DNA of 64,000 nucleotides from IMG/VR virus record IMGVR_UViG_3300025676_000014, positions 6,306 through 70,305 of that record; one strand, 5' to 3'. A program made the translations under genes and the position numbers. The notes below the pieces were generated by a model. That model searched no databases, had not been told where the DNA came from, and was given only the letters and a program-made list of their open reading frames with translations. Source of the stretch: a virus. Lineage: Duplodnaviria > Caudoviricetes. Below are positions 1 through 64,000 of the stretch, piece by piece; position 1 is the first letter of the stretch; every line of letters begins with the position of its first letter.

Positions 1-5
1 ACGGT

Positions 6-308
6 ATGCACACTTACGATCAAGTCAAAAAGGACATTAAAAACTATTTCACTAAAGTAAAGCGAGATGGGATTCTCGGCGGGCATGATTATAATTTAAT
101 CATATGGGGAGGCGTGAAGGACGCTATTAAAGAAACCTTGGGCGAGCCTCATTTTGTTTTTCCAGATACTAGCTGGGCCTTCCAAAAGGAATACTTTGAA
201 ACGCTGGAGAATTTTCATGTAGTTTACGAAGGGAATACGCCGTTCCTTCACAAGTGGAGGCTGGACGAGAAGGGCGATCAGTATGATTACCACAAAACCA
301 CGGCGTAG
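6..308 (+). CDS. C-terminal part of a class I SAM-dependent methyltransferase (Methyltransf_24-like), probably truncated by the window edge
   Basis: D...Y..KVKRDGILGGHDY motif typical of the C-terminus of this family. Confidence 0.6.
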   Translation: MHTYDQVKKDIKNYFTKVKRDGILGGHDYNLIIWGGVKDAIKETLGEPHFVFPDTSWAFQKEYFETLENFHVVYEGNTPFLHKWRLDEKGDQYDYHKTTA

Positions 309-341
309 AACGACAAGCAAATAAATAATTATCTCTAAACA

Positions 342-710
342 ATGGAAGGCTTTCACGACTCGAAACAATTTTCAGCAGACGACACAAAGGTCGCCTTAGT
401 AGATATAGATGAAACTGTCTGCTTCTACCCAGAGAGGCGGCGGTACGACTTGGCCGAGCCAAATAAAGAAAACATAGCTAAAATAAATAAGCTTTATGAC
501 GAAGGCTGGCAAATAATTTATTGGACTGCAAGAGGCGGCTCAGAGAAGTCGAAGGCTGCGGGCAGATGTTATTATGATTATACTTGGAAGCAGTTGGAGT
601 CTTGGGGGTGTAAATTCCACGACCTCTCAACAGGAACTAAGGGTAAGTATATTAAGCCAGCTTGCGATCTTGTAATCGACGATAAATCCAAAAGAATAGA
701 AGAACTATGA
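342..710 (+). CDS. HAD-superfamily phosphatase (capsule-biosynthesis phosphatase-like)
   Basis: Motif I VDIDETV, motif II YWTARG, terminal IDDK. Confidence 0.75.
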   Translation: MEGFHDSKQFSADDTKVALVDIDETVCFYPERRRYDLAEPNKENIAKINKLYDEGWQIIYWTARGGSEKSKAAGRCYYDYTWKQLESWGCKFHDLSTGTKGKYIKPACDLVIDDKSKRIEEL

Positions 711-1495
711 GTGAAAAAGAGACTAGAACCAAAGAGGAAATAAAGTCGGAGATAGCTAGGAATAACGCTGAAACCTCTTTCCTTGAGGCTCAAGCGTTAA
801 AAGAGAGAGCTGAGGCTTTTAAGGCTGAATCGGAGGCTGAGTTCACGGCTTTAGAGTTAGAGTCCAGAAAGAGAGCGCATAGACGCAGCTTGGCTATTGA
901 CTCTGAAAACTTTGTTTATCGTTTCTCTGGAGACGTAAGCAGGATGACGGTTGTGACCTGCATGAATAAGCTAACCGAATGGAGTAGGCTTCACCCGAAG
1001 TGTAAGATCGAGATAATCTTTTCTTCTCCAGGGGGCAGCATTATTGACGGCTTTGAATTGTTCGACCATATCCAAGACCTAAGAAATAAGGGGCATCACA
1101 TTACCACTGGTACTTTAGGGATGGCCGCTTCTATGGCTGGCATTTTACTTCAAGCTGGAGACACTAGGTGGGTAGGACATCAAGCATGGGTAATGATTCA
1201 CCGCGCCGCTTTTGGAGCTTGGGGCAAGACTTACGAAATAGAAGATGAAGTTGAATTCGTTAAGAGAATCGAAGAGCGTTGTTTGGATATTTTCACAACC
1301 AGATCAAAATTAACCAAGCAAAAGATAAAGAAAAATTGGGACAGAAAAGATTGGTGGATAAGCGCGGAGGAAGCTAAAGATTTGGGCCTCGTTGACGAAA
1401 TAAGAGCGCAAATGCCCGAATCTAAACCCACAACCAAGTCAACGAAGAAGAAAGCAAAAGGAAGAGTCTCCAAGCGCAGGAGTCCAGCTAAATGA
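707..1495 (+). CDS. clpP: ClpP-family serine protease with N-terminal coiled-coil extension and basic C-terminal tail
   Basis: SSPGGSIIDG, GMAASMAG (catalytic Ser), VMIH (catalytic His), WWISAEEAKDLGLVDEI. Confidence 0.88.
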   Translation: MSEKETRTKEEIKSEIARNNAETSFLEAQALKERAEAFKAESEAEFTALELESRKRAHRRSLAIDSENFVYRFSGDVSRMTVVTCMNKLTEWSRLHPKCKIEIIFSSPGGSIIDGFELFDHIQDLRNKGHHITTGTLGMAASMAGILLQAGDTRWVGHQAWVMIHRAAFGAWGKTYEIEDEVEFVKRIEERCLDIFTTRSKLTKQKIKKNWDRKDWWISAEEAKDLGLVDEIRAQMPESKPTTKSTKKKAKGRVSKRRSPAK

Positions 1496-1722
1496 ATGAG
1501 TGCTGCGGTAATGACTGCGGGTGTCATGAAACCCCAGAAGCAGACCCCAACGTCATTCTCGGAAAGATAAAATTGGAATACCTCCAACACAAGACAAGCA
1601 CGGCTGCAAAAATGAACAGCAACAAAGAGTACGAACTTGTTCCCACTAAAAATCTAGAACGGGGAGAGATGGTCTGGGTTATACAGCCTGACGACTCTTT
1701 CATCAAATACGAAATAATTTAA
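1492..1722 (+). CDS. hypothetical protein
   Basis: ORF translationally coupled (ATGA overlap) to clpP. Confidence 0.55.
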   Translation: MNECCGNDCGCHETPEADPNVILGKIKLEYLQHKTSTAAKMNSNKEYELVPTKNLERGEMVWVIQPDDSFIKYEII

Positions 1723-1724
1723 TT

Positions 1725-2849
1725 ATGAGAGCAGTCATTTGTGGAGTAGGGAGAATGGGAACGGCTATCGCTTGGGCGATGGACAAACTTGGTTATCATG
1801 TCACAGGGATGGATACTAACCCAGAAGCCGCAAATAATATACCACGGTCACGGGACTGGGGGGCGGTTCCTAATAGTGAATTTCTTATTGTAGATGACGC
1901 TGACGACATCACCAAGGGTCTTGCCGCCCAACGGAGGCCAGACATAGTGATAAGTAGCCTACCCTATCACCAAACAGAAAAGGTTGGTCATTGGTGCGTA
2001 GAAAATGGAGTCAGGTATTGTGATCTTGGCGGCAGGGTAGATGTCTCAGAGTCGATAAATAATTTAGCGAAAGAAAAAGCAACTAAACCCGTGTTCACTG
2101 ATTTAGGTTTAGCTCCAGGTTGGGTAAATATCCTAGCGGAAGAAGGGTACAAAAGTTTGTACGGGGGAAGCCAAATAACAAATATCAATATGATGGTCGG
2201 AGGGTTGCCAGACTACGATTTAAGCGTTCAAAACCCATTAAGATATTGCGTGAGTTGGTCTACGGACGGGCTAATTAACGAGTATAAAGATGACTGCATA
2301 ATACTTGAGAACGGCCAAATAAAAACGGTGAAAGGAATGGACGGGCTGGAAGATGTAGAATCCAGCAAACTTGGCAAGCTAGAAGCCTTTTACACTAGCG
2401 GGGGAGCGTCCCATTCGATTCACTCAATGAGAAAGCGCGGGGTAAATAATTGTTCTTATAAGACCTTGAGGTACAAAGGTCACGGCTCAATGATTAAGTT
2501 CTTAATAAGAGATTGCCAGCTTGACGACCAAACGCTAAATAAGATTTTCTTGGAGGGTTGCGGTCATTGCGAGAAGGACGAGGTGATTGTCATGGCGACT
2601 GTCGAGAAGGACAATAAGGTTTGGAGAGAAGAGAAATTAGTCAAGTCTGATGATAGATTTTCTGCCATGCAGAAAGCTACTGCGTTCTCTATTTCCTCAG
2701 TAGCTTCCATTATGGGGGAGGGTTATTTCGACAACAGAATAGCACAAAATCGTGGCGGGGATATGAAATTGCCACTTGCCTTGGCTTATGCAGACGTACC
2801 TCACGAAGAGTTTAACAGAAGATTAGAAATACTTGGAGTTTATAAATAA
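1725..2849 (+). CDS. saccharopine dehydrogenase / lysine 6-dehydrogenase family oxidoreductase
   Basis: Rossmann GVGRMG, YCDLGG, GLAPGWVN, VGGLP, WSTDGLINEY, YKTLRYKGH, AMQKATAF. Confidence 0.88.
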   Translation: MRAVICGVGRMGTAIAWAMDKLGYHVTGMDTNPEAANNIPRSRDWGAVPNSEFLIVDDADDITKGLAAQRRPDIVISSLPYHQTEKVGHWCVENGVRYCDLGGRVDVSESINNLAKEKATKPVFTDLGLAPGWVNILAEEGYKSLYGGSQITNINMMVGGLPDYDLSVQNPLRYCVSWSTDGLINEYKDDCIILENGQIKTVKGMDGLEDVESSKLGKLEAFYTSGGASHSIHSMRKRGVNNCSYKTLRYKGHGSMIKFLIRDCQLDDQTLNKIFLEGCGHCEKDEVIVMATVEKDNKVWREEKLVKSDDRFSAMQKATAFSISSVASIMGEGYFDNRIAQNRGGDMKLPLALAYADVPHEEFNRRLEILGVYK

Positions 2850-2898
2850 GCAAAAATAAGATAGACGTATTAAATAACACCAACTATAATAGACCATT

Positions 2899-3183
2899 AT
2901 GTCAGAAGAGAAAATTACGCCAGAAGAGCAAACCGCTCCAGAGGGAACAACAGAAGACAGACCATTGAACGCCCACGAAAAAAATTGGGTGATCCACCTT
3001 TATTGCAGCATCCCTTACCACGAAGTGAGGAAGCTAGAGGATGGCGAAGAAAAGGACTTCCTACTCAGCATGGCAGTCTTAATGAAAAAGAGAAGCGAAG
3101 AGCAGCAAGCCGCCTCGGCAGAAAAAGAAGCCGCAATGCAGCAACAGTTGGCTGGGATGACAAGCGGGCTTATTAAGCCTTAA
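2899..3183 (+). CDS. hypothetical protein
   Basis: 94-aa ORF with ATTATG start context. Confidence 0.6.
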   Translation: MSEEKITPEEQTAPEGTTEDRPLNAHEKNWVIHLYCSIPYHEVRKLEDGEEKDFLLSMAVLMKKRSEEQQAASAEKEAAMQQQLAGMTSGLIKP

Positions 3184-3366
3184 TTAAGAAGACATTTCCC
3201 TCTCAAGCCTGTCAAGTTTATCCCACTCTTGATGGGCTTTTCTGTTTATGATTTTAGCTGCATCTGCGGCAACTGTATCTTCACTGTAAATGACCTCTAA
3301 TGACCATTTGCCCATCTCGTGCAAAAAATCTTTAGTTTCTCTAACGGTTTCCAAATAAGGTTTCAT
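3184..3366 (-). CDS. hypothetical protein
   Basis: 60-aa ORF preceded by GTGTAA motif. Confidence 0.55.
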   Translation of the reverse strand: MKPYLETVRETKDFLHEMGKWSLEVIYSEDTVAADAAKIINRKAHQEWDKLDRLEREMSS

Positions 3367-3478
3367 AGGTTTGTTTTAAATTACACAAAAAGGCCCAAAA
3401 CCAACAGAAAAGTGCCAAATAATCTTTACTAAAGATCAAGGTCTGTGTATAAATAACACTACAACCACAACAAAGAAC

Positions 3479-3787
3479 ATGAAGAACTTTAAAGTTGAAT
3501 CAGCGAACTGGTTTACTAACGTAAAAGTGCCAAATAATACTGAACAGACCCAAGAGTCGCAAGCGAGCGAAGCTGCAACTGTCGGAGTGAATAGATTTTT
3601 CTCAGGCAAAGTCAGATTAAGTAACATAAATAGACCCACAACCATTGACTCTATTATTGAAGTTACTGTAGACGAAGTGAAGTACATATTTTACTCGCCA
3701 AAGATTTTAGCTAACGCTGGATGGCACAAGGAAGCATCTTTATTGCATAAAAAGATAAATATGGATAATTATCAACTGGGTGTGTAA
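3479..3787 (+). CDS. hypothetical protein
   Basis: 102-aa ORF. Confidence 0.55.
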   Translation: MKNFKVESANWFTNVKVPNNTEQTQESQASEAATVGVNRFFSGKVRLSNINRPTTIDSIIEVTVDEVKYIFYSPKILANAGWHKEASLLHKKINMDNYQLGV

Positions 3788-3798
3788 GGGCAAAAGAT

Positions 3799-3996
3799 AT
3801 GGTGGCAGAGTATATACAAAGGAAGTCAAAGGAACGTAAGCTGAGTCTGTTGAGATATACGGGAGCGTTTTATGATGGGGTAGTGGGTAAGCAGGGGTAC
3901 TATATAGGAGAGGGAAACTCTTGCCCTAAATTACTACAAGCATACGAGGATGGCAGGGATTATAAGAAAAGGCTTGACGCAACATCAGGTAAGTGA
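3799..3996 (+). CDS. hypothetical protein
   Basis: 65-aa ORF preceded by GTGTAA motif. Confidence 0.5.
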   Translation: MVAEYIQRKSKERKLSLLRYTGAFYDGVVGKQGYYIGEGNSCPKLLQAYEDGRDYKKRLDATSGK

Positions 3997-4041
3997 TAGT
4001 CTAGGGGTACGTTACAACACTAACCTAGAACTAAACCTACT

Positions 4042-6249
4042 ATGATACAAATTGAGAACAAACCTACCGTCGAAAGCAACGGCATTACCAAAACTGCATC
4101 CTTTGGGATTAAGGAGTCAGGCATAAGCCACATCTTTCACATCCTCCGCAACCAACTTTACAGTGATAAGGAAACTGCCGTGCTGCGGGAGTATGCCACC
4201 AATGCCGCTGATGCCCACATAGAAGCGGGAATACCAGACAAACCTATTCAGATCAGCTTACCTTCTCGGTTTAACTTGGAGTTGAAGATTAGAGATTTTG
4301 GCCCATCTCTTAACGAGCGGGAAATCCAAGACATTTTTGCCTTCTACGGTGAAAGCACCAAGCGCAACACCAACAACCAAACAGGGATGCTGGGCATTGG
4401 AAGCAAGTCTGCATTCGCTTACGGTGATAATTTTGTTATCAACGCTTACATTGATGGGAAGCGTACTACATATAACGCTTTCATTGATGACTCAAAAGTT
4501 GGGTGCATAGCTAAACTTTCAGTTGAGTCTACTGATGAATCCAATGGGTTGGAGATTGTGATTCCTGTAAAGGGTCAAGACGTTCAAGTTTTCACGGATA
4601 AGGCTAGAGATGTTTTTGAACACTTCAGAGTGCCAGTTCTTGTCGGTGGAAAAGATAGTCGCGAGTTTTTCTCTTACCAAGAAGATGAGATTGCTTACGA
4701 GGGAAAAGGTTGGACTTGGAGCAGTAACCGCGACAAGTATAAAAAGGCAGTTGCCGTTATGGGCAACATTGGATACCCGATTGATGTTGGATTGTTGAAA
4801 AAAATAGACGATTCATTATCAGATTTCACTTGCGGAAATCTGACGCTTGAATTCCCTATCGGGGAGTTGGAAATCTCTGCCAGCCGCGAAGGCTTGCAGT
4901 ATAGCGACTACACAATCGAAAATTTAACAAACAAAATCACACTTGCAGCTAAAGAAATGGCTAAAAAACTAGAAGCAAGTTTTGATGAGTGCGATTCGCT
5001 TTGGCAAGCCAAAGTCTTGAGCCATGAGGTTTTCGATTACTACGGCAGTCTCCATAGCGCAAGGCGAGTGCTAAAGAAAAATATCAAATGGAATGGCAAA
5101 GATATTGGCGACACTTCCGTTTCTGTCAAGACTTGGGAGGATAGTAAAAAAATTGATGGCAAAAATTTAGATGAACTGGTTGAGGTTACGGAGTACGAAA
5201 AAGGATACCGTGGACATCAGAAGGTTCGCGCTGGAGTTGCGAGCAGCATCTCGGCAACGGACAAAAGTTTCATCATCGTAAACCATGAGTCGCATCGTCG
5301 CGGGGCATTGAAGCGCATTGTTCCTATCAAAGAAGATCAAGGCAGACGACCTTACCTCATCACCTTCCGCAAAGGTGTTGGCGAATTCACAAAAGAAAAA
5401 GTCTTAAAGCATCTCGGATTCTGTGATGATGACTATACCGTTTTGGACACATTGCCCGAAGTAGTGTTAAGCAGCATCTACGGGGCATCAAATCGCACCA
5501 GTGGTTCACGCTGCAAAAAGTCTGGTCAATCAGTTTTTGTTTACAACGGGCAAACACACTGGACTCCTCAATCTGCAAATTGGGATTCAATCAGCGTGGA
5601 CTTGGACAACGAAAAGGTTGTGTACGTCGAGATTGATCGCTTTGAATACAAAACCATAGATGGATCAAACAGAGCGAGTCGTAGGCTGAGTAGCGTTATT
5701 GATAATGCAAAAAAATTAAACATTGATCTAAAAATCATTGGAGTAAAACACAAACAACTCAAAAAATTCCAAGACAGTGACAACGCCACAAACCTTTGGG
5801 ATTTCATCAGAGAAGAACTCCAAGACATTATCGAAACGCTCGACCTCGGAGATGTAAACGCTCGTTACGAGAGAACCAGAGAACTCGACAGTGGAACCCG
5901 AACCTTCTGCGAGGAATTCACGAAGTATAACTTTGGTGACAATAGCCTCGGTGATCTAATCAGTGAGCATAAAAAAGCCACAGCAGATTATAAGGTCTAC
6001 CAGAAAAAATTAGGAGCAATTAATACATTCGCCGAAGATATTGGCATGACAATTAAAGCCGCGAAGGTCAAGGTGGATGTCGTCCAACTCAATGGTGCTG
6101 CGATGAGGTTGTACCCGATGCTCACATCGGTTGTCGAGCAAATGACCCACTGGAACTGGAGAAGTCATATGTCCGATTCCGAGAAACAAAAATTGAAGAA
6201 GGACGTATCGAATTACGTCAATCTAGTCAACAATTCTGCTGCGGTTTAG
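4042..6249 (+). CDS. rIIA: rIIA-like protein with N-terminal GHKL/HSP90-type ATPase domain
   Basis: NQLYSDKETAVLREYATNAADAH, IRDFGPSL, YGESTKRNTNNQTGMLGIGSKSAFAY, LEISASREGLQY; an rIIB-like gene lies downstream. Confidence 0.82.
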   Translation: MIQIENKPTVESNGITKTASFGIKESGISHIFHILRNQLYSDKETAVLREYATNAADAHIEAGIPDKPIQISLPSRFNLELKIRDFGPSLNEREIQDIFAFYGESTKRNTNNQTGMLGIGSKSAFAYGDNFVINAYIDGKRTTYNAFIDDSKVGCIAKLSVESTDESNGLEIVIPVKGQDVQVFTDKARDVFEHFRVPVLVGGKDSREFFSYQEDEIAYEGKGWTWSSNRDKYKKAVAVMGNIGYPIDVGLLKKIDDSLSDFTCGNLTLEFPIGELEISASREGLQYSDYTIENLTNKITLAAKEMAKKLEASFDECDSLWQAKVLSHEVFDYYGSLHSARRVLKKNIKWNGKDIGDTSVSVKTWEDSKKIDGKNLDELVEVTEYEKGYRGHQKVRAGVASSISATDKSFIIVNHESHRRGALKRIVPIKEDQGRRPYLITFRKGVGEFTKEKVLKHLGFCDDDYTVLDTLPEVVLSSIYGASNRTSGSRCKKSGQSVFVYNGQTHWTPQSANWDSISVDLDNEKVVYVEIDRFEYKTIDGSNRASRRLSSVIDNAKKLNIDLKIIGVKHKQLKKFQDSDNATNLWDFIREELQDIIETLDLGDVNARYERTRELDSGTRTFCEEFTKYNFGDNSLGDLISEHKKATADYKVYQKKLGAINTFAEDIGMTIKAAKVKVDVVQLNGAAMRLYPMLTSVVEQMTHWNWRSHMSDSEKQKLKKDVSNYVNLVNNSAAV

Positions 6250-6273
6250 TAGGTTTTTCCGTAGTGGTTCCCC

Positions 6274-6322
6274 AAGAGGGGGCGTGGGTTAGTAGGTTTC
6301 CCCACGCCTCTTCTTTTTTTTT
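6274..6322 (+). terminator. intrinsic terminator after rIIA
   Basis: GC-rich stem (GGCGTGGG/CCCACGCC core) followed by a T-run. Confidence 0.7.
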
Positions 6323-6348
6323 ACGTCACGGTTCTTAATTAGTCATAA

Positions 6349-6681
6349 TTATGCAACCATCAACCATACAATCGCCGCCAAAGCTACCCCAAGGCATCCT
6401 GTTAGCGCGAGAATTGCTTTTGTGAGGGTTTTGTTTTCGTCGTGGAGGTTTATACCCTTGATATGCACGGGAGTCGTTGTAGTAGGCTTATTGTCTCCCA
6501 ATCTAATCGTTGGTATGTTTTCAGCGTTTGTGGTTACTGAAACCATCCACCATTTTTTTCTGTTATGGCTATAGAACCATTCGGTTTTTTTCATTTGCTT
6601 TGTACTTTGCCGATGATGTTCGCATCGCTTATGATGCCCCAAACTGTTTCTCCCATATTGTCTCCAATATAAAAGTAACAA
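6349..6681 (-). CDS. hypothetical protein with C-terminal transmembrane segment (true start probably internal)
   Basis: C-terminal hydrophobic AILALTGCLGVALAAIVWLMVA. Confidence 0.5.
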   Translation of the reverse strand: MLLLYWRQYGRNSLGHHKRCEHHRQSTKQMKKTEWFYSHNRKKWWMVSVTTNAENIPTIRLGDNKPTTTTPVHIKGINLHDENKTLTKAILALTGCLGVALAAIVWLMVA

Positions 6682-7091
6682 CCAGCAGGTACTTTCGTAG
6701 GTTTAACATCTAATCGGTAGGGTTTTATTTTGTAATCAAAATTGGCTTTCTTCCCGTTTACATATACGATGCCATCACGTATTTCTATTACTTCCATAGG
6801 CATACCAACGATCCGCTTGACCATATATCCACCATCTTCTATGTCTCTTATTGTAACAACGTCCAGCCTATCCACAGTCGTATAATCGTAAAAAATTTTG
6901 TTGACAACAATCAGATCGCCGCTTTTAAGAGTGGGTTCCATACTGACCCCATCAGTGACGAAAACTTTATACCCCCTACTCCATACGAAAGAGATTGCTA
7001 TTGCCATGATGCACAACTTCATCATCACTGGCACGAACATGAATGAGCTATTATTTTTTGATGGGTTATTACTTTTCATCGCGTTCGTCAA
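6591..7091 (-). CDS. lepB: signal peptidase I (S26 family)
   Basis: N-terminal TM segment, DGVSMEPTL (catalytic Ser), VKRIVGMP (catalytic Lys), IGDN box E. Confidence 0.88.
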   Translation of the reverse strand: MTNAMKSNNPSKNNSSFMFVPVMMKLCIMAIAISFVWSRGYKVFVTDGVSMEPTLKSGDLIVVNKIFYDYTTVDRLDVVTIRDIEDGGYMVKRIVGMPMEVIEIRDGIVYVNGKKANFDYKIKPYRLDVKPTKVPAGCYFYIGDNMGETVWGIISDANIIGKVQSK

Positions 7092-7287
7092 AAATCTCGT
7101 ATTTAGTTCGACGGTCTACTATGTACCCTTCATCGTATAGATATTGTAAAATTTTGTTAATTTTCTTGTCTTTTATGCACTTTTCGTCATTATTGTAAAT
7201 GAAAACTGTATCATGCCGCCAGTTTTTATCTTTACATAAGAAGACTTTCACTAGATTACCGTGAAAATTTAAAGAATAATCAGACAT
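7069..7287 (-). CDS. hypothetical protein
   Basis: 72-aa ORF heading the lepB cassette, preceded by GTGTAA. Confidence 0.55.
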   Translation of the reverse strand: MSDYSLNFHGNLVKVFLCKDKNWRHDTVFIYNNDEKCIKDKKINKILQYLYDEGYIVDRRTKYEIFDERDEK

Positions 7288-7320
7288 TTAGGTTTAATAT
7301 GAGTTACACGCAAAAAAGTG

Positions 7321-7350
7321 CTTGACCCCAGCGCAAGGTTCTGTTATCCT
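7321..7350 (+). promoter_or_regulatory. sigma70-type promoter for rIIB with overlapping CTTG-N9-CAAG
   Basis: TTGACC-17-TATCCT; CTTG 7321-7324, CAAG 7334-7337. Confidence 0.7.
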
Positions 7351-7390
7351 TGGAATACATTAGAGATTAAACATTAACTGAGGAACTAAA

Positions 7391-8209
7391 TTGATACCAT
7401 ACATCCTAACCGACAATAGCCTTACCGTAGTAATTAACGGCAAGTCACTCACAATGTCCAGCGAAGCCGCCAACTTCCCTTCTGCCAAGCAAGCCTTGTC
7501 AGAGGGGCGTTACGACGAGTTAGAGGACTTGTTTGACATGGCGAAAGCTATTGAAAAATATGCCAACGGAAATGTTCGCATAGAAAGTAACACCCTGTAT
7601 TACGGGGAAGAAGTGGTTAACAATCACGTTGTTGATCGAATTTTAGATTTTATGCACGATGATCTGCCTTTCGAGCCTTTGGTGAAGTTCTTGGAGAAAC
7701 TCTTGGACAACCCATCGCGCCGTGCGGTAGACGAATTGTATCGGTTCTTGGAGCATAAGAATATGCCCCTAACACCCGATGGTAATTTTCTCGCCTACAA
7801 AGGCGTGAAGCATGACTTCACTGACTGTTACTCTGGCAGTTTCGATAACTCAGTGGGGCAAGTTTTAGAGATGCCTCGACGCAGCGTATGCGATGACGCA
7901 AATGTTGGATGCTCGCATGGTTTTCACGCTGGCAGCTACGAGTACGCTAAAAGTTACGCTAGTAATGGCGGCAATCTGATGATTGTCGAAATTGACCCCG
8001 CTGACGTTGTTAGCGTTCCGCATGACTGCAACTGTCAAAAGTTGCGAACCACGAAATACAAAGTGGTTTCACATCACGAAACTATCGAGCGACCTCTCGA
8101 CCAGATGTTGGTGGATGATTACTACGATGATGATTCCCTTGAGGTATCCGAGGAGGTCGATGACTACAACGAAGGCTACGCCGCTGGATACAGAGCAGCA
8201 AGCGAGTAG
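7391..8209 (+). CDS. rIIB: rIIB-like protein
   Basis: LVKFLEKLLDNPSRRAVDELYRFLEH..PLTPDGNFLAYKGV and CDD....CSHGFHAGSYEYA motifs of phage rIIB homologs. Confidence 0.8.
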   Translation: MIPYILTDNSLTVVINGKSLTMSSEAANFPSAKQALSEGRYDELEDLFDMAKAIEKYANGNVRIESNTLYYGEEVVNNHVVDRILDFMHDDLPFEPLVKFLEKLLDNPSRRAVDELYRFLEHKNMPLTPDGNFLAYKGVKHDFTDCYSGSFDNSVGQVLEMPRRSVCDDANVGCSHGFHAGSYEYAKSYASNGGNLMIVEIDPADVVSVPHDCNCQKLRTTKYKVVSHHETIERPLDQMLVDDYYDDDSLEVSEEVDDYNEGYAAGYRAASE

Positions 8210-8220
8210 CCGCAACGCAC

Positions 8221-8266
8221 GGAGGGGGGATCGAGTCCTCTGCGATCCCCTCTCCTCGTTTTGTTT
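8221..8266 (+). terminator. intrinsic terminator after rIIB
   Basis: GGAGGGGGGATCG/CGATCCCCTCTCC stem followed by a T-rich tail. Confidence 0.7.
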
Positions 8267-8292
8267 AGAGGATTTTATATAAAAGGATATTT

Positions 8293-8499
8293 ATGAAAGC
8301 TAAAACAGCAGTCAAGTTATTAAAAGAGTTAGACCCCGAAGAAAGCATCGTCATAGCAATGTGGCAGAAAGATGCGTTTGAAGGTATAGTTAAAGAGGAT
8401 GACGATTGGGAATGTATTGCACAATCCATCACCGACGAATTAGATTGGGGCTGGGTGCAAGAAGATATGATTCAACACATTGAAAAATTCCAATCGTAA
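8293..8499 (+). CDS. small acidic hypothetical protein
   Basis: ORF in early cluster, GATATTTATG start context. Confidence 0.6.
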   Translation: MKAKTAVKLLKELDPEESIVIAMWQKDAFEGIVKEDDDWECIAQSITDELDWGWVQEDMIQHIEKFQS

Positions 8500-8687
8500 T
8501 GAGAAACTACGAATTAATTATGGCAATCTACGATAGATGCCCCGACTTTAAGGAGCGGCAATATACACTCGACCAGTGCCTTGACCGATGCCTAGACATT
8601 CGGGATATGATTGAACGTGAGCGACCAGAACTAAAAGATGGCAGTAGTGAATACCCAGACCAACAAGAAGCAGGAATTGATTATTAA
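8499..8687 (+). CDS. hypothetical protein
   Basis: TAATG-coupled ORF. Confidence 0.55.
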   Translation: MRNYELIMAIYDRCPDFKERQYTLDQCLDRCLDIRDMIERERPELKDGSSEYPDQQEAGIDY

Positions 8688-8858
8688 ATGAGAAACTACG
8701 ACATCATCAAAGAGATTTGGAAGGTCACTCAAAAACCATACGAGAATGAATCGTGGAGGCGACAAAGAGAATGCGAAGTTAGGATGAGGGAAATCGAGGG
8801 GGTCATCGCCGAACAGCGACCTCAAATTTCTGGCCCGATCTTAAAGGAGGAAAAGTAA

Positions 8859-9161
8859 ATGGAAGCACAAGCTATTCAAAACTATCTCAATGAGAACTAC
8901 CCAGATTTATTGGGTGAAATTTTGCTCGCAGACGGAATGGAGGATGCGTTCATGGGAGTGGTAGAAACTTTCGGACAAAAACCGAGGGCGTGTTACGACA
9001 GCAACAAGTGCGTAAGCGTCTTGCAGGAAAGAGATGGCATGACTCTTGAAGAAGCAGTAGAGTATTATGAATTCAATATCATTGGGTCATACGTTGGAGA
9101 ATATACCCCAGCGTTTATGTTCCCCCTTGATGAAAAATGGGATTCCGTACCTTTCGCCTAA
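8859..9161 (+). CDS. conserved phage hypothetical protein
   Basis: LLADG.EDAF.GV...ACYD..KC...L...DGMT.EEA.EY.EFNI.GSYVGE.TP.F pattern common in large aquatic phages. Confidence 0.7.
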   Translation: MEAQAIQNYLNENYPDLLGEILLADGMEDAFMGVVETFGQKPRACYDSNKCVSVLQERDGMTLEEAVEYYEFNIIGSYVGEYTPAFMFPLDEKWDSVPFA

Positions 9162-9164
9162 ATT

Positions 9165-9425
9165 ATGAGAGAATCAAGCGAGCAATTAAAATCAGTCGGA
9201 GAAGCACTGAATGCGGCAGCAAGGTATGGGCTACGAGCGGAAGTAGTATGGAGTGCAATGAGGCATTACGAGAAGTACCACAAAACAGCACCAGAGACAT
9301 ACAGCATAGAGTGGGCTTTAGATTGCGCGTTGAATGATTGGGACTGTCAGGGAGACTGCTGCGAGAAGCAAGCGGAAGAGTTGCGGGAAAGGTCAGTTTT
9401 TTTTGAGGACACAAAAGAAAATTAA
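9165..9425 (+). CDS. hypothetical protein
   Basis: 86-aa ORF, ATTATG start. Confidence 0.55.
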   Translation: MRESSEQLKSVGEALNAAARYGLRAEVVWSAMRHYEKYHKTAPETYSIEWALDCALNDWDCQGDCCEKQAEELRERSVFFEDTKEN

Positions 9426-9492
9426 AGATATTTATGAAGGACAACATAATTGACAAAAACAATCCCGTGAAATCAAACGGCAAAGACAAAGA

Positions 9493-9780
9493 TTGGTTCG
9501 ACGAATTGTGCAAGAAGTACAATACCGAAAACCATTGGAAAAAAGAAAAGCCGAAGAAAAAGAAAAGCAAATGAAATTTATGAAAAACATAAAACTAGAA
9601 ACGGTGGGCCAATCAGCGATGATGGTAAATTGGGACAACGTAAACATGGTTAAAGAGATCACCACGTCCTTTGGCGAAGTTTACAGAGAACTCTACTTTA
9701 CCAACGGCAGCACTGTGGTAACAACGGAAACTATGGAAGACTTGGAAGGAAAGCTAAATGAAGAACGTAAAAAAAGGTAA
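9493..9780 (+). CDS. hypothetical protein (true start probably at an internal Met)
   Basis: ORF co-oriented with the cluster. Confidence 0.5.
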   Translation: MVRRIVQEVQYRKPLEKRKAEEKEKQMKFMKNIKLETVGQSAMMVNWDNVNMVKEITTSFGEVYRELYFTNGSTVVTTETMEDLEGKLNEERKKR

Positions 9781-9973
9781 GGTGATTCAACGAGTGAGCG
9801 AAGCAACCGCTCAAGACCGTGATAAGCTAAAGGGCTTATTGGAACAGGGGTGGAACTACTGCCCGAACCATGAGTGGCGAGCATTCAGAGATGCTAAAGA
9901 TGAAGCCGAAATGTTCAAGGGCAAAAAGAAAAAAAGCAAGAGAGCAAAAGCCTTGACCAAGAAGCAAGGTTAA
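9758..9973 (+). CDS. small basic hypothetical protein
   Basis: KKG...RVS......L..GW.YCP..EW pattern. Confidence 0.55.
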   Translation: MKNVKKGKVIQRVSEATAQDRDKLKGLLEQGWNYCPNHEWRAFRDAKDEAEMFKGKKKKSKRAKALTKKQG

Positions 9974-10247
9974 CGTAGCATTGTGGTATGTATAGAGCTA
10001 AAATCCAAAGACGCCGCTATCGAAGCGTTTGCGAATTTGCTTGACGACAAAACAAGTCTCTGTTCTAATTAGGAATATGGAAACATTAGAACTCGTAGGA
10101 GAAACATTGACCTTACTTGAGCGTGATGCTGAAGACCAAGGCAACTGGTACACAAACAAAGAGGGGGAAGAAATTCACATCTCCGATGCCGAACTCCGAG
10201 GTGATCCCCCCACATACTGGGAATGGTAATTTTATTTAAGGATATTT

Positions 10248-10463
10248 ATGAGTGAATCTTTTTTTCAAGAATTCCCGCAATACCCGAACGGGGAACACGT
10301 TGAAGCGTTATTCAGTGAGGCTGAAGAAGCGGGGTTAGCAAAAGGAATAGAGACTGAAGACGGGCGAGGGTTTATTATAACAAACAAAGGTCAAGCGTGG
10401 ATGAATGTTTTAATCGCGCTCGACGAATGCAATGAAGAACAAGAAGGAGAAAGCAATGAATAA
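10248..10463 (+). CDS. small acidic hypothetical protein
   Basis: GATATTTATG start context. Confidence 0.55.
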   Translation: MSESFFQEFPQYPNGEHVEALFSEAEEAGLAKGIETEDGRGFIITNKGQAWMNVLIALDECNEEQEGESNE

Positions 10464-10662
10464 AGAACCTGTGATGAGTAGAGAGATATTGGAGAAAGTA
10501 TATCAGCGTTTACGGAGTATCGAAATGATGATTCCTGAAAATCAAGACGCACAGGTCACTGACCTGCGGCGTTGGATCGAGCAGAAATGGCTTGAGATGG
10601 ACGATTGCGAGAACGATCAGACTCACTACGGTGATGCAGTTTTCAACGGCGTCGAAGAATAG
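10432..10662 (+). CDS. hypothetical protein
   Basis: ORF coupled to the upstream gene. Confidence 0.5.
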   Translation: MKNKKEKAMNKEPVMSREILEKVYQRLRSIEMMIPENQDAQVTDLRRWIEQKWLEMDDCENDQTHYGDAVFNGVEE

Positions 10663-10700
10663 TTCTTGACCTCAAACCAAGTATATGAGAGAATTGAATC

Positions 10701-11201
10701 ATGCCTAACCACACATCGAACAAATTAGCAGTAAGCGGGACAACAGACGGGATCAAACAATTTATCTCGGAAAACAAAGGGGAGGAGGAATCCCTTTCTC
10801 TTGAGAAGGCGTTGCCTACTCCTTCCGAAATGTTGGGAGACAATGCCATCAAAGGAGGAACGATGCCAGCTTGGTATAATTGGAGAGTCGAGAACTGGGG
10901 AACCAAGTGGGACGTTTATGATTCTTTCCCTTGGGAGGAAGATAAGTACGGCAATTTCATCACTCGGTTCTATAGCGCGTGGTCACCGCCTACGCCTTGG
11001 CTTAAAGCGGTTGCCGAAAAGTATCCAGACCTCAGTTTTGAGCTAACTTACGCTGATGAGGGCGGGAGCTTTGTGGGCGCGATGGAGGCTAAAGGTCTTT
11101 ACGGAGAGGGCGTTAGCGATTACGATTGGGATTCCGAAGAAGGAATTGCTATCCGAAGCGATCTTGGTTATGACCATGACTTACAAGAAGAGGAGGGGTA
11201 A
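10701..11201 (+). CDS. Api92/YubB-like ferredoxin-like domain protein
   Basis: MPNH.SN.L, WYNWRVENWGTKWD, FYSAWSPP, FELTYADEG. Confidence 0.8.
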   Translation: MPNHTSNKLAVSGTTDGIKQFISENKGEEESLSLEKALPTPSEMLGDNAIKGGTMPAWYNWRVENWGTKWDVYDSFPWEEDKYGNFITRFYSAWSPPTPWLKAVAEKYPDLSFELTYADEGGSFVGAMEAKGLYGEGVSDYDWDSEEGIAIRSDLGYDHDLQEEEG

Positions 11202-11356
11202 AATCAAATCAATAGAAGAATGTCACCGCATTATCAAGCACGAACAAAAGATTAGAGAAGCTGGAGAGCAAGCCATTAAGGCACTCAAAAAGACTATGCC
11301 CTCCGAGATTCAGACAAGATATAACCAGAGAGACATAAACAAACGCAGAAAGAATT

Positions 11357-11554
11357 ATGAGATACAAAATACCAGTTAGTTGGCAGATGTACGGTCACGT
11401 TACCGTAGAGGCGGATACGCCTCAACACGCCGCAGAAATCGCGGAATCAGACATGGGTATTGGCTTGCCTGACAATGGTGAGTATGTAGAAGGCTCATGG
11501 GAAGTAGATTGGGACATAGTAGAAGATGATGTGAGCAAGGAGTTGGAGGTATAA
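11357..11554 (+). CDS. small acidic hypothetical protein
   Basis: V.VEADT...A.EIAE pattern of small phage proteins. Confidence 0.55.
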   Translation: MRYKIPVSWQMYGHVTVEADTPQHAAEIAESDMGIGLPDNGEYVEGSWEVDWDIVEDDVSKELEV

Positions 11555-11558
11555 AATT

Positions 11559-11744
11559 ATGAAAAAACTATTCCTGTCATTAATGTTTGTTGGTGTTGGT
11601 TGTCAAAGCCACAAGTATGAGGTTCACTTAACCAGCGGAACTCACCACTTAATCACCGCTAACTCAGAAGAAGAAGCGGAACAGTTCGTGAGCGATCAAG
11701 AGGATTCTCACGGCGTAATGATAATCAAAAAAGTGAAAGACTAA
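11559..11744 (+). CDS. putative lipoprotein
   Basis: MKKLFLSLMFVGVGC lipobox-like signal. Confidence 0.5.
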   Translation: MKKLFLSLMFVGVGCQSHKYEVHLTSGTHHLITANSEEEAEQFVSDQEDSHGVMIIKKVKD

Positions 11745-11747
11745 ACC

Positions 11748-11957
11748 ATGAAACTAAAAGAATACATACAATACCTTCAACAAATCAAAAAAACACATCC
11801 TGACGTTGATGTGGTATGCGCCAGCGATCAAGAGGGCAACAGCTTTGAGGCAGTTCATTACCATCCAGCGTTGGGACGCTTTGACGGTAACGATTGGGAG
11901 ACAGAAGGCGATCTCGATGAAGTTGGCGGCGAAGTAAATGCCGTACTCATAAACTAG
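11748..11957 (+). CDS. hypothetical protein
   Basis: V.CASDQEGNSF pattern. Confidence 0.55.
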   Translation: MKLKEYIQYLQQIKKTHPDVDVVCASDQEGNSFEAVHYHPALGRFDGNDWETEGDLDEVGGEVNAVLIN

Positions 11958-12072
11958 CAGGATCAAATACAAGATCATGGAGACACTAATATACGTTGGA
12001 GCAGTTTTTGCGGCGATGGTTATCCTCGCGTGGACGCTAGACTACGACGACGAAGAAAAGGGGGATTAAATT

Positions 12073-12264
12073 ATGGCTAACACAGAAAAAAAAGTTTTAT
12101 GGAGAGGGAGATTCAGCGACATTTGGGTCATTAAAGAGAACGGCGAGTATGTTGCTTGCAGGGACAAGTGGAATGAAGCAGGGTATCATATTGATTATTT
12201 GTATCATTCCAGTTCGCTTGAAGAAGTAATTACTTATGGCGAAAGAGAGGGGTCGAGAGCATAA
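12073..12264 (+). CDS. hypothetical protein
   Basis: ATTATG start, co-oriented. Confidence 0.5.
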   Translation: MANTEKKVLWRGRFSDIWVIKENGEYVACRDKWNEAGYHIDYLYHSSSLEEVITYGEREGSRA

Positions 12265-12743
12265 TGGGATACAAAATACTTGACGTTAAAACAGAAATCC
12301 ACGAAGATGTTGAGAGCTATATGAAGGGTTACGATAGCCTACCAGACGCTTGGAGGGATGTAATCAAAGACGACATACTTGACATCGTAGACAAACACTT
12401 TGAAAAGATAGAACGATGAAAGACATAACAATACCAGTCATATTTATGTTGACAGTCATGCCGATTGGGATGATAACAATAGTCAACATCAATGAAAACA
12501 ATAGAATTGACCCAGTTGTGCCGACTAAAGAGCCGCCGATGGAAGGTTGGCCCAAAGATTCGGAGCTAACGATTTTTATACCAGACAACCGAATATAATT
12601 AAGGATAATTATGCCAGTATCTAAAAACAAAAGAAAGGGGCAAACCGCCCGTCAACACAGAAAAGCTAGAAATATACGCATCTATACCGCAAGATACGTT
12701 AACAGCCCAAATCGGGTAATCCAAGAGATGGAGAGATTGCGGG

Positions 12744-13022
12744 ATGAAGAGGAGAAACAAAACAATGAGTGAAAATGAAAAGATGATGCCCGATGAGGCA
12801 GGAGAAAAGGGCGGAGACATTCTGTATCATTTGATTAAGATTTACGATCAGATCGAATGGGGAGATGAGGAAGCCGAGTTCGTGAGAATGGAGATGCACA
12901 AGAACAAAACCATGAACGTCATTAACCATAAGGATGTTGAGATGGGGCTGTATCCAACTGTTTTCCAGCTTAACACAGATGGGGAATGGGAAACCAAAGA
13001 AGATGAAGTCAAAGAAGATTAA
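12744..13022 (+). CDS. acidic hypothetical protein
   Basis: co-oriented ORF. Confidence 0.5.
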   Translation: MKRRNKTMSENEKMMPDEAGEKGGDILYHLIKIYDQIEWGDEEAEFVRMEMHKNKTMNVINHKDVEMGLYPTVFQLNTDGEWETKEDEVKED

Positions 13023-13024
13023 TC

Positions 13025-13321
13025 ATGGCGTTTAAAAAGAAACCAACAGTCAAAGTGGGAACTAAAGAGTGGCAAGTGATTGTCCCTAGACCCCCTAATC
13101 ACGCCACACACGCCCGCCTAACGGTGCGAGACGAGATGAAGGAGAACGGCGACCCCAAGGTGGCAACGCTTCCCATACAGGACTTTGGGTGCTTTAAAGG
13201 GGTAGCTGGAGACTTCCACTACATCAGAATGGACAAGAAGGGCAAGATTCACGAAGAACATAAGGACACTTGGTTCTGGAACGGATACCAAGTATCGGGC
13301 ATCGAGGAGCTTTTAGGCTAA
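13025..13321 (+). CDS. hypothetical protein
   Basis: 98-aa ORF. Confidence 0.6.
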   Translation: MAFKKKPTVKVGTKEWQVIVPRPPNHATHARLTVRDEMKENGDPKVATLPIQDFGCFKGVAGDFHYIRMDKKGKIHEEHKDTWFWNGYQVSGIEELLG

Positions 13322-13595
13322 AATCGCGGCTTATTTATATATTAGAAACCTCTTATTAACATATCAAAGAACCTATTATGAAACATACAAGGACAAACCA
13401 ATGGAAACAGTATTACTTATATCAGCAGTCGCCGCTCTTATCGGCTTTTTGTCAGCAATGGCACAAGACAAAGAAGAGAACGGAATGGAGAAACCCCCCA
13501 AAAACTGGGAAGAATTCATTGATAGATGCAATTATTACAATAGAAGTATAGGAGCGAAAGAATACCCAAAGAATGATAAGAAGTAAAGAACATCA

Positions 13596-13625
13596 AAGTG
13601 TGTTAAAGTGTGGTGAAGTGTGTTA
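13596..13625 (+). repeat. three AAGTGTG repeats at exact 10-bp period
   Basis: Copies start at 13596, 13606 and 13616. Confidence 0.75.
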
Positions 13626-13751
13626 TGGGTAGTGCTAGAGTTTTATATTTAAAAATAATTATCATAATTATGATTAGTTATGTACGATTGAATATCCTTT
13701 ACAAGCAATCAAGGTCATGTTTTAATAAGGTGTAAGCTATTACATACTAAT

Positions 13752-13985
13752 ATGACTGAACCAAAGAAAAAAGCAACCAGAAAAAGAAAACCGCGCATCA
13801 ATGAAGAGCAGTTAGAAATGGCTAGACTCTACGAGAAAGCGTGGAATGAAGAGTTCGACAAGAAACCCAAAGTAATACAAAAAGAAATTATAGAAAATCC
13901 CGAAGATCGTGCTGCCCTAGCACACGCCCATGAGGTCGCCAAGCTCGCAGAAAGTTGGGCGTGGGACATCGCAAACAAAAAGTAA
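13752..13985 (+). CDS. hypothetical protein
   Basis: 77-aa ORF preceded by GTGTAA. Confidence 0.55.
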   Translation: MTEPKKKATRKRKPRINEEQLEMARLYEKAWNEEFDKKPKVIQKEIIENPEDRAALAHAHEVAKLAESWAWDIANKK

Positions 13986-14313
13986 TATGAAAAAAGAGAT
14001 TAAAAAAGACAGTAAATACTGGGTTATTCACAAAGAAATATATACTAGAGAATTAGATAAGCTAGATAGTGAAATTGCAGCGACCATTCAAACAAAACCC
14101 TATTCCAAAGAGGCTAGTATGTTGAATGACAAGGTAGATACAGAGATAGAAAGATTAACAAATGAAAATCCCAAGGTTGCGGGATAAAAAGCGAAATATA
14201 TATATAGAAAGTGCCGCGCATATTTATGGTTAATTATGATAATTATGGCGGCTTTTAAATTGTTCTTATTCTATTACATTTACTCTTGGTTCTTTTAAGT
14301 GATTCCTAAAACC

Positions 14314-14544
14314 CCAAGGATGCCAGATATTTTGCGAAATATTACTTGACTTAGTAGGGGGTACATGATATACTATTGTAGTTAAACTAGGGCTATACGT
14401 TCTATTTTGATAATCATAATCCCGCTTCTGCTTGGGTTCACCTTCGGGCAGGGGCGGGTTTTCCTTTTGTCCTACAGAAATCCCAAGGATGTCAGATATT
14501 GCTTAAATATTACTTGTTATAAAAAGCCAAGGATGCCAGATATT
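14314..14544 (+). repeat. three CCAAGGATGYCAGATATT direct repeats in a non-coding region
   Basis: Copies at 14314, 14483 and 14527, each followed by a GC..AAATA-like tail. Confidence 0.8.
14346..14467 (+). ncRNA. promoter plus candidate approx. 85-nt small RNA ending in a long GC hairpin
   Basis: TTGACT-17-TATACT at 14346-14374; hairpin CCCGCTTCTGC...GCAGGGGCGGG at about 14421-14458 then a T-run; no ORF. Confidence 0.4.
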
Positions 14545-14771
14545 TGCCTAAATAACACTGAGTGGAGGGTGAGATAGATAGATTGGTTAATTAAGTTATA
14601 AAATTATAATTATGGATAATTATGCGGCATCAACCGAATCCTATTAAGTAATACAGAAAGATATAGCCGCCCGTTTATTCTGTAATAGAAAAGCGGCATA
14701 AGAATAATTCTCATAATTACGAACGAATATCCTTGCACCGAGATCAAGGGTATAGTATGCTTAATGAAGTT

Positions 14772-14990
14772 ATGAAAACAAAAGGTGCAACAAGTCATAT
14801 AGATGTTCCTCTTTCCGCGTTGACTGCGGTGCTACAACCTACTGCAATAGTGCGTGTGTCTCGTCGATGGGCGAACGCTATGGGTGTTGATGGCCAAAAG
14901 CCAGATCAGCCAGAAGCTCCAAAGACAATAGCAGTACAGGTTGAAGGGGAAAAAGAAACCAAACTAGAAGTCGGTGTTAACAACTGGTAA
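14772..14990 (+). CDS. hypothetical protein upstream of ruvB
   Basis: Follows sigma70 promoter TTGCAC-17-TATGCT (14733-14761). Confidence 0.55.
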   Translation: MKTKGATSHIDVPLSALTAVLQPTAIVRVSRRWANAMGVDGQKPDQPEAPKTIAVQVEGEKETKLEVGVNNW

Positions 14991-15000
14991 AACTAATTCA

Positions 15001-15960
15001 ATGAGCAAAAAAACCTATACAGCAGATCAAATGTTTCCCGACCTAATCGGGCAAGCCCGTGTTAAAAAACAACTTGGGTTTCACTTCAAGGGATATATGG
15101 CGAATGGTCGTATGCCTCACCTTATGTTCACCGCGCCCCGTGGTTGCGGTAAGACAATGATGGCGTCTGCCCTTGCGGATTGCCTCAAGTGGCGCGAGCC
15201 AAACAAGACGAAGATAGTGTTTAACTGTTCGCAGTTGCGGAATCTGCGTCAGTTTTGGAATGAGGTCATCATTCCCCACGTTAACGACAAGGACGTAACC
15301 GTTCTTTTCGATGAGGCAAGCGAGATGCCAAAGGACGTGATGATGGCATTGCTCACGGTGTTGAACCCCAACTCTGAAGGTCGCACCGAGTTCTCCTATG
15401 AGGACTACACGGTGGATTTTGATTTCAGTAGGCAGACGTTTATGTTCGCCACCACCGAGGGTCAAAGCATCTTCCACGCCCTGATGGATCGTATGGAGCG
15501 CATTGATATGCAGGATTACTCCGAGAAGGAACTGGGTCAGATCACCAAGGTTGGGCTGGGTGACTATGACATCAAAGACAATGCGGTAAAGGAAATCGCT
15601 ACCGTGCTGCGCGGCAACCCCCGTGCGGCGGCGAAGATGAGAGACAAGATCGTGTCTTACTGTGACGGCAACAAGCAAAAGACCTTTGCCCTCGCGGATT
15701 GGAATAAATTGAAAGATGAATTAGACATCCTTCCTCTTGGCTTGCTGAACAAGGAACTGGAGTTGCTCCGCATCCTAACGCGCAAGAGCGAGACTCGCCT
15801 TACCGAACTGGCGGCGATCACTTGCTTGAGCAAAGGCAGCATCCAGAAGGACTATGAAATGTTCTTGATGAAGAAGAGCCTGATGGAGATTCACCCAGCG
15901 GGACGTAGCCTCACCGCGAAGGGACGGGAGTACCTCAAGGAATTAGACAAAAAGAAATGA
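15001..15960 (+). CDS. ruvB: RuvB-like Holliday junction branch-migration AAA+ ATPase
   Basis: LIGQARVK, HLMFTAPRGCGKT (Walker A), LFDEA (Walker B), FATTE, RGNPR, C-terminal winged helix YE.FL...L..I.P.GR.LT.KG..YL. Confidence 0.88.
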   Translation: MSKKTYTADQMFPDLIGQARVKKQLGFHFKGYMANGRMPHLMFTAPRGCGKTMMASALADCLKWREPNKTKIVFNCSQLRNLRQFWNEVIIPHVNDKDVTVLFDEASEMPKDVMMALLTVLNPNSEGRTEFSYEDYTVDFDFSRQTFMFATTEGQSIFHALMDRMERIDMQDYSEKELGQITKVGLGDYDIKDNAVKEIATVLRGNPRAAAKMRDKIVSYCDGNKQKTFALADWNKLKDELDILPLGLLNKELELLRILTRKSETRLTELAAITCLSKGSIQKDYEMFLMKKSLMEIHPAGRSLTAKGREYLKELDKKK

Positions 15961-16069
15961 AGACAATAAAAGAGGTGGGCGGCTTTATATATATCTTTGT
16001 ATTAACTATTTGTTATTTAATAGCAGCACTGGGAGTCTTCCTCCGCGCAGTTGTTCGCGATATCTTTAA

Positions 16070-16146
16070 GGGTGAGTAGCTCAATTGGATAGAGCATCTG
16101 CCTTCTAAGCAGAGGGTTGTGGGTTCGAGTCCCGCCTCACCTACCA
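16070..16146 (+). tRNA. tRNA-Arg (anticodon TCT)
   Basis: Cloverleaf: GGGTGAG/CTCACCT acceptor, GCTC/GAGC D-stem, TCTGC-CTTCTAA-GCAGA anticodon arm, GGTTCGAGTCC T-loop, encoded CCA. Confidence 0.95.
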
Positions 16147-16392
16147 CTTCTTTGTATTTTTTTTTCTACACACTTCAAATAAATAATATTCAAAATATAA
16201 GTTCATCGGAATAAATAAATAATGTGAAATATAAGGTAAAATAATGTAAAATAAGGAGACAAGCTTGTTGCGGTAAACTTCGAGCGGTTAGCTAGGATTT
16301 ATTGAAATAATATAAATAAACAGGCTGGATAACTCGTTTGTCATTAAATAAGGTAAATATAGATTAGTATGTTGAGTGATTTACTAAGGATT

Positions 16393-16433
16393 GCCGGGCT
16401 GCCCGGCGGCCTGTCAAGCTTTTTTTATTCACA
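16393..16433. repeat. symmetric module copy 1 (right half only) with TTATTCACA box
   Basis: GCCGGGCTGCCCGGC-ggcct-GTCAAG-N6-TTATTCACA. Confidence 0.9.
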
Positions 16434-16503
16434 GCCCGTGCCATTTTCTTAAAAGCAGGGAATTTCACATCGGAGAAATCGCCCCCTTATAAGAAACTTT
16501 CCG

Positions 16504-16594
16504 CTCACGAATGAGCGACAAACAAGCTTGTCAATCAAAAAACCCCCATAATGAGCGGCAAAACGTCTTGCCACTCACGAATGAGCGACAAACA
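16504..16594 (+). repeat. iteron-like repeats AATGAGCGRCAAA x3
   Basis: Copies at 16510, 16550 and 16580; two share CTCACGAATGAGCGACAAACA. Confidence 0.75.
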
Positions 16595-16749
16595 TATAGG
16601 CTAATTAATTGCCATTATATAGCATAATTAAAAGTGTGTCATAAAAGGTGTTATTTTATTGCAGAAAAAGCTTGCGCTGGATTCAAGGATGTGAGACAAT
16701 TAGGAAGAGTTAAACAACAACAGTAAACCAAGAAAGCAAAAAAACTATT

Positions 16750-17625
16750 ATGCCAAAGATCGCAACACAAACCTCCGACTTCGATTTCACCGTGAAACAA
16801 GTACCCCTATTTGATGAGCAAGGACGCCGTTCGGGCTTCTTCGGCAATCAACGCGCCGACACGGGCGGAATATTGGGCGTGACTTCAGACCGCTACGGCA
16901 TCGTGCAGCATGGCTCGCTTATTGAAGCCGCTGAAGAGGGCTTCGAAAATGCTAACCTTGGCGAGTTCGAGCGGAACGTGTACGTTACTGGCGATGGTGC
17001 GCGGATGAGAGCACACTACGACTTCAAGGATCAGACTCGTGCGCTTCGGCGTGAGGATCGTCAGGTGGGTGATGAGGTAGGCTTACGCCTTACCCTTCAG
17101 AACTCTTTTGATCGCTCGCTTCGCGTGTCGTTCGCGTTGGGTATGCTTCGGTTGGTTTGCACCAACGGCATGACAACCCTCGAAAATGAGGTGAGCATGA
17201 CCAAGAAGCACTCGGCCAATGTCGAGACCAACTTCCTTGAGGACGCTATCACCAAGGCCGTGAGCAACTGGGACGCCGCCGTGATCAAGGCCGAGGCCTT
17301 GACCGCTCGCGCCATCGAGCATGATCAAGGCTTGACCATCCTCGGTAACCTTGTTCGCATGGGTGCGCTTTCGGATCGTATGAGCGGCGAAATCGCCAAG
17401 GTGTGGAACTCGCCTGAGTACGACCTCGACAAAGCCCGCAACCTTTACAACCTGTACAATGCGACCACTCAGCACTTGACCCGCAACGTCGAGGACACTC
17501 GCAGCGAACTCGCTGACCGTACTTCGCGCAACGTGTTCAAGAAGCTGCACGATGCGGTTGCCCGTCCGAGCAACATGACCAAGCTTCTGCTGCCTCTCAA
17601 GACTATTGAGGTGGAGAACAACTAG
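16750..17625 (+). CDS. DUF932 family phage/plasmid protein
   Basis: LGVTSDRYGIVQH, LTLQNSFDRS, LRLVCTNGM, RNLYNLYNA.T. Confidence 0.82.
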   Translation: MPKIATQTSDFDFTVKQVPLFDEQGRRSGFFGNQRADTGGILGVTSDRYGIVQHGSLIEAAEEGFENANLGEFERNVYVTGDGARMRAHYDFKDQTRALRREDRQVGDEVGLRLTLQNSFDRSLRVSFALGMLRLVCTNGMTTLENEVSMTKKHSANVETNFLEDAITKAVSNWDAAVIKAEALTARAIEHDQGLTILGNLVRMGALSDRMSGEIAKVWNSPEYDLDKARNLYNLYNATTQHLTRNVEDTRSELADRTSRNVFKKLHDAVARPSNMTKLLLPLKTIEVENN

Positions 17626-17752
17626 GCTACCCAGCCTAACCCCTCGCCCCTCTTTCATATCGCCGTCAGTGACGGCTGGGGCGGGGGGCTTTTCTTTGCT
17701 CAGATTACCAAGGTTACTATAAATAAGACCTAATAATATAGTAGCCCCGCAT

Positions 17753-17831
17753 TGTGGATAACTTTCCCTTGACAGGCTGCCGGGCTGCCCGGCCAAATGT
17801 CAAGCTTTATTTACTCACAGCCTGTGAATAA
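17753..17831. repeat. symmetric module copy 2, complete, with DnaA-box-like 9-mers on both sides
   Basis: TGTGGATAA-N6-CTTGAC-aggct-GCCGGGCTGCCCGGC-caaat-GTCAAG-N6-TTACTCACA-gcc-TGTGAATAA. Confidence 0.92.
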
Positions 17832-17891
17832 GTGACGAAAAAAAATAAAAAAAAAGCTCGCCTTTTTGTGTGGGTGTGCTATCATTTGCGT

Positions 17892-18314
17892 ATGGTTAAA
17901 ACATACATCACCAAGTGCGGCAAAGACATTCAGGTTTTCATCAACGGCGACACGCGAGAAGAAGCGGAGCCGATTCATTGGAGCCTATTCAATCACGGAG
18001 CAACCAATCAAGCTGACCCCGAATGGATAGACCAGACCACGTTTAGCTTTTGGACGCAAAGGAGTCGCTTGCTCCGAGCGTTTCAAAAAGCGGCCATCAA
18101 TGGCATCGTTAACAATCACTCGCATAAGTTTGAGGGCAAACGCGGTGCGCTTATTCCTGCCCTTGCGGATAAAATGGCGGCACGGCGTATGCGTCAATGC
18201 GTCAACAAGCCTTATGTGCGCCAAGTGTCCGTTGCTAATCTAAATTGCTACGGCATCGGAACCATTCGAGCAGAGAAGCCCGACAGCGACCACGGCAATC
18301 GGGAAACAATGTAG
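17892..18314 (+). CDS. hypothetical protein (leaderless start)
   Basis: ATG 6 nt after TATCAT -10. Confidence 0.6.
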   Translation: MVKTYITKCGKDIQVFINGDTREEAEPIHWSLFNHGATNQADPEWIDQTTFSFWTQRSRLLRAFQKAAINGIVNNHSHKFEGKRGALIPALADKMAARRMRQCVNKPYVRQVSVANLNCYGIGTIRAEKPDSDHGNRETM

Positions 18315-18348
18315 TTGACAAGGAGTTAAGATTGTGAGACAATTAGAA

Positions 18349-19095
18349 ATGGAAAGCAAAAAACCTATTATGAAACTAAAATTCAAAAATGCAAACGGTA
18401 AACTCAAGAAGATGGCAAAAAAGCTTGGCCTTGTACTCAAGACCTTCACACTCCCTGCGGGATATACTTGCCCAGGTGCAAAGGATTGCCTTGCGTATGC
18501 CGACAGGAAAACAGGCAAGATCACAGACGGAGAGGAAACAGAATGGCGTTGCTTTATGGCGTCGCTAGAAGCGACCTTTCCAAGCCTCCGCGCAATGGTG
18601 TGGGAGAATTTGGAAATGATTCGCAAAGCGTTGAAGGGTGGCGTGGAGGCGTGTGCGGATCTGATTTGCGAGTCATTGCCAAAAAAGTTTGACGTGATGC
18701 GCGTCCACGTTGGCGGTGATTACTTTTCCCGCGAATACTTTATGGCGTGGGTTGAAGTCGCAAAGCGAAATCCCGACAAGGTGTTTTACTCTTACAGCAA
18801 AAGCCTTGCGATTATTGCGGGCATCCCTAAACCTGACAATCTCGTTTTGACTGCCTCCCGTGGTGGCAAGTATGACGATTTGATTGATCGCCTCGCGTGG
18901 AAAGAGGCGCGTGTGGTTTACTCTGAACAGGAAGCCGCCGACCTCGGTTTAGAGATAGACCACGACGACGAACACGCAGCGTTTGGCAAAAAAGATTTTG
19001 CGTTGCTCATTCACGGTACGCAACCCAAGGGAAGCGCAGCGGGCGAAGCACTAAAGCAAATCAAAAAACTTGCAAAAGCTGCAAGTATCGCTTAA
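18349..19095 (+). CDS. GP88-like protein (gene product 88 family)
   Basis: TFTLPAGYTCPGA..C, RVHVGGDYFS.EY, FYSYSKS, LVLTASRGG. Confidence 0.75.
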   Translation: MESKKPIMKLKFKNANGKLKKMAKKLGLVLKTFTLPAGYTCPGAKDCLAYADRKTGKITDGEETEWRCFMASLEATFPSLRAMVWENLEMIRKALKGGVEACADLICESLPKKFDVMRVHVGGDYFSREYFMAWVEVAKRNPDKVFYSYSKSLAIIAGIPKPDNLVLTASRGGKYDDLIDRLAWKEARVVYSEQEAADLGLEIDHDDEHAAFGKKDFALLIHGTQPKGSAAGEALKQIKKLAKAASIA

Positions 19096-19158
19096 CCTTT
19101 AAAAAGATGGATATACTAATCGCATTCGTTTTTTTATCAGCAATCGGAGGAATTATCT

Positions 19159-19386
19159 GTGGATATACCAAACAATAAAATAGCAGACTTTGCAATACTA
19201 CAAAATTCGCGTACTAAAGTAACAGGTCTTTGGACTAAGGATCGCGGCGAATGGATAAAGGCAGAGCGGAGCGAGTACGAAGTTTTGGCCTTGGTCGCCA
19301 AGCTAATTCGCACCGCTAAAAATCCCAACGATGTTTTGCTTGCCATTGTAAAAGAGAACCCTCACCTGACAGGGCCAGAAGAATAA
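19159..19386 (+). CDS. hypothetical protein
   Basis: co-oriented ORF. Confidence 0.45.
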   Translation: MDIPNNKIADFAILQNSRTKVTGLWTKDRGEWIKAERSEYEVLALVAKLIRTAKNPNDVLLAIVKENPHLTGPEE

Positions 19387-19396
19387 TATTTTAATG

Positions 19397-19435
19397 CTTG
19401 ACATAGGCTGCCGGGCAGCCCGGCCGAAAGTCAAG
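19397..19435. repeat. symmetric module copy 3
   Basis: CTTGAC-N7-GCCGGGCAGCCCGGC-N5-GTCAAG. Confidence 0.9.
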
Positions 19436-19512
19436 ACTTTTCTTCAACTATTTTTTTCTTTATGACACAATTAGCTCTCGACTTTTGTGGGATTATATGA
19501 GAGAATACTCTT

Positions 19513-19632
19513 ATGAAAGTTAAAGCAAGAGTGAACAAGAAGGGGCTTATGGGCAGCGCGTCCCGTGAGCATAAAGTAAAGAAGGGCAAAGGGTCTTTCC
19601 GTCGCAGAAAAAAGCATCAGAAAGTTTTTTAA
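19513..19632 (+). CDS. ArfA-like ribosome-rescue peptide, 39 aa (not in the ORF track)
   Basis: MKVKARVNKKGLMGSASREHKVKKGKGSFRRRKKHQKVF; KKGKGS(F/Y).R..KH is the ArfA signature; ATG 6 nt after GAGAAT -10. Confidence 0.6.
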   Translation: MKVKARVNKKGLMGSASREHKVKKGKGSFRRRKKHQKVF

Positions 19633-19685
19633 TGCTTGCGTTAGCTTCAAGCCTATGATAGAATTAGAACAGTTAAGAGAACATT

Positions 19686-19880
19686 ATGAAAACCTACAAA
19701 ACCTACCAAGCGCGTAACGCCGTCAAGGCCGCGCAAGTCACCAACCACATCAAGGCCGCAAAAAAGAATGGTGTCGGCCACATCACCGCGAAGGCAGAGG
19801 CTTATCGCGTTTACAATATCAAGGCGGGCATCCCTTTGATTAAGCGAGGGCTTCAAGTCCGAGAGGGGGTGGCAAGTTGA
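19686..19880 (+). CDS. small basic hypothetical protein
   Basis: Follows promoter TTGCGT-17-TAGAAT. Confidence 0.55.
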   Translation: MKTYKTYQARNAVKAAQVTNHIKAAKKNGVGHITAKAEAYRVYNIKAGIPLIKRGLQVREGVAS

Positions 19881-20077
19881 AGGCCGTTATTGAAATTGAA
19901 TTGGGCAACTCAGCATTTGGCAGCAATGATGCCGAAAGATTATTTGAGATGCGGAACGTGCTTGAAAGGCTAATAGATAACGCTGACCGCATTATGGCGG
20001 CAGACGTTGGCGACTTCACAACCGCGCAAGACCACAACGGCAACACAGTTGCGAGAATGGACATCGTAGAGGATTAA
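19877..20077 (+). CDS. hypothetical protein
   Basis: I.IELGNSAF...E..R.L....D.....D.NGNTV pattern. Confidence 0.55.
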   Translation: MKAVIEIELGNSAFGSNDAERLFEMRNVLERLIDNADRIMAADVGDFTTAQDHNGNTVARMDIVED

Positions 20078-20080
20078 ATT

Positions 20081-20263
20081 ATGAGACAATTAAGAAAACC
20101 ATTTCAACACACACAAACACTTGTGATTGCAGAAGTAAGAGAACAAATCCAAGAGGACATCATTGCCTTTATTGATTCGGTTGTCCCTACGTCAAGTGAT
20201 GAGTATAGGAAAAACGCACTTTGCCAAATCGTAGTAGACAACTTTAAGAAATTGGAGGATTAA
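20081..20263 (+). CDS. hypothetical protein
   Basis: ATTATG start. Confidence 0.55.
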   Translation: MRQLRKPFQHTQTLVIAEVREQIQEDIIAFIDSVVPTSSDEYRKNALCQIVVDNFKKLED

Positions 20264-21285
20264 ATTATGAAAAAATGGTTAGTAACGAGAATAACTCATA
20301 CAACGATTGAAGTTGAATCGGAAACTGAACCCTTACAAGGTGATGATAAGTGGAAGTTTGAGGATGAACATCGCAAGGAACTTGAAGAAGAATATCGTAA
20401 TGTGGAGTGCGTAGATTGGGAAGTAACGGAATTGGAGGATTAAATGACAAAAAAAGAAACAAAACAAATCGACGCCACTTTAATGTGGGCAATCGTTGCC
20501 AGTAACAGAAATGCCGACAAGGGCAAACTATTAAGCGCGTTTGCCTTTGACATCAACCGAATCCGCTCAGGCAAAGAGCCGACAGCTACGAAGGAGTTGG
20601 TATAATGTACAGATACTTTAGAGCAACCTGTAACGAAGATGGCACAGAACCAGATGAAAGAACCATCATAGAGGTTCCCTCCCCAGCGGTAACTGGCGGG
20701 GTGGTTTTCGCTATCGGTATCTTGGTGGGTGTGATTGTAACAATCTTATTTAGATAACTATGAAACACACAGTAACAAACGGCCCATATGGTTTAATTAG
20801 AATTGGAGATATTTATTTCAATAGTAATGGAATCTTTAATCTAGAGGGCAAAAAGATTGGCACAAAGAAAGCAAAAAAGATTATAAAATTAGAGGACTTT
20901 GATTATGAACAAAACTAAAAACAAAATGACTAGAGCAATGAGCGCACACCTCGGTCTGCACCGCGTCAAGGGAGCCACCTCGGAGAAGGAAAGGAACTCG
21001 CCGAGAGCGGTTAGGAGGAGAGCGGAAAGACGAAATCGGGCAAGACGGTTGCGGTGAGGCTTTGATAAAAACGGAGAACTAATTAAATGACAACTAAATT
21101 CGGCCCATTAACAAAAGCGTTTTGCTTAAAGCGACCACGGTTCAGACTGTTGCGTTTGTGTTCTACCTGTGATGAGACGGTGAGCAAAGAGGGCAGCAAG
21201 AAATATGACTGTCCAAGGTTCTGTTCGTGTGAGGGAAATAGCGAGGTCAAAGCTTGGTTCAAGTGATAGAAATAGCAAATTAAAG

Positions 21286-21322
21286 CTTGACATCCCGCCG
21301 GGCTGCCCGGCCAAAAGTCAAG
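21286..21322. repeat. symmetric module copy 4
   Basis: CTTGAC-atccc-GCCGGGCTGCCCGGC-caaaa-GTCAAG. Confidence 0.9.
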
Positions 21323-21364
21323 AACAAAATGAAAAAAACTTTCTTCAATTTAACTAAAAAAAAG

Positions 21365-21440
21365 CTTGTACCTAGAGCAAGGGTATGGCATAATTAAAGA
21401 CCAGTGAGGGTAACACCTCCAACGATCTTTGAAACAATTT
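21365..21440 (+). promoter_or_regulatory. sigma70 promoter, hairpin and boxA-like antitermination leader of an RNA operon
   Basis: TTGTAC-17-CATAAT; GAGG-GTAACA-CCTC hairpin 21406-21419; GATCTTTGAAA 21424-21434. Confidence 0.6.
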
Positions 21441-21442
21441 AA

Positions 21443-21580
21443 GCCACGGAAGTTGGTGCTGTTAAATGAAACGCAGCAGTCTTAAAGCCGAAAGCAGTTA
21501 CCTCTGGGGAGATATCCCAAACAAGGAGACTAGCTGGGAGTCGTAAGTCTTGGGGGCGGGGTTCGAATCCTCAACGTGGC
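21443..21580 (+). ncRNA. tRNA-like structured RNA (unit 1, 138 nt), not a canonical tRNA
   Basis: GCCACG/CGTGGC terminal helix, T-loop GGTTCGAATCC 21560-21570, TGCTG/CAGCA and AGTCT/AGACT helices. Confidence 0.65.
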
Positions 21581-21588
21581 AACAATTT

Positions 21589-21669
21589 ACTGGGAGGCGA
21601 AACACAGCCTTGGCAAGCCTAACGCAGCAAACGGGATACGCGTCCTGTTAGGGGCGAGGAAGCACCAGT
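21589..21669 (+). ncRNA. structured RNA unit 2
   Basis: ACTGG/CCAGT closing helix, AGGC/GCCT and CCTAAC/GTTAGG hairpins, AACAATTT linkers on both sides. Confidence 0.5.
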
Positions 21670-21679
21670 ATAACAATTT

Positions 21680-21901
21680 GGAGCATCGACGGATGTTCCA
21701 TCGGAGCGTAGTCTAATAATGGTTTGCAAGAGCCATAGGACACCGAAACAAAAAGCAGGAGATTATCAATCTCTGGGAGCCTAGTAGCACAGTTCGCGAG
21801 GACGCAGCTATGAAGTAAGTAGGGTACGAAGTACGTAGGGAAACTGAACTTTATCAGGCCCCGAAAGTAGTTGCAGGTAATAAAGAAATCCTGTCGTTCC
21901 A
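21680..21901 (+). ncRNA. structured RNA unit 3 (approx. 220 nt)
   Basis: Ends complementary (GGAG..CGACGG / CTGTCG.TTCC); internal hairpins GGAGCATC/GATGTTCC, ATGGTT/AGCCAT, GAGAT/ATCTC; no credible plus-strand ORF. Confidence 0.5.
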
Positions 21902-21959
21902 TTAATTTAGTAACAAAAAAAGCTTGCCACAGGGGCAAGGGTATGATAGGATTAGAACA

Positions 21960-22328
21960 ATGAAAGCAATAAAAATCGACGCGACCAACAGAACCATCAC
22001 CGAAGTCCAATACGATGACTTCAGAGACATTCAACGCCACATCGGCTGTGATACCTTCAGCCAAGGTATGCCCTTGCCAGAGGGTGATGTGCTTTGGGTA
22101 GACGATTGCGGTTGGATGACCGCCAAAAAGGCATTCACCTTTATGGGCAACGTGTTCGCTGGCAACGGGCTTATCACTGGCAGCGATGGGGATGGTGGGG
22201 GGAAGGATTGTCTTTGCAATGTTATGGCTGGTCAGCTTATGGCCAAGTTTATGGCAGGGGAAAAAGAAATCACTGACGATATGCGTGAACGAGCATTTGA
22301 CTCTTGGACAGTAACGGAGATTGAATAA
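21960..22328 (+). CDS. DUF3846-like phage protein (leaderless start)
   Basis: MKAIKIDA..RTITEV, IQ..IGC, VLWVDD.G, FAGNGLITG. Confidence 0.65.
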   Translation: MKAIKIDATNRTITEVQYDDFRDIQRHIGCDTFSQGMPLPEGDVLWVDDCGWMTAKKAFTFMGNVFAGNGLITGSDGDGGGKDCLCNVMAGQLMAKFMAGEKEITDDMRERAFDSWTVTEIE

Positions 22329-22890
22329 TATGAAAAACCTACTAGATACCGTATTGGGCACAGCATCGACTGTGATGATTGCCGCCGCTATTGCTTACGC
22401 GCTTCTATGCGCTGGGGCTTATAGCCTAACGGCAGCAGAGCAACCACTAACCAAAGATGAGCAAACCATTTCTGTCACTCTAATGGGTGAAGCGCGTGGA
22501 GAAAAGAGTTTCGGTATGTATGCCGTTGCTTGTGTGATTCAAAAACGAGCAGACGAGCGTGAGTTGACTCCCGCCCAAGTGTGCAGGGAAAAATGGCAAT
22601 TCTCTTGCTGGAACAAAGGGCAGGAAAAGTATCTCAACCTAATGAAGCGGCTACTCAAGGCGAACACGGTAGAAGCGCGATATGCAAAGCAGTTGGCGCG
22701 AGCCATTTGTGCGGGTGGTCGATTGATTCACAGCTTCACTGGCGACGCTAATCATTATTATAGCACGAAAGCAATGTCGGAACCGCCTTACTGGGCTTAT
22801 AAGACTATTAAAAGAAAAAACCAAGTACCCATCAAAGTACGCATCACCCCAAGCCGAATCATTGGAAACCACGCATTTTACAAACTCTAG
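22321..22890 (+). CDS. cell wall hydrolase, SleB / Hydrolase_2 family
   Basis: TLMGEARGE, MYAVACVI.KR, KWQFSCWN, HYY, IGNHAFY; N-terminal TM/signal segment. Confidence 0.85.
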   Translation: MNNMKNLLDTVLGTASTVMIAAAIAYALLCAGAYSLTAAEQPLTKDEQTISVTLMGEARGEKSFGMYAVACVIQKRADERELTPAQVCREKWQFSCWNKGQEKYLNLMKRLLKANTVEARYAKQLARAICAGGRLIHSFTGDANHYYSTKAMSEPPYWAYKTIKRKNQVPIKVRITPSRIIGNHAFYKL

Positions 22891-22963
22891 AAAACTGAAG
22901 GCTAAAGCGAAACTCAACTAATAAGGGAAAACTGAAGGCTAAAGCGAAACCTCGCTAATAAGG
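22890..22963 (+). repeat. 37-bp tandem duplication
   Basis: GAAAACTGAAGGCTAAAGCGAAAC-(TCAA/CTCG)-CTAATAAGG twice. Confidence 0.85.
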
Positions 22964-22980
22964 AGAGGGGAAAGAAAAAG

Positions 22981-23045
22981 CTTGACATCCTGCCGGGCTG
23001 CCCGGCCAAAAAGTCAAGACAAAGTTATGCCCAACGTGTTAATAA
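22981..23045. repeat. symmetric module copy 5
   Basis: CTTGAC-N5-core-N6-GTCAAG-N6-TTATGCCCA-acg-TGTTAATAA. Confidence 0.88.
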
Positions 23046-23097
23046 CTTCGTGAATTTAATTCTTGCAATCTCGCGGGATTTATGGTTTAATATACGT

Positions 23098-23340
23098 ATG
23101 TTGAAAATGAACGTGACCCTTAAAGCCAACGACCAAGCCACCCGCCGCACCCGTAACCGCATCGCGGAACACGGCCCAGACTTTCGGGCGGTGAAGTCGG
23201 GCAATTGTCCTGACTTGGGCAGCGATTTGCATTTGCTTGTTCGCTCGCAGGATGGCTGGCTTGGTTGGTTGCCTTGGAATGAAGTCAACTGGCAGCACGT
23301 ACAGGGTAAGGATTTCGCGCTGGTATTAGGGTGTGAATAA
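23098..23340 (+). CDS. hypothetical protein (leaderless start)
   Basis: ATG 6 nt after TTTAAT; TTGCAA -35. Confidence 0.6.
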   Translation: MLKMNVTLKANDQATRRTRNRIAEHGPDFRAVKSGNCPDLGSDLHLLVRSQDGWLGWLPWNEVNWQHVQGKDFALVLGCE

Positions 23341-23547
23341 CTTTTTAAATTAGTGCTTTACTTTCCTAGTTTTTTCTGTTATACTATAAGCATAGAAAGT
23401 GAGAGACCAAACGATGTAAAATTAACCAAAAGACTCAGTCATCCAGCGAGGTGACCACAATTTTTACCGCCCAGCGTGGACTGACAGGATCTGAAGCGCA
23501 GGACAAGGCCAGTTGTGGGGCTGAGTACCACGACACAATTTTAAATT

Positions 23548-23778
23548 ATGAACGACAACAACAACCACGACGCTCGCATCTCTTGCGAGGAAATCTACAC
23601 CGAGGATATGGGGCCAGCGACTTGGGCCAACGAGCCTGAGCCTACCACGCACAAGGAGGCCTATGGACGCTGCGAGGACGCGCCTTGCTGCGGTTGCTGC
23701 GGCAACTACGAGGAGGACGGCTATGGCTCCCCCGCCGATGACGCTTGGCACGACGCCAACGAGTACCCCGAATGGTAG
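23548..23778 (+). CDS. small acidic Cys-cluster protein
   Basis: RCEDAPCCGCCG motif. Confidence 0.6.
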   Translation: MNDNNNHDARISCEEIYTEDMGPATWANEPEPTTHKEAYGRCEDAPCCGCCGNYEEDGYGSPADDAWHDANEYPEW

Positions 23779-23781
23779 GGG

Positions 23782-23843
23782 TGTGAATAACTTCTTTGAT
23801 TTAAGGGTTGACATTTGGCCGGGCAGCCCGGCGGTTTGTCAAG
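23782..23843. repeat. symmetric module copy 6 at the convergence point of plus and minus blocks
   Basis: TGTGAATAA-N16-GTTGAC-atttg-GCCGGGCAGCCCGGC-ggttt-GTCAAG. Confidence 0.88.
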
Positions 23844-23851
23844 AACAAAGT

Positions 23852-24388
23852 TTAGTTTTTACAATATTCTTTTGGCACTTGCGCCCAGCATTCTCTTGCG
23901 ATAATAACTTTGCGAGCGATATAAATAGGATCAATGCGCGTGCTTAAACGCGCGGGGTTTATTTTGTCACCCTTATAGTGGGTGAAGCTCACGAAGTTAC
24001 GATAGACCTTGGGATCATAAGTGATCTGTTTCCACTCATAGCCTTCCCTGACATCCATTTCCCGATGCTTCAAGGATTGAGCGGCGGCGGTAGCGTGATC
24101 CAATTCCTCTTCGTCCATATCGTCGTGACGCCACACAGCATTGATGATGCACCCACGAATGACCGCGTGAACATTCTTGCGGCCTTCATCCCGCACACGC
24201 TGGTTGCCCTTTGGCCCGACAGCAAACTTCACGGGGTACTTGGTATTGCCATCCATAACAACGCATAGGGCAGTACCTTCGACAAGGCCATTCTTACGCA
24301 CGGAGTAAACCACTTCGTCGCGATAGCGCAGATTTCGATAAACTTCGCGCCCGAACGTTTTGATTGCGTCTTTTAATGTGAAAGGCAT
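23852..24388 (-). CDS. conserved phage hypothetical protein
   Basis: VYRNL...YSVR..GLV, F.V...G..RVR.EGRKNVHA.IRG, ITYDP..Y..F pattern. Confidence 0.65.
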   Translation of the reverse strand: MPFTLKDAIKTFGREVYRNLRYRDEVVYSVRKNGLVEGTALCVVMDGNTKYPVKFAVGPKGNQRVRDEGRKNVHAVIRGCIINAVWRHDDMDEEELDHATAAAQSLKHREMDVREGYEWKQITYDPKVYRNFVSFTHYKGDKINPARLSTRIDPIYIARKVIIARECWAQVPKEYCKN

Positions 24389-24394
24389 AATGTT

Positions 24395-24622
24395 TTAACT
24401 CACTTTCGAACGGTCAACGTAAACGTCGATTTCGTTTTCTGTTAGTTCTAACTCTTCACCGTCTTGGTCAATCACAACCACGGTGTCAAATTCTGTGATT
24501 TCATCAACTATCATTAGTTGCATTCCTACGCGAACTTCGTCGCCTACTTTTACTTGTTGGTTTTCTATTGTCATAATCTTTAATCGTTTACTGTGTATAG
24601 TATAGCACACTGGGTGGGACAT
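24395..24622 (-). CDS. small acidic SH3-like hypothetical protein (start probably at MTIEN)
   Basis: VKVGDEVRVG..LMIVDEI. Confidence 0.5.
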   Translation of the reverse strand: MSHPVCYTIHSKRLKIMTIENQQVKVGDEVRVGMQLMIVDEITEFDTVVVIDQDGEELELTENEIDVYVDRSKVS

Positions 24623-24634
24623 TTGCCGTCCTAC
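24614..24634 (-). promoter_or_regulatory. palindrome class-II promoter element, copy a
   Basis: GTGGGAC-atttgcc-GTCCTAC, 9 nt from TGC-TATACT on the minus strand. Confidence 0.7.
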
Positions 24635-25083
24635 CTATCAAATTCTTTTTGGTCTTCACTCACTAGCTCACCCAGTTCGCCAAGCCCTTCGAGGTTGCGT
24701 GGGTCATTGTCTACCAGCTTGCGAGTCAACTCGCGCACGAGGGCTTGCTTCTTTGCCACTACGCTCTTGCTGCTGACCTTAGCCCAATCGGCGGGTTGGT
24801 TGATGTCTACGCCTACGGTGAACACGTTGCGGACATTGAAACCGAGCATCGACAGGGCGAGGCGAATGAACGGCGCGCTTAAGTCTCCGCGAGCGGTTAA
24901 GATGTCAAACGCTTTGCCGCTATCGCGAACCAGCACGCCCAATGGGGTGAGATCCTCTTCCTCTAGGTTAAGGATCGCGCTAGGGTTGGTGAAATCAAAC
25001 AAACGCTTGGAGCCGCGCACCTCTTTGATGAGGGTTCCGTCTAAGTCGAATAAGGGTTTTAAAATGTCGTTCTTAACTTTCAT
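24631..25083 (-). CDS. HAD-like domain protein (leaderless start)
   Basis: LFDLDGTL, ILTARG, VDND HAD motifs. Confidence 0.6.
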   Translation of the reverse strand: MKVKNDILKPLFDLDGTLIKEVRGSKRLFDFTNPSAILNLEEEDLTPLGVLVRDSGKAFDILTARGDLSAPFIRLALSMLGFNVRNVFTVGVDINQPADWAKVSSKSVVAKKQALVRELTRKLVDNDPRNLEGLGELGELVSEDQKEFDR

Positions 25084-25227
25084 TACGAATAGTATAACTG
25101 AAAAAAACGAAAAAGTCGAGAACCAATTGTGTCATAAAAAAGAAAGTTTTTTCACTTTAGCCTTGACATTTGGCCGGGCAGCCCGGCTACTTGTCAAGGA
25201 AAAGTTATTCACATCTGCCGTCCTACC
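25080..25227 (-). repeat. symmetric module copy 7 plus duplicated approx. 110-bp promoter head
   Basis: CTTGAC 25162, core 25173-25187, GTCAAG, N6, TTATTCACA 25205; near-identical to 25738-25844. Confidence 0.9.
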
Positions 25228-25318
25228 TTGTGACTTTCTTTTTCTTATCGTCTGCGTGGTTGTGGTCGGCTTGCTTTGCTCGTCGGGCTTATCATTATCG
25301 TTTTCGTTTTCATATTCT

Positions 25319-25486
25319 TTACTTCCAGCAATCACTTTCGTCAATTTCAAAATTCCAAGCGTCTTGGTCGTGGTCTCGGCAGTCATTGCCGAAGCTATCG
25401 TTTCGGACACCTGTAAAAGTTTCGTCTTCGTCGCTGTGCCAACCTCTGAAGGTTAGCTCGTTTGTGTTTTCATTTTTGTTTTTCAT
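25319..25486 (-). CDS. small acidic protein, 55 aa (not in the ORF track)
   Basis: MKNKNENTNELTFRGWHSDEDETF...DCWK downstream of a class-II promoter. Confidence 0.5.
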   Translation of the reverse strand: MKNKNENTNELTFRGWHSDEDETFTGVRNDSFGNDCRDHDQDAWNFEIDESDCWK

Positions 25487-25525
25487 AATCTTTATCTTCT
25501 AACTGCGTCTAGTATAGCATACGAG

Positions 25526-25546
25526 GTGGGACATCTGCCGTCCTAC
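25526..25546 (-). promoter_or_regulatory. palindrome class-II promoter element, copy c
   Basis: GTGGGAC-atctgcc-GTCCTAC, 9 nt from TGC-TATACT. Confidence 0.7.
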
Positions 25547-25740
25547 CTGTTAAATTCTTTGAATCTTTCAAATCGTCCTTCCATCGGCTGAACCCTTGTG
25601 GTTCCCCATTTCTTTTTGGCAATCCGCTTGGCGTGTGCCAAGTCAAATGCCTTGATGTGGGTGGTGGTGGTAGTGCCATCGCTCCACGTGGCAATTCTTA
25701 CTTCAAAAAGTTCGTCTTTCATTTCGTCTTTCATTTTCAT
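25543..25740 (-). CDS. hypothetical protein
   Basis: HIKAFDLAHAKRIAKK; shares an A.D..HA..IA motif with 28420-28632. Confidence 0.55.
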   Translation of the reverse strand: MKMKDEMKDELFEVRIATWSDGTTTTTHIKAFDLAHAKRIAKKKWGTTRVQPMEGRFERFKEFNR

Positions 25741-25858
25741 TACGAATAGTATACCTGAAAAAATCGTAAAAGTCGATCACCAATTGTGTCATAAAAAAGA
25801 AAGTTTTTTCACTTTAGCCTTGACATTTGGCCGGGCAGCCCGGCAGCCTGTTGTCAAG
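25738..25858 (-). repeat. symmetric module copy 8 plus duplicated promoter head
   Basis: CTTGAC 25819, core 25830-25844, GTCAAG 25853. Confidence 0.9.
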
Positions 25859-25946
25859 CTTTATTTTTGCATTTAATCGCGCCAGATGTAGTCGTCAACG
25901 TTCCAGCCTAGTATTATAATGGCGGCAATAAGTATTAAGATAATCA

Positions 25947-26213
25947 TTATGCCTCCACCATATCAAATGCGAATGTCTCACCTTCGTCGCTTGAGTAAAT
26001 CTCAAACAGATTCTTGGTGATAGGGTTCCACACTTGCACTGTTTCAAGGCTCGCGCCTTCGTCATCAAATGAATGCCAATTCATAATGTGATACGTTCCC
26101 ATTGCGATAGGGTGCTTCACCCGCTTGTCAGTGCTGCGTCTGTGTAACGTCACCTTGCCTTGGCTCAAGTTGTTGGCATCGGTGTCTTCGTAGGTTGCTT
26201 CGTACTGTTTCAT
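25947..26213 (-). CDS. hypothetical protein
   Basis: co-oriented ORF. Confidence 0.55.
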   Translation of the reverse strand: MKQYEATYEDTDANNLSQGKVTLHRRSTDKRVKHPIAMGTYHIMNWHSFDDEGASLETVQVWNPITKNLFEIYSSDEGETFAFDMVEA

Positions 26214-26216
26214 AAT

Positions 26217-26483
26217 CTAGTCTCTGTCTCTGATGTCGTTGCCTTCATCATCATTATAATAACCTTCCACGTTCCAAAGTTTATCATAGTCAACCTTTGG
26301 ATATGCGACTTTGCCTTGCGGCGTGTCGTAGTGTGTTTGTTTGTTCACACCTTTGGCGTAAATCTCTTGAGCCAGTAGCTCCATCTTTTTGTTATATGTC
26401 ATACTCATAATTTTAAATCTCTTACATTTCCGAATAAGTGCCATCGTAGCAGCTTGGCTCATAAGCCTCTGGCTGCGCGTCAT
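26217..26483 (-). CDS. hypothetical protein
   Basis: co-oriented ORF. Confidence 0.5.
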   Translation of the reverse strand: MTRSQRLMSQAATMALIRKCKRFKIMSMTYNKKMELLAQEIYAKGVNKQTHYDTPQGKVAYPKVDYDKLWNVEGYYNDDEGNDIRDRD

Positions 26484-26715
26484 ACCAAAACTCTTCGGAG
26501 GTGGGCATCATATCTGAAAAGTTATCCTCGATTTTTTGAGTGCTCTCCTGCACTTCGGATATGTCAAAAATGTAATGGTTTGCCGACTTGGCTCTTGCGG
26601 TGGCAATCTCCAAGGTTGGGGCTTCGATGATGTAATTTCCGAGCTGGCCATAACGGCCTTCGGTTTCTACGTTGAAGGTTTTTATTTTGTTTTTCATATC
26701 TGTTTCAATTATCAT
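26422..26715 (-). CDS. hypothetical protein beginning MIIETDMK (leaderless)
   Basis: ATG 6 nt after TATAAT; first 8 codons identical to 28420-28632. Confidence 0.6.
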   Translation of the reverse strand: MIIETDMKNKIKTFNVETEGRYGQLGNYIIEAPTLEIATARAKSANHYIFDISEVQESTQKIEDNFSDMMPTSEEFWYDAQPEAYEPSCYDGTYSEM

Positions 26716-26736
26716 AAGTCTATTATAGCATAGAGG

Positions 26737-26757
26737 GTGGGACATCTGCCGTCCTAC
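26737..26757 (-). promoter_or_regulatory. palindrome class-II promoter element, copy d
   Basis: GTGGGAC-atctgcc-GTCCTAC, 9 nt from TGC-TATAAT. Confidence 0.72.
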
Positions 26758-26968
26758 CCTTTAACTTTCGCAAACCTCAACCCACTCATCTTCTTCGTTG
26801 GTTGCGGGGTGAACGGTAACCTCGAAAGGCCCGAATGTGAATGTCTCTTCTCTGTTGTTTTCTTCGTTCATAATCTTGTTTCTCTCACTCTCAATATAAA
26901 GATTGTATCACAGAAAAACAGAAAAGTCGAGCACAAACCAGGTAAGTTATTAACATTTATTTTGCTAT

Positions 26969-27035
26969 TGTGAGTATTTAGTTCTTGACATTTGGCCGGG
27001 CAGCCCGGCGGCCTGTCAAGGAAAAGTTATTAACA
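26969..27035. repeat. symmetric module copy 9, complete 67 bp
   Basis: TGTGAGTAT-N6-CTTGAC-atttg-core-ggcct-GTCAAG-N6-TTATTAACA. Confidence 0.9.
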
Positions 27036-27048
27036 GTCTTCGGGGTTT

Positions 27049-27654
27049 TTACTTGTTGAAAAGATAACTCATAGTGCTGTGAAACCGCGAGGAGATAAGC
27101 AATTTAATCCAACAGTCCTTACCGACGCGCGGATGTGCCTTCCGCAAGGAGCCGTTTTTGGTGACCGTCTGCTTCCATTCGTCCCGTCTATACAATTCAA
27201 GGATTACTTTACTAGGAATCTCCCACCATTCAAGCAGTCCCTTTTCACGCACTAGCGAGGTGTCGCATATAAGAAACATATCCACTTTAGAGCATTTAAA
27301 TTCAATCGCCTTGTTTACTTCGGGGCCGTCCAGCCTCCGAATTGCGTCACTCGAATTCACAAAACATACCGTCGAGGAGGGCAGAGTAAAATCGCGAGTA
27401 CGGATTTCCCACTTTTCACCATTGCCCGCAACAGCGTCCCAAGCTGCGTGCGAGCATTCGGCGGCGAGTCCGATATACGTTTGAAAATCTGCCTCAACCT
27501 CGAAACCAGTACTTGAATTGCCGCTGTGGCTCCGTTTATATTTTTTTAAAAGCTTATTGTGTTCAATCATAAAACTGGAATAGCCAATGCCGTGAGTGAT
27601 TTCCTTACCTCTATAGTAAGCAATTTCTTTGGTAATGTTTTGCAGTGATTTCAT
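27049..27654 (-). CDS. hypothetical protein
   Basis: 201-aa ORF. Confidence 0.65.
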   Translation of the reverse strand: MKSLQNITKEIAYYRGKEITHGIGYSSFMIEHNKLLKKYKRSHSGNSSTGFEVEADFQTYIGLAAECSHAAWDAVAGNGEKWEIRTRDFTLPSSTVCFVNSSDAIRRLDGPEVNKAIEFKCSKVDMFLICDTSLVREKGLLEWWEIPSKVILELYRRDEWKQTVTKNGSLRKAHPRVGKDCWIKLLISSRFHSTMSYLFNK

Positions 27655-27664
27655 ATTAATTTAC

Positions 27665-28318
27665 TTATTTAAATTGTGAATCCCATTTTGCTTGAGAGTA
27701 TCCAAGATTTAACCCCATCCCTCTGCGATAGCGTATAAGCGTGGGGTGAATCCCGCACTTTCTGCCGTAGACTACTGCCGTCCATTGGGCCGCGCCTTCA
27801 CCTGTGTGGCGAGTGTCGCAATGTTTAAACTCGTGCAATAGTGAAACGGTCACCGTTGAGGTTAGCCCGTGGCTTAAATTCCTATCTCCAATGGCTATAC
27901 TAGCAGCAGAAGGCCAAGCAACTGATCCTGCGTTATTAACTTTTGGATCACAGTTATGGATGATTGACTTAACGCCCCGCTGGCCAACTGCGTACATATA
28001 GGGAGATCCTTTTTCAATGATCTTTAAATGCTTAACGATTCTGTTATGGAAAAAGATATCGCCCCGTATCTTCCACCCGTCATAGGTGCGCACTACTGAG
28101 CAGGGGTCAATGCCAGTATAAGGCTGGCGCAGTAAAGCCCTGCGATCCTTCGGCGTAAGCTCAGCAGAGGCGAGGGTGGTGAGCAGTAGCGATGCGATTA
28201 TTAGGTTGATTGTTTTCATAGTCTTAGGCCCATTCTCCTGTGCTGTGGATGTACCAGATAGGGTAAACCTTTTCGTTAGCGTATACGGGGTGGTGCATCT
28301 TAAAGTTTTTAAGCGCAC
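27665..28318 (-). CDS. putative secreted HExxH metallopeptidase-like protein (start probably MKTINL)
   Basis: Signal-peptide-like MKTINLIIASLLLTTLASA; SLLHEFKH. Confidence 0.5.
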   Translation of the reverse strand: MRLKTLRCTTPYTLTKRFTLSGTSTAQENGPKTMKTINLIIASLLLTTLASAELTPKDRRALLRQPYTGIDPCSVVRTYDGWKIRGDIFFHNRIVKHLKIIEKGSPYMYAVGQRGVKSIIHNCDPKVNNAGSVAWPSAASIAIGDRNLSHGLTSTVTVSLLHEFKHCDTRHTGEGAAQWTAVVYGRKCGIHPTLIRYRRGMGLNLGYSQAKWDSQFK

Positions 28319-28419
28319 CTGCCTTGTCGAATCCGCAAGTGTTGAACGTGAGTCCGTTGCGCAAGTTGATTGTGTATTTGAGTCCTTTCATAATCTTTTA
28401 ATCCTTCTCTGTTGAATTT

Positions 28420-28632
28420 TTATCGTTCCATACTTTCTTCGTAGGTTAGCACTCTTGTGCCCTTGCTACCTTCTCCAATGAGCTTGATCTTTACGCCTTT
28501 GCAGTAAAGCCTTTCAGCAATACGCCTAGCGTGTGGGACATCGTATGCCTTGATAAAGCCAAGGGTTGCATCCCCATCAAACGTGAGGACTTCAAATAGT
28601 GTTTCTGTTTTCATATCTGTTTCAATTATCAT
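28420..28632 (-). CDS. hypothetical protein beginning MIIETDMK (leaderless)
   Basis: ATG 6 nt after TATAAT. Confidence 0.6.
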   Translation of the reverse strand: MIIETDMKTETLFEVLTFDGDATLGFIKAYDVPHARRIAERLYCKGVKIKLIGEGSKGTRVLTYEESMER

Positions 28633-28653
28633 AAGTCTATTATAGCGTAAGAG

Positions 28654-28674
28654 GTGGGACATCTGCCGTCCTAC
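28654..28674 (-). promoter_or_regulatory. palindrome class-II promoter element, copy e
   Basis: GTGGGAC-atctgcc-GTCCTAC, 9 nt from TATAAT. Confidence 0.72.
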
Positions 28675-28933
28675 CCTCTAACTTTCTTCATCCTCTACAG
28701 GGTGGAGGAAAGGGCCGAGGTGGGCGTTATCCCGTTGCCATTGTCGGGCGAGTTCCCGCACTTGTTGCACGGATTCGTTCCAGCGTTGCACACGGGCCTC
28801 GGCCCTGCGTTGCTCTTCTTGTACTTCTTGTTCAGTTCTCATTCGTCTCTCACTTTCAATAGGGAAAGTATAGCATAGCAGCGACTGAATTACAAGAAAA
28901 ATCGCACCAAGTTATCAACATTTATTTGCGCAT

Positions 28934-29000
28934 TGTGGACATTTTATGCTTGACTTCCTGCCGGGCTGCCCGGCCAAATGTCAAGCTTTATTTACCAACA
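28934..29000. repeat. symmetric module copy 10, complete 67 bp, at the divergence point
   Basis: TGTGGACAT-N6-CTTGAC-ttcct-core-caaat-GTCAAG-N6-TTACCAACA; extra TTATCAACA at 28912. Confidence 0.9.
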
Positions 29001-29075
29001 ATCGTAAGTTTTTTTGTGAACATTTACCCAGGATTTATCTTTACTTTTGCGGCTATTTATGGTTTAATACTAACA

Positions 29076-29273
29076 ATGAAAGCGACAATGACAGCAGGAA
29101 CATTAGTTCACCACAGAGACAACCCACAATGGCGCGGCGTTATCGTGCGCGACCTCGACCCACGCAAGCCAGTCAATGGCGTTGTACTGTTAAACCACAA
29201 CGGGCGAGTGGCTCGGATGCATAAAGATTTATTGAGAAAGGTTACTAGGTGGGACAGCGGATGTCTTACCTAG
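29076..29273 (+). CDS. small SH3-like hypothetical protein (leaderless start)
   Basis: ATG 7 nt after TTTAAT; GTLVHH...W.GVIV. Confidence 0.55.
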   Translation: MKATMTAGTLVHHRDNPQWRGVIVRDLDPRKPVNGVVLLNHNGRVARMHKDLLRKVTRWDSGCLT

Positions 29274-29286
29274 TGTGCTATACTAT
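29249..29286 (+). promoter_or_regulatory. class-II promoter variant on the plus strand
   Basis: GTGGGAC-agcggat-GTCTTAC-ctagtgtgc-TATACT, same 9-nt spacing. Confidence 0.65.
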
Positions 29287-29306
29287 ACGCATAACAAATT
29301 AAGAAT

Positions 29307-29543
29307 ATGAAAAACAACTACAACATAGGACAGACAGTAAGCCGCTACGGTGTGCTGGGAACCATCACAGCAATCACAGCAGACGCTCGCACAGGTGAGC
29401 AGGAAAGCATCATCGTGCGCTTCGTATGGAGCGACAAAGGACACGAGTACAAGGTCAACGACCCTGCTATCTCAATCCCTGAAGTGCTTCCCTCGTGGAT
29501 GACCCGCGAAGGCGATACCTTAACCATCAGCGACAGAGACTAA
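29307..29543 (+). CDS. hypothetical protein
   Basis: co-oriented ORF. Confidence 0.55.
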   Translation: MKNNYNIGQTVSRYGVLGTITAITADARTGEQESIIVRFVWSDKGHEYKVNDPAISIPEVLPSWMTREGDTLTISDRD

Positions 29544-29550
29544 AACGATT

Positions 29551-29856
29551 ATGAGAGACGTACAACATTATTATACCGAGATCCACGCAAAGGGATTTCG
29601 TCACACAAACAAGTTCAGCGGATTTGATTCTGCTTGCGCTCACTTTAGCACACGGGCCAGAGTTGGCACGATGACCTTTCAGCAAGCCAAGATGGATGCT
29701 GTCAAGTACATCGGTGACCAGCAAGTGTCACACGGTTGGCTTGACTATACCGTTGGCAAGACCTACGAACAGACAGGCACGGAAGAAGTCACAGCGATGT
29801 GTCCCTCTTACTCTGAAGGGCATCGCAGCAACCCAGTATTCGAGGAGGTAAAGTAA
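29551..29856 (+). CDS. hypothetical protein
   Basis: ATTATG start. Confidence 0.55.
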   Translation: MRDVQHYYTEIHAKGFRHTNKFSGFDSACAHFSTRARVGTMTFQQAKMDAVKYIGDQQVSHGWLDYTVGKTYEQTGTEEVTAMCPSYSEGHRSNPVFEEVK

Positions 29857-30075
29857 ATGAGAAACATCAACGCAACACTAGACACAGACGAAAAGTATAT
29901 GACCATCGAGGGCGTACTGCACTCGGTCATCGGTCACCGTACCTTCGACGACTTCGGCGTAACTCTTGAAAGCTTCAAGGTTATGGATGTGATGGCTAAC
30001 GTGCGCGTGATTCATAGCAATGATGATGCGCTGACATTCTTCGAGGATGAATTTCCTCCCACTCGCAAAGTTTAA
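29857..30075 (+). CDS. hypothetical protein
   Basis: coupled ORF. Confidence 0.5.
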   Translation: MRNINATLDTDEKYMTIEGVLHSVIGHRTFDDFGVTLESFKVMDVMANVRVIHSNDDALTFFEDEFPPTRKV

Positions 30076-30130
30076 CCTTGTATCACAATCAAGGTTGAAG
30101 TAAACTAAAGAAAGTAAAGGAAACAAAACT

Positions 30131-30325
30131 ATGAAGATGAAAGAGATTAGAAATGGCTCATTGTATTTCAATGAGGAAAGCAACAGGGTTGAGCGTGTCG
30201 TTGGAACCATCAGCGACCAGCGGGTGGTTACTTACGTTCACAAGAAGGACTTTAGTTACCCGCAAGCAAAAAAGTTGCGCGTTGCAGAAAGTGACGAATT
30301 TAATAGTTATTTGAGGCGCGATTAA
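30131..30325 (+). CDS. hypothetical protein
   Basis: Follows promoter TTGTAT-17-TAAACT. Confidence 0.55.
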   Translation: MKMKEIRNGSLYFNEESNRVERVVGTISDQRVVTYVHKKDFSYPQAKKLRVAESDEFNSYLRRD

Positions 30326-30584
30326 CAAACACGGGGCGCGGGAAGGTTTTAGTCGTTTTCCCTTCTCGCGCTCCACCTTTTTCCAAACCCTAGGGTGAGC
30401 GCGGCGTAATACCACCCCTATGTGCCACCCCCAATTCAAAACCCGATTCGATTGGGGCAAAAAGATTTTGGGGGGCGGTGTTCAGCATCAATCTCCCCGA
30501 GGAAAAGCCCCCCCTATTTCAAACCATTTAGACAAATCAACAACTATCAATTAAAGTAATTAGGAAAAAACCAGGACGGGCATA

Positions 30585-31445
30585 ATGAAAATCATCAATT
30601 GTTTAGAAACGCAGCAGAATATCATTTCCTATATAGAAGAACACGACCCTAAAAGGGTGCTTTTATTATTTTTGCATGGATTAGGAGACTTTTTGGGATT
30701 CAGAGGGGTATACAAGTATCTGGTGGAGGAATATCCTGATATAGAATTTGTTTATGGATTAGACAGAGCGATGGGATATGAAAAATTTTTGTTAGATTAT
30801 GAGAAATATGATTTGATAGATAGAGCCGAGGAGATTATTGGTGATTATGATTTTGTTTTTGGTATTCAATATACGCAGAATCGAGAGGGCGAAATGTGCA
30901 AAGCTGAAAACTGCATGTTAGAAGAGGTTGGGAGCTTTGATCCACTTACCAAGCCTCATCAGGAGATACCCGTAATGCGCCCACGTTTAGTTACAGTGCA
31001 TTTCTTTAGCACTTGGGGGCCATCGGCCTTCGGTATGGTAGGAAGAGAGGAAACGGCGCATAAAATCTGGAGCGAGATTATTAAAGCGGGGCTGATTCCA
31101 ATGGAAACACATTTTGAACACAAGTACTCAAATCCAGAAAACCAAAATTTTGAATGGATGAATGCCCACGTAAGGGGGGTACAATGCAACGCTGATAATT
31201 TACTTTCCTTACTTCAAGCCTCCCATGCCTTCATAGGGGTCATCTCTGGCAACATTCACGCTGCGTTATCATGCCTACCAAGAGAAAAAGTTATGGCCCT
31301 GACCACCTATATGCCCTCAAGAGCCCTTGGAGCAGACGTACCCTTTATAAATATCGATAATTATGAAGAAGGAAGTGTTTTTAAGTGGCTGAAAGAGCTA
31401 GATGGAGAAAAAGTAAAAAATGATTGGACAAACTACAGTATATGA
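30585..31445 (+). CDS. glycosyltransferase, GT9 (heptosyltransferase-like) family
   Basis: HGLGDFL...YKYL.EEYPD; LLQASHAFIGVISGNIHAA. Confidence 0.65.
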   Translation: MKIINCLETQQNIISYIEEHDPKRVLLLFLHGLGDFLGFRGVYKYLVEEYPDIEFVYGLDRAMGYEKFLLDYEKYDLIDRAEEIIGDYDFVFGIQYTQNREGEMCKAENCMLEEVGSFDPLTKPHQEIPVMRPRLVTVHFFSTWGPSAFGMVGREETAHKIWSEIIKAGLIPMETHFEHKYSNPENQNFEWMNAHVRGVQCNADNLLSLLQASHAFIGVISGNIHAALSCLPREKVMALTTYMPSRALGADVPFINIDNYEEGSVFKWLKELDGEKVKNDWTNYSI

Positions 31446-31460
31446 TTAAGATATTGGCCT

Positions 31461-31706
31461 ATGAGTAAAAGTACTACCAAGAAAAAAGCTACTAAACGTA
31501 GCGCTAAGACCAAGGTTTCCCTCGGCGAAAAGTTCACAACTGTTAAGACGATTTACGCTAGAGCAGTTTTGCTCTTGATCACCCTTAACTTTGCCTTCAC
31601 TGGATACACTGTGTATTCACTTACGCAGATTCAGTCTGAGGTAATGTCTCCTCCAGAAGACGTTCCTCTTACGGAGGTAACTGCTCAGTCCGCATCAACT
31701 GAGTAA
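31461..31706 (+). CDS. single-pass membrane protein
   Basis: Basic N-terminus, hydrophobic AVLLLITLNFAFTGYTVYSL. Confidence 0.55.
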   Translation: MSKSTTKKKATKRSAKTKVSLGEKFTTVKTIYARAVLLLITLNFAFTGYTVYSLTQIQSEVMSPPEDVPLTEVTAQSASTE

Positions 31707-31731
31707 CAAAACGCGCCGCAACGGCGTGTTT
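31707..31731. terminator. bidirectional terminator
   Basis: AAAACGCGCC-GCAA-CGGCGTGTTTT between convergent genes. Confidence 0.65.
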
Positions 31732-31753
31732 TGAAGAGAGTCGTGTTGAGTAA

Positions 31754-32269
31754 TTACTTCGCGGCTCTCTTTTTTATTAAATAGGTTTCTACGATCTTTG
31801 TTGAAGTTCCGAAGAAGTTTTGTATATGTTCTTTCGTATATGTTGGAAAAGTAATCCAATGATAAGTTAAACCATTTTTGATAAGAATTATTGCAGAGTC
31901 TTTTTCTGTTAATGAATTAAAATTTGCTTTAACTAAAAAAAGGTCTCTTTTATGAAAATATTTTTTAATCTCTGATGGCCAAGTGATAGCCATAGCCCTT
32001 TGATTGAACACCGATAGGGTGAATCGGCGGATGTTTCCATTTTTTTGAATTTCTCTACTTATCTCTACATCAGAATGATAAGATTTTTTTAATTGATGCA
32101 TTACGTCAGAAATAGCTTTGGGACCACAACTCCAAAAATGTCTAGTATAAGCGCCCGTTTCGTCTTTGGCAAATGTCCCTTGGTTCAAAGCTCCACATCC
32201 AGAGTAAAGGAACAAAGTGCAAAAAGAAATTACGTAAGCACACATCTTGAGTATAGGTTTTACTCTCAT
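31754..32269 (-). CDS. putative lipoprotein, C39-like papain-fold cysteine peptidase
   Basis: Lipobox-like LYSGC; HFWSCGPKAI (Cys) and YHWI (His). Confidence 0.6.
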   Translation of the reverse strand: MRVKPILKMCAYVISFCTLFLYSGCGALNQGTFAKDETGAYTRHFWSCGPKAISDVMHQLKKSYHSDVEISREIQKNGNIRRFTLSVFNQRAMAITWPSEIKKYFHKRDLFLVKANFNSLTEKDSAIILIKNGLTYHWITFPTYTKEHIQNFFGTSTKIVETYLIKKRAAK

Positions 32270-32318
32270 GTATAATTTTACACTAAATCTTGAGAAAGGG
32301 TGTAATCGTAGTTAAGTT

Positions 32319-33107
32319 ATGAAACATAACAGCTCGAAGCCTATCAAAATCCGAGGCGGCAAGGAACTAGCTGAAGAAGTCAGCAAAGACAACTATAACG
32401 AAAATAAGTTCATTGCCGAAAACCCAATCAAAAGACAAATCAGAATAAATCAATTTCCTTGGACTGAGAAACAAAAAGATTTTTTTAGGATAGCTTTACA
32501 TCCGCTCACCAAGGTAATATTCGTAAGTGGCCCTGCGGGCACTTCGAAAACCTTACTGGCGACTTACTGTGCCCTTCAACTACTTAATCTTAAATCAATT
32601 GAAGAGATTATGTATTTGCGCTCTGCGGTAGAGTCCTCAGATAAGAGTCTTGGTTATCTGCCGGGTAACGCAGATGAAAAGTTAAAATTCTTTAATCTTC
32701 CCTTTTTGGATAAATTACTTGAGCTTTTGACACCAGGCTGTGCCGAAAGACTAGAGCAGGAACACAGAGTTTCCATGTTCCCAGTTAATTTTGCACGAGG
32801 TATGAACTGGAAGGCTAAATGCGTTATACTGGACGAAGCTCAAAATTCGACAGAGAAAGAGATCATGACTGTTCTCACTCGCTTGGGTGAAGGTAGTCGC
32901 GCTTTCATTCTTGCTGACCCAATGCAGACAGACCTCAAGGGTCATGAAAAAACTGGTGGATATGAAAATCTTGCTGATATATTTTCTGACGAAGACTCTT
33001 TACAGCATGGTATTTACCACTTTACTTTCAGTGAGGAAGACATCATGCGCTCTGAGCTGGTCAAGTTCCTGATCAAGAAGCTTAACGAAGCTAAGAAGGG
33101 TAATTAG
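32319..33107 (+). CDS. phoH: PhoH family ATPase
   Basis: GPAGTSKT, LGYLPG, FARGMNW, ILDEAQN, LTRLGEGS, DPMQTD. Confidence 0.92.
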   Translation: MKHNSSKPIKIRGGKELAEEVSKDNYNENKFIAENPIKRQIRINQFPWTEKQKDFFRIALHPLTKVIFVSGPAGTSKTLLATYCALQLLNLKSIEEIMYLRSAVESSDKSLGYLPGNADEKLKFFNLPFLDKLLELLTPGCAERLEQEHRVSMFPVNFARGMNWKAKCVILDEAQNSTEKEIMTVLTRLGEGSRAFILADPMQTDLKGHEKTGGYENLADIFSDEDSLQHGIYHFTFSEEDIMRSELVKFLIKKLNEAKKGN

Positions 33108-33212
33108 CCACACCGCATAACGTAGCCCCAATTTTAAATCAATTGTTTATAATTATTTATAATTACGAACAAGGAACACGAACAGTAGTTCGTGGGTATG
33201 TTTGAGTTATAT

Positions 33213-33515
33213 CTATTTCTTCTTTTTGGGTTTTTGCTTACGCCATCCTTGGGAGTAGAGATATCTAGTGACAATGTTGCCAAACTTAGAAACGTTCTGC
33301 TCGGAAGAATCCCAAAAAAAGGCGTGGGCAAACTCATGAATTATAGTATTCATTAATTGGCGCTCGGTCTGATTGGGGTTCACCAAAATCTTGGGGTCAC
33401 TTTCAGTGGGATCGAGGCATAAGCCGACAGCGTTGTAGCACTTGGGTGGCTTTTTCAATATCACCTCGTATCTCACTTTTCCGTCATAGGTTCTAAATAC
33501 GAAAGGCTTTTTCAT
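33213..33515 (-). CDS. putative zinc metallopeptidase-like protein
   Basis: NTIIHEFAHAF HExxH motif. Confidence 0.55.
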   Translation of the reverse strand: MKKPFVFRTYDGKVRYEVILKKPPKCYNAVGLCLDPTESDPKILVNPNQTERQLMNTIIHEFAHAFFWDSSEQNVSKFGNIVTRYLYSQGWRKQKPKKKK

Positions 33516-33572
33516 GTGTATACCTAATTACATTAAAAATGGACTTTTTGCTCCAAAAAAATATAATTTACT

Positions 33573-33956
33573 ATGAACATTTATTGCCAATCATGCGGTC
33601 AGCCCAATAATTACGGCTCCAAAAAACCTAAATTCTGCAATAGTTGTGGAATTTCACTAGACGGCTCAAAAGCCAGCGTCAAGCCTCAAAAAAAGCCAAA
33701 AGCAGAGGTAAAGCCAAAAATTTCAGCCTTAGAGCTAGATTATGGAGATTCTGAAGATTCCCAGTCTATTCCAAATATCACCCGAATCGAAGCGGATATA
33801 CAAACCGATAGAGTGAGGGGGGTTAAATTGGGAGAAATCGCTGGGACCCTAACGTCTCCAGAAGAAGACCAAATTCCTGCCCCACCACCGTCAAAGGACG
33901 CTTTAGGCGACCTGACAAAAGAGGGCGGCTCTATCAGGCCGAAGGGAAGCAGTTAA
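33573..33956 (+). CDS. zinc-ribbon protein
   Basis: YCQSCG...FCNSCG. Confidence 0.7.
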   Translation: MNIYCQSCGQPNNYGSKKPKFCNSCGISLDGSKASVKPQKKPKAEVKPKISALELDYGDSEDSQSIPNITRIEADIQTDRVRGVKLGEIAGTLTSPEEDQIPAPPPSKDALGDLTKEGGSIRPKGSS

Positions 33957-34645
33957 TGCCCGAAGAAAAAAAACGGCCCAAGTTTGAAGATAGCATTGAC
34001 ACAATTAACCAAGAAATTAGAAAACGTAGGAACAAGTGGAATCTTACGGCTTTAGCTTGGATGGATTTCGATGATGTATCTCAAATACTAAGGATTCACA
34101 TATTTAAAAAATGGGAGATGTATGACCCATCTCAGCCCCTTAGCCCCTGGATAAACAGGATCATATCCAATCAAATCAAAAACCTAATAAGAAACAACTA
34201 CGGCAATTTTACTAGACCCTGCCTAAAATGCGCTGCCGCAGAAGGCTCTAACCATTGTTCTATATATGTTGATCAAGACTCCAAATGCCCCCTATACGCA
34301 AAATGGGAAAAAACAAAAAAACGAGCCCACGACGCTAAGTTGCCGTTGGCCCTAGAGAATCACACTAAAGAGGTTTCGTCTATGTCCTCAGACTTTTTTG
34401 ACGTAGAGAGAGCGGCTGTTAAATTGCACGAGAAGATGAAAGTGGTCCTGAAAGCTAACGAGCTTCAAGTTTACGAACTGCTTTACGTAGAGAACCTAGA
34501 GGAAGAAGAGGTGGCCAAGAGGATGGGATATAAAACCACAGAAAAAAATAGACAGCCTGGTTATAAGCAAATCAAGAACATCAAAAAGTCTATATTGGTC
34601 AAAGTCAAGAAAGAGCTGGATAAGAATGGTATAGATATTTTTTAA
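33956..34645 (+). CDS. phage sigma70/ECF-like RNA polymerase sigma factor with Cys4 insertion
   Basis: Region 2: DFDDVSQILRIHIFKKWEMYD...PWINRIISNQIKNLIR; region 4 HTH: ELQVYELLYVENLEEEEVAKRMG; CLKC..C..C between them. Confidence 0.7.
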   Translation: MPEEKKRPKFEDSIDTINQEIRKRRNKWNLTALAWMDFDDVSQILRIHIFKKWEMYDPSQPLSPWINRIISNQIKNLIRNNYGNFTRPCLKCAAAEGSNHCSIYVDQDSKCPLYAKWEKTKKRAHDAKLPLALENHTKEVSSMSSDFFDVERAAVKLHEKMKVVLKANELQVYELLYVENLEEEEVAKRMGYKTTEKNRQPGYKQIKNIKKSILVKVKKELDKNGIDIF

Positions 34646-34646
34646 T

Positions 34647-35744
34647 ATGTCAGAGTTAACTATAGAGCAAAGACATCTGGTAGCGTTGCAATTATGGCAG
34701 GAAAGAGAAGCAAACGATCAGGACCCCCCATCGCTAGCTGAATTAATCAGCGCAGCTTACCCAGGTAATTCTTCACTAGACGGCAGAAGCAAAGAGGCGC
34801 GAGAGCTTAAAGCGTATCTTGCCAAGTTCGGGGTCAAGGCGGACGGGGCTCATGTTTACCATCCCAAGGAAGCTCCCGAGCTAACAGAAGAGCACAAAGA
34901 GTTCATAAGCAACAATGCCTCTACCATGAACGCAACCCATTTGGGCAGAATCGTATTCGATGATCACACGCTAACACCCTTGCACGCTGAAGTCAGGGTG
35001 GTCAACGAGTACTTAAAGACCTTGCCTCAAGAAATAGTTCACCAAGATATTGAAGATATCCCAGAGCAGAGCCATACTCCCCCCAAGACATTTGATAAGA
35101 CCCTATTGCTGGCCAACAAATATATCCACGAAAAGATTGAGAAGAAAAAAATAACAGGGAGACAGAAGAAAGAAATCTCTACCCTTATGGGGTATGTGAA
35201 TACTTACAGGTTCATTCACCAAATCAATACATACGAAAGCAACAGTGACCGAGGCCTATTCGAATCAAGCTTTGTAAGATATACATATGACAAGCCAGAT
35301 TTGTCTCAAGAAGAGGTCGATCAGTACATCGTGCTGGCAACTGAAGTTGTTATCGGCTCTAGCATTCAGGCGCGCTCAGAGAGACTACAGCAATTGCTCG
35401 ACAACGCCGCTGAAGACTCGGAAGGAAGACGTTTGGCTATGGGGCTAGTTCAGGCAATTAGCTCAGCTCAAACCGAATATAATCAATGCGTAGGCCGTCA
35501 GCAAAAACTACTTGGAGACCTAAAGGAAAAGAGAAGCGACAAGCTGAAAAGCCAAATAAAGGAAAACGCGAGTCTCGTTCACCTAGTCCAGATGTGGAAA
35601 GAGGAAGAGTCTCGGAAAAAATTAATAGAACTAGCAGAATTAAGAAAAAAGTCTGTTAAGAAGGAGATTGAAAAGCTATCATCTATGGAAGAAGTTAAGG
35701 CTAGGATAATGGGAATAAGTGAAGACGAGGTATTAAATGGTTAA
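34647..35744 (+). CDS. helical/coiled-coil protein of the packaging module (function unknown)
   Basis: 365-aa ORF coupled between the sigma factor and the nuclease. Confidence 0.7.
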   Translation: MSELTIEQRHLVALQLWQEREANDQDPPSLAELISAAYPGNSSLDGRSKEARELKAYLAKFGVKADGAHVYHPKEAPELTEEHKEFISNNASTMNATHLGRIVFDDHTLTPLHAEVRVVNEYLKTLPQEIVHQDIEDIPEQSHTPPKTFDKTLLLANKYIHEKIEKKKITGRQKKEISTLMGYVNTYRFIHQINTYESNSDRGLFESSFVRYTYDKPDLSQEEVDQYIVLATEVVIGSSIQARSERLQQLLDNAAEDSEGRRLAMGLVQAISSAQTEYNQCVGRQQKLLGDLKEKRSDKLKSQIKENASLVHLVQMWKEEESRKKLIELAELRKKSVKKEIEKLSSMEEVKARIMGISEDEVLNG

Positions 35745-36675
35745 TTGTAAAGTTTGCGAAAAAGAATTTGAATCGGACAGAAAACTGCACGCACACATCA
35801 AGGCTCACGATATGCGCGTCGTGGAGTACTATCAGTCTCAGTACCCAAGGCACGACAAGCAGGACAAAAAAATAATTAAATTTAAATCCAAAGAGCAATA
35901 TTTCTCTAGCGACTTTAACACAAGAACGAACCTAAAGAAATGGATGTCCGAAGCTCCGAAGGAAGAGGCTAAGGCTTACTGTAAAGATTTGCTCCTAAAG
36001 CGCAAAGAGAAGAAGCAGCTGGAATATACCCCCGCCCAGGTCGAACTAAGAACATTGATTATCCCCCCAATTCAATGTTACAATGATTTATTTGGTGATT
36101 ACTACGAGTTGTGCGAAGAGCTTGGCTTTAAAAATAAACACGCTAACTCAGATAAGGTTATCCACGGCTCAGAACCCAGCAAGCCCAATTGTAAAATATA
36201 CATAGACACAAGAGAGAAAAAGCCATTAAACTTCAAAGGCATAGAAACCGAAGTCAGGACTTTAAAGTTTGGCGACTACGCTTTTAGCGACGAAGACATG
36301 TCTTGCAAGTGTTACATAGAGAGAAAGTCTGCGAGCGATTTCATCGGAACTCTCAGCGGTGGATACGACAGATTCTGTAGGGAGATCGAGCGTGCGGAGC
36401 AAGCGAATGCTGGTTTTGTAGTCCTCGTGGAAGAAACCCTCACCAACTGCTTGTCATTTAATTACTTACCTCACATTTACAAAAAAGGCACTAGGGTAAC
36501 ACCAGAATATCTATTCCACAACGTAAGAAAACTAGGGCAGACTTACCCCTTTATACAATTCTTATTTGTTAAGGGCAGAGTAAAGGCCGCAGAGACTGTC
36601 GAGAAAATTTTCACTTCTGGCTGCTTGTTTAAGGAGATTGATTTGCAGTTAGCGTATGACACGAAAAAACTATAA
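35737..36675 (+). CDS. C2H2 zinc finger plus ERCC4 (XPF/Mus81-type) nuclease domain protein
   Basis: CKVC...F.....LHAHIK.H; IYIDTREKKP, LKFGDY, IERKSASDFIGTL, RFCREIER. Confidence 0.8.
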   Translation: MVNCKVCEKEFESDRKLHAHIKAHDMRVVEYYQSQYPRHDKQDKKIIKFKSKEQYFSSDFNTRTNLKKWMSEAPKEEAKAYCKDLLLKRKEKKQLEYTPAQVELRTLIIPPIQCYNDLFGDYYELCEELGFKNKHANSDKVIHGSEPSKPNCKIYIDTREKKPLNFKGIETEVRTLKFGDYAFSDEDMSCKCYIERKSASDFIGTLSGGYDRFCREIERAEQANAGFVVLVEETLTNCLSFNYLPHIYKKGTRVTPEYLFHNVRKLGQTYPFIQFLFVKGRVKAAETVEKIFTSGCLFKEIDLQLAYDTKKL

Positions 36676-38495
36676 TGTGGTATAGCCCAAAAAAATACGA
36701 TAAAGAGTTCAAGAATCTCAATGAAGACTTTCTAGCGTTAAAGGGTGAGCTTGGAGATAAAGAAGCTAGGGTTTCTTTGGCTAAATTTCTCAGAGCCAAC
36801 TTGGGGTTTACTACTGAACTCATTTCTGGGATTAAGCTTGCAGCTTATCAGGAGGCCACCCTGAAGGGGTTGATGAATCGTAATTTTTCGATGTGCGTTT
36901 GGGGTCGCGGCTGCGGTAAGACTTTCATCGCTTCTGTATTCTGCTTCCTCCAATGTATATTCGAACCTGGCACTAAGATACTCATTGCTGGCCCGACGTT
37001 TCGTACTGCGAGGTTTATTTTCAACAACCTAGAGAAACTAGTAGACTCTAAGGGCGCAGAGCTTCTATCGCAATGCTTCGACGCAAAGTCCAAACGCAAT
37101 GATCAATTTGAATGGAGCATAAACGGAGGAACCATTACGGCAATCCCCCTTAATGGTGAAAAAATTAGAGGCTTCCGCGCCAACGTTCTTGTGCTCGATG
37201 AGTATCTACTGCTTCCAGAGGATATTATCAAAACCGTCCTCATGCCTTTCTTGGTCGCCCCCCAAAACATGAAAGAAAGATTGGAGATAAGAGAAATAGA
37301 GAACAGGCTCATAGACGAGGGCAACATGAAGGAGGAGGATAGAATCAAATTCGAAAATAACTCTAAAATGATAGCCTTATCTTCTGCTAGCTATACTTTC
37401 GAGAATTTATTTAAAACCTACAAAGAGTGGATGGAGAAAATCTACAGCAAAGATAAACTAGACGCTTCTTACTTCATCTCCCAGATGGGATACGAGGCTT
37501 TGCCCGAAGAGATGATCGATCCAACTATCATCGAGGAAGCTCAAAGCGGGGGAGTATCGAATTCGTCTTTCCAAAGGGAATATTGCGCTCAGTTTACGGA
37601 CGGTAGCGACTCCTACTTTAGCGCCAAGAAAATGCATTTGTGTACAGTGCCAGATGGAGACGAGCCCTCTCTGAGATTGTCTTCAGGCGGGGCTAAGTAT
37701 ATAATTGCAATTGACCCCTCCTTCTCCAACAGCCCTAGTTCAGATTACTTTGCCATGACTGTCATGGAATTAGACGAAGAGAACAAAACCGCCACCCTTG
37801 TCCATAGTTACGCGGTTGCTGGTGGAGACTTAAAGGATCACATAGCTTATATGGATTACCTAACTGAGTCCTTTGACCCAGAAATGATAGTTATCGATAA
37901 TGCTGGTTATCAGTTTTTGGATAGCTGTAATGAAAACCACAAGTTCAAAAAGAAGCCGATGAAGTTCATTGACTTCAACAGCGACTCGGAAGGGAACGAT
38001 TACATAAAGATGCTGCAAACCGCCAAAAGGCAATACAATAAAGAAATGGGCTTTATTTGTTTTAAGCAGGTATTTACCACTAATTTTATAAGAAACGCAA
38101 ACGAGCATCTGCAAGCCTGTATCGATCACAAGAGGGTTTGGTTTGGCTCTAGGATATCGCCCAACCCCACGGCTTTCCAAAGGGAGTCCAGCAAGAGGCT
38201 TAATATAAAGTACCCCAACGGGGAATCTATCCTAGACTTGATAGAGACTCAGGACGACTTGGTTTATCAGACTAAAAAACAGTGCGCCTTATTAGAGGTC
38301 AATTCTACCGCTAGAGGAACTCAAACGTTTGATCTGCCCCAACACTTAAAGAGGAACACCTCAGCAAATAGGGCCAGAAAAGATAATTATACCACCTTAA
38401 TGCTTGGCAACTGGGCGGTTAAGTGTTATTATGATATGATGGATTTGGGCGAAATCAAAGCAAATTCGACTTTCTCGCCCATGATGATACAATAA
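36675..38495 (+). CDS. terL: terminase large subunit
   Basis: Walker A WGRGCGKT, IRGFRANVLVLDE (Walker B), coupling motif LSSA, RNase H-like IAIDPS...SDYFA. Confidence 0.9.
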   Translation: MWYSPKKYDKEFKNLNEDFLALKGELGDKEARVSLAKFLRANLGFTTELISGIKLAAYQEATLKGLMNRNFSMCVWGRGCGKTFIASVFCFLQCIFEPGTKILIAGPTFRTARFIFNNLEKLVDSKGAELLSQCFDAKSKRNDQFEWSINGGTITAIPLNGEKIRGFRANVLVLDEYLLLPEDIIKTVLMPFLVAPQNMKERLEIREIENRLIDEGNMKEEDRIKFENNSKMIALSSASYTFENLFKTYKEWMEKIYSKDKLDASYFISQMGYEALPEEMIDPTIIEEAQSGGVSNSSFQREYCAQFTDGSDSYFSAKKMHLCTVPDGDEPSLRLSSGGAKYIIAIDPSFSNSPSSDYFAMTVMELDEENKTATLVHSYAVAGGDLKDHIAYMDYLTESFDPEMIVIDNAGYQFLDSCNENHKFKKKPMKFIDFNSDSEGNDYIKMLQTAKRQYNKEMGFICFKQVFTTNFIRNANEHLQACIDHKRVWFGSRISPNPTAFQRESSKRLNIKYPNGESILDLIETQDDLVYQTKKQCALLEVNSTARGTQTFDLPQHLKRNTSANRARKDNYTTLMLGNWAVKCYYDMMDLGEIKANSTFSPMMIQ

Positions 38496-38515
38496 TTGTG
38501 TAACTCAAAACAGCA

Positions 38516-40417
38516 ATGACAGGCAAAAGGAAAAGTAAAAAAGAAGAGGAACAAGCTGTACCGTTGATGGTATCCGAAGCTTCTGAATCCTTCGCTAGCA
38601 CCACAAGCACCACCACAGTGCCAACCAGAAGAAATGTGTCTGGCAACATCCCGAGAACGGACAGGTACAAAAACATAAACGACGGGCTTATCCCTTACAA
38701 GTTCACCCCAGGCGTGGGAGGAAACAAGTCCAACATTGACGTAAGAGACGCTGTTATCCTGTGTCAAAAAGCTTATTATAATTTCGCAGCGTTTAGGAAT
38801 GTGATCGATTTGATGACTGAGTTTTCGATCAGCGATCTTTATTTCAAGGGGGGAACCAAAAAGGCTAGAGATTTTTTCAGTGCTTTATTTAAGAAGCTTA
38901 ATGTACTTGGTTTTCAGGATAGATTCTTTAGAGAGTATTATCGCTCTGGAAATGTATTTGTTTACAGGTTCGACGGAAAGCTCAAGAACGAAGACGCTTT
39001 GAAAATCACCCAGATGTACGGCGCGAAGGAATTAAGCGACAAGATTCTTCCCGCTAGATACATGATCCTCAACCCTGCCGACGTTCAGCTTACTGGTTCA
39101 GCAGCTTTTTGGAATGGTAACTATTATAAAATCTTTTCAGATTACGAGCTGGCTAGACTCCAAAACCCACAGACCGAAGAAGACAAGGAAATTTTAAGAT
39201 CGCTCGATCCTGAATCCAGAGCCTTGATCAGCAAAAACAAAAAGTCAAAAATTATATTGATGAGGCTTGATCCAGACAAAGTTAAACCCGTCTTTTACAA
39301 GAAGCAGGATTACGAGCCATTTTCCGTCCCACTAGGCTTTCCTGTTCTTGAGGATATCAACTACAAGGCTGAGTTGAAAAAAATGGACATGGCAATTGCT
39401 CGCACAATGCAGCAAGCCATACTGCTCGTCACTATGGGGTCTGAGCCAGAAAAGGGCGGCGTTAACCAAAAGAACCTAGAAGCGATGCAGACTCTTTTTC
39501 AAAATCAGTCTGTAGGCAGGGTTCTTATCGCTGATTATACCACCAAGGCCGAGTTTGTTATTCCCAACATTGGCTCCCTATTAGACTCTAAAAAGTACGA
39601 AGTTGTAGACAGAGATATCCAACTTGGGTTGAACAATATTTTAGTTGGCGAAAGCACTTTCGCAAACCAGAATGCAAAGATTGATTTATTCATAGCGAGG
39701 CTTCAACAGGCGAGAAGTTCTTTCATGGAAGAATTTTTAATTCCTGAAATCAAACGAATCTCGAAGACGATGGGCTTCAAAAGTTATCCAACCCCCTACT
39801 TCGACAGGATCTCCCTTCAGGACGATACGAATATGCTTCGTATTTACAACAGGCTTATCGAGCTTGGCATCCTAACCGCCGAAGAAGGTCTTGAGGCTAT
39901 CGATACAGGCAGACTTCCAGATAAAGAAATGTCTCTCAAGTCTCAAAAAGAATTTAAAGAACTCAGAAAGCAGGGTTACTACGAACCCTTGATTGGCGGA
40001 AAGAATCAGGCTGAAATGAGCGAGACAAAAGAAGCTGGTAGGCCAGAGGGCGAAGGCGCGCCTACTCCAGAGCAAAACCCAGCGGGCAAAGGCGAACAGT
40101 CAAAGGCTGAATTCAGCTTGACAAAAGTAACTGACAATTTAACTAAAGCTTCCAAGTTGTTCAAAATGGTTGAAGCATCTCTACGCAAAAAACACAAAAT
40201 CAAAAGACTCACCAAAGTTCAAAAGCAAGTAGCGGAGGAGATTGGCTCCGTTATCATCGCTAACGAAGACCCCTCCGACTGGGAGGGTAAGATAAATGAT
40301 TACGTGAAAAAGCCTGTGGATCGCAACCCAGAAAGAATAGCCGAAGTTAGAGAGATAGCTGCAAAACATCAGGTAGATGATTATCTAGCCAGCATTCTCT
40401 TTATAAGCAAGGCTTAA
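38516..40417 (+). CDS. portal protein
   Basis: Directly after terL, 633 aa; YY....FRNVID.M.EF and FF.EYY.SGNVF portal-like segments. Confidence 0.7.
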   Translation: MTGKRKSKKEEEQAVPLMVSEASESFASTTSTTTVPTRRNVSGNIPRTDRYKNINDGLIPYKFTPGVGGNKSNIDVRDAVILCQKAYYNFAAFRNVIDLMTEFSISDLYFKGGTKKARDFFSALFKKLNVLGFQDRFFREYYRSGNVFVYRFDGKLKNEDALKITQMYGAKELSDKILPARYMILNPADVQLTGSAAFWNGNYYKIFSDYELARLQNPQTEEDKEILRSLDPESRALISKNKKSKIILMRLDPDKVKPVFYKKQDYEPFSVPLGFPVLEDINYKAELKKMDMAIARTMQQAILLVTMGSEPEKGGVNQKNLEAMQTLFQNQSVGRVLIADYTTKAEFVIPNIGSLLDSKKYEVVDRDIQLGLNNILVGESTFANQNAKIDLFIARLQQARSSFMEEFLIPEIKRISKTMGFKSYPTPYFDRISLQDDTNMLRIYNRLIELGILTAEEGLEAIDTGRLPDKEMSLKSQKEFKELRKQGYYEPLIGGKNQAEMSETKEAGRPEGEGAPTPEQNPAGKGEQSKAEFSLTKVTDNLTKASKLFKMVEASLRKKHKIKRLTKVQKQVAEEIGSVIIANEDPSDWEGKINDYVKKPVDRNPERIAEVREIAAKHQVDDYLASILFISKA

Positions 40418-40428
40418 GGTTGTGATGT

Positions 40429-42180
40429 ATGGCAAACAGAATTATATACAACGCCCAAGATTTATTCTTTGGGTTAGCTAGCGGGGCAAGCAATTACCCC
40501 GTTGTAACTGGTACTCTTTCCGACAGCAACACTGGCACTTTCGAAGTTCTCAAGAGAATTCATCGCGTACAAAGTTTCGGTTACGACATAACCACCAATA
40601 GGGAAGACATAGGCTTAATCGGTAAGTCTGCCTTTGATTCTCAAACTCTCTCCTCTCCCCCAGATGTAAATGGTACAATTTCTTATTTTTTAGAAGGCCT
40701 AAACAACGAGAAGAAAATGGGCTTTAATGTCATGACGAGTGGGTCGTCAAGCTCGCCCAATAAAGAATTTACTTATGACTTCTTAGGTGGAAATAAGAGG
40801 CAGAATGTATACCTAGCGGTAAACAAGTCAGGCACAGACGTAAGAACAACTCCAGCATTTAGCCCCGCTGAAATCCCCGACCTGATCTCATCTGGCAGGG
40901 CAAACGAAATGGCAACCCCAAATATAAATGATTTGGGACTGTTGATTTTCCAGAACGTTTATATCAACAACTACGCTTTAGACATTACCGTTGGTAACTA
41001 CCCCAAAGTAGACGTCGGGTTTGCCGCTGACAACGTTATCTTCGTTGGCTCTGGCTCTGGGATAATGACCCCCTATATAAACTCAAAAGACGCAGAGGTC
41101 GAATACGGAGATAAAGAAATACTTATACCGAAGAACTACGATAGGACCAACCCGAATTTTGACGTTCATCACACTTTCAGGCCCAGCGATGTAGTCGTAA
41201 CAGTCTCCAAAAGAGCCGCTAAGGAAGATATCTTGATTGAGAACGACATGGAAAGCTCCACCGACTTTGCTGGCTTTCACGGGGCCACAGTAGCTTTAAC
41301 TTCTTCTGAGCAATATCAAGGCTTGCAGTCTTTGCAGGTTAATCAAGCTTCTTCAATTCACGCAAACGGTAATTATGGCGGGGCCTACGCAACTGTGCCA
41401 GTTGAGAAAATGGTTGTGGGAGAGTATTATACTTACGAATTTTACGTTAAGGCTAACACAAGCAAACCAGAAGGAGAACTGCTTCAGGTAAGTCAAGATG
41501 GAATTCCGAACACTTTTAATTTGAGTCAGTTTATAGGTAATGCTTGGACCAAGATACAAATCAGGAAAAAACTTACATCCGCCCCCAATACCGCAAGCAA
41601 AGCCTTTAACATTTTCTTTCCCTCCGCTCAGGGGTTGGTTTTTTGGGTTGATTCGTTTAAGGTTTATAAAGATGCGGAAAATGAGCCCATCCTTTTCTAC
41701 AAGGACATCTTCCAATCAATGAAGTTAAACATCCCGATGAATAGGGAAAATCTTTCCTGCATTGGGCACAAGTATTACGCAGACAGAAACCTCACTCTGC
41801 CGCTTAAATCTACTCTGACCATAGACATGATCGAAAGCGGAGCAAACTACCAGCTATCGGGAAACTTTTTAGATAACTTAAGGAGAGATGAAGATTACGA
41901 CGTTTCTTTAGCCTTTATGGATGGCAACGGCAACCAAGGCATGAAGTATAACATCTTCGGGGCAAAATTTAACGGGGCAGCGTACAGTTCAGATATAGGA
42001 AGTAATAAAACTATTTCTACTACTTTTACTATGTCTAATGATTACGATTACGCTAGAAGTGTAATAGCTGCTGAAGGTCAAGGGCTGTTTATCCTTGATT
42101 ACTTGGTTGATGATAATTTAAATTTACTTACCACAGATGGGGGAGACTACTTCTCCGACGACATACCACACCTGTTTTAA
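40429..42180 (+). CDS. tail tube-like structural protein with an inserted carbohydrate-binding-like domain
   Basis: MANRIIY....F; RVQSFGY....NREDI..IG; internal jelly-roll-like segment (YTYEFYVKA...WTKIQ...FWVDSFKV). Confidence 0.5.
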   Translation: MANRIIYNAQDLFFGLASGASNYPVVTGTLSDSNTGTFEVLKRIHRVQSFGYDITTNREDIGLIGKSAFDSQTLSSPPDVNGTISYFLEGLNNEKKMGFNVMTSGSSSSPNKEFTYDFLGGNKRQNVYLAVNKSGTDVRTTPAFSPAEIPDLISSGRANEMATPNINDLGLLIFQNVYINNYALDITVGNYPKVDVGFAADNVIFVGSGSGIMTPYINSKDAEVEYGDKEILIPKNYDRTNPNFDVHHTFRPSDVVVTVSKRAAKEDILIENDMESSTDFAGFHGATVALTSSEQYQGLQSLQVNQASSIHANGNYGGAYATVPVEKMVVGEYYTYEFYVKANTSKPEGELLQVSQDGIPNTFNLSQFIGNAWTKIQIRKKLTSAPNTASKAFNIFFPSAQGLVFWVDSFKVYKDAENEPILFYKDIFQSMKLNIPMNRENLSCIGHKYYADRNLTLPLKSTLTIDMIESGANYQLSGNFLDNLRRDEDYDVSLAFMDGNGNQGMKYNIFGAKFNGAAYSSDIGSNKTISTTFTMSNDYDYARSVIAAEGQGLFILDYLVDDNLNLLTTDGGDYFSDDIPHLF

Positions 42181-45113
42181 TGCCCACTAAAATTAGAAAT
42201 GTAGAATTGTTAACGCTCGCTCGAAGCGACGCGGGTACTCCTGTATTGGGGCATGTGGGTGTGGGTATTGACGCTAATTTAATTCAAGATTTCGAAATGG
42301 GTCTTTCGAGGGCTGGCTCTGCTGCTCAATTTAATTTAGCTCTTAACGTAGAAGGAGCCACGACTAACACCGCTCACTACGGTGGCATTGCGTTTACTCA
42401 GGGAGCAAGTGCTGACACAATCATGGCTTCTATCAAGGCGGTTAATACTAGTGTTGATGGTTATATTGATTTGTCTTTTAATACTAGAAGCGTAACCAAT
42501 GTATTATATATCAAAGCTGACGGTAAAGTTGGGGTGAAAAAAATACCTACGACTTATGCTTTAGAGGTAGATGGGGACGTTCAAGCTACAAACTTCAGAG
42601 GGGCGTTCATTGGCGATCTTACTGGAAACGTAACAGGCACTGTTTCAACTTTGTCAAATCACGACACAGATGATTTATCAGAGGGCTCTAGTAATTTATA
42701 CTTTACAAACGAAAGGGCTCAAGACGCTATTGGGACTATGCTTTCTGGTAACACAGAAACACTTATTACCGTAACCTATGATGATAGCAATAATGAGATT
42801 GATTTTGTTGTAGATAACGATTTATCGAATTACTCAAATACTAGTTCAGCTTTTATAACCTTAAGTAGCATCTCGGTAACAGATAGTGGTGGAGATGGCT
42901 CTCTTGCTTACAATAACTCAACAGGCGTTATAACTTACGCTGGTCCTTCCGCTTCTGATGTTAGGGCTCACTTTTCTGCGGGAACTGGAATAGGCATAAG
43001 TAGTGGAGAAATTTCTATCGGTCAAGCGGTAGCTACAGGCAGTAATGTAGTATTTAATCAAGTAACCGCAGCTTTAGTTGGTAATGCGAGTACAGCTACA
43101 ACTTTAGAAACCGCAAGAAACATAGTCGTAGGAAAATCCGTCGCAGGGGCTGGCGACATTGACGCTATTACTCAATCATTCAATGGCGGTGCAAACATTA
43201 GTTTTGACTCAACACTTAATTCTCATTTACCCGCCGATCTTAGAGGAACCACTAGCGACAATATAGCCGACGAGCCTAGCAATAACGCTGTTAAAATTAT
43301 TGGCAGTGACATTAATACGCCAAGATTAAAAATCAACAGACAAGGCTTGATAGTAGGGTTTGAAGAAGTGGCTACTTCGGGTGGTGGTGGATCAGGTGGA
43401 ATTTCAGCTTTAACACTAACCACAAATGGACTGCTGTACTTAAACGCGGGTCTTACTACTCAAACTGAAACTACGAGCACTTCAACTCCAACTTTAAATT
43501 TATATTTAAAATCCGCTGGTCTCTTTACAGCCTTAACAGAGTCAGGCGGTACAATGTCGGTGACAGTCGGCGGCACAACTAAAACACTTGCGTTACCAAA
43601 TGCATCTTTCACTCAGTTTCAAAGAATTAGCTCGACGCAACTCCAAGCCACTGTTGGAACAACGCAGCTAACAGCCGATCTTTCTGGAGCCTCAGTGGCC
43701 AACGCCACGAACGCCACAAACGCAGCTAACGTTGCTATCGCTGCCAACGCGACAGACTCGGCTAGATATCTTACTTTCGTTACGGGCAGCTCTGGGAATC
43801 TTCCGTTGTTGATGGATACGGGTATAACGTACAACCCAAGTTCAAACACTTTAGCTACAACCAATTTTGTTGGAGCTCTGAGTGGTAACGCTACTACATC
43901 CAGCGGACTGCTGATTGGCTCAACTACTTATTTGCCGTCTACGAGTGCAACTAGCACTAACAACTTAGTCGCAAGAAATGCCAGCAGCCAAGTTCACATT
44001 AAAGAGTTGGTGTTAAGCGACAACACAACAAGCTCCAGCTTGAGTATGTTCATAGGCAAGATTTCAGGCAGTGATATTTTGCATGAGTTTTCAGGGGGTC
44101 AAGCGCTAGCCTTGCTGGGGATAAATACTATTTTCACGGGCAATGGGCCTTACGCCATAAGCGTAACTGGCAACGCTGCTACTGCGACCACAGCGGCAGC
44201 TTGTTCTGGAAATGCGGCGACAGCAACTGTCGCTGCAAGCACAACGAAAGTCGTGGCCGCTGCTAACGCCACCAACGCTGACCAATATGTAGCTTTCCTA
44301 GACAACGCTAATACAACCGCCCAGCAGGTCTTGTATGACGCGGGGATTACGTACAACCCAAGCTCAAACACTTTATCTACAACCACTTTCGCTGGGGCTC
44401 TCAGCGGAAACGCCTCATCAGCTACGGGGCTTGTGTGGAGCGGTGCAACTAGGTCCCCAAGCTCTGCCGCAACAGCAAATACAATAGCCGTTAGGGGATC
44501 GGGGGGAGCCTTAACAATCGCTGGTCTAACATGCACTACTGTTGGGGCGACAACGATGAGTGCTCAGAGCTTGGAATTGACCAATCAAGGCACGGGAACT
44601 AACTTCTCTCTGAAAGTGCATAACATCGTACCGAAGGGGACGCTAGCTACGTTTGGGTCTGGCTCGCTTTTAATAAATTACGTATCTGATAGCTCAATAG
44701 GCGACCACGATAACGCGTCGGTAGGCGCTTTCGCCCGAATTGACGCTTACAGAGTGTACAGCATGTCCACTCTAGCTTATTCTGACAGAAGACTAAAGGA
44801 AAATATTTCCCCATTCGAACTGGGGTTAGATTTCGTAAGACTGTTAGAGCCGAAAAGCTACAACAGGATCGGATCGAAAACCCCAAGAAAATATTACGGA
44901 GCCATTGCTCAAGAAGTAGCAGAAGTGATGAAGGAGATTGGAATAGAAGACGAATCTATGATTTCAATCAGAGGACATCATGAGAAAACAGAAGAAGAAC
45001 GAGAACAGGCCGTTAAAACTTACGACCCCCAACAAATCATGTGGGTTCTCTTCAACGCTGTGAAACAATTGGATGCAGAAGTCCAAGACCTCAAAAAAGA
45101 ATTAAAAAAATAA
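42180..45113 (+). CDS. tail fibre/spike with C-terminal S74 intramolecular chaperone
   Basis: Repeated GNAxTAT and ITYNPSSNTL.TT.F.GALSGNA units; SDRRLKENI...L.PKSY...YGAIAQEV and terminal coiled coil. Confidence 0.85.
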   Translation: MPTKIRNVELLTLARSDAGTPVLGHVGVGIDANLIQDFEMGLSRAGSAAQFNLALNVEGATTNTAHYGGIAFTQGASADTIMASIKAVNTSVDGYIDLSFNTRSVTNVLYIKADGKVGVKKIPTTYALEVDGDVQATNFRGAFIGDLTGNVTGTVSTLSNHDTDDLSEGSSNLYFTNERAQDAIGTMLSGNTETLITVTYDDSNNEIDFVVDNDLSNYSNTSSAFITLSSISVTDSGGDGSLAYNNSTGVITYAGPSASDVRAHFSAGTGIGISSGEISIGQAVATGSNVVFNQVTAALVGNASTATTLETARNIVVGKSVAGAGDIDAITQSFNGGANISFDSTLNSHLPADLRGTTSDNIADEPSNNAVKIIGSDINTPRLKINRQGLIVGFEEVATSGGGGSGGISALTLTTNGLLYLNAGLTTQTETTSTSTPTLNLYLKSAGLFTALTESGGTMSVTVGGTTKTLALPNASFTQFQRISSTQLQATVGTTQLTADLSGASVANATNATNAANVAIAANATDSARYLTFVTGSSGNLPLLMDTGITYNPSSNTLATTNFVGALSGNATTSSGLLIGSTTYLPSTSATSTNNLVARNASSQVHIKELVLSDNTTSSSLSMFIGKISGSDILHEFSGGQALALLGINTIFTGNGPYAISVTGNAATATTAAACSGNAATATVAASTTKVVAAANATNADQYVAFLDNANTTAQQVLYDAGITYNPSSNTLSTTTFAGALSGNASSATGLVWSGATRSPSSAATANTIAVRGSGGALTIAGLTCTTVGATTMSAQSLELTNQGTGTNFSLKVHNIVPKGTLATFGSGSLLINYVSDSSIGDHDNASVGAFARIDAYRVYSMSTLAYSDRRLKENISPFELGLDFVRLLEPKSYNRIGSKTPRKYYGAIAQEVAEVMKEIGIEDESMISIRGHHEKTEEEREQAVKTYDPQQIMWVLFNAVKQLDAEVQDLKKELKK

Positions 45114-45151
45114 TTTGCTTTTTCGGAGCCTACTTGTTATACTAAATAACA

Positions 45152-45334
45152 ATGAGTGAAGAAAATCAAAACCCCGAACAAACTAATGCGGAAGCGCCCA
45201 AAGACCTGACTCTTGAGCAGTCATTCAATTTGCTGGTTAATTTAGCCAGACAATCCAAGCTAACTTATGAAGAGCACGCTCTAGTGGACAAGTCTGTGCA
45301 GAAATTAGCCGAAGAGCTTAATGTCGGCGGTTGA
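45152..45334 (+). CDS. small hypothetical protein (possible fibre chaperone)
   Basis: 60-aa helical ORF after the fibre gene. Confidence 0.55.
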   Translation: MSEENQNPEQTNAEAPKDLTLEQSFNLLVNLARQSKLTYEEHALVDKSVQKLAEELNVGG

Positions 45335-45354
45335 TCATAAATATCCATAAATAA

Positions 45355-45385
45355 GAATTGAGCGCCTTTTGGCGCTCTTTTTTTT
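45355..45385 (+). terminator. intrinsic terminator
   Basis: GAGCGCC-TTTT-GGCGCTC followed by a T-run. Confidence 0.8.
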
Positions 45386-45399
45386 GTGTAAATAACTTT

Positions 45400-45735
45400 A
45401 TGCAGTTACTTAAAAACCTAGGCGGCTGGACGAAAGTTGTCACCACGATTCTTTTCGTCGGCATGTTGTATTCTGTAATGAGCAAGGCAACTGAGAACTC
45501 GGCGCTCAGAGCTTTAAACCAGAAGCTACTTTACGACAACGTGATGATTATGAAAAGTAATCAGGATGGAATGAACGAAGCTATGACAATGGTGACCCAC
45601 CAAGGGATCACAATAAGAGACCAAGAAGACACTCTCATAGAGCAGCAGCAAGCCATGCAGTATTTACTACGTATAATCGAGCAATTGCAAAGAGGAGAAA
45701 CTCCCGCCCCCAGAAACCCAAATGATGCAATTTAA
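45400..45735 (+). CDS. membrane-anchored coiled-coil protein (spanin/holin-like architecture)
   Basis: N-terminal TM segment then coiled coil; GTGTAA upstream. Confidence 0.5.
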   Translation: MQLLKNLGGWTKVVTTILFVGMLYSVMSKATENSALRALNQKLLYDNVMIMKSNQDGMNEAMTMVTHQGITIRDQEDTLIEQQQAMQYLLRIIEQLQRGETPAPRNPNDAI

Positions 45736-45790
45736 TATATTTTTTTAGTAAAAAGGGGTAAAATCGTGTAGTTTATATTAATAAGGCTTT

Positions 45791-46303
45791 ATGGATAACT
45801 TAGACTATGTACTTTCAGGAGAAGCGTCAAAGCGTAAAAACGAAGGCTTTGTCGTGGAGGCTAAGCCTCGTCAAGAACCGACGCAGGACGAGGCCATTGC
45901 ATTTTCAATAGAAATCGTTAAAGCTCTAGAAGAAAAAGTCAAAGCTCACAATTCAGAATTCCCCAAAAAGGTCACCATACTTCAGCTTAAAAAGGTCTTC
46001 TGCAACGCAGTGTCGGAGTACGAAAAAACAGAAGGTATATCAAATACCATTTGGGCCTTTTCAAGAGTCAACATGTACTCAAGAATGGTTTCTGGAAAAG
46101 TCTTTAAGCTTAAAGAGGTTCTCGAAGCCGAGCAAAATATAACCTACAACAGATTCACAGAAATCACCGCCCTTTGGATTCCTCTAGAGGAAGACTTCGT
46201 AGAAGCGGCCCTGCTCGTTGAATCTAAAAACCTTCATTACAGTTTCAAAACCTTAGATGAACTATATCTAACCTTCCAGCCGACTCAAGCTTTTTTATAC
46301 TAG
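45791..46303 (+). CDS. hypothetical protein
   Basis: 170-aa ORF. Confidence 0.65.
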   Translation: MDNLDYVLSGEASKRKNEGFVVEAKPRQEPTQDEAIAFSIEIVKALEEKVKAHNSEFPKKVTILQLKKVFCNAVSEYEKTEGISNTIWAFSRVNMYSRMVSGKVFKLKEVLEAEQNITYNRFTEITALWIPLEEDFVEAALLVESKNLHYSFKTLDELYLTFQPTQAFLY

Positions 46304-46318
46304 TATAAACTTTAAATT

Positions 46319-47308
46319 ATGAAAAATATAATCGTGTCAGCATTAACGTGCTTTGCTGTGCTTATGCCCAGCAAGGCTGAAGATAAAACGCCCGCTCAAA
46401 AAGCGGCAGATCATTTACAAAATGTATCTGTAACAATTCGAGCGGAAGGAGATTTTAGCGCTGGAGAAGGCTCTGGAGTTATCTTTAGCAGAAAAGACTC
46501 GAAAGGTCATTTGGTTAATTTCGTTTGGACCGCCGCGCACGTAGTGGACAACTTGAGGTCTGAAAGGAAAGTCTTGGTGGACGGCTCTCCCAAGACCCTA
46601 GTTGAGTTTAAAGACCCGATGATCGTGAAAGAAATTCGTCAAAACGGAAGAACCGTTGGAAGACTCCAGATGGACGCGGAAGTTTTAAAGTATAGCGACG
46701 CTAGTGACGGGCACGACCTAGCTCTTCTTCGCGTGCGTAAATTTAATTTTGTAACTGATACTGTGGTCTTTCATTTGGACAAAGAGATTCCAGCTCTCGG
46801 AACCGATCTCATGCATGTGGGCAGTCTCTTAGGGCAGATGGGAGCGAACTCAATGACTGATGGAATCTACTCTCAGCATGGCAGACTAATAAAAAGTTTA
46901 AACAAACATGTTTTTGACCAAACTACCGTAACGGCATTTCCAGGTTCCTCGGGTGGAGGCGTTTACTTGAAGAAAGATGCTAAATATATAGGGATGCTTG
47001 TGCGTGGCGCTGGAGAAGGATTCAACCTTATTGTTCCAGTGAGAAGAATGATTAACTTCTGTGAGAAGCACAAAATCCAATGGGCGCTTGATCCAAAGGT
47101 TAAAATGCCCTCTGAAGAGGAAATTAAAAAAATCCCCGTAGAGCACGCCCCAAAAGAGAAGGGTGAAGATAGCGAGGAGACAAAAGAGGCCAAGAAGAAG
47201 CATCCATTTAAGATTAGAAAAATTGAATTCTATAATGATTATAACGATGGTCGCCCAGATTTTTTAAAAACTAGGCCGCAGCCTTTTAAGACTATGGAAA
47301 AACATTAG
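46319..47308 (+). CDS. secreted trypsin-like serine protease (S1)
   Basis: Signal peptide; WTAAHVV (His), HDLALL (Asp), FPGSSGGG (Ser). Confidence 0.88.
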   Translation: MKNIIVSALTCFAVLMPSKAEDKTPAQKAADHLQNVSVTIRAEGDFSAGEGSGVIFSRKDSKGHLVNFVWTAAHVVDNLRSERKVLVDGSPKTLVEFKDPMIVKEIRQNGRTVGRLQMDAEVLKYSDASDGHDLALLRVRKFNFVTDTVVFHLDKEIPALGTDLMHVGSLLGQMGANSMTDGIYSQHGRLIKSLNKHVFDQTTVTAFPGSSGGGVYLKKDAKYIGMLVRGAGEGFNLIVPVRRMINFCEKHKIQWALDPKVKMPSEEEIKKIPVEHAPKEKGEDSEETKEAKKKHPFKIRKIEFYNDYNDGRPDFLKTRPQPFKTMEKH

Positions 47309-47356
47309 GCTATCTCGTACCAAGAGATTGTGTGTAAAAATAATGAGGAATAAACT

Positions 47357-47509
47357 ATGAAAACTTTTTGGAATAAAGATCAAAAAAAGGACGGCGATGA
47401 ACTCGATAAAAAAGAGGTCAAAAAGGCCGATGAACAAGTCGAACTGAATGAGCCCGCTCACGAAGTCAAACACGTAAGAGTCAGAGGTAAATGGACTAGA
47501 GTTGGGTAA
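47357..47509 (+). CDS. 50-aa charged protein (not in the ORF track)
   Basis: MKTFWNKDQKKDGDELDK...RGKWTRVG after GTGTAA. Confidence 0.5.
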   Translation: MKTFWNKDQKKDGDELDKKEVKKADEQVELNEPAHEVKHVRVRGKWTRVG

Positions 47510-47512
47510 CTT

Positions 47513-47779
47513 ATGAACAATAACCATCTTCATGTTAATAATATTGCGTGCGGCGGAACTGCTAAGGTTTCGGCTGATAGCGGAAAGTTTTTTCATGCTA
47601 TGGGTGCTCATAATGGCCACAGTTCCGCTGTGACCTTAACTTTCGAAGACGACAGTTCGCTGAATGCTATTACGGTGGCTGCTGGCGGCAGTTTGAATCT
47701 TGCTGGGGCTCCCGTTATCTGTAAAAGCTTTACTCCATCTCACGCTTTACTGGCTGTTTTTTACCACAAATCTAGTTAA
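47513..47779 (+). CDS. hypothetical structural protein
   Basis: 88-aa beta-rich ORF in the head module. Confidence 0.55.
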   Translation: MNNNHLHVNNIACGGTAKVSADSGKFFHAMGAHNGHSSAVTLTFEDDSSLNAITVAAGGSLNLAGAPVICKSFTPSHALLAVFYHKSS

Positions 47780-47790
47780 GGAAAAAAAAA

Positions 47791-49290
47791 TTGGAATATA
47801 CTACGATATTTAGCTCAACTATAAAGCCTCTAGTATCAGAGGAAAAAGATAAGTATTTAGCTATGGCAAGTCTCGTCGATGTGGGCGATTTTGTGCCAGA
47901 TATAGATACTGAAAAAAACATCGACCTATTGCCAATCGCGTTCAATGCTTGCGTAGCAAATAGGGTAAACAAAAATGGCGACGTAATCGACACTCCTACC
48001 GCTATTGAAATTTATGAGAATTTTGTCAACAAACCCATTAACATTGAGCACAACAGGGAAAGGGTAGTTGGCGCTATTTTAACCGCTGGATTCAGTGAAT
48101 TTGGAACTGACAAAGCATTGACGGCAGAGCAAGCCGCCGAAACAACTGCTCCATTTAATATCACTTTAGGTGGAATTGTATGGAAAGTGGTTAATTCGAC
48201 CCTTGCGGACATGATTGAAAACTCCAGTGACCCTACTAGCGAAGACTACCAACAGATTTCGGCTAGCTGGGAGCTTGGCTTCTCTGATTATGACCTAGTT
48301 GTGATCCAAGGCGAAGAAAAAAACATCGAAAATGCCGAATTTGTAAGCGATCCAGCTAAAATACAAGAATTTCGCGACTCCTTAAGAGCTCTTGGGGGAA
48401 GTGGGAAGTTAGAAGACGGACGAAGCGTATATCGCAGAGTCACAAAGCAAGTTGTTCCACTTGGGATCGGCCTAACAGAAACCCCTGCGGCGGATGTAAA
48501 AGGAATAGCGATCCAAAAGGAAGAGAAAGAGCAATTAGTAGAGAAAGATAAAGAAGTCGAATCTAGCGAAAAATTAGAAAAAACTTCTCAATCTAACGAT
48601 AACAATGTAAATAATAACAATCAATTGGTTATGAAAATCGAAAGCTTAAAAGACATCAATGACGAGTCGTTGAAAACGCTAGAAGCATCTGCCGTTCATG
48701 ATTTCATTCAAGATGAACTTAAGAAGGCTTCTGAGGATTTCAGCACTCAACAAGAAGAAAAGAAACAAGCTCTAGAAGCATCAGAAGAAAAGCTTAAGTC
48801 TCTCAATGAAGAGCATGAAACTCTTACTAAAGAGTTGGAAGCTGTTCGCGCTGGTCTAAAAGAGCTCGAAACTGAAAAAGAAGATCGTGTCGCTCAGGAG
48901 AAATTCAACGAGCGCATGGCATCTTTTGACGAAGAATTTCAACTTTCTGATGAAGACCGTGAGGTAATCGCCAAAGACGTTAAGGATTTGGACGACGAAA
49001 ACTTTGCGGGCTATCGGGATAAAATGAAGGTTCTTCTAAAAGATAAAGACAAAAAGACTGTGGAGAAGAAAAAGGAAGAGGAAGCTAAAGCTACCGAAGC
49101 CGAAGTCATCGAAGAAGTCGTTGCGTCTGAGTCCGAAGAGGAGACTTCAGAAGAAGTAGTAGACGAAGCTATTGACAATGCAGAAGTAGAGGACAGCGCA
49201 GTCGCTGCTACTACAGACGCTGAAGAAGCTACTGTTTACGAAAAATACAAAAACGCTTTCAGCATCGATAATTTCGATTTGAATAACTAG
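47791..49290 (+). CDS. prohead protease-scaffold fusion
   Basis: NRVNKNGD, KPINIEHN...VVG, ISASWELGF; long acidic coiled-coil C-terminus; upstream of capsid genes. Confidence 0.75.
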   Translation: MEYTTIFSSTIKPLVSEEKDKYLAMASLVDVGDFVPDIDTEKNIDLLPIAFNACVANRVNKNGDVIDTPTAIEIYENFVNKPINIEHNRERVVGAILTAGFSEFGTDKALTAEQAAETTAPFNITLGGIVWKVVNSTLADMIENSSDPTSEDYQQISASWELGFSDYDLVVIQGEEKNIENAEFVSDPAKIQEFRDSLRALGGSGKLEDGRSVYRRVTKQVVPLGIGLTETPAADVKGIAIQKEEKEQLVEKDKEVESSEKLEKTSQSNDNNVNNNNQLVMKIESLKDINDESLKTLEASAVHDFIQDELKKASEDFSTQQEEKKQALEASEEKLKSLNEEHETLTKELEAVRAGLKELETEKEDRVAQEKFNERMASFDEEFQLSDEDREVIAKDVKDLDDENFAGYRDKMKVLLKDKDKKTVEKKKEEEAKATEAEVIEEVVASESEEETSEEVVDEAIDNAEVEDSAVAATTDAEEATVYEKYKNAFSIDNFDLNN

Positions 49291-49316
49291 TTAACTAATC
49301 AAGAATATAAAATACA

Positions 49317-49898
49317 ATGGCTACAAAGTTACATCCATTCAGACAATATAACGAAAACGACGTTATCAATTTGTTTACCTTCGATGGTACATCTGTTGAT
49401 GCTGGTCGATTGGTGAAGCTCGACGCTTCCAACCAATGGTCTGGTCTCGGGAGCGACGATTACGTCGATCTCGGTTCCGACACTGGCAACAGCTACTCTA
49501 ATGTCGTTTCGACTCAATACTCACTCAAGGGCAAACTAGACCTCGCTGGTCTTGGTGACGCCGCTTTAGGCATGACCATCATGGAAATGGCAAACGTCGA
49601 TGAAAATGGAGAAAAGCTTCTCTATAATCCTCGTAAAGCCGCCGAGATGGGCGTGGTAATCCCAGGTCAAGCAATTCCTGTTGCAAGCAGAGGAGTTTTC
49701 CTCTACAACGCTTCGGAGACAGCTTGGACTGGATCAACAATTAACGCGGGAACCGTTCTGTACGGTGCGGCGGCAGGTATCATCAGCTCTACTACTGGTA
49801 GCGCTGTTGCTTGCGGTGTGGCTCTCGGCGGACTGGCTAGTGTTACTAAGCCTTCCACCAGCTACTCAGCAGCCCTCATTAAGCTCGAACTCGGTTAA
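49317..49898 (+). CDS. head decoration/cement protein
   Basis: Position between scaffold and MCP; Gly/Ala-rich beta protein. Confidence 0.6.
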   Translation: MATKLHPFRQYNENDVINLFTFDGTSVDAGRLVKLDASNQWSGLGSDDYVDLGSDTGNSYSNVVSTQYSLKGKLDLAGLGDAALGMTIMEMANVDENGEKLLYNPRKAAEMGVVIPGQAIPVASRGVFLYNASETAWTGSTINAGTVLYGAAAGIISSTTGSAVACGVALGGLASVTKPSTSYSAALIKLELG

Positions 49899-49918
49899 TC
49901 TAAAGGAGAATTAAAATT

Positions 49919-51031
49919 ATGAAATTAAAGCTTAAAAATACTCCAGAACAAGTAGAACTCATCAAAGCGATGGGATCGAGAGATATGGCTGTGGCCAACG
50001 AAGCCTCACAGGCTTTCGCAGCATTTGTCGGCCCTGTTGTTCGCGAAGTTCTTATGCAAGCTGGCTCTGCTGGCCTTATCTATTCCGATATGGAATTTGA
50101 CGAGGACGACAGCCCTAGCCTACCATTGGACCTCTTCTACGATGAGGAACAAAATTACGTGACCGTTTGGTCTCAAGCCGTTGCTGGTGGTCTTCCCACC
50201 TCAGAGGTTTCAGGCATGAACGAGTTGAAAATCACCACTTACCGTTTGGACAGTGCTGTTAGCTATCTTAAGAGATACGCTCGCAGAGGCCGTCTCGACA
50301 TCGTGAGCAAAGCTCTTGAGAGAATGTCTAATGAAGTTCTTATCAAGCAGGAGCGCAATGCTTGGGCCGTTATTCTTAAGGCTCTCGCAGAGGCTTCTAC
50401 TAACAGCTTGAGCCACGTAGTTGGCGGTTCTACCGAAAGTTTGATCATCCCTCACGACATCAATAGATTGATGACTCGTATCAAGAGAATCAATACTTCT
50501 TACAACAATGGAACTCCTGCTGGCATGTCCACTAAGGGTCTAACCGACATGTTCGTTAGCCCCGAGATCATGCAGCAAGTCAGAGGGTTTGCTTACAATG
50601 CTGTTAACAGCACTGGCAGCATCTCCACTGGACCTATTGCCCTTCCTGATCAAGCCCGTGAGGCTGTTTGGAATTCGGGCGGCATGGCCGACATTTACGG
50701 CGTGACCTTGCATGAGCTTCTTGAGCTCGGTGCAGCTAAGAAGTACAACACCTTGTTTAAGGCGTTGATCGACTCAGCTAGCACGACCATCATTGGTGGC
50801 GGCGACAGTGGCACGTTCGTTGATGCAGATGACGAAATCTGCGTAGGCGTTGATCTAAGCAGAGATGCATTCGTGCGTCCTGTGGCTCGTCAAGCTGAAA
50901 GCGGCGGAACATTCAATGTTCTTCCTGATGATCAGTTCGTGGCGCGTCAAGAGAAGCAAGGCTTCTATGGCTTCCTTGAGGAAGGCAGAGTCTGTGTTGA
51001 CGCTAGAGCGGTAGTCGGCTTGGTTATCTAA
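49919..51031 (+). CDS. major capsid protein (HK97 fold, inferred)
   Basis: 370 aa, after protease and decoration genes, followed by a strong terminator; GFYGFLEEG C-terminal motif. Confidence 0.78.
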   Translation: MKLKLKNTPEQVELIKAMGSRDMAVANEASQAFAAFVGPVVREVLMQAGSAGLIYSDMEFDEDDSPSLPLDLFYDEEQNYVTVWSQAVAGGLPTSEVSGMNELKITTYRLDSAVSYLKRYARRGRLDIVSKALERMSNEVLIKQERNAWAVILKALAEASTNSLSHVVGGSTESLIIPHDINRLMTRIKRINTSYNNGTPAGMSTKGLTDMFVSPEIMQQVRGFAYNAVNSTGSISTGPIALPDQAREAVWNSGGMADIYGVTLHELLELGAAKKYNTLFKALIDSASTTIIGGGDSGTFVDADDEICVGVDLSRDAFVRPVARQAESGGTFNVLPDDQFVARQEKQGFYGFLEEGRVCVDARAVVGLVI

Positions 51032-51054
51032 GTTCACTACAGGAAATAACAAAA

Positions 51055-51088
51055 TTTCCCTCACCTGAAAGGGTGGGGGATTTTTTTA
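51055..51088 (+). terminator. intrinsic terminator after MCP
   Basis: TTTCCCTCACC-TGAAA-GGGTGGGGGA followed by a T-run. Confidence 0.75.
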
Positions 51089-51135
51089 TATTTATGTGTA
51101 ATAATCAATGATTATACCAGGTAAAAGGCTCTAAG

Positions 51136-53385
51136 ATGGCGAAAAAGGCTAACCCATATCAAAAGAATTTCGATAACGAATATCATCTAGATATTTATAA
51201 TTTAAGCCCAGCGGCTGGGTTTAACTATGATGATGTAGAACCCATTTCAATTACTCGTGATGGCAGAATTATAGCCAACGGCTTCGTTGATAAAAATGAC
51301 GGATTAGAGTTAGCTTTAGACTCTAAACTAAACCTAACTTATAAAGTAGACTTAAATGAATCCACGGAAGCTCATTACTCAGTCCAGTCAAGCATAAATT
51401 ATTTAGCCACTGGAGTCGTTACTGAAGTAATCAGCGATGGTTTTAAATACTACAATGAGGCTATCAAGTTTTACTCCCACGCCGATAAGGAGAAATTCAA
51501 AAATTTAAACAAAACTAGCAGACAATTAATAAGCACAAAATCATATCAAGACCCGTTTCTTTTCTACTTCACTCACGACAACGGAACTAAGTACCCTTTG
51601 CCAGAGATAAAAAGCACTTGGTTTGCTCCGTTTAATTACGATGTTTATATCGGGCCAAACTCGACAGTCAAAAATGTTAATGATCTTATAGTCGTTAAAT
51701 CTGGGGAATTTCACCAATACCCAAAAACTCCCGCTACCTCTTTGATATCTTTACTGTACTACTCAAGCGGTGTGAGCGGAAATATTTACATAGATACCCT
51801 TTCCGTTCCTGACCACTCAATGACTAGCGCTGCGTCTTTGGAGAGCAGCAAGAAGACTTTTAAAATCCCAAGAAGCGGAAATAACGACAGAAGCCAGTTG
51901 GGCACTGAGCTTAACCCTATTGGTCCTATCGGGGTGTTCAAAAACGGCGTAGTAGCCATGAGCTACAGGAGCTCTGAGTCTTATAACGACGCGGGCGCTT
52001 ACAACAACAACTCCTTAAGGTCTAATATTGCCGACAGAGATACGTGTCACGGTTACGAAGCTCTTACTTCCGATATAGTTTCTGGTGGGGTAGTCGGAGG
52101 AACCTATCATTATAAATCTGCGCCAATTTGCTTATACGATACTGGTTCTGTCGCCCACTCCCCGCTGCTTGGTTACGCCTTCGATGGCTATCCAATTTAC
52201 GGCCCCTACGGCTACACAACGGCTATGGACTCCACCAGCACGCCCAAACTGATGACCCCAAGCTGGAGGGTTCAGCCTGTAACAAACAGAACTAGCGGGC
52301 CAGACTTCAGCGGTCTTTATGGGTCTGGTTATTTTGTTGAAGATCACGAGTATATAGATGGACTTGGCGATTTAGACAGGCACAACGGAAGGACAGGTAT
52401 TACCCCTGAGTATCCAGGGGGAACTTACGCTTACTTCACCACCGTAACTACTGGGTCTGACGGAATTCACAAACCAGCGTTCCCTTATATCGTGGGCGAT
52501 AAATTCTATGGTAACGTAGAAAAGCAAAACTGGAATGGAGTTTTAGTTGGAGAGCCAGTAAATGCGGTAGTAAGCAGTGGCATGGACGGAGTCAACTTCG
52601 ATGTAGGAATTTTTGATGATTATATATTTGGACTGAGATACACTGAGAGGGGAGGCTTAAAGAAAGAGACAATTATTTACGTTTCTCCCCATGAACTATC
52701 TAGCTTTTCGGGGGTAATATTAGGAACAGGAGTTCACCAGTATCTAACATCTTCAGGAACTAACGCGGAATTTAGCGGGGCAACATTCAGCGGGATTGGA
52801 AACTCCGTGGCAAGCGGTCAATCCAATAGATTCTTGGCTGAAACTGTTTCGTTTAGCTACCCAACTTCTAAGAATAATATGTTTTTAGGTAGTCCTTTGT
52901 CTGGGAACATGGCTTACCTTAGAACCGATCCAGATACACAGGTTATTCAGCAATTGACTGGAACGATGAACTTGGGCGGCACTCATTTTCATACAATTTA
53001 TAGCGGCTACAGGAGCGGGATAGCGGGAGCAAATGCAAAGCAAAAAAATCCGAACTTTGAAACTGGGCATTGGAACGGAAAGATTCCGTCTGGCGTGCCA
53101 TTTAAGATCGAAGTGTGGTCTCTGAATGGGGGGCTATGCGGCCACGAAGATAAATTTAAAATTTTCCCATGCGATAGCCACGCTGCTGTGTCTGGCAAAT
53201 CCGTAATGAATCATGGCGTATTCTCTGGGCTGGCCTCAACGGAGGGAGGGGCCGTGTTGGAGTTGCAGGAGAACGCTCGAAATCAATTCTACAAAAACAC
53301 GAACTCGTTCTTGATTAATAGCGGAATCATGGAGCCCAATAAAAAACTAAAAAAATACTCAAAAATGTTAAGGAACTCCAACTAA
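51136..53385 (+). CDS. YHYH-domain protein
   Basis: GPIGVFKNGV, GTYHYK, HSPLLGYAFDGYPIYGPYG, DLDRHNGR...PEYPGGTYAYF, PAFPYIVG. Confidence 0.85.
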   Translation: MAKKANPYQKNFDNEYHLDIYNLSPAAGFNYDDVEPISITRDGRIIANGFVDKNDGLELALDSKLNLTYKVDLNESTEAHYSVQSSINYLATGVVTEVISDGFKYYNEAIKFYSHADKEKFKNLNKTSRQLISTKSYQDPFLFYFTHDNGTKYPLPEIKSTWFAPFNYDVYIGPNSTVKNVNDLIVVKSGEFHQYPKTPATSLISLLYYSSGVSGNIYIDTLSVPDHSMTSAASLESSKKTFKIPRSGNNDRSQLGTELNPIGPIGVFKNGVVAMSYRSSESYNDAGAYNNNSLRSNIADRDTCHGYEALTSDIVSGGVVGGTYHYKSAPICLYDTGSVAHSPLLGYAFDGYPIYGPYGYTTAMDSTSTPKLMTPSWRVQPVTNRTSGPDFSGLYGSGYFVEDHEYIDGLGDLDRHNGRTGITPEYPGGTYAYFTTVTTGSDGIHKPAFPYIVGDKFYGNVEKQNWNGVLVGEPVNAVVSSGMDGVNFDVGIFDDYIFGLRYTERGGLKKETIIYVSPHELSSFSGVILGTGVHQYLTSSGTNAEFSGATFSGIGNSVASGQSNRFLAETVSFSYPTSKNNMFLGSPLSGNMAYLRTDPDTQVIQQLTGTMNLGGTHFHTIYSGYRSGIAGANAKQKNPNFETGHWNGKIPSGVPFKIEVWSLNGGLCGHEDKFKIFPCDSHAAVSGKSVMNHGVFSGLASTEGGAVLELQENARNQFYKNTNSFLINSGIMEPNKKLKKYSKMLRNSN

Positions 53386-53386
53386 A

Positions 53387-53944
53387 ATGATCACTCTAAG
53401 AAATTACAAATATTCTAAGATGTTCGTATTTGAGGCTAATTTAATTTACATTCCCTCATCTTTCAACAGGATGGGAATCGACCCTTTGCCTCGCTTTTTC
53501 ATGAGACCTACCGTTTTAAAGGAGGTTTTGGACTATTCTTTAAATCCGACTTCTGTGAAAAATGGGTATAGCAAAGACAAGAAATCGGGGCTTTATGTTA
53601 AGAACATAGACCAAATAGACGTAGAACAAACCAACAATCAATTTGAGTTCATAAAAAACACGATGCCTTTCGGGTACATGAACGAGGCGTCTTACCAAGA
53701 TTTTATCGAAAATGCTTTTTCCGCTGAGTACTCTCTACATTTAGAAACTCAATTCTCTATGCTCACCCCGAAGTACACGGTTCAAGCGGGTGTAGACTCT
53801 CAAATCGACGTATTGCATTATTATGTAAAAATTACAGACAGCATTGTTAAAGCTTTTTATAAAAAGAAGGTGGTAGAGATAGCTCAACCCAAAGGACTGA
53901 TTGTGTACGACAGTCTAGAAGAAGCAACTAAACACTTTTTATGA
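53387..53944 (+). CDS. hypothetical protein
   Basis: 185-aa ORF. Confidence 0.65.
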   Translation: MITLRNYKYSKMFVFEANLIYIPSSFNRMGIDPLPRFFMRPTVLKEVLDYSLNPTSVKNGYSKDKKSGLYVKNIDQIDVEQTNNQFEFIKNTMPFGYMNEASYQDFIENAFSAEYSLHLETQFSMLTPKYTVQAGVDSQIDVLHYYVKITDSIVKAFYKKKVVEIAQPKGLIVYDSLEEATKHFL

Positions 53945-53964
53945 GTGTAAATATTTAAAAGAAA

Positions 53965-56900
53965 ATGGGAAAAGTATTTTTAAGAATTAATACCAACAAC
54001 AACGACGGAATTCCAACCGATGCGGTTTCCTTTGTTGACGGCGCAGGTTCGGCTGACCATACCGCCACTGGCGATGACTCTAAAAACCCGCGCGTAAAAG
54101 TTCTTACTCCGTCTGCGGAAGACTATACTCATAACGGCGGAACTGGTTTTACTGCTGACGCGATTATAATTCTCAACGAAGGCAGCACTACGGTAGGCAA
54201 GATCGACGCAATCAGGGTTTTGACTCGGGGCAGTGGTTATGGGACGGCAGATGGACCGAGCACTGCTCCGCCCCAAGTGACTTTCGGAAGCGAGATATTC
54301 ACCGCCGTTCTAGGAACGGGCGAACCCGATGCGGAGTCTGTTTTAATTGCTGAAAACGGGGGCAGAGTTAATACAGACACACTCTTTTTCGTCAAAAAAG
54401 GGGATGGCAAACCAGACGTGGGCAACGACGACTTTTCTGCTCTCTTTGGCGCAGGGGCGAACGAAATCAACGCTTCAGAGTTTGCAATTTTTAATCCATA
54501 CCAAAAACACATCGATTACGACGACTTGAAGGGTTTCGCGACGAACGTAATAACTACTGCGGGAGCCTTCGCCACCTTGAGCTCTATTGGTGAAATGCGT
54601 AGTCAAGTAACCGAAGCAAACAGAAAGATCGTCGCTAGTAATCTACAAGTTGATAAATTTAATTTAAGCTTAACGCAAGGCTACGAGTCGGAGCGCATTG
54701 CGGCGGAAGAAGCCGCCAGACAGGCTTTCGAAGATGATTTGGTTAACTTTCAAAACACCACTGGCAACGACATACTTCAGTTCAGCAATAACAACCCTGG
54801 GTCAAACGCTGTTGACCCCGTATGGCAATCTATAGCTACAACGATATCGAATTTATTACCGTTTTTTCAAGCGATTGCGAATATGACTGGTTCGCCAATC
54901 CCAGGCATAAATACAAACTTTAGCGGTAACCAAGACGCAATTAATTTTTACAACAGCCTTGACTCAACTGAAAACAGTCAGCGCTTTTTTCCATCAATGG
55001 GGTCGCCCCAATACCCTAGTAAACCAAATTTTTTATCGCAGAACAATAGCCGCGTGGCTATGCCAAAAAGTTTTGGCGCTTACGAAGGAATAGCTAAAGG
55101 GTTTATATATAAAGCTTTATGCTTTGCTGGTGTAGCCGCTTTGGGGCATTTATACGAACTCCTAAACAGAAGCAACAATTCAAGCAGTGAGACCTCGGTT
55201 ATAAAATTAAACCACTCGGCAAACTGTTTTGCCCCAAAAGACACCGATGGAGTTTTCGTGGAGTGGTTCAAAACAAACTGTAGACAGCACGACATAATTG
55301 GCGGCTTAAAGACCATGATATCTGGGGTCATTAGCATATTCAATTCCATAGTAGCTTCGTTGGGGGATAAAAACGGAATACTATCCGATGACGCCAGACA
55401 TATCGCCGCCCTGATGGCGGCGGCGGGTTCATCCTCAATGGTGGAAAGTTTAAAAAGCACTTACGTTTTACTTGGTGATTGGGTTGACGAAGCAAGAGCA
55501 AGCCCGCATTGGAACTCAGGAAGAGGCGCGTTTACCCCAGACGAAAGAGCCTACATCCAAAAGCTCGATATGATTCGCGGCATCATAGCCACTAAATTAG
55601 ATGAAATTGCATATCATTACAACGCTGAAAAATACGTGGCCAAACCACAAATTTTCAAAATTACAATGGCGGTGGGCTCAAAGGCAGGGTATGCTGAGGG
55701 GATCGGCGGGGAGTTTAATGGATTAGTTCATCCGAACGCCCCAGAGGATGGGACAAGTAGAGGCAGCTTCGAGAAGGAGAAAAATTTAGCCAGACAGACA
55801 GGGAGCACCGTTGATCCTCAATCGCCGCACGGCCAATGCGAAAGAGAGTCGATATTCTCAGGCGGTCCTTTATGCGAGATTTACGGAAACAAAACAACGG
55901 GCAAGCAAGCGCAAGTGGAGCTTGTGTTTGCCCTCAATGAAGCGGCGAGATCAGAACTTATAGACATAAAAATATTAGATCCTGGCTTCGGGTTCCTTTA
56001 CGCCCCAATAGTCAGACTCCACCCAGATGTTTGGATGAAACTTACTGGAGCAGCAAAAACTGTTATTGTCGAGTCTATCGGCGTTACGAAAGGTCCAGAC
56101 TTATCGAAAATAGGTTTAGCCAAAGAATCGCAAGAGCCGTTTAATGTCGCCATAGCGGAGATGGGGGCTCAAGCCGCCTTCAATAAGTGGACGGGCATTC
56201 AGGATGAATTAGTCGAATTCTCAAAAAGCTTAAATCGGCTCTTCGATACTGATTTATTGTCCACAAAAAATCTTGAAGGCAGCTCCCCGATGAGAAAAGT
56301 ATCTGATCTGAAATTAAATCCTATAAGAAAATCTTTTCATAGCGTGACCGATGATTCTTGGGAGCAAGCGGCGGCAGGGAGAAAGAGAGGGTTAAACTCC
56401 ATAGCCATAAGAACAAACATAATAGACAAAATAGCTGGAAAGGGCGTAAAGGGTACAGATTTATCTAAAAATAAGCTATGTGCCTTTGACTTTTTCCACT
56501 TCGACATCGGTAAATGTGACCCAGTAGAGATCACTTCGATGAATGACGACCTAGCTAATACATTCTTCAAAGACCCACAGTCTTACTTGTTGGCTACGGC
56601 AAAGCAAAAAATAAGCGAAAGCATTTGCCAGAAAAAAGCTTGCGGGGTCGTCCACGCTTACAGCGAAGCTCCGACTGTTGGCGAAGGCGATGATGCATTG
56701 TGCGGCAATTCAACTGTTACTTACAACATGCACCCGACAGCGGAGTGGTGGTTCAATTCGGACTCTGGCGGCGCTGGGATTATTAAAGAATTTCTTGGAA
56801 GCAGCGATATTAAAGAAGACATAAGAATTGGTAATGCAAAACCAAGTTGGGCCTCTTTCAATGCTGGCGCGCAAGGAGATAGCTCTTTGCCGCCTGTATT

Positions 56901-59900
56901 TGGCAACTGGGTTACTGCGTTTGATAACGATAAAAATGCGGCTGGTTTTTGGGGGAAACTGTTTAGGGGTTTGGTGAGAACGATCACCCTTGGGCAATAC
57001 GGTTTCGTCTTCGACCCAAGAGTTACTGTTCCAATAAATCAACCTGCTAAAGAATTACTAAATAATTATAATGATTTAAGACTTTACCCCTACAAAGAGT
57101 TTACTGAAATAAATTCCTCTTCAACAGTGTCGGTTTATGATTTTCTTGCTGAGGGGGACATCAAGAAGGATGGACACCTTGCGGGGCATAGGATAGGAGC
57201 CATAGCTCCCACCAAGCCTCTTCAGGGCGGCGCTTTTTGGGCGCAGGAAGATTCATCAAATTTCATAAAAAATCATCAAAAAAACTTAAAAGCCGCGTAC
57301 CAAATGGTCGCAGACAAAACTGGAATTTACGCTTGGGACGAGCTTAAAGAGGGCGCTTTAAAAATAGAACCAGTTCTATCGAAAAATTTAACGTTCTCTG
57401 GAATGTGCTACCCGCACGTAACGCAATACGATGTTGCAAAGAAAAGCTACTTGATTGGCACTGAATATGAACCGCTTGGAACATGGCATCCAACAGCAAA
57501 CACAGAGTGGCAACTAGAGCAGGAAATTTCGATAGGAAGAGACACTAACAATTCAGCAGATGATGGCAGTGCTGCTCATTTGCCGAAGGGGAATATGGTT
57601 CAAGCTACTCGGGCAAGCAGCCCCGTGAACACGCTGCCAAATGCAACCAGAAAAACACTGCACAAAGGGTTCGAAGCAAACAAAGAAGTTTACATAAGCA
57701 AAAACGCAGAATGGAAATCGTTAAGCGAGAAGCTTCACGGCTCGATTCTGCATGAGTCTGAAAAATGGCCACTCGTTCACATAGAGGATATTAGTTATCA
57801 CATCGAGATGACTAAAAGCGGGATTCCCGCTGGGGCTGGAGATTTTTTAATTGGAGATCTTCAATCCAAAAGCCAAGAAGATCTCAACAAAGCAACGATG
57901 GACGTTAAGGGCTATGTTGATCAAGCTACGACGAATCGGGGACTTGGCTACTGGGACAATGACGGCACAATGGAGCCTTTTGATAGTGACAATCTTAAAA
58001 GTAATTTTTCCATCCCTCACTCAAAAGACAAAAATACTAAAGGCGGCAACTCTATGATCTCTGGAGCCTTCTCCAGTACAGCTGGAGCAGCCTACACAAG
58101 CGCGGAAACTCAATACACAAAATATAAAAAATACATCAACATGTTCCACTACACTGGAGTCGCCAAGTACAAAGAAGGAACCAGATTTATAAGTGAGGAA
58201 GAGACTTTAGGAACTTACAAAAACCCGTGGGAAAAAACTGCTTATCATGCAACGAGTGGCCCAGAAGCGACCCAGCTCGCTTGGAATCAATTAGCCGCCG
58301 TTGAGGGTTGGAATACAGCGCAAACAACTCTCGCGTCAGACCTTAGCCCGCTAGCCGTCTCTGGAATAAAATCTGGGCCAGACTATGAAACAGCCGTATA
58401 TAATGCGGCGGAAAACACTTGGAGCCCAATTGACCCAAGTCTAGTGGGCTGGACTAATTATACCATCAATGGGGGTTTTTCCAAGGGGCACAATTTAACA
58501 GCCGCAAACAACGCGTTGGCTATAAAAAAAGCCGCCTTGAGTATTTACAGTGACGACGGCTGCGCTTGGCAAACTGCTCAAGTATCATTTAGCGGGTCAG
58601 TAACTGGAAGGGGAACATCTAAGACGATTGCTTTAACAGCGGCTATGACTGCTTTAAACGCTTATAGCGAGACGCAATACGATTTGTATGGCTCAGGAAT
58701 GAATGGCGATAGAATTAGCCCAGTAAATACAATGGGAACAGACAAGTATAACTTCTTTAATACGGGAGTTACGACATGGGAAGATGGCTCATCAGTGTCT
58801 CCAGTAGCTCTTTTTGACCCTTATGATAGCTCCTCCATGAACTTGGGGTGGACTAGTAGAATTTTATACAGAGCACTGAAATGCGGTTGTATTCCCGCTG
58901 AGCACGTTTGTGAAAGCGATATGACTGCGAGCTCTTGCCCAGAAATAAGCGCTAGCTCATCAATTCATGATCTGCACGACAACTGCGAGTCAACAGACTG
59001 TGAAGTCAGCGTTTTGGAGGACGGCGGATTGGGCGTCTCAACGAATTGGGTAACCGCCGTGGGTGATGTGAGAAATTCCATCTATGACGCTATAAGGACG
59101 AGGCTGGTCGCGCAGGAATATAATAACGCTAACAACACCTCGTGCAACACCCACGCTGCTGCTGGTGCTGTTGGGTCTTACAGCTTTAGCAACATAGGAA
59201 CAAGTCTAGCTGTGTATCCGAACTTTGGCGCGCTTTGCAACATCTCGGATAATTACACGGACATAAGTTGGCAAGATGGAAACGATGTGGGTACACCTCC
59301 CACTTGGAGCACAAACGGTTTACGCACCGCGTCACAAGCTGACGCGGCTATCTCCCACAGTGATGTTGGCGGCTTTAATATCTACCAAATTATTAATTTA
59401 AAAGATTGGACCGCAGGTACTGGAGATAAAGATATTTACGTAATGGAAGAAGTAGACATGATAAACGGGACCATCACCGACGGAAAAACCGAGTGCGACG
59501 GAACTGTGAGTGGTCGCAACGGAGACGCTAGGAGGGATTTAGTTAGGTATGGATATAGAACTGCTGTTTTCTCTCCTAATGACATGAGCGATCTTAATGG
59601 GGGGTGGGATGGAAGTTCAATATTGGGCACTACAACAACCCCTCTTATCGCTCCAGTTGTTATCACTGGCTCTGGTGACTGCCCACTTTACGACACGGAG
59701 ATATTCAAGACGGTTGTAACTGGCAGAATTGATAATTCTAAAGCTCAGTGCTTTATACCTTTAGCTGGGAATGAATACAAAGGCAGAATGATTGCTTCGG
59801 GTTACGTTCCTACTATAACTGGTATTTGCGACTGGTCTTCTAAAAAGCGGCAAATTTATTGGGATAAGACTTCAATCGACATGGGTCTAGTAGCACCAGA

Positions 59901-61128
59901 GGACTCTGCGGGTTGGGGGAGCGACTTAAAGAAACCATATATGAGCGGAACAGTTGACGCTAAGGAAAGCTATTTGGTAAATTACCCAAAAGGAATAAGT
60001 GGACTGTTTAGTCCCAAGGCTAGTATAACTGGCGCTGCCAAAGATGCGAAGGAGAAAAAATCTAAACCACACCAAACTTCGATCACGAAAAATACAGACT
60101 TAAATCAGCAAGTTAGCTCGCTTAAAATTTCAGGAATAAATTCATTGATAACCGTGCCAGGCGAAAAATACAGCCCAGTATTCTTAGGCGGGTGGCCAAT
60201 CAAAAACCAAACAAACGTAGACGCTAGTAAAAACTTTCAGGAAAAATCAGTATTTGGCAAGAAAGTTATAGTGCTTCAGCCCGCTGACCGCAGAAACGCG
60301 CCTGAACACTGGCAGGGAATAAAGAATAAGCAAGCGAAAATACTTAATCGGGCTTTATTTGGCAAAAGCAAAAGCAAAAAGGCCGAAGAAAAAGAATCCA
60401 ATATTGTGATCTTGACTAGCCAAAAGGATTTTCAGGAAGAAATTGCTAAAGCTAAAACTGCCCCCAACTTAGCCAATATGAAAAACGGCATAATAAAGAT
60501 AACTTTCAAAGGAAGCCTAGGTGGGATTTTGAGCTATACTAAAGGGGGCGGAAAAGAAATCAATTTGGACTCAAGTTATCTCTTGGGTGGCTCTCAGCAC
60601 GACGAATCAGACGGGACTTACAATTATGCTTATGTCGAGTTTGAGCTGCAAGCTGCCGCGTGCGATCAATGCATGGCTTCTCCAGTCGGAATAGGAACCA
60701 GCGACAATCATGTTGAAGCTGATGACGAAGTCGTGTTCTACGGTGAAAATTACAGACACATGGTTCAGGTTGATTGGGAGCTCCGATCAGGCGGGTGGGC
60801 ATTTGAGGTTCCATATCTTGAGCCAGGTGTGACCGTGGATCAGCAGGGCAAGCCAGTAACGACGCAGAACTGGTGGGATTATATCACTGATGACTTTATG
60901 ACCGCGTCACACGGAAATGCATATACAGGTCACTACGCGGCTTGGGGTATGCCTTTTGAGGGTGATACAACGCAATTAAATTGCACGTCTAACGAGAAGG
61001 GGGAAAACGATCAAGTGTCTAAATATGATAAAATATTCGATTTCCACTTAAATTTTAGTCAAGAAACAGCAAGCTATACAGCTCTCAAGAAGAACGGCGG
61101 AAATGAAATAAATTTTAAAAAACCTTAA
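53965..61128 (+). CDS. giant 2387-aa putative virion protein (possibly extended by splicing)
   Basis: Single open frame in the structural module; IRVLTRGSGY..PPQVTF and IKILDPGFGF..APIV motifs seen in phage tail/baseplate proteins; many Cys pairs. Confidence 0.75.
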   Translation: MGKVFLRINTNNNDGIPTDAVSFVDGAGSADHTATGDDSKNPRVKVLTPSAEDYTHNGGTGFTADAIIILNEGSTTVGKIDAIRVLTRGSGYGTADGPSTAPPQVTFGSEIFTAVLGTGEPDAESVLIAENGGRVNTDTLFFVKKGDGKPDVGNDDFSALFGAGANEINASEFAIFNPYQKHIDYDDLKGFATNVITTAGAFATLSSIGEMRSQVTEANRKIVASNLQVDKFNLSLTQGYESERIAAEEAARQAFEDDLVNFQNTTGNDILQFSNNNPGSNAVDPVWQSIATTISNLLPFFQAIANMTGSPIPGINTNFSGNQDAINFYNSLDSTENSQRFFPSMGSPQYPSKPNFLSQNNSRVAMPKSFGAYEGIAKGFIYKALCFAGVAALGHLYELLNRSNNSSSETSVIKLNHSANCFAPKDTDGVFVEWFKTNCRQHDIIGGLKTMISGVISIFNSIVASLGDKNGILSDDARHIAALMAAAGSSSMVESLKSTYVLLGDWVDEARASPHWNSGRGAFTPDERAYIQKLDMIRGIIATKLDEIAYHYNAEKYVAKPQIFKITMAVGSKAGYAEGIGGEFNGLVHPNAPEDGTSRGSFEKEKNLARQTGSTVDPQSPHGQCERESIFSGGPLCEIYGNKTTGKQAQVELVFALNEAARSELIDIKILDPGFGFLYAPIVRLHPDVWMKLTGAAKTVIVESIGVTKGPDLSKIGLAKESQEPFNVAIAEMGAQAAFNKWTGIQDELVEFSKSLNRLFDTDLLSTKNLEGSSPMRKVSDLKLNPIRKSFHSVTDDSWEQAAAGRKRGLNSIAIRTNIIDKIAGKGVKGTDLSKNKLCAFDFFHFDIGKCDPVEITSMNDDLANTFFKDPQSYLLATAKQKISESICQKKACGVVHAYSEAPTVGEGDDALCGNSTVTYNMHPTAEWWFNSDSGGAGIIKEFLGSSDIKEDIRIGNAKPSWASFNAGAQGDSSLPPVFGNWVTAFDNDKNAAGFWGKLFRGLVRTITLGQYGFVFDPRVTVPINQPAKELLNNYNDLRLYPYKEFTEINSSSTVSVYDFLAEGDIKKDGHLAGHRIGAIAPTKPLQGGAFWAQEDSSNFIKNHQKNLKAAYQMVADKTGIYAWDELKEGALKIEPVLSKNLTFSGMCYPHVTQYDVAKKSYLIGTEYEPLGTWHPTANTEWQLEQEISIGRDTNNSADDGSAAHLPKGNMVQATRASSPVNTLPNATRKTLHKGFEANKEVYISKNAEWKSLSEKLHGSILHESEKWPLVHIEDISYHIEMTKSGIPAGAGDFLIGDLQSKSQEDLNKATMDVKGYVDQATTNRGLGYWDNDGTMEPFDSDNLKSNFSIPHSKDKNTKGGNSMISGAFSSTAGAAYTSAETQYTKYKKYINMFHYTGVAKYKEGTRFISEEETLGTYKNPWEKTAYHATSGPEATQLAWNQLAAVEGWNTAQTTLASDLSPLAVSGIKSGPDYETAVYNAAENTWSPIDPSLVGWTNYTINGGFSKGHNLTAANNALAIKKAALSIYSDDGCAWQTAQVSFSGSVTGRGTSKTIALTAAMTALNAYSETQYDLYGSGMNGDRISPVNTMGTDKYNFFNTGVTTWEDGSSVSPVALFDPYDSSSMNLGWTSRILYRALKCGCIPAEHVCESDMTASSCPEISASSSIHDLHDNCESTDCEVSVLEDGGLGVSTNWVTAVGDVRNSIYDAIRTRLVAQEYNNANNTSCNTHAAAGAVGSYSFSNIGTSLAVYPNFGALCNISDNYTDISWQDGNDVGTPPTWSTNGLRTASQADAAISHSDVGGFNIYQIINLKDWTAGTGDKDIYVMEEVDMINGTITDGKTECDGTVSGRNGDARRDLVRYGYRTAVFSPNDMSDLNGGWDGSSILGTTTTPLIAPVVITGSGDCPLYDTEIFKTVVTGRIDNSKAQCFIPLAGNEYKGRMIASGYVPTITGICDWSSKKRQIYWDKTSIDMGLVAPEDSAGWGSDLKKPYMSGTVDAKESYLVNYPKGISGLFSPKASITGAAKDAKEKKSKPHQTSITKNTDLNQQVSSLKISGINSLITVPGEKYSPVFLGGWPIKNQTNVDASKNFQEKSVFGKKVIVLQPADRRNAPEHWQGIKNKQAKILNRALFGKSKSKKAEEKESNIVILTSQKDFQEEIAKAKTAPNLANMKNGIIKITFKGSLGGILSYTKGGGKEINLDSSYLLGGSQHDESDGTYNYAYVEFELQAAACDQCMASPVGIGTSDNHVEADDEVVFYGENYRHMVQVDWELRSGGWAFEVPYLEPGVTVDQQGKPVTTQNWWDYITDDFMTASHGNAYTGHYAAWGMPFEGDTTQLNCTSNEKGENDQVSKYDKIFDFHLNFSQETASYTALKKNGGNEINFKKP

Positions 61129-61169
61129 TAGGTGAAAAAAGAAATTGATAAGAAATAATTGGAAAACCT

Positions 61170-61415
61170 CAATTAATTGGGGTAACATACATTAAGATTG
61201 GCCATATTGGGTGAATTCGGTGAAACTCTTAGAGATAAGACAATACCGAGCCAAGCTAGAGACGGGTTTAAACTCTCTAGAAGGTGTAGAGACTAGGCGG
61301 TGAGTCCCAACGATAACCCGCCCACGAGCGCCCAACACCGAAAGGTGAAGATATAGTCCGAACTGCGTGGTGACGCGCAGAAGCTGTAATTAAAAAAGCA
61401 GTGATAACATAATTG
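61170..61415 (+). ncRNA. group I self-splicing intron without homing endonuclease (alternative 5' end at 61126)
   Basis: P GAATTCGGTGAAA 61213, Q AATACCGAGCCAAG 61242, R GGTGTAGAGACTA 61283, S GAAGATATAGTCC 61347; P3 TTGGGT/GCCCAA; P8 CACC-GAAA-GGTG; P9 hairpin; terminal TTG. Confidence 0.92.
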
Positions 61416-61493
61416 GGTCACCTTGAAGCTGCCATGTACAAATGTGCTTCTAGGCAAGTTGCCACTTGTTTAAGCTGTCAGGGTATCGGCTAA
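61416..61493 (+). CDS. putative 3' exon GHLEAAMYKCASRQVATCLSCQGIG
   Basis: In frame with the 2387-aa ORF if splicing occurs at CCT|TAA (61125/61126). Confidence 0.45.
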   Translation, partial: GHLEAAMYKCASRQVATCLSCQGIG

Positions 61494-61513
61494 ACCAAAT
61501 AAAGGAAGTAAAT

Positions 61514-61897
61514 ATGCCAAGGAAAAAGGAAAACAAAACAACGAAAGCTAGCCAAAAAAAGAGCGCGAATTTAAAAGATTTGTCTCAAGCCCACGGAAAA
61601 GAAGAGGAGGTCCAATCAACAAGCTTGGATCAAATCTGGGGTGATACTGGCGTAGGAAAATACAAAACCCTCAACAGAGATGAGTACGAGACTCAGCTTA
61701 GCGACATGAACAAAAGCGATCTTCAGACCCACGCCACGAAGGTAGGCTTGGTTCCCGTAGATGACGCTGGACTATTGAGAAAAAGACTTCTGAGAGAGTT
61801 CTCAAAACATATTTCAGCCTATAAAGTACCCCAAACAAACACTGGGGACAAAAAAATGTCAAAAGCTGCCTTTAAAATACTTAGCGAGGGAAAATAA
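61514..61897 (+). CDS. hypothetical protein with LEM/SAP-like helix-extension-helix
   Basis: LSDMNKSDLQTHATKVGL; ATG at 61514. Confidence 0.6.
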   Translation: MPRKKENKTTKASQKKSANLKDLSQAHGKEEEVQSTSLDQIWGDTGVGKYKTLNRDEYETQLSDMNKSDLQTHATKVGLVPVDDAGLLRKRLLREFSKHISAYKVPQTNTGDKKMSKAAFKILSEGK

Positions 61898-61938
61898 TAA
61901 CTTCATAACCTCCATACAGGTGTAAATTTAAGTTAGTT

Positions 61939-62277
61939 ATGGCGGCGCATTATGATTTAAATATTACAAAAGGGTCATCTTTTACAGTGAGATTACTGGC
62001 CCAAGATACTGGCGGCTCCGTCATCGACTTAACAAACTGGAGCGTTCGCGGTTACGCTAAAATTAAGTATTCAGAATCTAATCTACTTGTTGATTTGAAC
62101 CCGCAGAAAGTCGCCCCATACTCTAACGGTTACATAGACATACAACTTACGGCAGCGACAACCTCAACCCTCCCAGTTACTGAAGGGGTTTACGATATAG
62201 AGATGTACGATGATAGCGGCTACGTAGATAAACTTTTAGCTGGATATGTAAGAGTCTACCCAGAAACGACATACTGA
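61939..62277 (+). CDS. BppU-like / tail adaptor domain protein
   Basis: [12 protein letters not shown]......G..IDLT.WS.RG..K; GVYDIEM...GYV..LL.G.V.VYPE. Confidence 0.6.
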
Positions 62278-64000
62278 TGAGTCATATAACTACAGGTATA
62301 GTTCCAGGTAATGTTCCAACGGTAGTTCCTATCGCGGGAATGAATGCTACCATTCTGGTTAGCGGCGCAACTGGACCGAGCGGCGCTGACGGGGTCACTG
62401 GCCCCTCGGGCGCTACTGGCGCTGCGAGCACGGTGGCTGGCCCAGCAGGAGCTACTGGCCCAGCAGGAGCTACTGGCCCATCTGGAGCTACTGGCGTTTC
62501 AGGTTCTGCGGGTGCTGCTGGTTCGACTGGCCCAGCGGGAGCCACTGGCCCATCTGGAGCTACTGGCGTTTCGGGTTCTGCTGGCTCTGCTGGCGCTGCG
62601 GGCGCTGCTGGTGCGACTGGCCCAAGCGGGCAGGTCGTTGGAGGAATTGTTTCTGGGAACATGACCATGAGTGGGAATATTTACGCCGCTCAAAGTGGCG
62701 TTTATGACATTGGTCAAGCTTCTTCCCCGTTTAAAGATTTATATTTAAAAGGAAATTCAATCCACTTAGGACAAACGACACTAAGCTCTTCGGAAAATGG
62801 TCAACTTAAAGTCTCTGGCCAAGGAGGCGGAGTCTCCGTCTTTGTCCTAACTGGGAGCTCAAGCTCTGGTGCTGCTGGCGCAACTGGACCGAGCGGCGCG
62901 ACTGGACCGAGTGGCGCGACTGGCGCAGCGGGTGCAGCGGGAAGCGCTGGCTCTGCTGGTGCTGCTGGCGCAACTGGACCGAGCGGCGCAACTGGCGCAG
63001 CGGGTGCAGCGGGAAGCGCTGGCTCTGCTGGTGCTGCTGGTGCAACTGGACCGAGTGGCGCAACTGGCGCAGCGGGTGCAGCGGGAAGCGCTGGTGCTGC
63101 TGGTGCTGCGGGAGCAACTGGCCCCGCTGGTGCTGGAGGTTCTGCTGGCGCAACTGGACCGAGCGGTCTGTCGGGCGCGGTGGGAAGTGCTGGCGCTGCG
63201 GGAGCTACTGGTCCTGCGGGCGCAGGAGGAAGCGCTGGCTCTGCTGGTGCAACTGGACCGAGCGGCGCGACTGGCGCAGCGGGTGCGGCGGGAAGTGCTG
63301 GCGCTGCGGGAGCTACTGGCCCTGCGGGTGCAGGAGGAAGTGCTGGCGCTGCTGGCGCAACTGGACCGAGTGGCGCAACTGGCGCAGCGGGAAGCGCTGG
63401 CGCTGCTGGCGCGACTGGACCGAGCGGCGGACCAACAGGGGCCACTGGGCCAACAGGCCCAGCGGGAACTGCTGCGGCAGCGGGCGTTGACGGACAAATT
63501 CAATACAACAATGGCGGCTCCGCAATGGGCGGCGCTTCGAGACTTTACTACAACGACTCCACAAATAAAATTGGCGTAGGCGACGTTCCTTCTCCGACTT
63601 ATCAACTTCATGTTTCTGGAGATATATTAGCAACAACTAATATTCATGCCTCTGGAAAATTATATGTCGCTGGGCCAACGGAGGTTGCCACGACAGGCAG
63701 CTACGTAAGATACAATAACGCGACAAGCGAATACGAATTTACAACAGCAACAATTTTAGGACCGACTGGCCCTGCGGGCGCAGGAGGAAGTGCTGGCGCT
63801 GCTGGTGCAACTGGACCGAGTGGCGCAACTGGCGCAGCGGGAAGCGATGGCTCTGCTGGCGCTGCTGGCGCGACTGGACCGAGTGGCGCAACTGGCGCAG
63901 CGGGAAGCGATGGCTCTGCTGGCGCTGCTGGCGCGACTGGACCGAGTGGCGCAACTGGCGCAGCGGGAAGCGATGGCTCTGCTGGTGCAACTGGACCTGC
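62277..64000 (+). CDS. collagen-like (Gly-X-Y) fibre protein, open at the window end (not in the ORF track)
   Basis: ATG 62277 overlaps the upstream TGA; [11 protein letters not shown]... then [19 protein letters not shown] blocks interrupted by globular segments; no stop found. Confidence 0.9.

Follow-up and report, generated by a model that had tools for sequence, protein, structure and literature searches.

Ten copies of a symmetric, palindromic module are set between the early genes of this uncultured marine phage, raising the question of what such a repeated structure does there. Its core, GCCGGGCWGCCCGGC, is present in ten exact copies in the window (the whole 64,000-nucleotide stretch that was analysed), with 0.04 expected from shuffles; the copies start at 16393, 17779, 19410, 21297, 22992, 23818, 25173, 25830, 26995 and 28960. 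No core variants with one or two mismatches occur in the window and no additional cores occur anywhere in the whole 70-kb contig, which upholds both the modules described in an earlier note on this DNA and their restriction to a single early region. On either side of the core are short arms, which in outward reading are GTCAAG in 18 of the 20 halves and GTCAAC in one more (left of 23818), so that some form of arm is found in 19 halves, the exception being the absent left arm of 16393. The spacers between arms and core are 5 bp in 16 halves and 6, 7 or 8 bp in three, and they are not complementary. Exactly 6 bp outside the arms are the nine 9-mer boxes that had been listed previously (16425, 17753, 17811, 23025, 25205, 26969, 27027, 28934 and 28992), and the one box listed at 16 bp (23782) is likewise present. 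All modules are intergenic. Three are complete at 67 bp (17753-17819, 26969-27035 and 28934-29000), with TG...CA at their outer ends, and on nine sides sigma70-like promoters start 53-65 bp outside the core, as the reported association with such promoters had suggested.

The sequences flanking the cores can be described as the heads and tails of gene cassettes. A head consists of a core half, spacer, GTCAAG, often a T-run, a TTAYNMACA box that mostly has an inverted partner, and a sigma70-type promoter, whose conserved layout is a -35, a 17-bp spacer, a -10 and then an ATG at 6-7 nt, often leaderless. A tail sometimes has its own terminator, followed by box, CTTGAC and the other core half. Along the window, the features are:

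16393-16433: module 1, with core 16393-16407, right arm 16413-16418, a T-run and box TTATTCACA at 16425-16433; located behind tRNA-Arg as the head of the DUF932 cassette, with orthologous heads in G004, G005 and G007 (flank cluster c2)
17753-17819: module 2, TGTGGATAA, N6, CTTGAC, N5, core, N5, GTCAAG, N6, TTACTCACA; left half the tail of the DUF932 gene, right half the head of the next cassette; two-tier hairpin of -20.8 kcal/mol (z -3.4); orthologue at G004:24678
17811-17894, plus strand: head of cassette B, conserved in G004, with the inverted box pair TTACTCACA-gcc-TGTGAATAA
17858-17885, plus strand: promoter of cassette B, TCGCCT-16-TATCAT
17892, plus strand: ATG of cassette B, 6 nt past the -10, leaderless
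19397-19435: module 3, both arms and core, with a T-rich tail to the right; right side a head with promoter TCGACT-17-GAGAAT and leaderless ATG at 19513
21286-21322: module 4, both arms and core; head common to G007:5258 (flank cluster c9)
21366-21394: right-hand promoter of module 4, TTGTAC-17-CATAAT, of the CTTG-N9-CAAG class, driving a non-coding RNA stretch
22981-23033: module 5, left arm, core, right arm at N6 and box TTATGCCCA at 23025, with partner TGTTAATAA at 23037; promoter TTGCAA-17-TTTAAT and leaderless ATG at 23098
23782-23843: module 6, a tail-to-tail junction at the left end of the inverted block; box at N16 and left arm variant GTTGAC
23844-28933, minus strand: cassette block, inverted between modules 6 and 10
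25162-25213: module 7, right half a tail with box TTATTCACA at 25205; left half a minus-strand head with promoter TCGACT-17-TATACT at 25119-25091 and leaderless ATG at 25083
25819-25858: module 8, right arm at N8; left half a minus-strand head, the same one as in module 7 (cluster c5), promoter at 25776-25748, ATG at 25740
26969-27035: module 9, complete, 67 bp; left half a minus-strand head (cluster c1), ATACTCACA-N13-TGTTAATAAC-N15-TCGACT-17-TACAAT
28934-29000: module 10, complete, 67 bp; a head-to-head junction at the right end of the inverted block, an arrangement also found in G001, G002 and G003
28895-28867, minus strand, and 29040-29069, plus strand (leaderless ATG at 29076): divergent promoters of module 10

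A presence in relatives, which the earlier note's reading presupposed, is evident among related marine viral contigs. The IMG/VR contigs G001-G004 contain the same module, lineages G005-G008 combine the core CGGGACCGGTCCCG with arms and boxes like those of the window, and G009 has the core CCAGGGG..CCCCTGG in the same layout of arms and box. The GC core is invariant inside each genome, with 8-10 copies in one early region of about 10 kb, and differs among lineages; its central base is only ever A or T and flips between the two among orthologues. A complete 178-kb relative genome contains eight exact cores inside 9 kb and G006 contains nine, with no cores elsewhere and no near-variants in either. 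The arms stay constant as CTTGAC even where the core differs, and they never covary. In the close relative G004, four modules occupy orthologous junctions between genes of 65-77% protein identity, and the spacing between arm and core ranges from 5 to 12 bp.

In the relatives, a given left flank can be joined at a module to differing right flanks. Flank cluster c11 lies to the left at both G005:11065 and G007:3946, joined to c7 on the right in the former and to c2 in the latter, and c2 also forms the right flank at G005:8848. Similarly, G005:10151 and G007:5258 have c10 on the left in both cases, joined to c1 and c9, respectively. Heads and tails of different cassettes are joined at the core in different genomes, and the reassortment joints map inside the module. 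Cassette order is permuted as well: with M marking a module, it runs clamp loader, M, A, M, B-C, M, d, ..., M, E, ..., F (inverted) in the window; clamp loader, M, A, M, F, M, d-B-C, M, E in G005; and clamp loader, M, F, M, A, M, E, M, M, d-B-C in G007. Furthermore, homologues of the window block at 23.8-28.9 kb are plus-oriented in G005 and G007. Since matches within the block are oriented oppositely to those outside it, the inversion is bounded by modules 6 and 10, and its ends are tail/tail (23818) and head/head (28960). On the evidence of these genome comparisons, related phages appear to have swapped, reordered and flipped early-gene units at the modules. Gene-content breakpoints at the modules were among the checks proposed in the earlier note, and of the four roles it offered, it is recombination sites for shuffling gene cassettes that this comparison bears out. 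The sole rearrangement joint in a population sample (26697 to 25511) lies outside any module. No integrase was found, and the complete relative has no recombinase of the tyrosine or serine type.

With moderate confidence, we favor the view that the modules are common junction pieces of self-contained early-gene cassettes, forming a palindromic counterpart of the cassettes bounded by promoter-early stem-loops (PeSLs) in the T4-type phages RB49/phi1, T4/PST and KVP40/nt-1 (Arbiol et al. 2010, PMC2839356; Comeau et al. 2014, PMC4122927). Presumably, a two-tier RNA hairpin with a U-run supplied by the head would stop read-through from the upstream cassette, which would render each cassette transcriptionally autonomous. 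The identical 40-75 bp module would also provide a patch of homology on which the phage's own recombination system could act and, as it is its own reverse complement, two copies could recombine to yield a deletion, a circle or an inversion. Exchanges recurring in either orientation would keep the cores of a genome identical, with only A or T at the center, and the boxes would be operator sites of the early promoters.

As RNA, core and arms are predicted to fold into a hairpin of -17 to -23 kcal/mol (z down to -4.8), with a lower stem of 6-8 bp, a 4x4 internal loop and a 6-bp GC stem capped by a triloop; a hairpin of G005 reaches -28.7 kcal/mol and is followed by U7. For transcription coming from the upstream gene, only three of the ten window modules (16393, 17779 and 19410) have a U-run behind their hairpin, and four others have a T-run on the "wrong" side. 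Metatranscriptome contigs yielded no transcript ends. Termination cannot account for everything, because some tails already contain a canonical terminator, and modules situated between such a terminator and the next promoter may be little transcribed. The hairpin model also leaves unexplained why the arms and the N6 box are identical to the operator-plus-minus-35 part of promoters.

The two-tier fold and intergenic location would also be consistent with an element for processing or stabilizing early transcripts, a role akin to that of the intergenic R sites of phage T7: the module would either be cut by an RNase III-type enzyme or act as a hairpin that protects the 3' end. We consider this decidedly improbable, as the helix totals only about 13 bp, short for RNase III, its internal loop, asymmetric in G004, ranges from 4 to 12 nt, the arms lack covariation and some modules lie behind canonical terminators. 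A protein platform on DNA is a more serious, if still rather unlikely, alternative. Here, a lineage-specific phage dimer would bind the invariant GC palindrome, and the complex would act as an insulator or roadblock, a promoter regulator, or a dedicated recombination site for integron-like cassette exchange. A core that is exact in each genome and differs by lineage would be expected if it coevolved with a genome-encoded protein, although gene conversion among copies explains uniform cores equally well. In addition, box-N6-CTTGACA forms the operator-plus-minus-35 portion of complete promoters (L035:14407, L035:10151 and L042), whereas the two CTTGACA hexamers of a module face inward without a -10; these inward-facing units could conceivably be docking sites for sigma region 4 of RNA polymerase and for a factor that binds the boxes. 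The modules found between terminator and promoter, as well as the joints inside modules, agree with such a platform. However, the 5 to 12 bp arm-core spacing in G004 is unsuited to a rigid complex and argues against one fixed nucleoprotein platform of the kind originally envisaged, no candidate DNA-binding protein was found, and the complete relative lacks the recombinases mentioned above. The latter also applies to a MITE/REP-like miniature mobile element having spread across the early region, which is suggested by the short palindromic repeat with its TG...CA ends but is highly improbable: target-site duplications are absent, empty sites were not seen, and four copies sit at orthologous sites in the diverged G004. 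A match to a host REP/MITE family, which the earlier note had raised as a counter-explanation, was not found across about 185,000 bacterial and archaeal species genomes, where only five single scattered matches occur.

The boxes themselves had been likened to DnaA boxes, and host DnaA binding TTATNCACA 9-mers could be imagined to provide early-gene coupling, datA-like titration or dispersed origins. With regard to their position, full 9/9 matches to TTWYNMACA lie at exactly offset 6 from 6 of 19 arms in the window and 10 of 47 in relatives, against a background of 2.7e-4 per position, the copies being homologous repeats rather than independent events. As for their identity, the comparison holds for four of the ten boxes (16425, 17753, 25205 and 23782), which fit the published consensus TTWTNCACA, one as a perfect TTATCCACA; it does not hold for the other six, which are one or two bases off, several of them at the CACA end (AACA, CCCA). 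Further points in its favor are that box variation is highest at the N position of the consensus, that Epsilonproteobacteria have ATTCACA-type DnaA boxes (PMC5043019), and that the variants TTATCCACA, TTATTCACA, TTATGCACA, TTATCAACA and TTATTAACA of T5-like injection-stop regions have been called DnaA or "DnaA*" boxes (bioRxiv 10.1101/866236), although DnaA binding in T5 is likewise only hypothetical and the pairs there are tandem, not inverted. An unrelated marine phage contig of low GC also has box-N6-CTTGACA as a complete promoter whose boxes are perfect TTATCCACA copies, which hints at a conserved, possibly host-encoded factor. On the other side, a natural variant turns TTATTCACA into CTACTCACA. 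The promoter-side box is mostly half of an inverted pair (box-N3-box' or box-N13-box'), and in the G009 lineage both halves have changed jointly to TTACGCAC-AAA-GTGCGTAA, which suits a dimeric regulator no less than it does DnaA. Neither an AT-rich unwinding element nor a skew shift is present, and the GC skew of the window has no origin signature. Taken as a whole, a role for DnaA seems improbable.

If the modules are indeed cassette junctions, several known systems offer parallels. Like cassettes bordered by integron attC sites, the phage units lie between imperfect palindromes, in which the outer motifs are conserved and the middle varies, and the order of the units is reshuffled. However, an IntI-type recombinase is lacking here, each cassette has a promoter of its own, the outer motifs bear no relation to R''/R', and the setting is a lytic phage genome. 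The iss region of T5-like phages (Davison, bioRxiv 10.1101/866236) is similarly palindrome-rich, non-coding phage DNA with the same 9-mer family (TTATCCACA, TTATTCACA, TTATCAACA and TTATTAACA) in pairs 3 bp apart, but in T5 the pairs stand in tandem within the terminal repeat and are not linked to a CTTGAC arm at N6, whereas those described here are inverted and lie between cassettes. The earlier note knew of no named element with this architecture; PeSLs, albeit non-palindromic, are the closest named kind (PMC2839356, PMC4122927). Both are repeated intergenic composites found only in the hyperplastic early region of a large myophage, both place a GC-rich stem-loop before a sigma70-type early promoter and a gene start, and both are sites of insertions, deletions, replacements and displacements between relatives. 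Terminator activity, promoter activity and mini-circles have been shown for PeSLs, whose conserved stem was speculated to be a possible protein target (PMC2839356, PMC4122927). The present modules differ in being 41-67 bp palindromes that have boxes and inward-facing CTTGACA hexamers on either side, in having a core that is the same in every copy of a genome but changes from one lineage to the next, in the distance of 53-65 bp to the promoter with an operator in between, in the many leaderless genes, and in belonging to a phage that is not T4-like, its large terminase being only about 23% identical to that of any isolate. Each module also doubles as an inverted repeat, and an inversion is seen; in our best reading of this uncultured marine phage, its palindromic junctions, unlike PeSLs, would thus also be able to mediate inversion.

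The repeat module studied here consists of a GC-rich palindromic core, CTTGAC/GTCAAG arms and 9-mer boxes. Its 15-nt core, GCCGGGCWGCCCGGC, was found in ten exact copies in the window, at each of the positions given in the earlier note (16393, 17779, 19410, 21297, 22992, 23818, 25173, 25830, 26995 and 28960, by which the modules are named), compared to a chance expectation of 0.04 matches, and the window contains no variants with one or two mismatches. All ten modules lie downstream of the clamp loader among small genes, in a stretch of 12.6 kb, and the 70-kb contig as a whole contains no further core copies. Reading outward, the GTCAAG arm lies N5 from the core in 16 halves and N6–N8 in three; one of these arms reads GTCAAC, and the left arm of 16393 is missing. 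The nine boxes previously placed at N6 from the arms (16425, 17753, 17811, 23025, 25205, 26969, 27027, 28934 and 28992) and the single box at N16 (23782) were all recovered as well. Of 19 arms in the window, 6 have a 9/9 match to TTWYNMACA at exactly offset 6, as do 10 of the 47 arms in relatives, against a background of 2.7e-4 per position. Since module copies are homologous, these counts show that the box belongs to the repeat and not that it had many independent origins. When the modules were screened against Rfam, the RNA family database, no family was matched, and a literature search with the core sequences turned up nothing relevant.

An exact-pattern scan of IMG/VR for the window's module identified the same module in four other contigs (G001–G004), including seven copies within 10 kb of G004. 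A second scan, in which the arms and box were fixed and the core was left free, yielded further lineages in which the CTTGACA/TGTCAAG arms, the T-run and the TTATTCACA-gcc-TGTGA pair are unchanged and the palindromic core is a different one: CGGGACCGGTCCCG in G005–G008 and CCAGGGG..CCCCTGG in G009. In G005, a complete 178-kb genome, the core is present eight times, always exact, inside 9 kb and nowhere else, while G006 has nine core copies. Related phages, which the earlier note had suggested scanning, therefore do carry modules (G001–G009), with a core that differs by lineage. In these genomes, the core is constant within a genome and swapped wholesale between lineages, with arms and boxes common to all; self-complementarity is kept by three different palindromic cores in three lineages. 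Some modules of the CGGGACCGGTCCCG lineage (14407, 14720 and 17800 of L035, which is G005, as well as 10393 and 12545 of L036, which is G007) carry a GAGACNNNGTCTC palindrome in place of the right arm, then TGTGAATAAC and a complete promoter. A host REP or MITE family, a match to which would have refuted the earlier reading, was rejected, because a scan for core plus arm in one genome each of ~185,000 bacterial and archaeal species returned just five hits, each a lone match, dispersed over unrelated genomes of high GC content.

The window's contig is a 70-kb IMG/VR viral contig with an estimated completeness of ~44%. Encoded within the window are rIIA, rIIB, a clamp loader, PhoH, a sigma-like protein, an ERCC4-type nuclease, a large terminase, baseplate and tail-fibre proteins, and one tRNA-Arg, and the sequencing runs containing its DNA are marine or seawater metagenomes. 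The large terminase shares only ~23% identity at best with those of isolated phages and the best match of rIIA (29% identity) is from Ruegeria phage RpAliso, the nearest isolate by this protein, which together indicate that the phage is not truly T4-like and belongs to a lineage of uncultured marine myophages. In a megablast against isolated phages, the tRNA was the sole match, and RpAliso was found to contain no modules. Toward the end of the window (62000–64000), G+C rises to 59% within an open-ended gene encoding collagen-like tail-fibre repeats.

Relative to G004, whose flanking proteins are 65–77% identical, modules 16393, 17779, 19410 and 21297 are located at orthologous junctions, with their cores and arms intact and their spacers varying in both sequence and length. 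Past 21297, the window and G004 have ~10 kb of mostly unrelated genes, again with modules between them. Relative to G005 and G007, the cassettes are permuted, as listed below.

Gene order around the modules (M, module; A–F and d, cassettes)
Window: clamp loader, tRNA, M, A (DUF932), M, B + C (GP88 family), M, d (39 aa), ..., M, RNA region + E (cell-wall hydrolase), M, ..., F (L5 gp82-like, inverted)
G005: clamp loader, M, A, M, F, M, d + B + C, M, E
G007: clamp loader, M, F, M, A, M, E, M, M, d + B + C

Clustering of 112-nt flanks beginning 18 nt outside each core likewise revealed that one left flank meets different right flanks across genomes.

Examples of module flanks (c, flank cluster)
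G005:11065: c11 left, c7 right
G007:3946: c11 left, c2 right
G005:8848: c2 right

By direct inspection, the switch point between flanks falls inside the shared 60–75 bp. Gene-content breakpoints at the modules, which the earlier note proposed to look for, are thus evident both from flank reassortment and from the differing order and orientation of cassettes among the window, G004, G005 and G007. For the same reasons, the suggestion that the modules are recombination sites for shuffling gene cassettes holds.

Orientation can be described by referring to the promoter-bearing side of a module as the cassette head and to the other side, comprising the end of the upstream gene, sometimes a lone box, and then CTTGAC, as the tail. 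Every homologue of the 23.8–28.9 kb block of the window is found in the opposite relative orientation, and the block is bounded by module 23818, where two tails meet, and by module 28960, where two heads meet. Recombination between two self-complementary repeat copies would be expected to give this outcome. The central base of the core is only ever A or T and it flips between orthologues and in one natural variant, as would be expected if copies were exchanged in both orientations. In a metatranscriptome contig over 16345–16455, derived from a 90–95% similar strain, the core and arm of module 1 are retained, the central T is changed to A, the spacer is altered and the box reads CTACTCACA instead of TTATTCACA. 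Tyrosine recombinases (PF00589) are absent from the genome of the window (G000), the complete G005 and G006, whereas 14 of 14 control genomes score, and serine recombinases (PF00239) were likewise not found, including in the complete G005. Given the lack of both in a complete relative, general homologous recombination on the shared module patch would be the economical mechanism of cassette exchange. In one contig of a marine DNA run, position 26697 connects to 25511 through 15 extra letters, which indicates that a 1187-bp segment containing module 25830 was tandemly duplicated or circular. This was the single backward joint among low-depth metagenome and metatranscriptome contigs, and it is not within a module.

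As RNA, the module is predicted to fold into a two-tier hairpin composed of a 6–8 bp lower stem formed by the arms, an internal loop of ~4x4, a 6-bp GC stem and a triloop (−17 to −23 kcal/mol; z −1.7 to −4.8). In the G005 lineage, the hairpin has almost no interruption (−28.7 kcal/mol) and U7 comes directly after it, which makes it a textbook intrinsic terminator, and all four two-armed modules of G005 have a T-run of 6–7 on the downstream side of the hairpin. Of the 20 halves in the window, 7 have a T-run (at least 5 in 8) after the arm, but no more than three modules have it in the same sense as the upstream gene. This T-run is part of the downstream cassette's head and can therefore face the wrong way after an inversion. 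Several tails also carry their own canonical terminator. Termination is at most a plausible role of the modules, and in only part of the family. Each early unit would be autonomous, having its own promoter, operator and punctuation, with one universal palindromic adaptor joining neighbours.

Nine module sides exhibit a −35 located 53–65 bp from the core, a 16–18 bp spacer, a −10 and then ATG. Such sides usually have an inverted pair, with the box as its first half and the two halves separated by N3 (TTACTCACA-gcc-TGTGAATAA at 17811) or N13 (ATACTCACA-N13-TGTTAATAAC, left of 26995), with the −35 (TCGACT, TCGCCT or TTGTAA) 15–16 or 25–26 bp beyond the pair and the −10 (TATACT, TATCAT or TACAAT) 16–18 bp after it. 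The pair of the G009 lineage is TTACGCAC-AAA-GTGCGTAA, both halves having been altered together. At 17892, 19513, 23098, 25083 (minus), 25740 (minus) and 29076, ATG lies 6–7 nt past the −10, and the mRNAs of these six early genes are therefore leaderless; they lack a Shine-Dalgarno, whereas other window genes have GGAG-type ribosome-binding sites. This geometry recurs in relatives (L035:14407, L035:10151 and L036:10393), and at the first two of these, TGTGAATAAC-N6-CTTGACA, 17 bp, a −10 (TATATT or TACTAT), 6 nt and ATG constitute a complete leaderless promoter. Furthermore, the unrelated 34%-GC marine phage contig L042 has TTATCCACA-ggc-TGTGGATAA-N6-CTTGACA-N16-TAGAAT before a gene, and a window promoter away from the modules (23357) has a box 16 bp upstream. 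Collectively, these promoters suggest that the box is an operator of the family's early promoters, and the arm equals their −35 hexamer.

Within the modules, two such operator-plus-minus-35 units face inward toward the GC core with no −10 after them, and this arrangement is explained by no model that we can support. The arms were rejected as working −35 elements, as the sequence 16–19 bp downstream of TTGACA is either the GC core or CAAATG-type hexamers without the essential A2/T6, and this also rules out a MerR-type promoter with a 19-bp spacer. A symmetric bidirectional promoter would place its hexamers just 23 bp apart, a phage-sigma promoter using the core as its −10 is incompatible with the arm-core spacing of 5–12 bp in G004, and an N4-type hairpin promoter was rejected because the loop is not the same in all lineages and none of the proteins was recognisable as a virion RNA polymerase; the 2387-aa protein had no family match.

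Could host DnaA be the factor that binds the boxes, as the earlier note proposed? Four of its ten boxes match the DnaA consensus TTWTNCACA and six are off by one or two bases, while strict matches in the window total ten, five of which are within 45 bp of a core centre. The resemblance is real and has a counterpart in T5-like phages, where the "DnaA and DnaA*" boxes of the injection-stop region include the same 9-mer variants paired 3 bp apart (bioRxiv 10.1101/866236). In addition, the recurrence of the same box-N6-CTTGACA unit in unrelated marine phages argues for a conserved factor. However, the T5 pairs are tandem (TGTTGATAA-gtc-TGTGGATAA), whereas those of the window are inverted, and DnaA binding in T5 is itself only a proposal (bioRxiv 10.1101/866236). 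The inverted pairing, the change of both halves in G009, the frequent AACA/CCCA ends and the natural change of TTATTCACA to CTACTCACA would be explained at least equally well by a dimeric regulator, and we regard binding of host DnaA to the module boxes as very unlikely. The modules also lack an origin context, as cumulative GC skew climbs smoothly through the module region with no switch and no AT-rich 13-mer-type unwinding element was found beside them, which speaks against dispersed origins. Hence, from the overall interpretation advanced earlier, the recombination and cassette role is retained, while the DnaA platform has become less likely. Separate small marine viral contigs of 38–39% GC (L040–L048 and L052; e.g. 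L046 4579–5925) have perfect TTATCCACA boxes clustered between GGGAGTTTGGGAGTTTG direct repeats, five of them in 1.3 kb, which looks like an iteron-plus-DnaA-box replication origin; in this group, one box lies inside a GTCAAG-N6-TTATCCACA-N3-TGTGG unit.

The closest named kind to these cassette-joining modules is the promoter-early stem-loop (PeSL) of T4-type phages. PeSLs are repeated composites of a stem-loop and an early promoter found in hyperplastic regions, where recombination between them inserts, deletes, replaces and displaces genes (PMC2839356, PMC4122927). PeSL stem-loops also serve as transcription terminators, and neighbouring PeSL copies recombine to give mini-circles. Like PeSLs, the modules are clustered intergenic composites in an early region, form stem-loops, coincide with indels, replacements and displacements between relatives, and have a sigma70-like early promoter and gene start downstream of the stem-loop, but not directly next to it. 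Unlike PeSLs, they comprise a 41–67 bp palindrome with the promoter 53–65 bp away, their core is homogenised within genomes and switched between lineages, they contain inward-facing −35/operator units, and they occur outside T4-like phages. For integron attC sites, an IntI tyrosine recombinase would be expected in the same genome, and G000, G005 and G006 have none.

The palindrome adds to the directional PeSLs the property that any two copies are direct and inverted repeats at once, which would account for the inversion of the 5-kb block, the A/T-only central base and the concerted core replacement between lineages. It is also conceivable, albeit unlikely, that the invariant, lineage-specific GC palindrome is the site of a phage-encoded dimeric protein and that box-N6-CTTGACA docks RNA polymerase along with a conserved factor, which may be host DnaA, the two sites jointly supporting protein-driven cassette exchange and insulation. 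If true, this would be a dedicated exchange and insulation system in lytic marine phages, functionally integron-like without an integrase. As the lineage has no cultured member, the present value of these results is comparative and hypothesis-forming: they offer a clean natural example of large lytic phages keeping a plug-and-play early region, and box-N6-CTTGACA is a candidate operator common to several uncultured marine phage groups, whose binding factor, DnaA or a phage regulator, could be found with short synthetic DNA.

Several other features were encountered near the modules. A 250-bp non-coding region after module 1 (16408–16660), conserved in G004, G005 and G007, has two copies of CTCACGAATGAGCGACAAACA (16504 and 16574), each with a small hairpin, and a strong promoter-like ATGACA-17-TATAAT (16642–16614, minus) points into it. 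A second promoter class (16665–16700, 21356–21394 and 21915–21952) is composed of an A-run, CTTG-N9-CAAG over the −35, 7 nt and a −10 (GACAAT, CATAAT or TAGGAT). Between a cell-wall hydrolase gene and module 5, a direct repeat, CTGAAGGCTAAAGCGAAAC, is located at 22895 and 22932 (within 22895–22950). Behind the promoter at 21366–21394 is an ORF-poor stretch (21400–21910) with a tRNA-type T-loop, GGTTCGAATCC, at 21560 and a weak Rfam match to manA RNA (21679–21904; 20.5 bits, E 0.14, below the gathering score). In a marine metatranscriptome run, contigs over 21734–21892 reach a word depth of 366–842, far above the rest of the window.

Follow-up and report, generated by a model that had tools for sequence, protein, structure and literature searches.

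A probable operon of three structured RNAs, one of them a putative divergent manA, behind an rRNA-operon-like leader in a marine phage

Small structured RNAs encoded head to tail on one strand have been described in phages. In T4, rnaC (species 1, 139 nt) and rnaD (species 2, 119 nt) follow the tRNA-Arg gene, are set apart by AU-rich spacers, and are annotated as separate small stable RNAs. In the same line, the cyanophage S-CREM1 (OP535465; PMC9964418) carries wcaG, tRNAs, manA and abiF on one strand, with manA annotated directly between tRNA-Leu and tRNA-Asn and the wcaG and abiF RNAs near, and its authors read manA as cis-regulatory. The manA RNA itself was first described in 2010 in 5' UTRs, as a riboswitch candidate (Weinberg et al., PMC2864571), and Rfam catalogues it as cis-regulatory. 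More recently, manA RNAs were reported from cryo-EM to form decamers and a 60-subunit RNA-only cage in vitro (2026 preprint 10.64898/2026.07.01.735769). Finally, the leaders of bacterial rRNA operons (rrn), with their factors NusB, NusE, NusA, NusG and SuhB, follow the order boxB-boxA-boxC, boxA alone being necessary and sufficient for rrnTAC formation (PMC10250234). No description of phage arrays in which such RNA modules are headed by a boxA was found in the open-access literature.

The locus considered here lies in a stretch of 64,000 nucleotides (the window), which is part of a 70.3-kb IMG/VR record with an estimated completeness of 44% and represents a fragment of an uncultured marine phage genome. 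Its proteins include ClpP, rIIA, PhoH, the large terminase, a YHYH baseplate-type protein and an endolysin, and no RNA-processing, ligase or CCA-adding enzyme was detected among the 20 window proteins scanned. None of the cultured phages is close, TerL and rIIA reaching only about 23-29% identity, to unrelated phages, and blastn searches of cultured phage genomes with the whole RNA region, with its second RNA unit and with one canonical manA returned zero matches. The public runs that contain the RNA-array stretch are marine or seawater metagenomes. The elements of the region, which spans about 0.5 kb, and of its downstream border are the following.

21357 to 21396, plus strand: promoter module made of an A-tract, the -35 TTGTAC, a 17-nt spacer and a TG-extended -10 CATAAT
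21366 to 21371 and 21389 to 21394, plus strand: the -35 sequence TTGTAC and the -10 sequence CATAAT, respectively
21403 to 21419, plus strand: leader with a conserved AGUGA, then a boxB-like hairpin (21406 to 21419) of GAGG, loop GUAACA and CCUC
21424 to 21440, plus strand: boxA-like element GATCTTTGAAACAATTT, whose final 7 nt are the first ACAATTT linker
21443 to 21581, plus strand: unit 1, 138 nt plus a discriminator A
21582 to 21588, plus strand: second linker, ACAATTT
21589 to 21669, plus strand: unit 2, a predicted 81-nt three-way junction
21673 to 21679, plus strand: third linker, ACAATTT, kept in most arrays as AACAATTT on the 3' side of unit 2
21680 to 21904, plus strand: unit 3, a putative divergent manA-family RNA, then AAUUU (21904 to 21908)
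21915 to 21954, plus strand: next promoter module, TTGCCA-17-TAGGAT with TG, which serves the DUF3846 gene and marks the downstream limit of the RNA units
21960 to 22328, plus strand: DUF3846 gene, identified by a Pfam match

The preliminary description had presented this stretch as an rRNA-operon-style transcription unit, and the promoter TTGTAC-17-CATAAT, the hairpin, GATCTTTGAAACAATTT and the linkers that it named were all recovered at the positions it had given. Its view that the plus strand holds no credible ORF also agrees with our reading, the longest plus-strand frame of the region being of at most 46 aa. Since the RNA modules, their structures, a conserved leader and an exchange of modules bounded by the linkers come together here with a lack of conserved coding, the 0.5-kb stretch is likely to be a conserved phage operon in which an rrn-like leader heads three structured RNAs. 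The production of one precursor transcript, the recruitment of Nus factors, the nucleases involved and any cellular role are what we infer from this arrangement.

At its 5' end, the array is preceded by a promoter-like module that belongs to a repeat family (D12) with five copies in the window. TG stands two bases 5' of the CATAAT -10, the spacer contains a CTTG/CAAG inverted repeat, and transcription is predicted to start near 21400. A simple scan for the sigma-70 consensus did not return a promoter at 21366, because the -35 agrees with the consensus at only three of six positions; the window promoter aligns with canonical TTGACx-17-TATACT promoters, which about 25 related arrays carry equally far from the leader. 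More precisely, these roughly 25 distinct arrays keep the same order and spacing, namely an A-tract, TTGACx, 17 nt, TATACT or TATAAT, a few bases, AGUGA and a hairpin, followed by G-N-UCUUUGA(A/G)A(C)AAUUU, and this order is common to arrays that differ in promoter and in first module. The loop of the hairpin is mostly GAAA and the stems vary: AGGG-GAAA-CCCU, UGAGG-GAAA-CCUCA and GAUGAGG-GAAA-CUUCAUC are found in the same place in relatives, and as the stem sequences differ with the pairing intact, it is the pairing that has been kept. Taken alone, the window hairpin has a fold that is not unusual thermodynamically (z 0.08).

The element that follows the hairpin, found in related arrays in versions such as GCTCTTTGAAACAATTT, GATCTTTAACAATTT, GGTCTTTGAAACAATTT and GTTCTTTGAG, is where the likeness to the rrn leader is most direct. 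In the E. coli rrnB leader, which was read directly, the boxB hairpin is followed by two bases and then by TGCTCTTTAACAATTTA; the boxA of the window, GATCTTTGAAACAATTTA, closely matches that of rrnB, GCTCTTTAACAATTTA, and the phage form G-A/C-UCUUU(GA)AACAAUUUA can be set against E. coli UGCUCUUUAACAAUUUA. Besides, the placement corresponds, since the boxA-like element lies just past the promoter with the hairpin 5' of it, so that the order of promoter, hairpin and boxA is that of an rrn leader, and in both cases the leader heads an untranslated, highly structured multi-RNA transcript. The array leader differs in being phage-encoded and in preceding small RNAs rather than rRNA, and neither a boxC nor leader-trailer helices were identified in the phage array. 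The earlier proposal of an rrn-style leader with a hairpin and a boxA-like sequence is thereby strengthened by its retention in some 25 arrays: the resemblance to rrn boxB-boxA is strong, and binding of Nus factors would follow by analogy.

A search for the exact boxA 17-mer in 185,579 representative genomes gave 91 matches, approximately the number expected by chance, and none of them adjoins the start of a 16S gene. Matches in Marinomonas were considered as leaders of an RNA operon and rejected, the sites lying upstream of an ABC-transporter gene. The 17-mer also occurs at three contig ends of Hoylesella enoeca, which may be rrn leaders, this organism not being a plausible marine host.

Unit 1 is the module that most resembles a tRNA. 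Its acceptor stem, GCCACG(G)/CGUGGC, forms a terminal helix that closes the unit, UUGG is found at positions 11-14, two long arms follow, of which the one at the anticodon position is capped by a GAUA tetraloop, and the T arm reads GGGG-UUCGAAU-CCUC; neither an anticodon loop nor an encoded CCA is present. It thus shares with tRNAs a 7-bp acceptor stem on a 5-bp T stem, the UUCGAAU loop and a discriminator base, with one mismatch per stem in the window copy (six of seven acceptor pairs and four of five T-stem pairs). At least seven sequence types of unit 1 occur in related arrays, in which both the 7-bp acceptor stem and the 5-bp T stem covary. In all of these types, no D stem is present and GG comes five bases past the acceptor stem, the body of 60-130 nt holds an invariant GAAAGC, the T loop is an invariant UUCGA(A/U/G)(U/C), and the discriminator is A.

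The assignment of unit 1 to a standard tRNA was rejected, as it has no cloverleaf anticodon arm and received no call from ARAGORN or from Rfam RF00005. Indeed, ARAGORN reported neither tRNA nor tmRNA in the window region or in any of 61 arrays, which, together with the Rfam results, bears out the preliminary statement that none of the three RNAs is a standard tRNA. Rfam gave nothing for unit 1 at E values up to 10, its exact 3' end has no match in IMG/VR, and the Hrs1 and eL15-leader matches that Rfam placed in the region were dismissed as chance-level.

The tmRNA deserves closer comparison. The 7-bp acceptor stem, the five bases and GG without a D stem, the canonical T arm near the 3' end, the discriminator A and the UUGG loop of unit 1 would correspond to the layout of the tRNA-like domain of tmRNA, as in E. 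coli ssrA. Unit 1 differs by its length of only 107-174 nt. A complete tmRNA was also rejected: there is no ARAGORN or Rfam tmRNA match and no conserved tag frame, and no pseudoknots were identified. In the window unit 1, an open run follows GCC; relatives such as L343 read GCC UGA there, so that in L343-type units a stop stands directly after the only candidate resume codon. By size, unit 1 compares with T4 rnaC, in which a T arm GGGUUCGAAUCCC, a short stem strand and ACA at the end can be recognized by visual comparison only. As judged from its sequence, unit 1 is a conserved, independently folding RNA that resembles a tRNA or tmRNA without an anticodon arm.

Unit 2 is predicted to fold as a three-way junction (fold z -2.39) made of a closing helix, a hairpin whose loop reads GAAACACA, and a long arm that is interrupted by small internal loops rich in purines and capped by ACGCG. 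This nearly invariant apical loop holds a self-complementary CGCG, which could support loop-loop pairing. A 20-nt pattern from the core of the unit retrieved 56 marine metagenome contigs, the unit being complete in 55 of them and cut by the contig end in L366, and IMG/VR added five further contigs; matches to 14-15-mer seeds were mostly unrelated and were filtered with nhmmer. In the resulting alignment of 23 distinct sequences (61 arrays), 99.5% of the cells at 26 pairs are paired, with seven compensatory pairs, as opposed to 30-49% when the partners are slid as a control. About 50 of the 81 positions are invariant across the 23 sequences, of which about 27 are fixed by the 20-nt seed and by the extraction anchors CTGGGAG and GAGGAAGCACCAG; the conservation of the remaining ones is not due to the collection patterns. 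In one lineage, the distal hairpin has been swapped for an unrelated hairpin, with the rest of the unit retained.

Unit 2 has no Rfam match at E values up to 10 and, as mentioned above, none among cultured phage genomes. Where arrays extend far enough, a manA-family RNA is found within 300 nt downstream of unit 2 in 49 of 58 (84%), and wherever the two are linked, unit 2 is upstream. These data point to unit 2 as a new, uncatalogued and very strongly conserved RNA family that is tightly linked to manA.

Unit 3 (fold z -3.18) is composed of a 5' hairpin with a CGACGG loop, nested hairpins and a 3' hairpin, GCAGG...CCUGU, and a long-range helix pairing 21703-21708 with 21895-21900 encloses everything past the 5' hairpin. 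The suggestion of three self-closing units thus applies to units 1 and 2, which have terminal helices, and only roughly to unit 3, whose 5' hairpin lies outside the long-range helix. A scan against Rfam, which the preliminary description had called for, gave nothing at the gathering thresholds, and in its permissive form it returned manA, for unit 3 only: the match to RF01745 scores 20.5 bits (E 0.011 in a 1.5-kb search), below the gathering score of 55.2, with model positions 1-192 aligned. The full-length architecture of RF01745, with 5' hairpin, enclosing helix, internal hairpins and 3' hairpin, is found in unit 3. More precisely, they have in common a GACG-type loop on the 5' hairpin, a GGUA...AAUCC loop on the 3' hairpin, the long-range closing helix and an origin in marine phages, whereas unit 3, in a subclass of at least 13 sequences, has a different middle part and is about 30 nt longer as a whole.

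In these 13 sequences, aligned over 226 columns, 13 of the 56 predicted pairs are compensatory, and both sides of one pair of the enclosing helix have changed in nine of the 13. In related arrays, the corresponding slot is occupied by canonical manA RNAs (69.7 bits in L231, 69.5 in L190, 68.8 in L337, 66.6 in L343 and 60.5 in L195) or by intermediates (50.6 in L333 and 48.0 in L339), the series continuing with 25.7, 22.5, 21.1 and finally the 20.5 bits of the window; the sister sequences of unit 3 score 21-26 bits against RF01745. In addition, profile HMMs of the canonical and the variant form cross-match the same sites, and both forms follow unit 2 and the linker. It is on account of the full-length match, the compensatory pairs, the intermediates, the shared slot and the HMM cross-matches that unit 3 is filed as manA; it appears to be a divergent subclass of that family below the Rfam cut-off, and not a new RNA. 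The initial claim of three non-canonical structured RNAs can accordingly be kept as regards conservation with compensatory changes, which the comparison of homologs brought out in units 2 (seven pairs) and 3 (13 pairs) and, through the covarying acceptor and T stems, in unit 1; it has to be amended for unit 3, which belongs, as a divergent member, to a family already known. Unit 2 as a family, the 84% linkage between it and manA, and a divergent subclass of manA are what is new.

The three units are each preceded by one ACAATTT, at 21434, 21582 and 21673 on the plus strand, the two internal linkers holding just the 3' half of the boxA. Counted on both strands of the whole window, the heptamer is no commoner than chance would give (14 copies, with 17 expected); what chance does not account for is that a single strand bears three of them within 246 nt, each exactly at a helix boundary and kept in relatives. 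A second pair of ACAATTT, at 23457 and 23535, was considered as a further RNA module and rejected, as the enclosed segment folds no better than shuffled sequences. Among the 36 distinct flank types found 5' of unit 2 in related arrays, nearly all terminate in AAUUU or AUUUU, and manA modules are also trailed by AAUUU. An AUU-containing single-stranded linker beside a stable helix is presumably a fitting site for an RNase E-type enzyme.

It is at these linkers that the arrays differ. The window, L330 and L361 have the upstream gene, the promoter and the leader in common, and they part at the first slot, which is filled by the 138-nt unit 1 or by a 107-nt unit 1 of a different type, or is empty. 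Past unit 2, one finds a canonical manA, a variant manA, a further tRNA-like RNA or several uncatalogued modules, nearly always preceded by AACAATTT, i.e. (A)ACAATTT. In the same line, contigs from four RNA libraries leave the window sequence at precisely 21579/21580/21584 and 21679 and run on into other modules; these are assembled Logan contigs, which cannot show strand, RNA ends or level, and no end-to-end joints indicative of circular forms were seen in them. Two runs, X16 and X18, cover the RNA units only and not the flanking genes, a missing cover that is no evidence in itself. By these comparisons, modules are swapped at the linkers among near-identical phages.

Such gain and loss in the manner of cassettes, and the likeness of unit 1 to a tRNA deprived of its anticodon arm, could also be expected if the units were relics of a degenerating tRNA array, or selfish cassettes, that do nothing for the phage. 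This is highly improbable in view of the strong purifying selection on unit 2 (about 50 of 81 positions invariant, about 27 of them by the collection patterns), the compensatory changes that preserve all helices, and the core and T loop of unit 1, which are invariant across its types.

One may also ask whether the transcript of about 500 nt is cut at all, or rather stays a single multi-domain RNA in which ACAAUUU provides flexible spacers or represents boxA remnants. The fixed order and adjacency of unit 2 and manA in 49 of 58 arrays could reflect a need for linkage, in L190-type arrays the following module abuts unit 2 without any linker, and no RNA ends have been observed, the assembled contigs being unable to show them. 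We nonetheless regard an uncut RNA as rather unlikely, since near-identical phages add, lose and exchange modules precisely at the linkers, and since unit 1 matches an RNase P substrate in its geometry. Comparison with the two described phage arrays goes in the same direction: the S-CREM1 manA is flanked by tRNAs, excised by RNase P and 3' processing, and T4 rnaC and rnaD are annotated as separate RNAs. These arrays have their own differences from the window, as the S-CREM1 manA abuts true tRNAs and neither a boxA leader nor ACAAUUU linkers were seen there, and as T4 has a true tRNA cluster, with no boxA leader at rnaC/rnaD, whereas the window array holds no tRNA.

Downstream, no intrinsic terminator was found between unit 3 and the promoter module at 21915, so that transcription might run on into the DUF3846 and endolysin genes. 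This feature, the classification of manA in Rfam and its first description in 5' UTRs (PMC2864571) would suit a long cis-regulatory leader of the riboswitch type for these two genes. Yet a separate promoter module stands between unit 3 and the DUF3846 gene, and related arrays end in terminators, strong and intrinsic in L195 and L231, or precede unrelated genes, the genes downstream varying among relatives. The same modules are found inside tRNA arrays in S-CREM1, and three unrelated structured modules behind an antitermination leader are unlike the anatomy of a riboswitch. A cis-regulatory leader is hence very unlikely, and unit 3 differs from manA as first described in being a module of an RNA operon instead of a 5' UTR element.

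The preliminary description had itself named a frame of 237 aa on the minus strand (21648-22361) whose conservation would speak against an RNA locus. The frame is open in the window, as it should be if it were a real gene and the RNA structures were incidental; it is mostly antisense to the DUF3846 gene, being so in the part that does not lie over unit 3. Over unit 3, it is open in the four closest sequences only and is interrupted by 2-4 stops in the nine others of the 13, and the unit lengths vary by 1-2 nt. Moreover, L008 has other sequence and no DUF3846 gene after unit 3, and the window frame therefore cannot continue there. The frame is, on this comparison, not conserved and the array is without a coding role, a real gene at this place having next to no probability.

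Coming back to an operon processed into separate RNAs, the following course of events can be proposed. Transcription would start near 21400 from the phage promoter, and the nascent leader would fold its hairpin and expose the boxA-like sequence, to which the NusB/NusE(S10)-NusA-NusG factors of the host would be recruited. The untranslated structured transcript would thereby be spared losses through Rho or pausing. It would consist of three autonomous modules separated by single-stranded, A/U-rich ACAAUUU linkers, at which host endonucleases would cut, an RNase E-type cut before AUU being the most likely, while the tRNA-shaped unit 1 would be processed by RNase P and 3' trimming. Three products would result: the RNA resembling a tRNA or tmRNA but devoid of an anticodon arm, the new three-way junction of 81 nt, and the divergent manA. 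Going further, the three RNAs might act together, unit 2 being a partner of the manA cage (as cargo, cap, assembly chaperone or docking adaptor) and unit 1 a handle for host tRNA enzymes or the ribosome, in a phage RNA-only particle directed against host translation or a tRNA-directed defence; we put this forward as a speculation that is more probably wrong than right by a wide measure.

Taken together, these data indicate that manA, an orphan riboswitch candidate since 2010, is in this phage and in dozens of marine phage contigs a module of a stable-RNA operon that is probably antiterminated. Such a placement fits the report of an RNA cage and speaks against a cis-regulatory role. Besides, the locus defines a class of anticodon-less tRNA/tmRNA-like RNAs, and it suggests that phages borrow the rRNA antitermination signal of their hosts for the mass production of structured RNAs.

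Beyond the structured units of the RNA operon itself, two further modules recur in the RNA-module clusters, or arrays, of related contigs. The longer one, of about 130 nt, is found at L190:2304-2500 (-), at L231:6245-6387 (-) and at many metagenome loci (e.g., L344, L365, and L372); it is closed by AUCCUGU...GCAGGAU, displays the conserved CAGCC...AAGACAG...AAAGCUGGGUGCAGUCAUGUGGCAC, and is uncatalogued, with no match in Rfam. The shorter one, of about 47 nt, abuts the downstream side of unit 2, the 81-nt three-way-junction RNA of the operon, without any linker (L190:2454-2500 (-), L337, L343, L356, and L360). Its closing stems covary, GCAUAGG/CCUAUGC in one form versus CUUGGG/CCCAAG in another, and the module carries a conserved GUGAAG-AAC-AACG-CCG...GAGG-CGGCC.

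In the tRNA array of the cultured cyanophage S-CREM1 (L381, OP535465), annotated tRNA-Met and tRNA-Leu genes are separated by 170 nt, and this interval holds one additional feature, which carries GGTTCGATTCC:

L381:1165-1240 (record ~9964-10039), unannotated tRNA-like sequence

The boxA-like 17-mer of the operon is also present in another phage group from IMG/VR (L211, L213, L222, L210, L215, and L226), where it immediately follows the stop codon of a gene of 74-75 aa and is followed by different structured RNAs; in L215, an abiF RNA (44 bits) and a tRNA lie further along.

Downstream of the operon, within window 23340-23547, a second promoter-like site, CTTTAC-17-TATACT, precedes AGTGAGAGACC, after which the linker heptamer ACAATTT occurs twice more on the + strand, at 23457 and 23535. 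The 71-nt segment between these two copies folds no better than its shuffles (z 0.2-0.5), and a 76-aa ORF (23548-23778) lies immediately 3' of it.

Several other elements were recorded in the window. Immediately after a 2387-aa ORF comes a group I intron (61104-61380; 76.2 bits in Rfam), which is followed by a collagen-like ORF of 9-nt repeats encoding Gly-X-Y (62277-63998), which extends past the window end. An 88-nt repeat, in which the palindrome GTGGGAC-N7-GTCCTAC sits beside TATAGT-type hexamers, is present in four copies upstream of minus-strand genes (24561-28698). A 40-nt repeat (AAAACCCCAAGGATGCCAGATA...) is found three times within non-coding sequence upstream of the RuvB-like gene (14164-14559).

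A palindromic module, TTGACA-N-GCCGGGCTGCCCGGC-N-TGTCAAG, recurs about ten times between the early genes, on both strands (16388-29000). Copy 4 (21282-21322) is located directly upstream of the operon promoter and, since it lacks a U-tract on the + strand, is no obvious terminator. A single 179-nt contig assembled from an RNA library (run X17) joins window position 21316 to ~23011, thereby leading from copy 4 directly to the sequence after copy 5. This joint would reflect either a relative devoid of the entire 1.7-kb cassette (RNA operon, DUF3846, and endolysin) or an artefact introduced at the repeat during assembly. Finally, a separate promoter-like module, composed of an A-tract, GCTTG, 6-9 nt, CAAGG, and a -10-like hexamer, occurs at 7313, 14724, 16663, 21357, and 21915, and these five copies suggest a phage-specific class of promoter or operator.

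Follow-up and report, generated by a model that had tools for sequence, protein, structure and literature searches.

RNAs that keep the upper half of a tRNA and discard the rest are an already known kind. In the tRNA-like domain of tmRNA (SsrA), the two termini pair as an acceptor stem of 7 bp, stacked on a T arm of canonical form; the D strand is stemless with GG at positions 13-14, the discriminator base is A, and a long helix takes the place of the anticodon arm and leads to a larger body. Bacteriophage T4 encodes the 139-nt species 1 RNA (rnaC) within a transcription unit of tRNAs and small RNAs; this RNA combines a perfect T arm with the lack of an encoded CCA, is a substrate of RNase P, and is of no known function. 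In the engineered tRNA scaffold, the anticodon arm is replaced by cargo, and the acceptor stem, T arm and elbow are kept for processing and protection. The bacterial Y RNAs, such as YrlA, are non-coding RNAs that imitate the T arm and elbow of tRNA; the tRNA-like part of YrlA is internal, and the termini of the RNA pair into the helix that binds Ro. The family described here is new within this kind of upper-half mimics.

We analysed a window of 64,000 nt from a 70-kb IMG/VR phage contig (estimated completeness 44%) that carries T4-type terminase and tail genes. The contig is without a close cultured relative: its terminase is only ~23% identical to that of any cultured phage, and BLAST against cultured phages returned no match to the window region. 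The element under study is a predicted small-RNA gene at 21443-21581 (+), which an earlier note on this DNA had described as a tRNA mimic with an expanded body and no CCA. That description is right and is backed by covariation: the element belongs to a so far uncatalogued family of small phage RNAs that use the upper half of tRNA as their framework.

The 5' strand of the acceptor-type stem (positions 1-7) is found at 21443-21449 (+) and pairs with 21574-21580; this 3' strand and the discriminator A at 21581 (+) together span 21574-21581, with no CCA after them. The terminal helix GCCACG/CGTGGC (21443-21448 with 21575-21580) and the 3' end GGC-A-ACA without CCA are both present as the earlier note had them, and pairs 2-6 change on both sides among relatives. 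The GTTG/CAAC extension offered as an alternative terminal helix fails, in that it uses the conserved TTGG and the 3' strand of the T stem, and its strands are not complementary in relatives. The next seven bases, AAGTTGG at 21450-21456 (+), are a single-stranded analogue of the D-loop, with G13 and G14 at 21455-21456. The family consensus of this strand is ARRTTGG, of which T12, G13 and G14 are invariant in 14/14 aligned members; GG occupies positions 13-14 in 12/16 members and, by one extra base, positions 14-15 in the other four. The D-arm slot is filled by a hairpin, H1 (21457-21478, +), whose closing stem TGCTG/CAGCA (21457-21461 with 21474-21478) is the D-like hairpin recognised previously. 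In relatives, this stem covaries (TGTGCA/TGCACA, TGCGC/GCGCA, TGCTAT/ATAGCA, TGTTGCT/GGCGACA and GTTGCT/GGCAAC).

The anticodon-arm slot contains a domain at 21479-21557 (+) that consists of helix P2, a GAAAG motif, a hairpin and a linker. P2 pairs (G)TCTTAA at 21479-21485 with TTGGGG(C) at 21550-21557 (+), as derived from RNAalifold and from the strands of the individual sequences; it begins directly after H1, and its 3' strand abuts the T stem, leaving no variable loop. The window's version of P2 is weak, with many G-U pairs, and the tRNA-like fold that includes it lies 3.7 kcal/mol above the minimum free energy (MFE). Distal to P2 are the invariant GAAAG (21490-21494, +) and, inside the domain, the hairpin CTC-TGGGG..CCCA-AACAAG-GAG (about 21503-21528, +), whose closing pairs covary (CTC/GAG vs. 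CGC/GCG), as well as the ACGATA-type linker GAGTCGTAAG (+). The AGTCT/AGACT helix that had been proposed to close this domain is not conserved, having no partner in 6/6 type-I relatives checked, and the fold that contains it is less stable than the one with the conserved P2 pairing (-38.3 vs. -40.9 kcal/mol). The distance from GAAAG to the T-loop is 51-67 nt in the 14 members measured, and the 5' part varies between 15 and 73 nt. The body type of the window is common to five other loci (L249, L250, L253, L260 and L351), and the bodies are mosaics, with those of two members (L265 and L351) joining parts of different types; the smallest member, of 107 nt, has a body of only ~44 nt.

The T arm (21558-21572, +) combines the stem GGGG/CCTC with the loop TTCGAAT (21562-21568), confirming the canonical T-loop that had been reported (GGTTCGAATCC at 21560-21570). 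Across the family, the G53-C61 pair and the loop TTCGA are invariant, and pair 50:64 is G-C, C-G or A-U. The spacing from the T-loop to the discriminator is 12 nt (7+5, the tRNA value) in 11/16 members and 13 nt in 5/16. The discriminator is A in 16/16 and is followed by N-CAATTT, or by CAAATTT in one member; CCA is encoded in 0/16, and no gene for a CCA-adding enzyme was found in four incomplete phage records. Comparison with the upper half of tRNA thus shows a 7-bp acceptor stem on a 5-bp T stem with a TTCRANN-type T-loop, which the window realises as 6 bp plus G-A and 4 bp plus C-A, the two mismatches lying at the acceptor/T junction (G7-A66 and C49-A65); position 8 in the window is A, not U.

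The lower half of the RNA does not follow the canonical tRNA plan (RF00005, ARAGORN): in place of the anticodon stem-loop and the D stem, it has the GG strand with H1, and P2 with a 70-nt body. ARAGORN in its tRNA, tmRNA and intron modes made no default call at the site, and Rfam 15 gave no tRNA, tmRNA or Y-RNA match there at E ≤ 10, so that the element is called neither as an ordinary nor as an intron-containing tRNA. With ARAGORN relaxed to 80%, a 'tRNA-Thr(cgt) with 9-nt intron' appears at 21497-21581 and re-uses the T arm; we rejected this call because it needs a 5' strand other than the covarying, conserved one. The suggestion that the element could be a tRNA carrying an insertion was likewise rejected, since both the anticodon arm and the D stem are missing from every relative and 16/16 keep the non-tRNA plan. 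We also rejected the possibility that a host tRNA or tmRNA had left the element behind as an attP remnant, given that the 5' strand covaries with the 3' strand. The sole true tRNA that ARAGORN identifies in the window is tRNA-Arg (TCT) at 16070, which encodes its CCA.

The single-sequence fold of the element is not significant (z = -1.18), and the T arm is not formed in the single-sequence MFE structure; the case for the element therefore rests on comparison with its relatives. The family comprises 16 distinct sequences of 107-174 nt from marine phage and metagenome contigs. In a MAFFT alignment of 14 distinct sequences, the 7 acceptor and 4 T-stem pairs were paired in 97.4% of cells, compared to 82% in shuffles and 40-59% when the partner strand was slid. 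Both-sided changes were observed in 6/11 of these pairs, and the covariation score was reached by 0/500 shuffles. RNAalifold on five type-I members recovered P2, P4 and P5, with 18/37 pairs changing on both sides. We further built a covariance model (R1) from 14 relatives, leaving the window out. Searched against the 64 kb, this leave-one-out model found 21443-21581 over model positions 1-155 of 155 (45.7 bits, E = 2.7 × 10−9), the only other match listed being a 15-nt fragment (E = 8.6). At E < 1, R1 matched neither the tRNA region of T4 nor any of the ordinary tRNAs, hundreds in number, that occur in ~1.3 Mb of other loci. The element is thus more than chance, and the family is real by covariation; conservation extends well beyond the T-loop, to TTGG, GAAAG, H1, P2 and the ACGATA-type linker.

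Members were identified by several routes. A metagenome scan for the T-loop, CAATTT and the start of the 79-nt RNA downstream (module B, see below) found 20 marine loci with such an element, and two further members were added, L194 from a viral contig and L351 by searching related records with the model. In record G013 and in the 176-kb contig that contains L215, a 155-167-nt element with a T arm is present in the same slot, with a different terminal helix, GTTGGTG/CACCGAC or GTTGGTG/CACCAGC. The model found the element in 4/34 related phage records and in 0/3 of the near-complete ones. A scan of IMG/VR for the exact 23-mer of T arm and acceptor returned nothing; the T-loop plus CAATTT pattern was too loose, matching mostly ordinary tRNAs of gut phages and one true member (L194), and the route through neighbouring proteins (a 122-aa protein and a cell-wall hydrolase) led to relatives without the tRNA-like module. 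In GTDB genomes, the module B pattern had 0 matches, and the pattern TTGGTG..GAAAGC..T-loop had 78, of which only six had the terminal helix; three of these candidates (L296, L300 and L343) were unmatched by R1, and two others were ordinary tRNAs at that place. Within the limited sensitivity of this pattern scan, no cellular homologue was seen in GTDB. Our own descriptor scan was unspecific (23 matches in shuffled sequence). The family is absent from Rfam 15, and a limited literature search found no published description of the tRNA-like module. A catalogue of 2023 holds ~8,500 RNA candidates from IMG/VR (PMC10690425).

Comparison with the described systems shows that the phage RNA reproduces the topology of the tRNA-like domain of tmRNA, including the acceptor stem, the stemless D-loop with GG, the T arm, the discriminator A and the long helix in the anticodon-arm slot, although as a resemblance only. 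It differs from tmRNA in its small size, in having the extra hairpin H1 between the GG and the long helix, and in lacking the G3-U70 pair, the pseudoknot ring and the tag frame. Like rnaC, it is phage-encoded and has the T-arm sequence GGTTCGAATCC; there is, however, no detectable homology between the two, the shared T arm is generic to tRNA, and rnaC has a weak terminal helix (with two U-U mismatches, in our own reading), no TTGG strand and a different body. The engineered scaffold resembles the phage RNA in carrying its payload in the anticodon-arm slot and keeping the upper half, but the man-made version retains a normal D arm where the phage RNA has the GG strand and a hairpin. The analogy to YrlA and the Y RNAs drawn in the earlier note extends to the imitation of the T arm and elbow and fails on topology, as the ends of the phage RNA form an acceptor stem, not a Ro-binding stem. 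A TROVE gene (PF05731) is absent from the records G000, G025, G013 and G028, which are 34-96% complete; control genomes responded in the same search.

The element is one part of an RNA-only operon of ~510 nt, composed of a promoter, a leader, the tRNA-like RNA, a 79-nt RNA and a manA-like RNA, with ACAATTT(A) between the modules; no credible reading frame is present at 21357-21954. The unit is bracketed by two promoter-like repeats that are 75% identical. The first (21357-21396, +) starts the unit and consists of an A-run, a short stem-loop and TGn-CATAAT (21389-21394); relatives have TTGACA or TTGACT and a -10 box with the same spacing to the leader. The second (21915-21954, +; TTGCCA-17-TAGGAT in the promoter scan) closes the unit and opens the next gene, whose ATG is at 21960. 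The tRNA-like module lies after the boxA-like leader or spacer and before ACAATTT and either module B or manA. In the window, the spacer AACAATTTA at 21581-21589 (+) is the second of three copies (21433, 21581 and 21672), and 3 of the window's 7 copies of AACAATTT, the sequence that separates module B from module C, fall within 250 nt of the RNA operon on one strand.

Module B (21590-21668, +) is a structured RNA of 79 nt that has no Rfam match and of which 11 distinct versions with compensatory changes were found. Module C (21679-21904, +), of 226 nt, occupies the last slot of the operon and is distinct from the tRNA-like module, which itself has no manA match. It matches the manA motif (RF01745) at 20.5 bits (E = 0.014), below the gathering score of 55.2 bits. 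The same divergent form occurs at L252 (24.0 bits) and L249 (20.8 bits), and seven loci (L214, L215, L244, L246, L260, L262 and L265) have a canonical manA of 60-70 bits in the same slot; module C is probably a divergent branch of manA. BLAST against cultured phages gave no match to the tRNA-like module plus module B of a relative, nor to that relative's manA.

The leader (21404-21441, +) comprises a hairpin, GAGG-GTAACA-CCTC at 21406-21419, and the stretch GATCTTTGAAACAATTTA at 21424-21441. The hairpin covaries (GAGG/CCTC vs. AGGG/CCCT, with GNRA loops), and a 17-mer of the leader is conserved at L214, L215, L244 and many metagenome loci. In its order of elements, i.e., a hairpin, a boxA-like stretch of the ..UCUUU.. 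type and then ACAAUUUA, in front of an untranslated unit, the leader resembles the boxB, boxA and spacer of rrn operons. In E. coli rrnG, the leader sequence is CAC-UGCUCUUUA-ACAAUUUA, of which the spacer ACAAUUUA is a binding site of NusA (PMC2724277). The phage spacer matches the rrnG spacer at 8/8 positions. The boxA-like part agrees less well: the phage core is AUCUUUGA where the boxA consensus is UGCUCUUUA, with only UCUUU common and two extra bases, and, unlike in an rrn leader, ACAAUUU(A) recurs between the modules. At the level of sequence, the resemblance to rrn is real, and it suggests that the leader may act in rrn-type antitermination.

Comparison of loci shows, as far as their sequences tell, that the tRNA-like module, the 79-nt RNA and manA behave as exchangeable cassettes. 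At L252, identity to the window is 97% over 200 nt upstream and 93% over 330 nt downstream, compared to 59% in the element, which is 107 nt long there. A 162-kb record (G025, 96% complete) has modules B and C at 82% identity and no tRNA-like module, which is absent from L210 and L214 as well. At L194 and L351, the tRNA-like module stands directly before manA with no module B between, and module B is identical between the window and several loci with a different tRNA-like module. We rejected the reading of the unit as one single ornate RNA of 510 nt, because the modules come and go independently.

RNA-library contigs that cover the unit come from four metatranscriptome studies and are uninformative on RNA ends, strand and level. 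In one metatranscriptome contig, the ends of the window's element flank a different body of 128 nt, and other contigs switch modules exactly at the spacers (21436, 21579/80, 21584 and 21679). A contig of 151 nt matches 21412-21562 with zero differences, which is weak evidence given that carried-over DNA could be its source. The contigs extend past both predicted ends, 5' and 3', as would a precursor or contaminating DNA. Cover by RNA libraries is missing at 21300-21395, an observation that carries no evidential weight.

The determinants of the upper half are directly visible in the element: the 7+5 stack, G53-C61 with TTCGA, the GG and A73. The conserved RNA keeps exactly those parts of tRNA that are read by RNase P, by the 3' trimming enzymes, by the CCA-adding enzyme and by T-loop modifiers. 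The explanation that we favour, at a probability of about 0.5, is that the upper half of tRNA serves as a handle by which a variable payload is processed and stabilised. As in rRNA operons, Rho would be kept off the untranslated transcript by the rrn-like leader, and the host tRNA enzymes would then treat the module as a pre-tRNA, with RNase P cutting before G21443 and the 3' end being trimmed at A21581, possibly followed by addition of CCA. The outcome would be the release of a compact, nuclease-resistant RNA, in which the tRNA part would act as a natural 'tRNA scaffold' and the variable body as the working payload.

Several observations weaken this scaffold reading. The RNA-library contigs run across both predicted ends, the window has the two junction mismatches and an A at position 8, and the T arm is missing from the single-sequence MFE structure. 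Bacterial RNase P RNA uses the 3' CCA; the element encodes none, although the phage's own tRNA-Arg does. Units without the tRNA-like module still carry module B and manA, so the module is not needed for the processing of these two. Finally, a pure scaffold role leaves the fast turnover of the body unexplained.

In an alternative that we consider doubtful, the tRNA elbow and acceptor end would act as a decoy or sponge that soaks up a host factor, and the variation of the body would reflect an arms race. The candidate targets would be defence toxins that modify or cut acceptor ends, and tRNA-processing or tRNA-binding proteins. The determinants of the upper half are strictly kept and the rest is free to vary; the module is swapped between near-identical phages and patchy in its presence, which is typical of counter-defence cargo, and it lies in an early-type cassette region bounded by promoter stem-loop repeats. 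On the other hand, the acceptor sequence varies freely, such that no one tRNA is imitated, and no partner defence gene or protein has been identified. The earlier note had proposed a decoy for host anticodon nucleases or for RelA/ribosome sensing; this version is unlikely because the RNA has no anticodon stem-loop and could mislead neither anticodon nucleases nor codon-dependent sensors, whereas a decoy aimed at factors recognising the elbow or the acceptor end is possible.

The motif in the last slot of the operon, manA, has been an orphan since 2010, and a newly reported property of it provides another explanation. The manA RNA is reported to self-assemble into RNA-only cages in vitro (2026 preprint, 10.64898/2026.07.01.735769), and the tRNA-shaped RNA could be a cargo, cap, adaptor or assembly regulator of manA. 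A manA or manA-like RNA is located downstream of the module in every locus readable, either directly (L194 and L351) or after module B. We nevertheless judge such a partnership distinctly improbable: many manA units lack the tRNA-like module, an unsystematic look revealed neither complementary stretches nor co-variation linking the two modules, and the preprint (10.64898/2026.07.01.735769) mentions neither tRNA nor a partner RNA.

A role in translation, in which the RNA would have CCA added, be aminoacylated and enter ribosomes as a tag-less tmRNA or a minimal tRNA-like domain, agrees with the shared topology and with the occurrence of tmRNA genes in marine myophages (PMC9004378), and is nonetheless very improbable. 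As noted earlier, the G3-U70 pair is absent: pair 3:70 is C-G in the window and C-G, U-A or U-G across the family. The claim that there is no tag frame also stands, with neither a tag frame nor a resume codon present, no call by ARAGORN -m even at the 80% threshold and no Rfam tmRNA match. Beyond A73, there is no conserved set of identity elements in the acceptor stem, no SmpB gene was found in the four incomplete phage records, and the ~44-nt body of the smallest member is a further argument against this role. The idea that the element is a tRNA gene in decay or with an intron, or that a T-loop and a helix came together by chance, has a negligible likelihood despite the relaxed tRNA-Thr(cgt) call and a fold z of only -1.18, as that call depends on a 5' strand that does not covary, default ARAGORN and Rfam are empty, and 16 variants preserve the non-tRNA plan by compensatory changes, with the leave-one-out E-value of 2.7 × 10−9 given above.

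With the scaffold reading still preferred, a broader and rather unlikely proposal is that these RNAs are fast-evolving 'half-tRNAs' of marine phages, reduced to the tRNA parts recognised by processing enzymes and by host defences aimed at the acceptor end or the elbow, which would either blunt tRNA-targeting immunity or load or regulate manA RNA cages. If this were true, they would represent a new class of RNA-based phage-host weaponry that is produced from RNA operons with rRNA-style antitermination. Given that manA is an orphan motif and its cages are newly reported, its constant companions are the most direct leads to the role of these assemblies in infection. Because the module is small (107-174 nt), its cleavage by RNase P, the addition of CCA, its binding partners and its co-assembly with manA can be tested at the bench.

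The natural RNAs built on the upper half of tRNA are few (the tRNA-like domain of tmRNA and the T4 species 1 RNA), and the present family is an addition to them that is backed by covariation; new here are the family alignment, the covariation counts, the leave-one-out test, the common architecture and the evidence for cassette swapping. The operon further indicates that uncultured marine phages build whole operons of structured RNAs behind rRNA-like leaders. The same leader 17-mer also heads other, unrelated arrays of non-coding RNAs in marine phage contigs, and a similar array (L228) is closed by an abiF RNA and a true tRNA.

Most of the RNA-only units carry, between the tRNA-like module and the manA module, a 79-nt structured RNA, module B (window 21590-21668), which is strongly conserved. 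Its 11 distinct versions show compensatory changes: CUGG/CCAG is replaced by CUCG/CGAG and GGC/GCC by GAC/GUC, and the inner hairpin is swapped; module B has no match in Rfam. The manA-like RNA at window 21679-21904 is divergent and about 226 nt long; it scored 20.5 bits against RF01745 (gathering score 55.2 bits), and the same variant is present in two of the compared loci, L252 (24.0 bits) and L249 (20.8 bits). This variant may represent an uncatalogued branch of manA.

A small hairpin precedes the boxA/spacer-like 17-mer GATCTTTGAAACAATTT (window 21404-21441; also in contigs L221-L240 and L228). The two together also stand at the head of further non-coding RNA arrays that are not catalogued and that start directly after gene ends in unrelated contigs of marine phages. 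An abiF RNA and a tRNA close the array of L228, and a third group of contigs has the 17-mer within a coding gene.

The related phage record G007 has one more uncatalogued module, roughly 90 nt long, AAGTTGGGCC...CCCCAACTG (L351, ~1660-1750, minus strand), which is flanked by the spacer on one side and by the tRNA-like module on the other. A GC-rich palindrome, CCGGGCTGCCCGG, adjoins TTGACA-like boxes and recurs where gene cassettes meet (window 21296-21312 and 16393-16412; L351, ~1210-1230).

Three unrelated phage contigs contain tRNA-shaped sequences of 109-113 nt (L151, 2157-2267, plus strand; L127, 5812-5920, plus strand; L199, 553-665 in reverse-complement coordinates), none of which was called by ARAGORN. 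Two of the three look like class II tRNAs carrying an insertion, and one has the T loop TTCAACT and an encoded CCA. A 154-nt intergenic stretch in L296, a Pirellulaceae MAG contig (~6817-6970, reverse strand), of the form CGACGC-AAGTTGGTG...GAAAGC...GGTTCGAATCC...GCGTCG, bears a superficial likeness to the tRNA-like family; its T stem is poor, and it is not matched by R1, the covariance model of the family.

Elsewhere in the window, a group I intron (61104-61380; RF00028, 76 bits) suggests an interrupted gene, because it starts within the final 25 nt of a 2387-aa ORF (53965-61128) and ends ahead of a 143-aa ORF (61466-61897). A true tRNA-Arg(TCT) with encoded CCA (16070-16146) precedes some 600 nt of AT-rich sequence that contains no genes.
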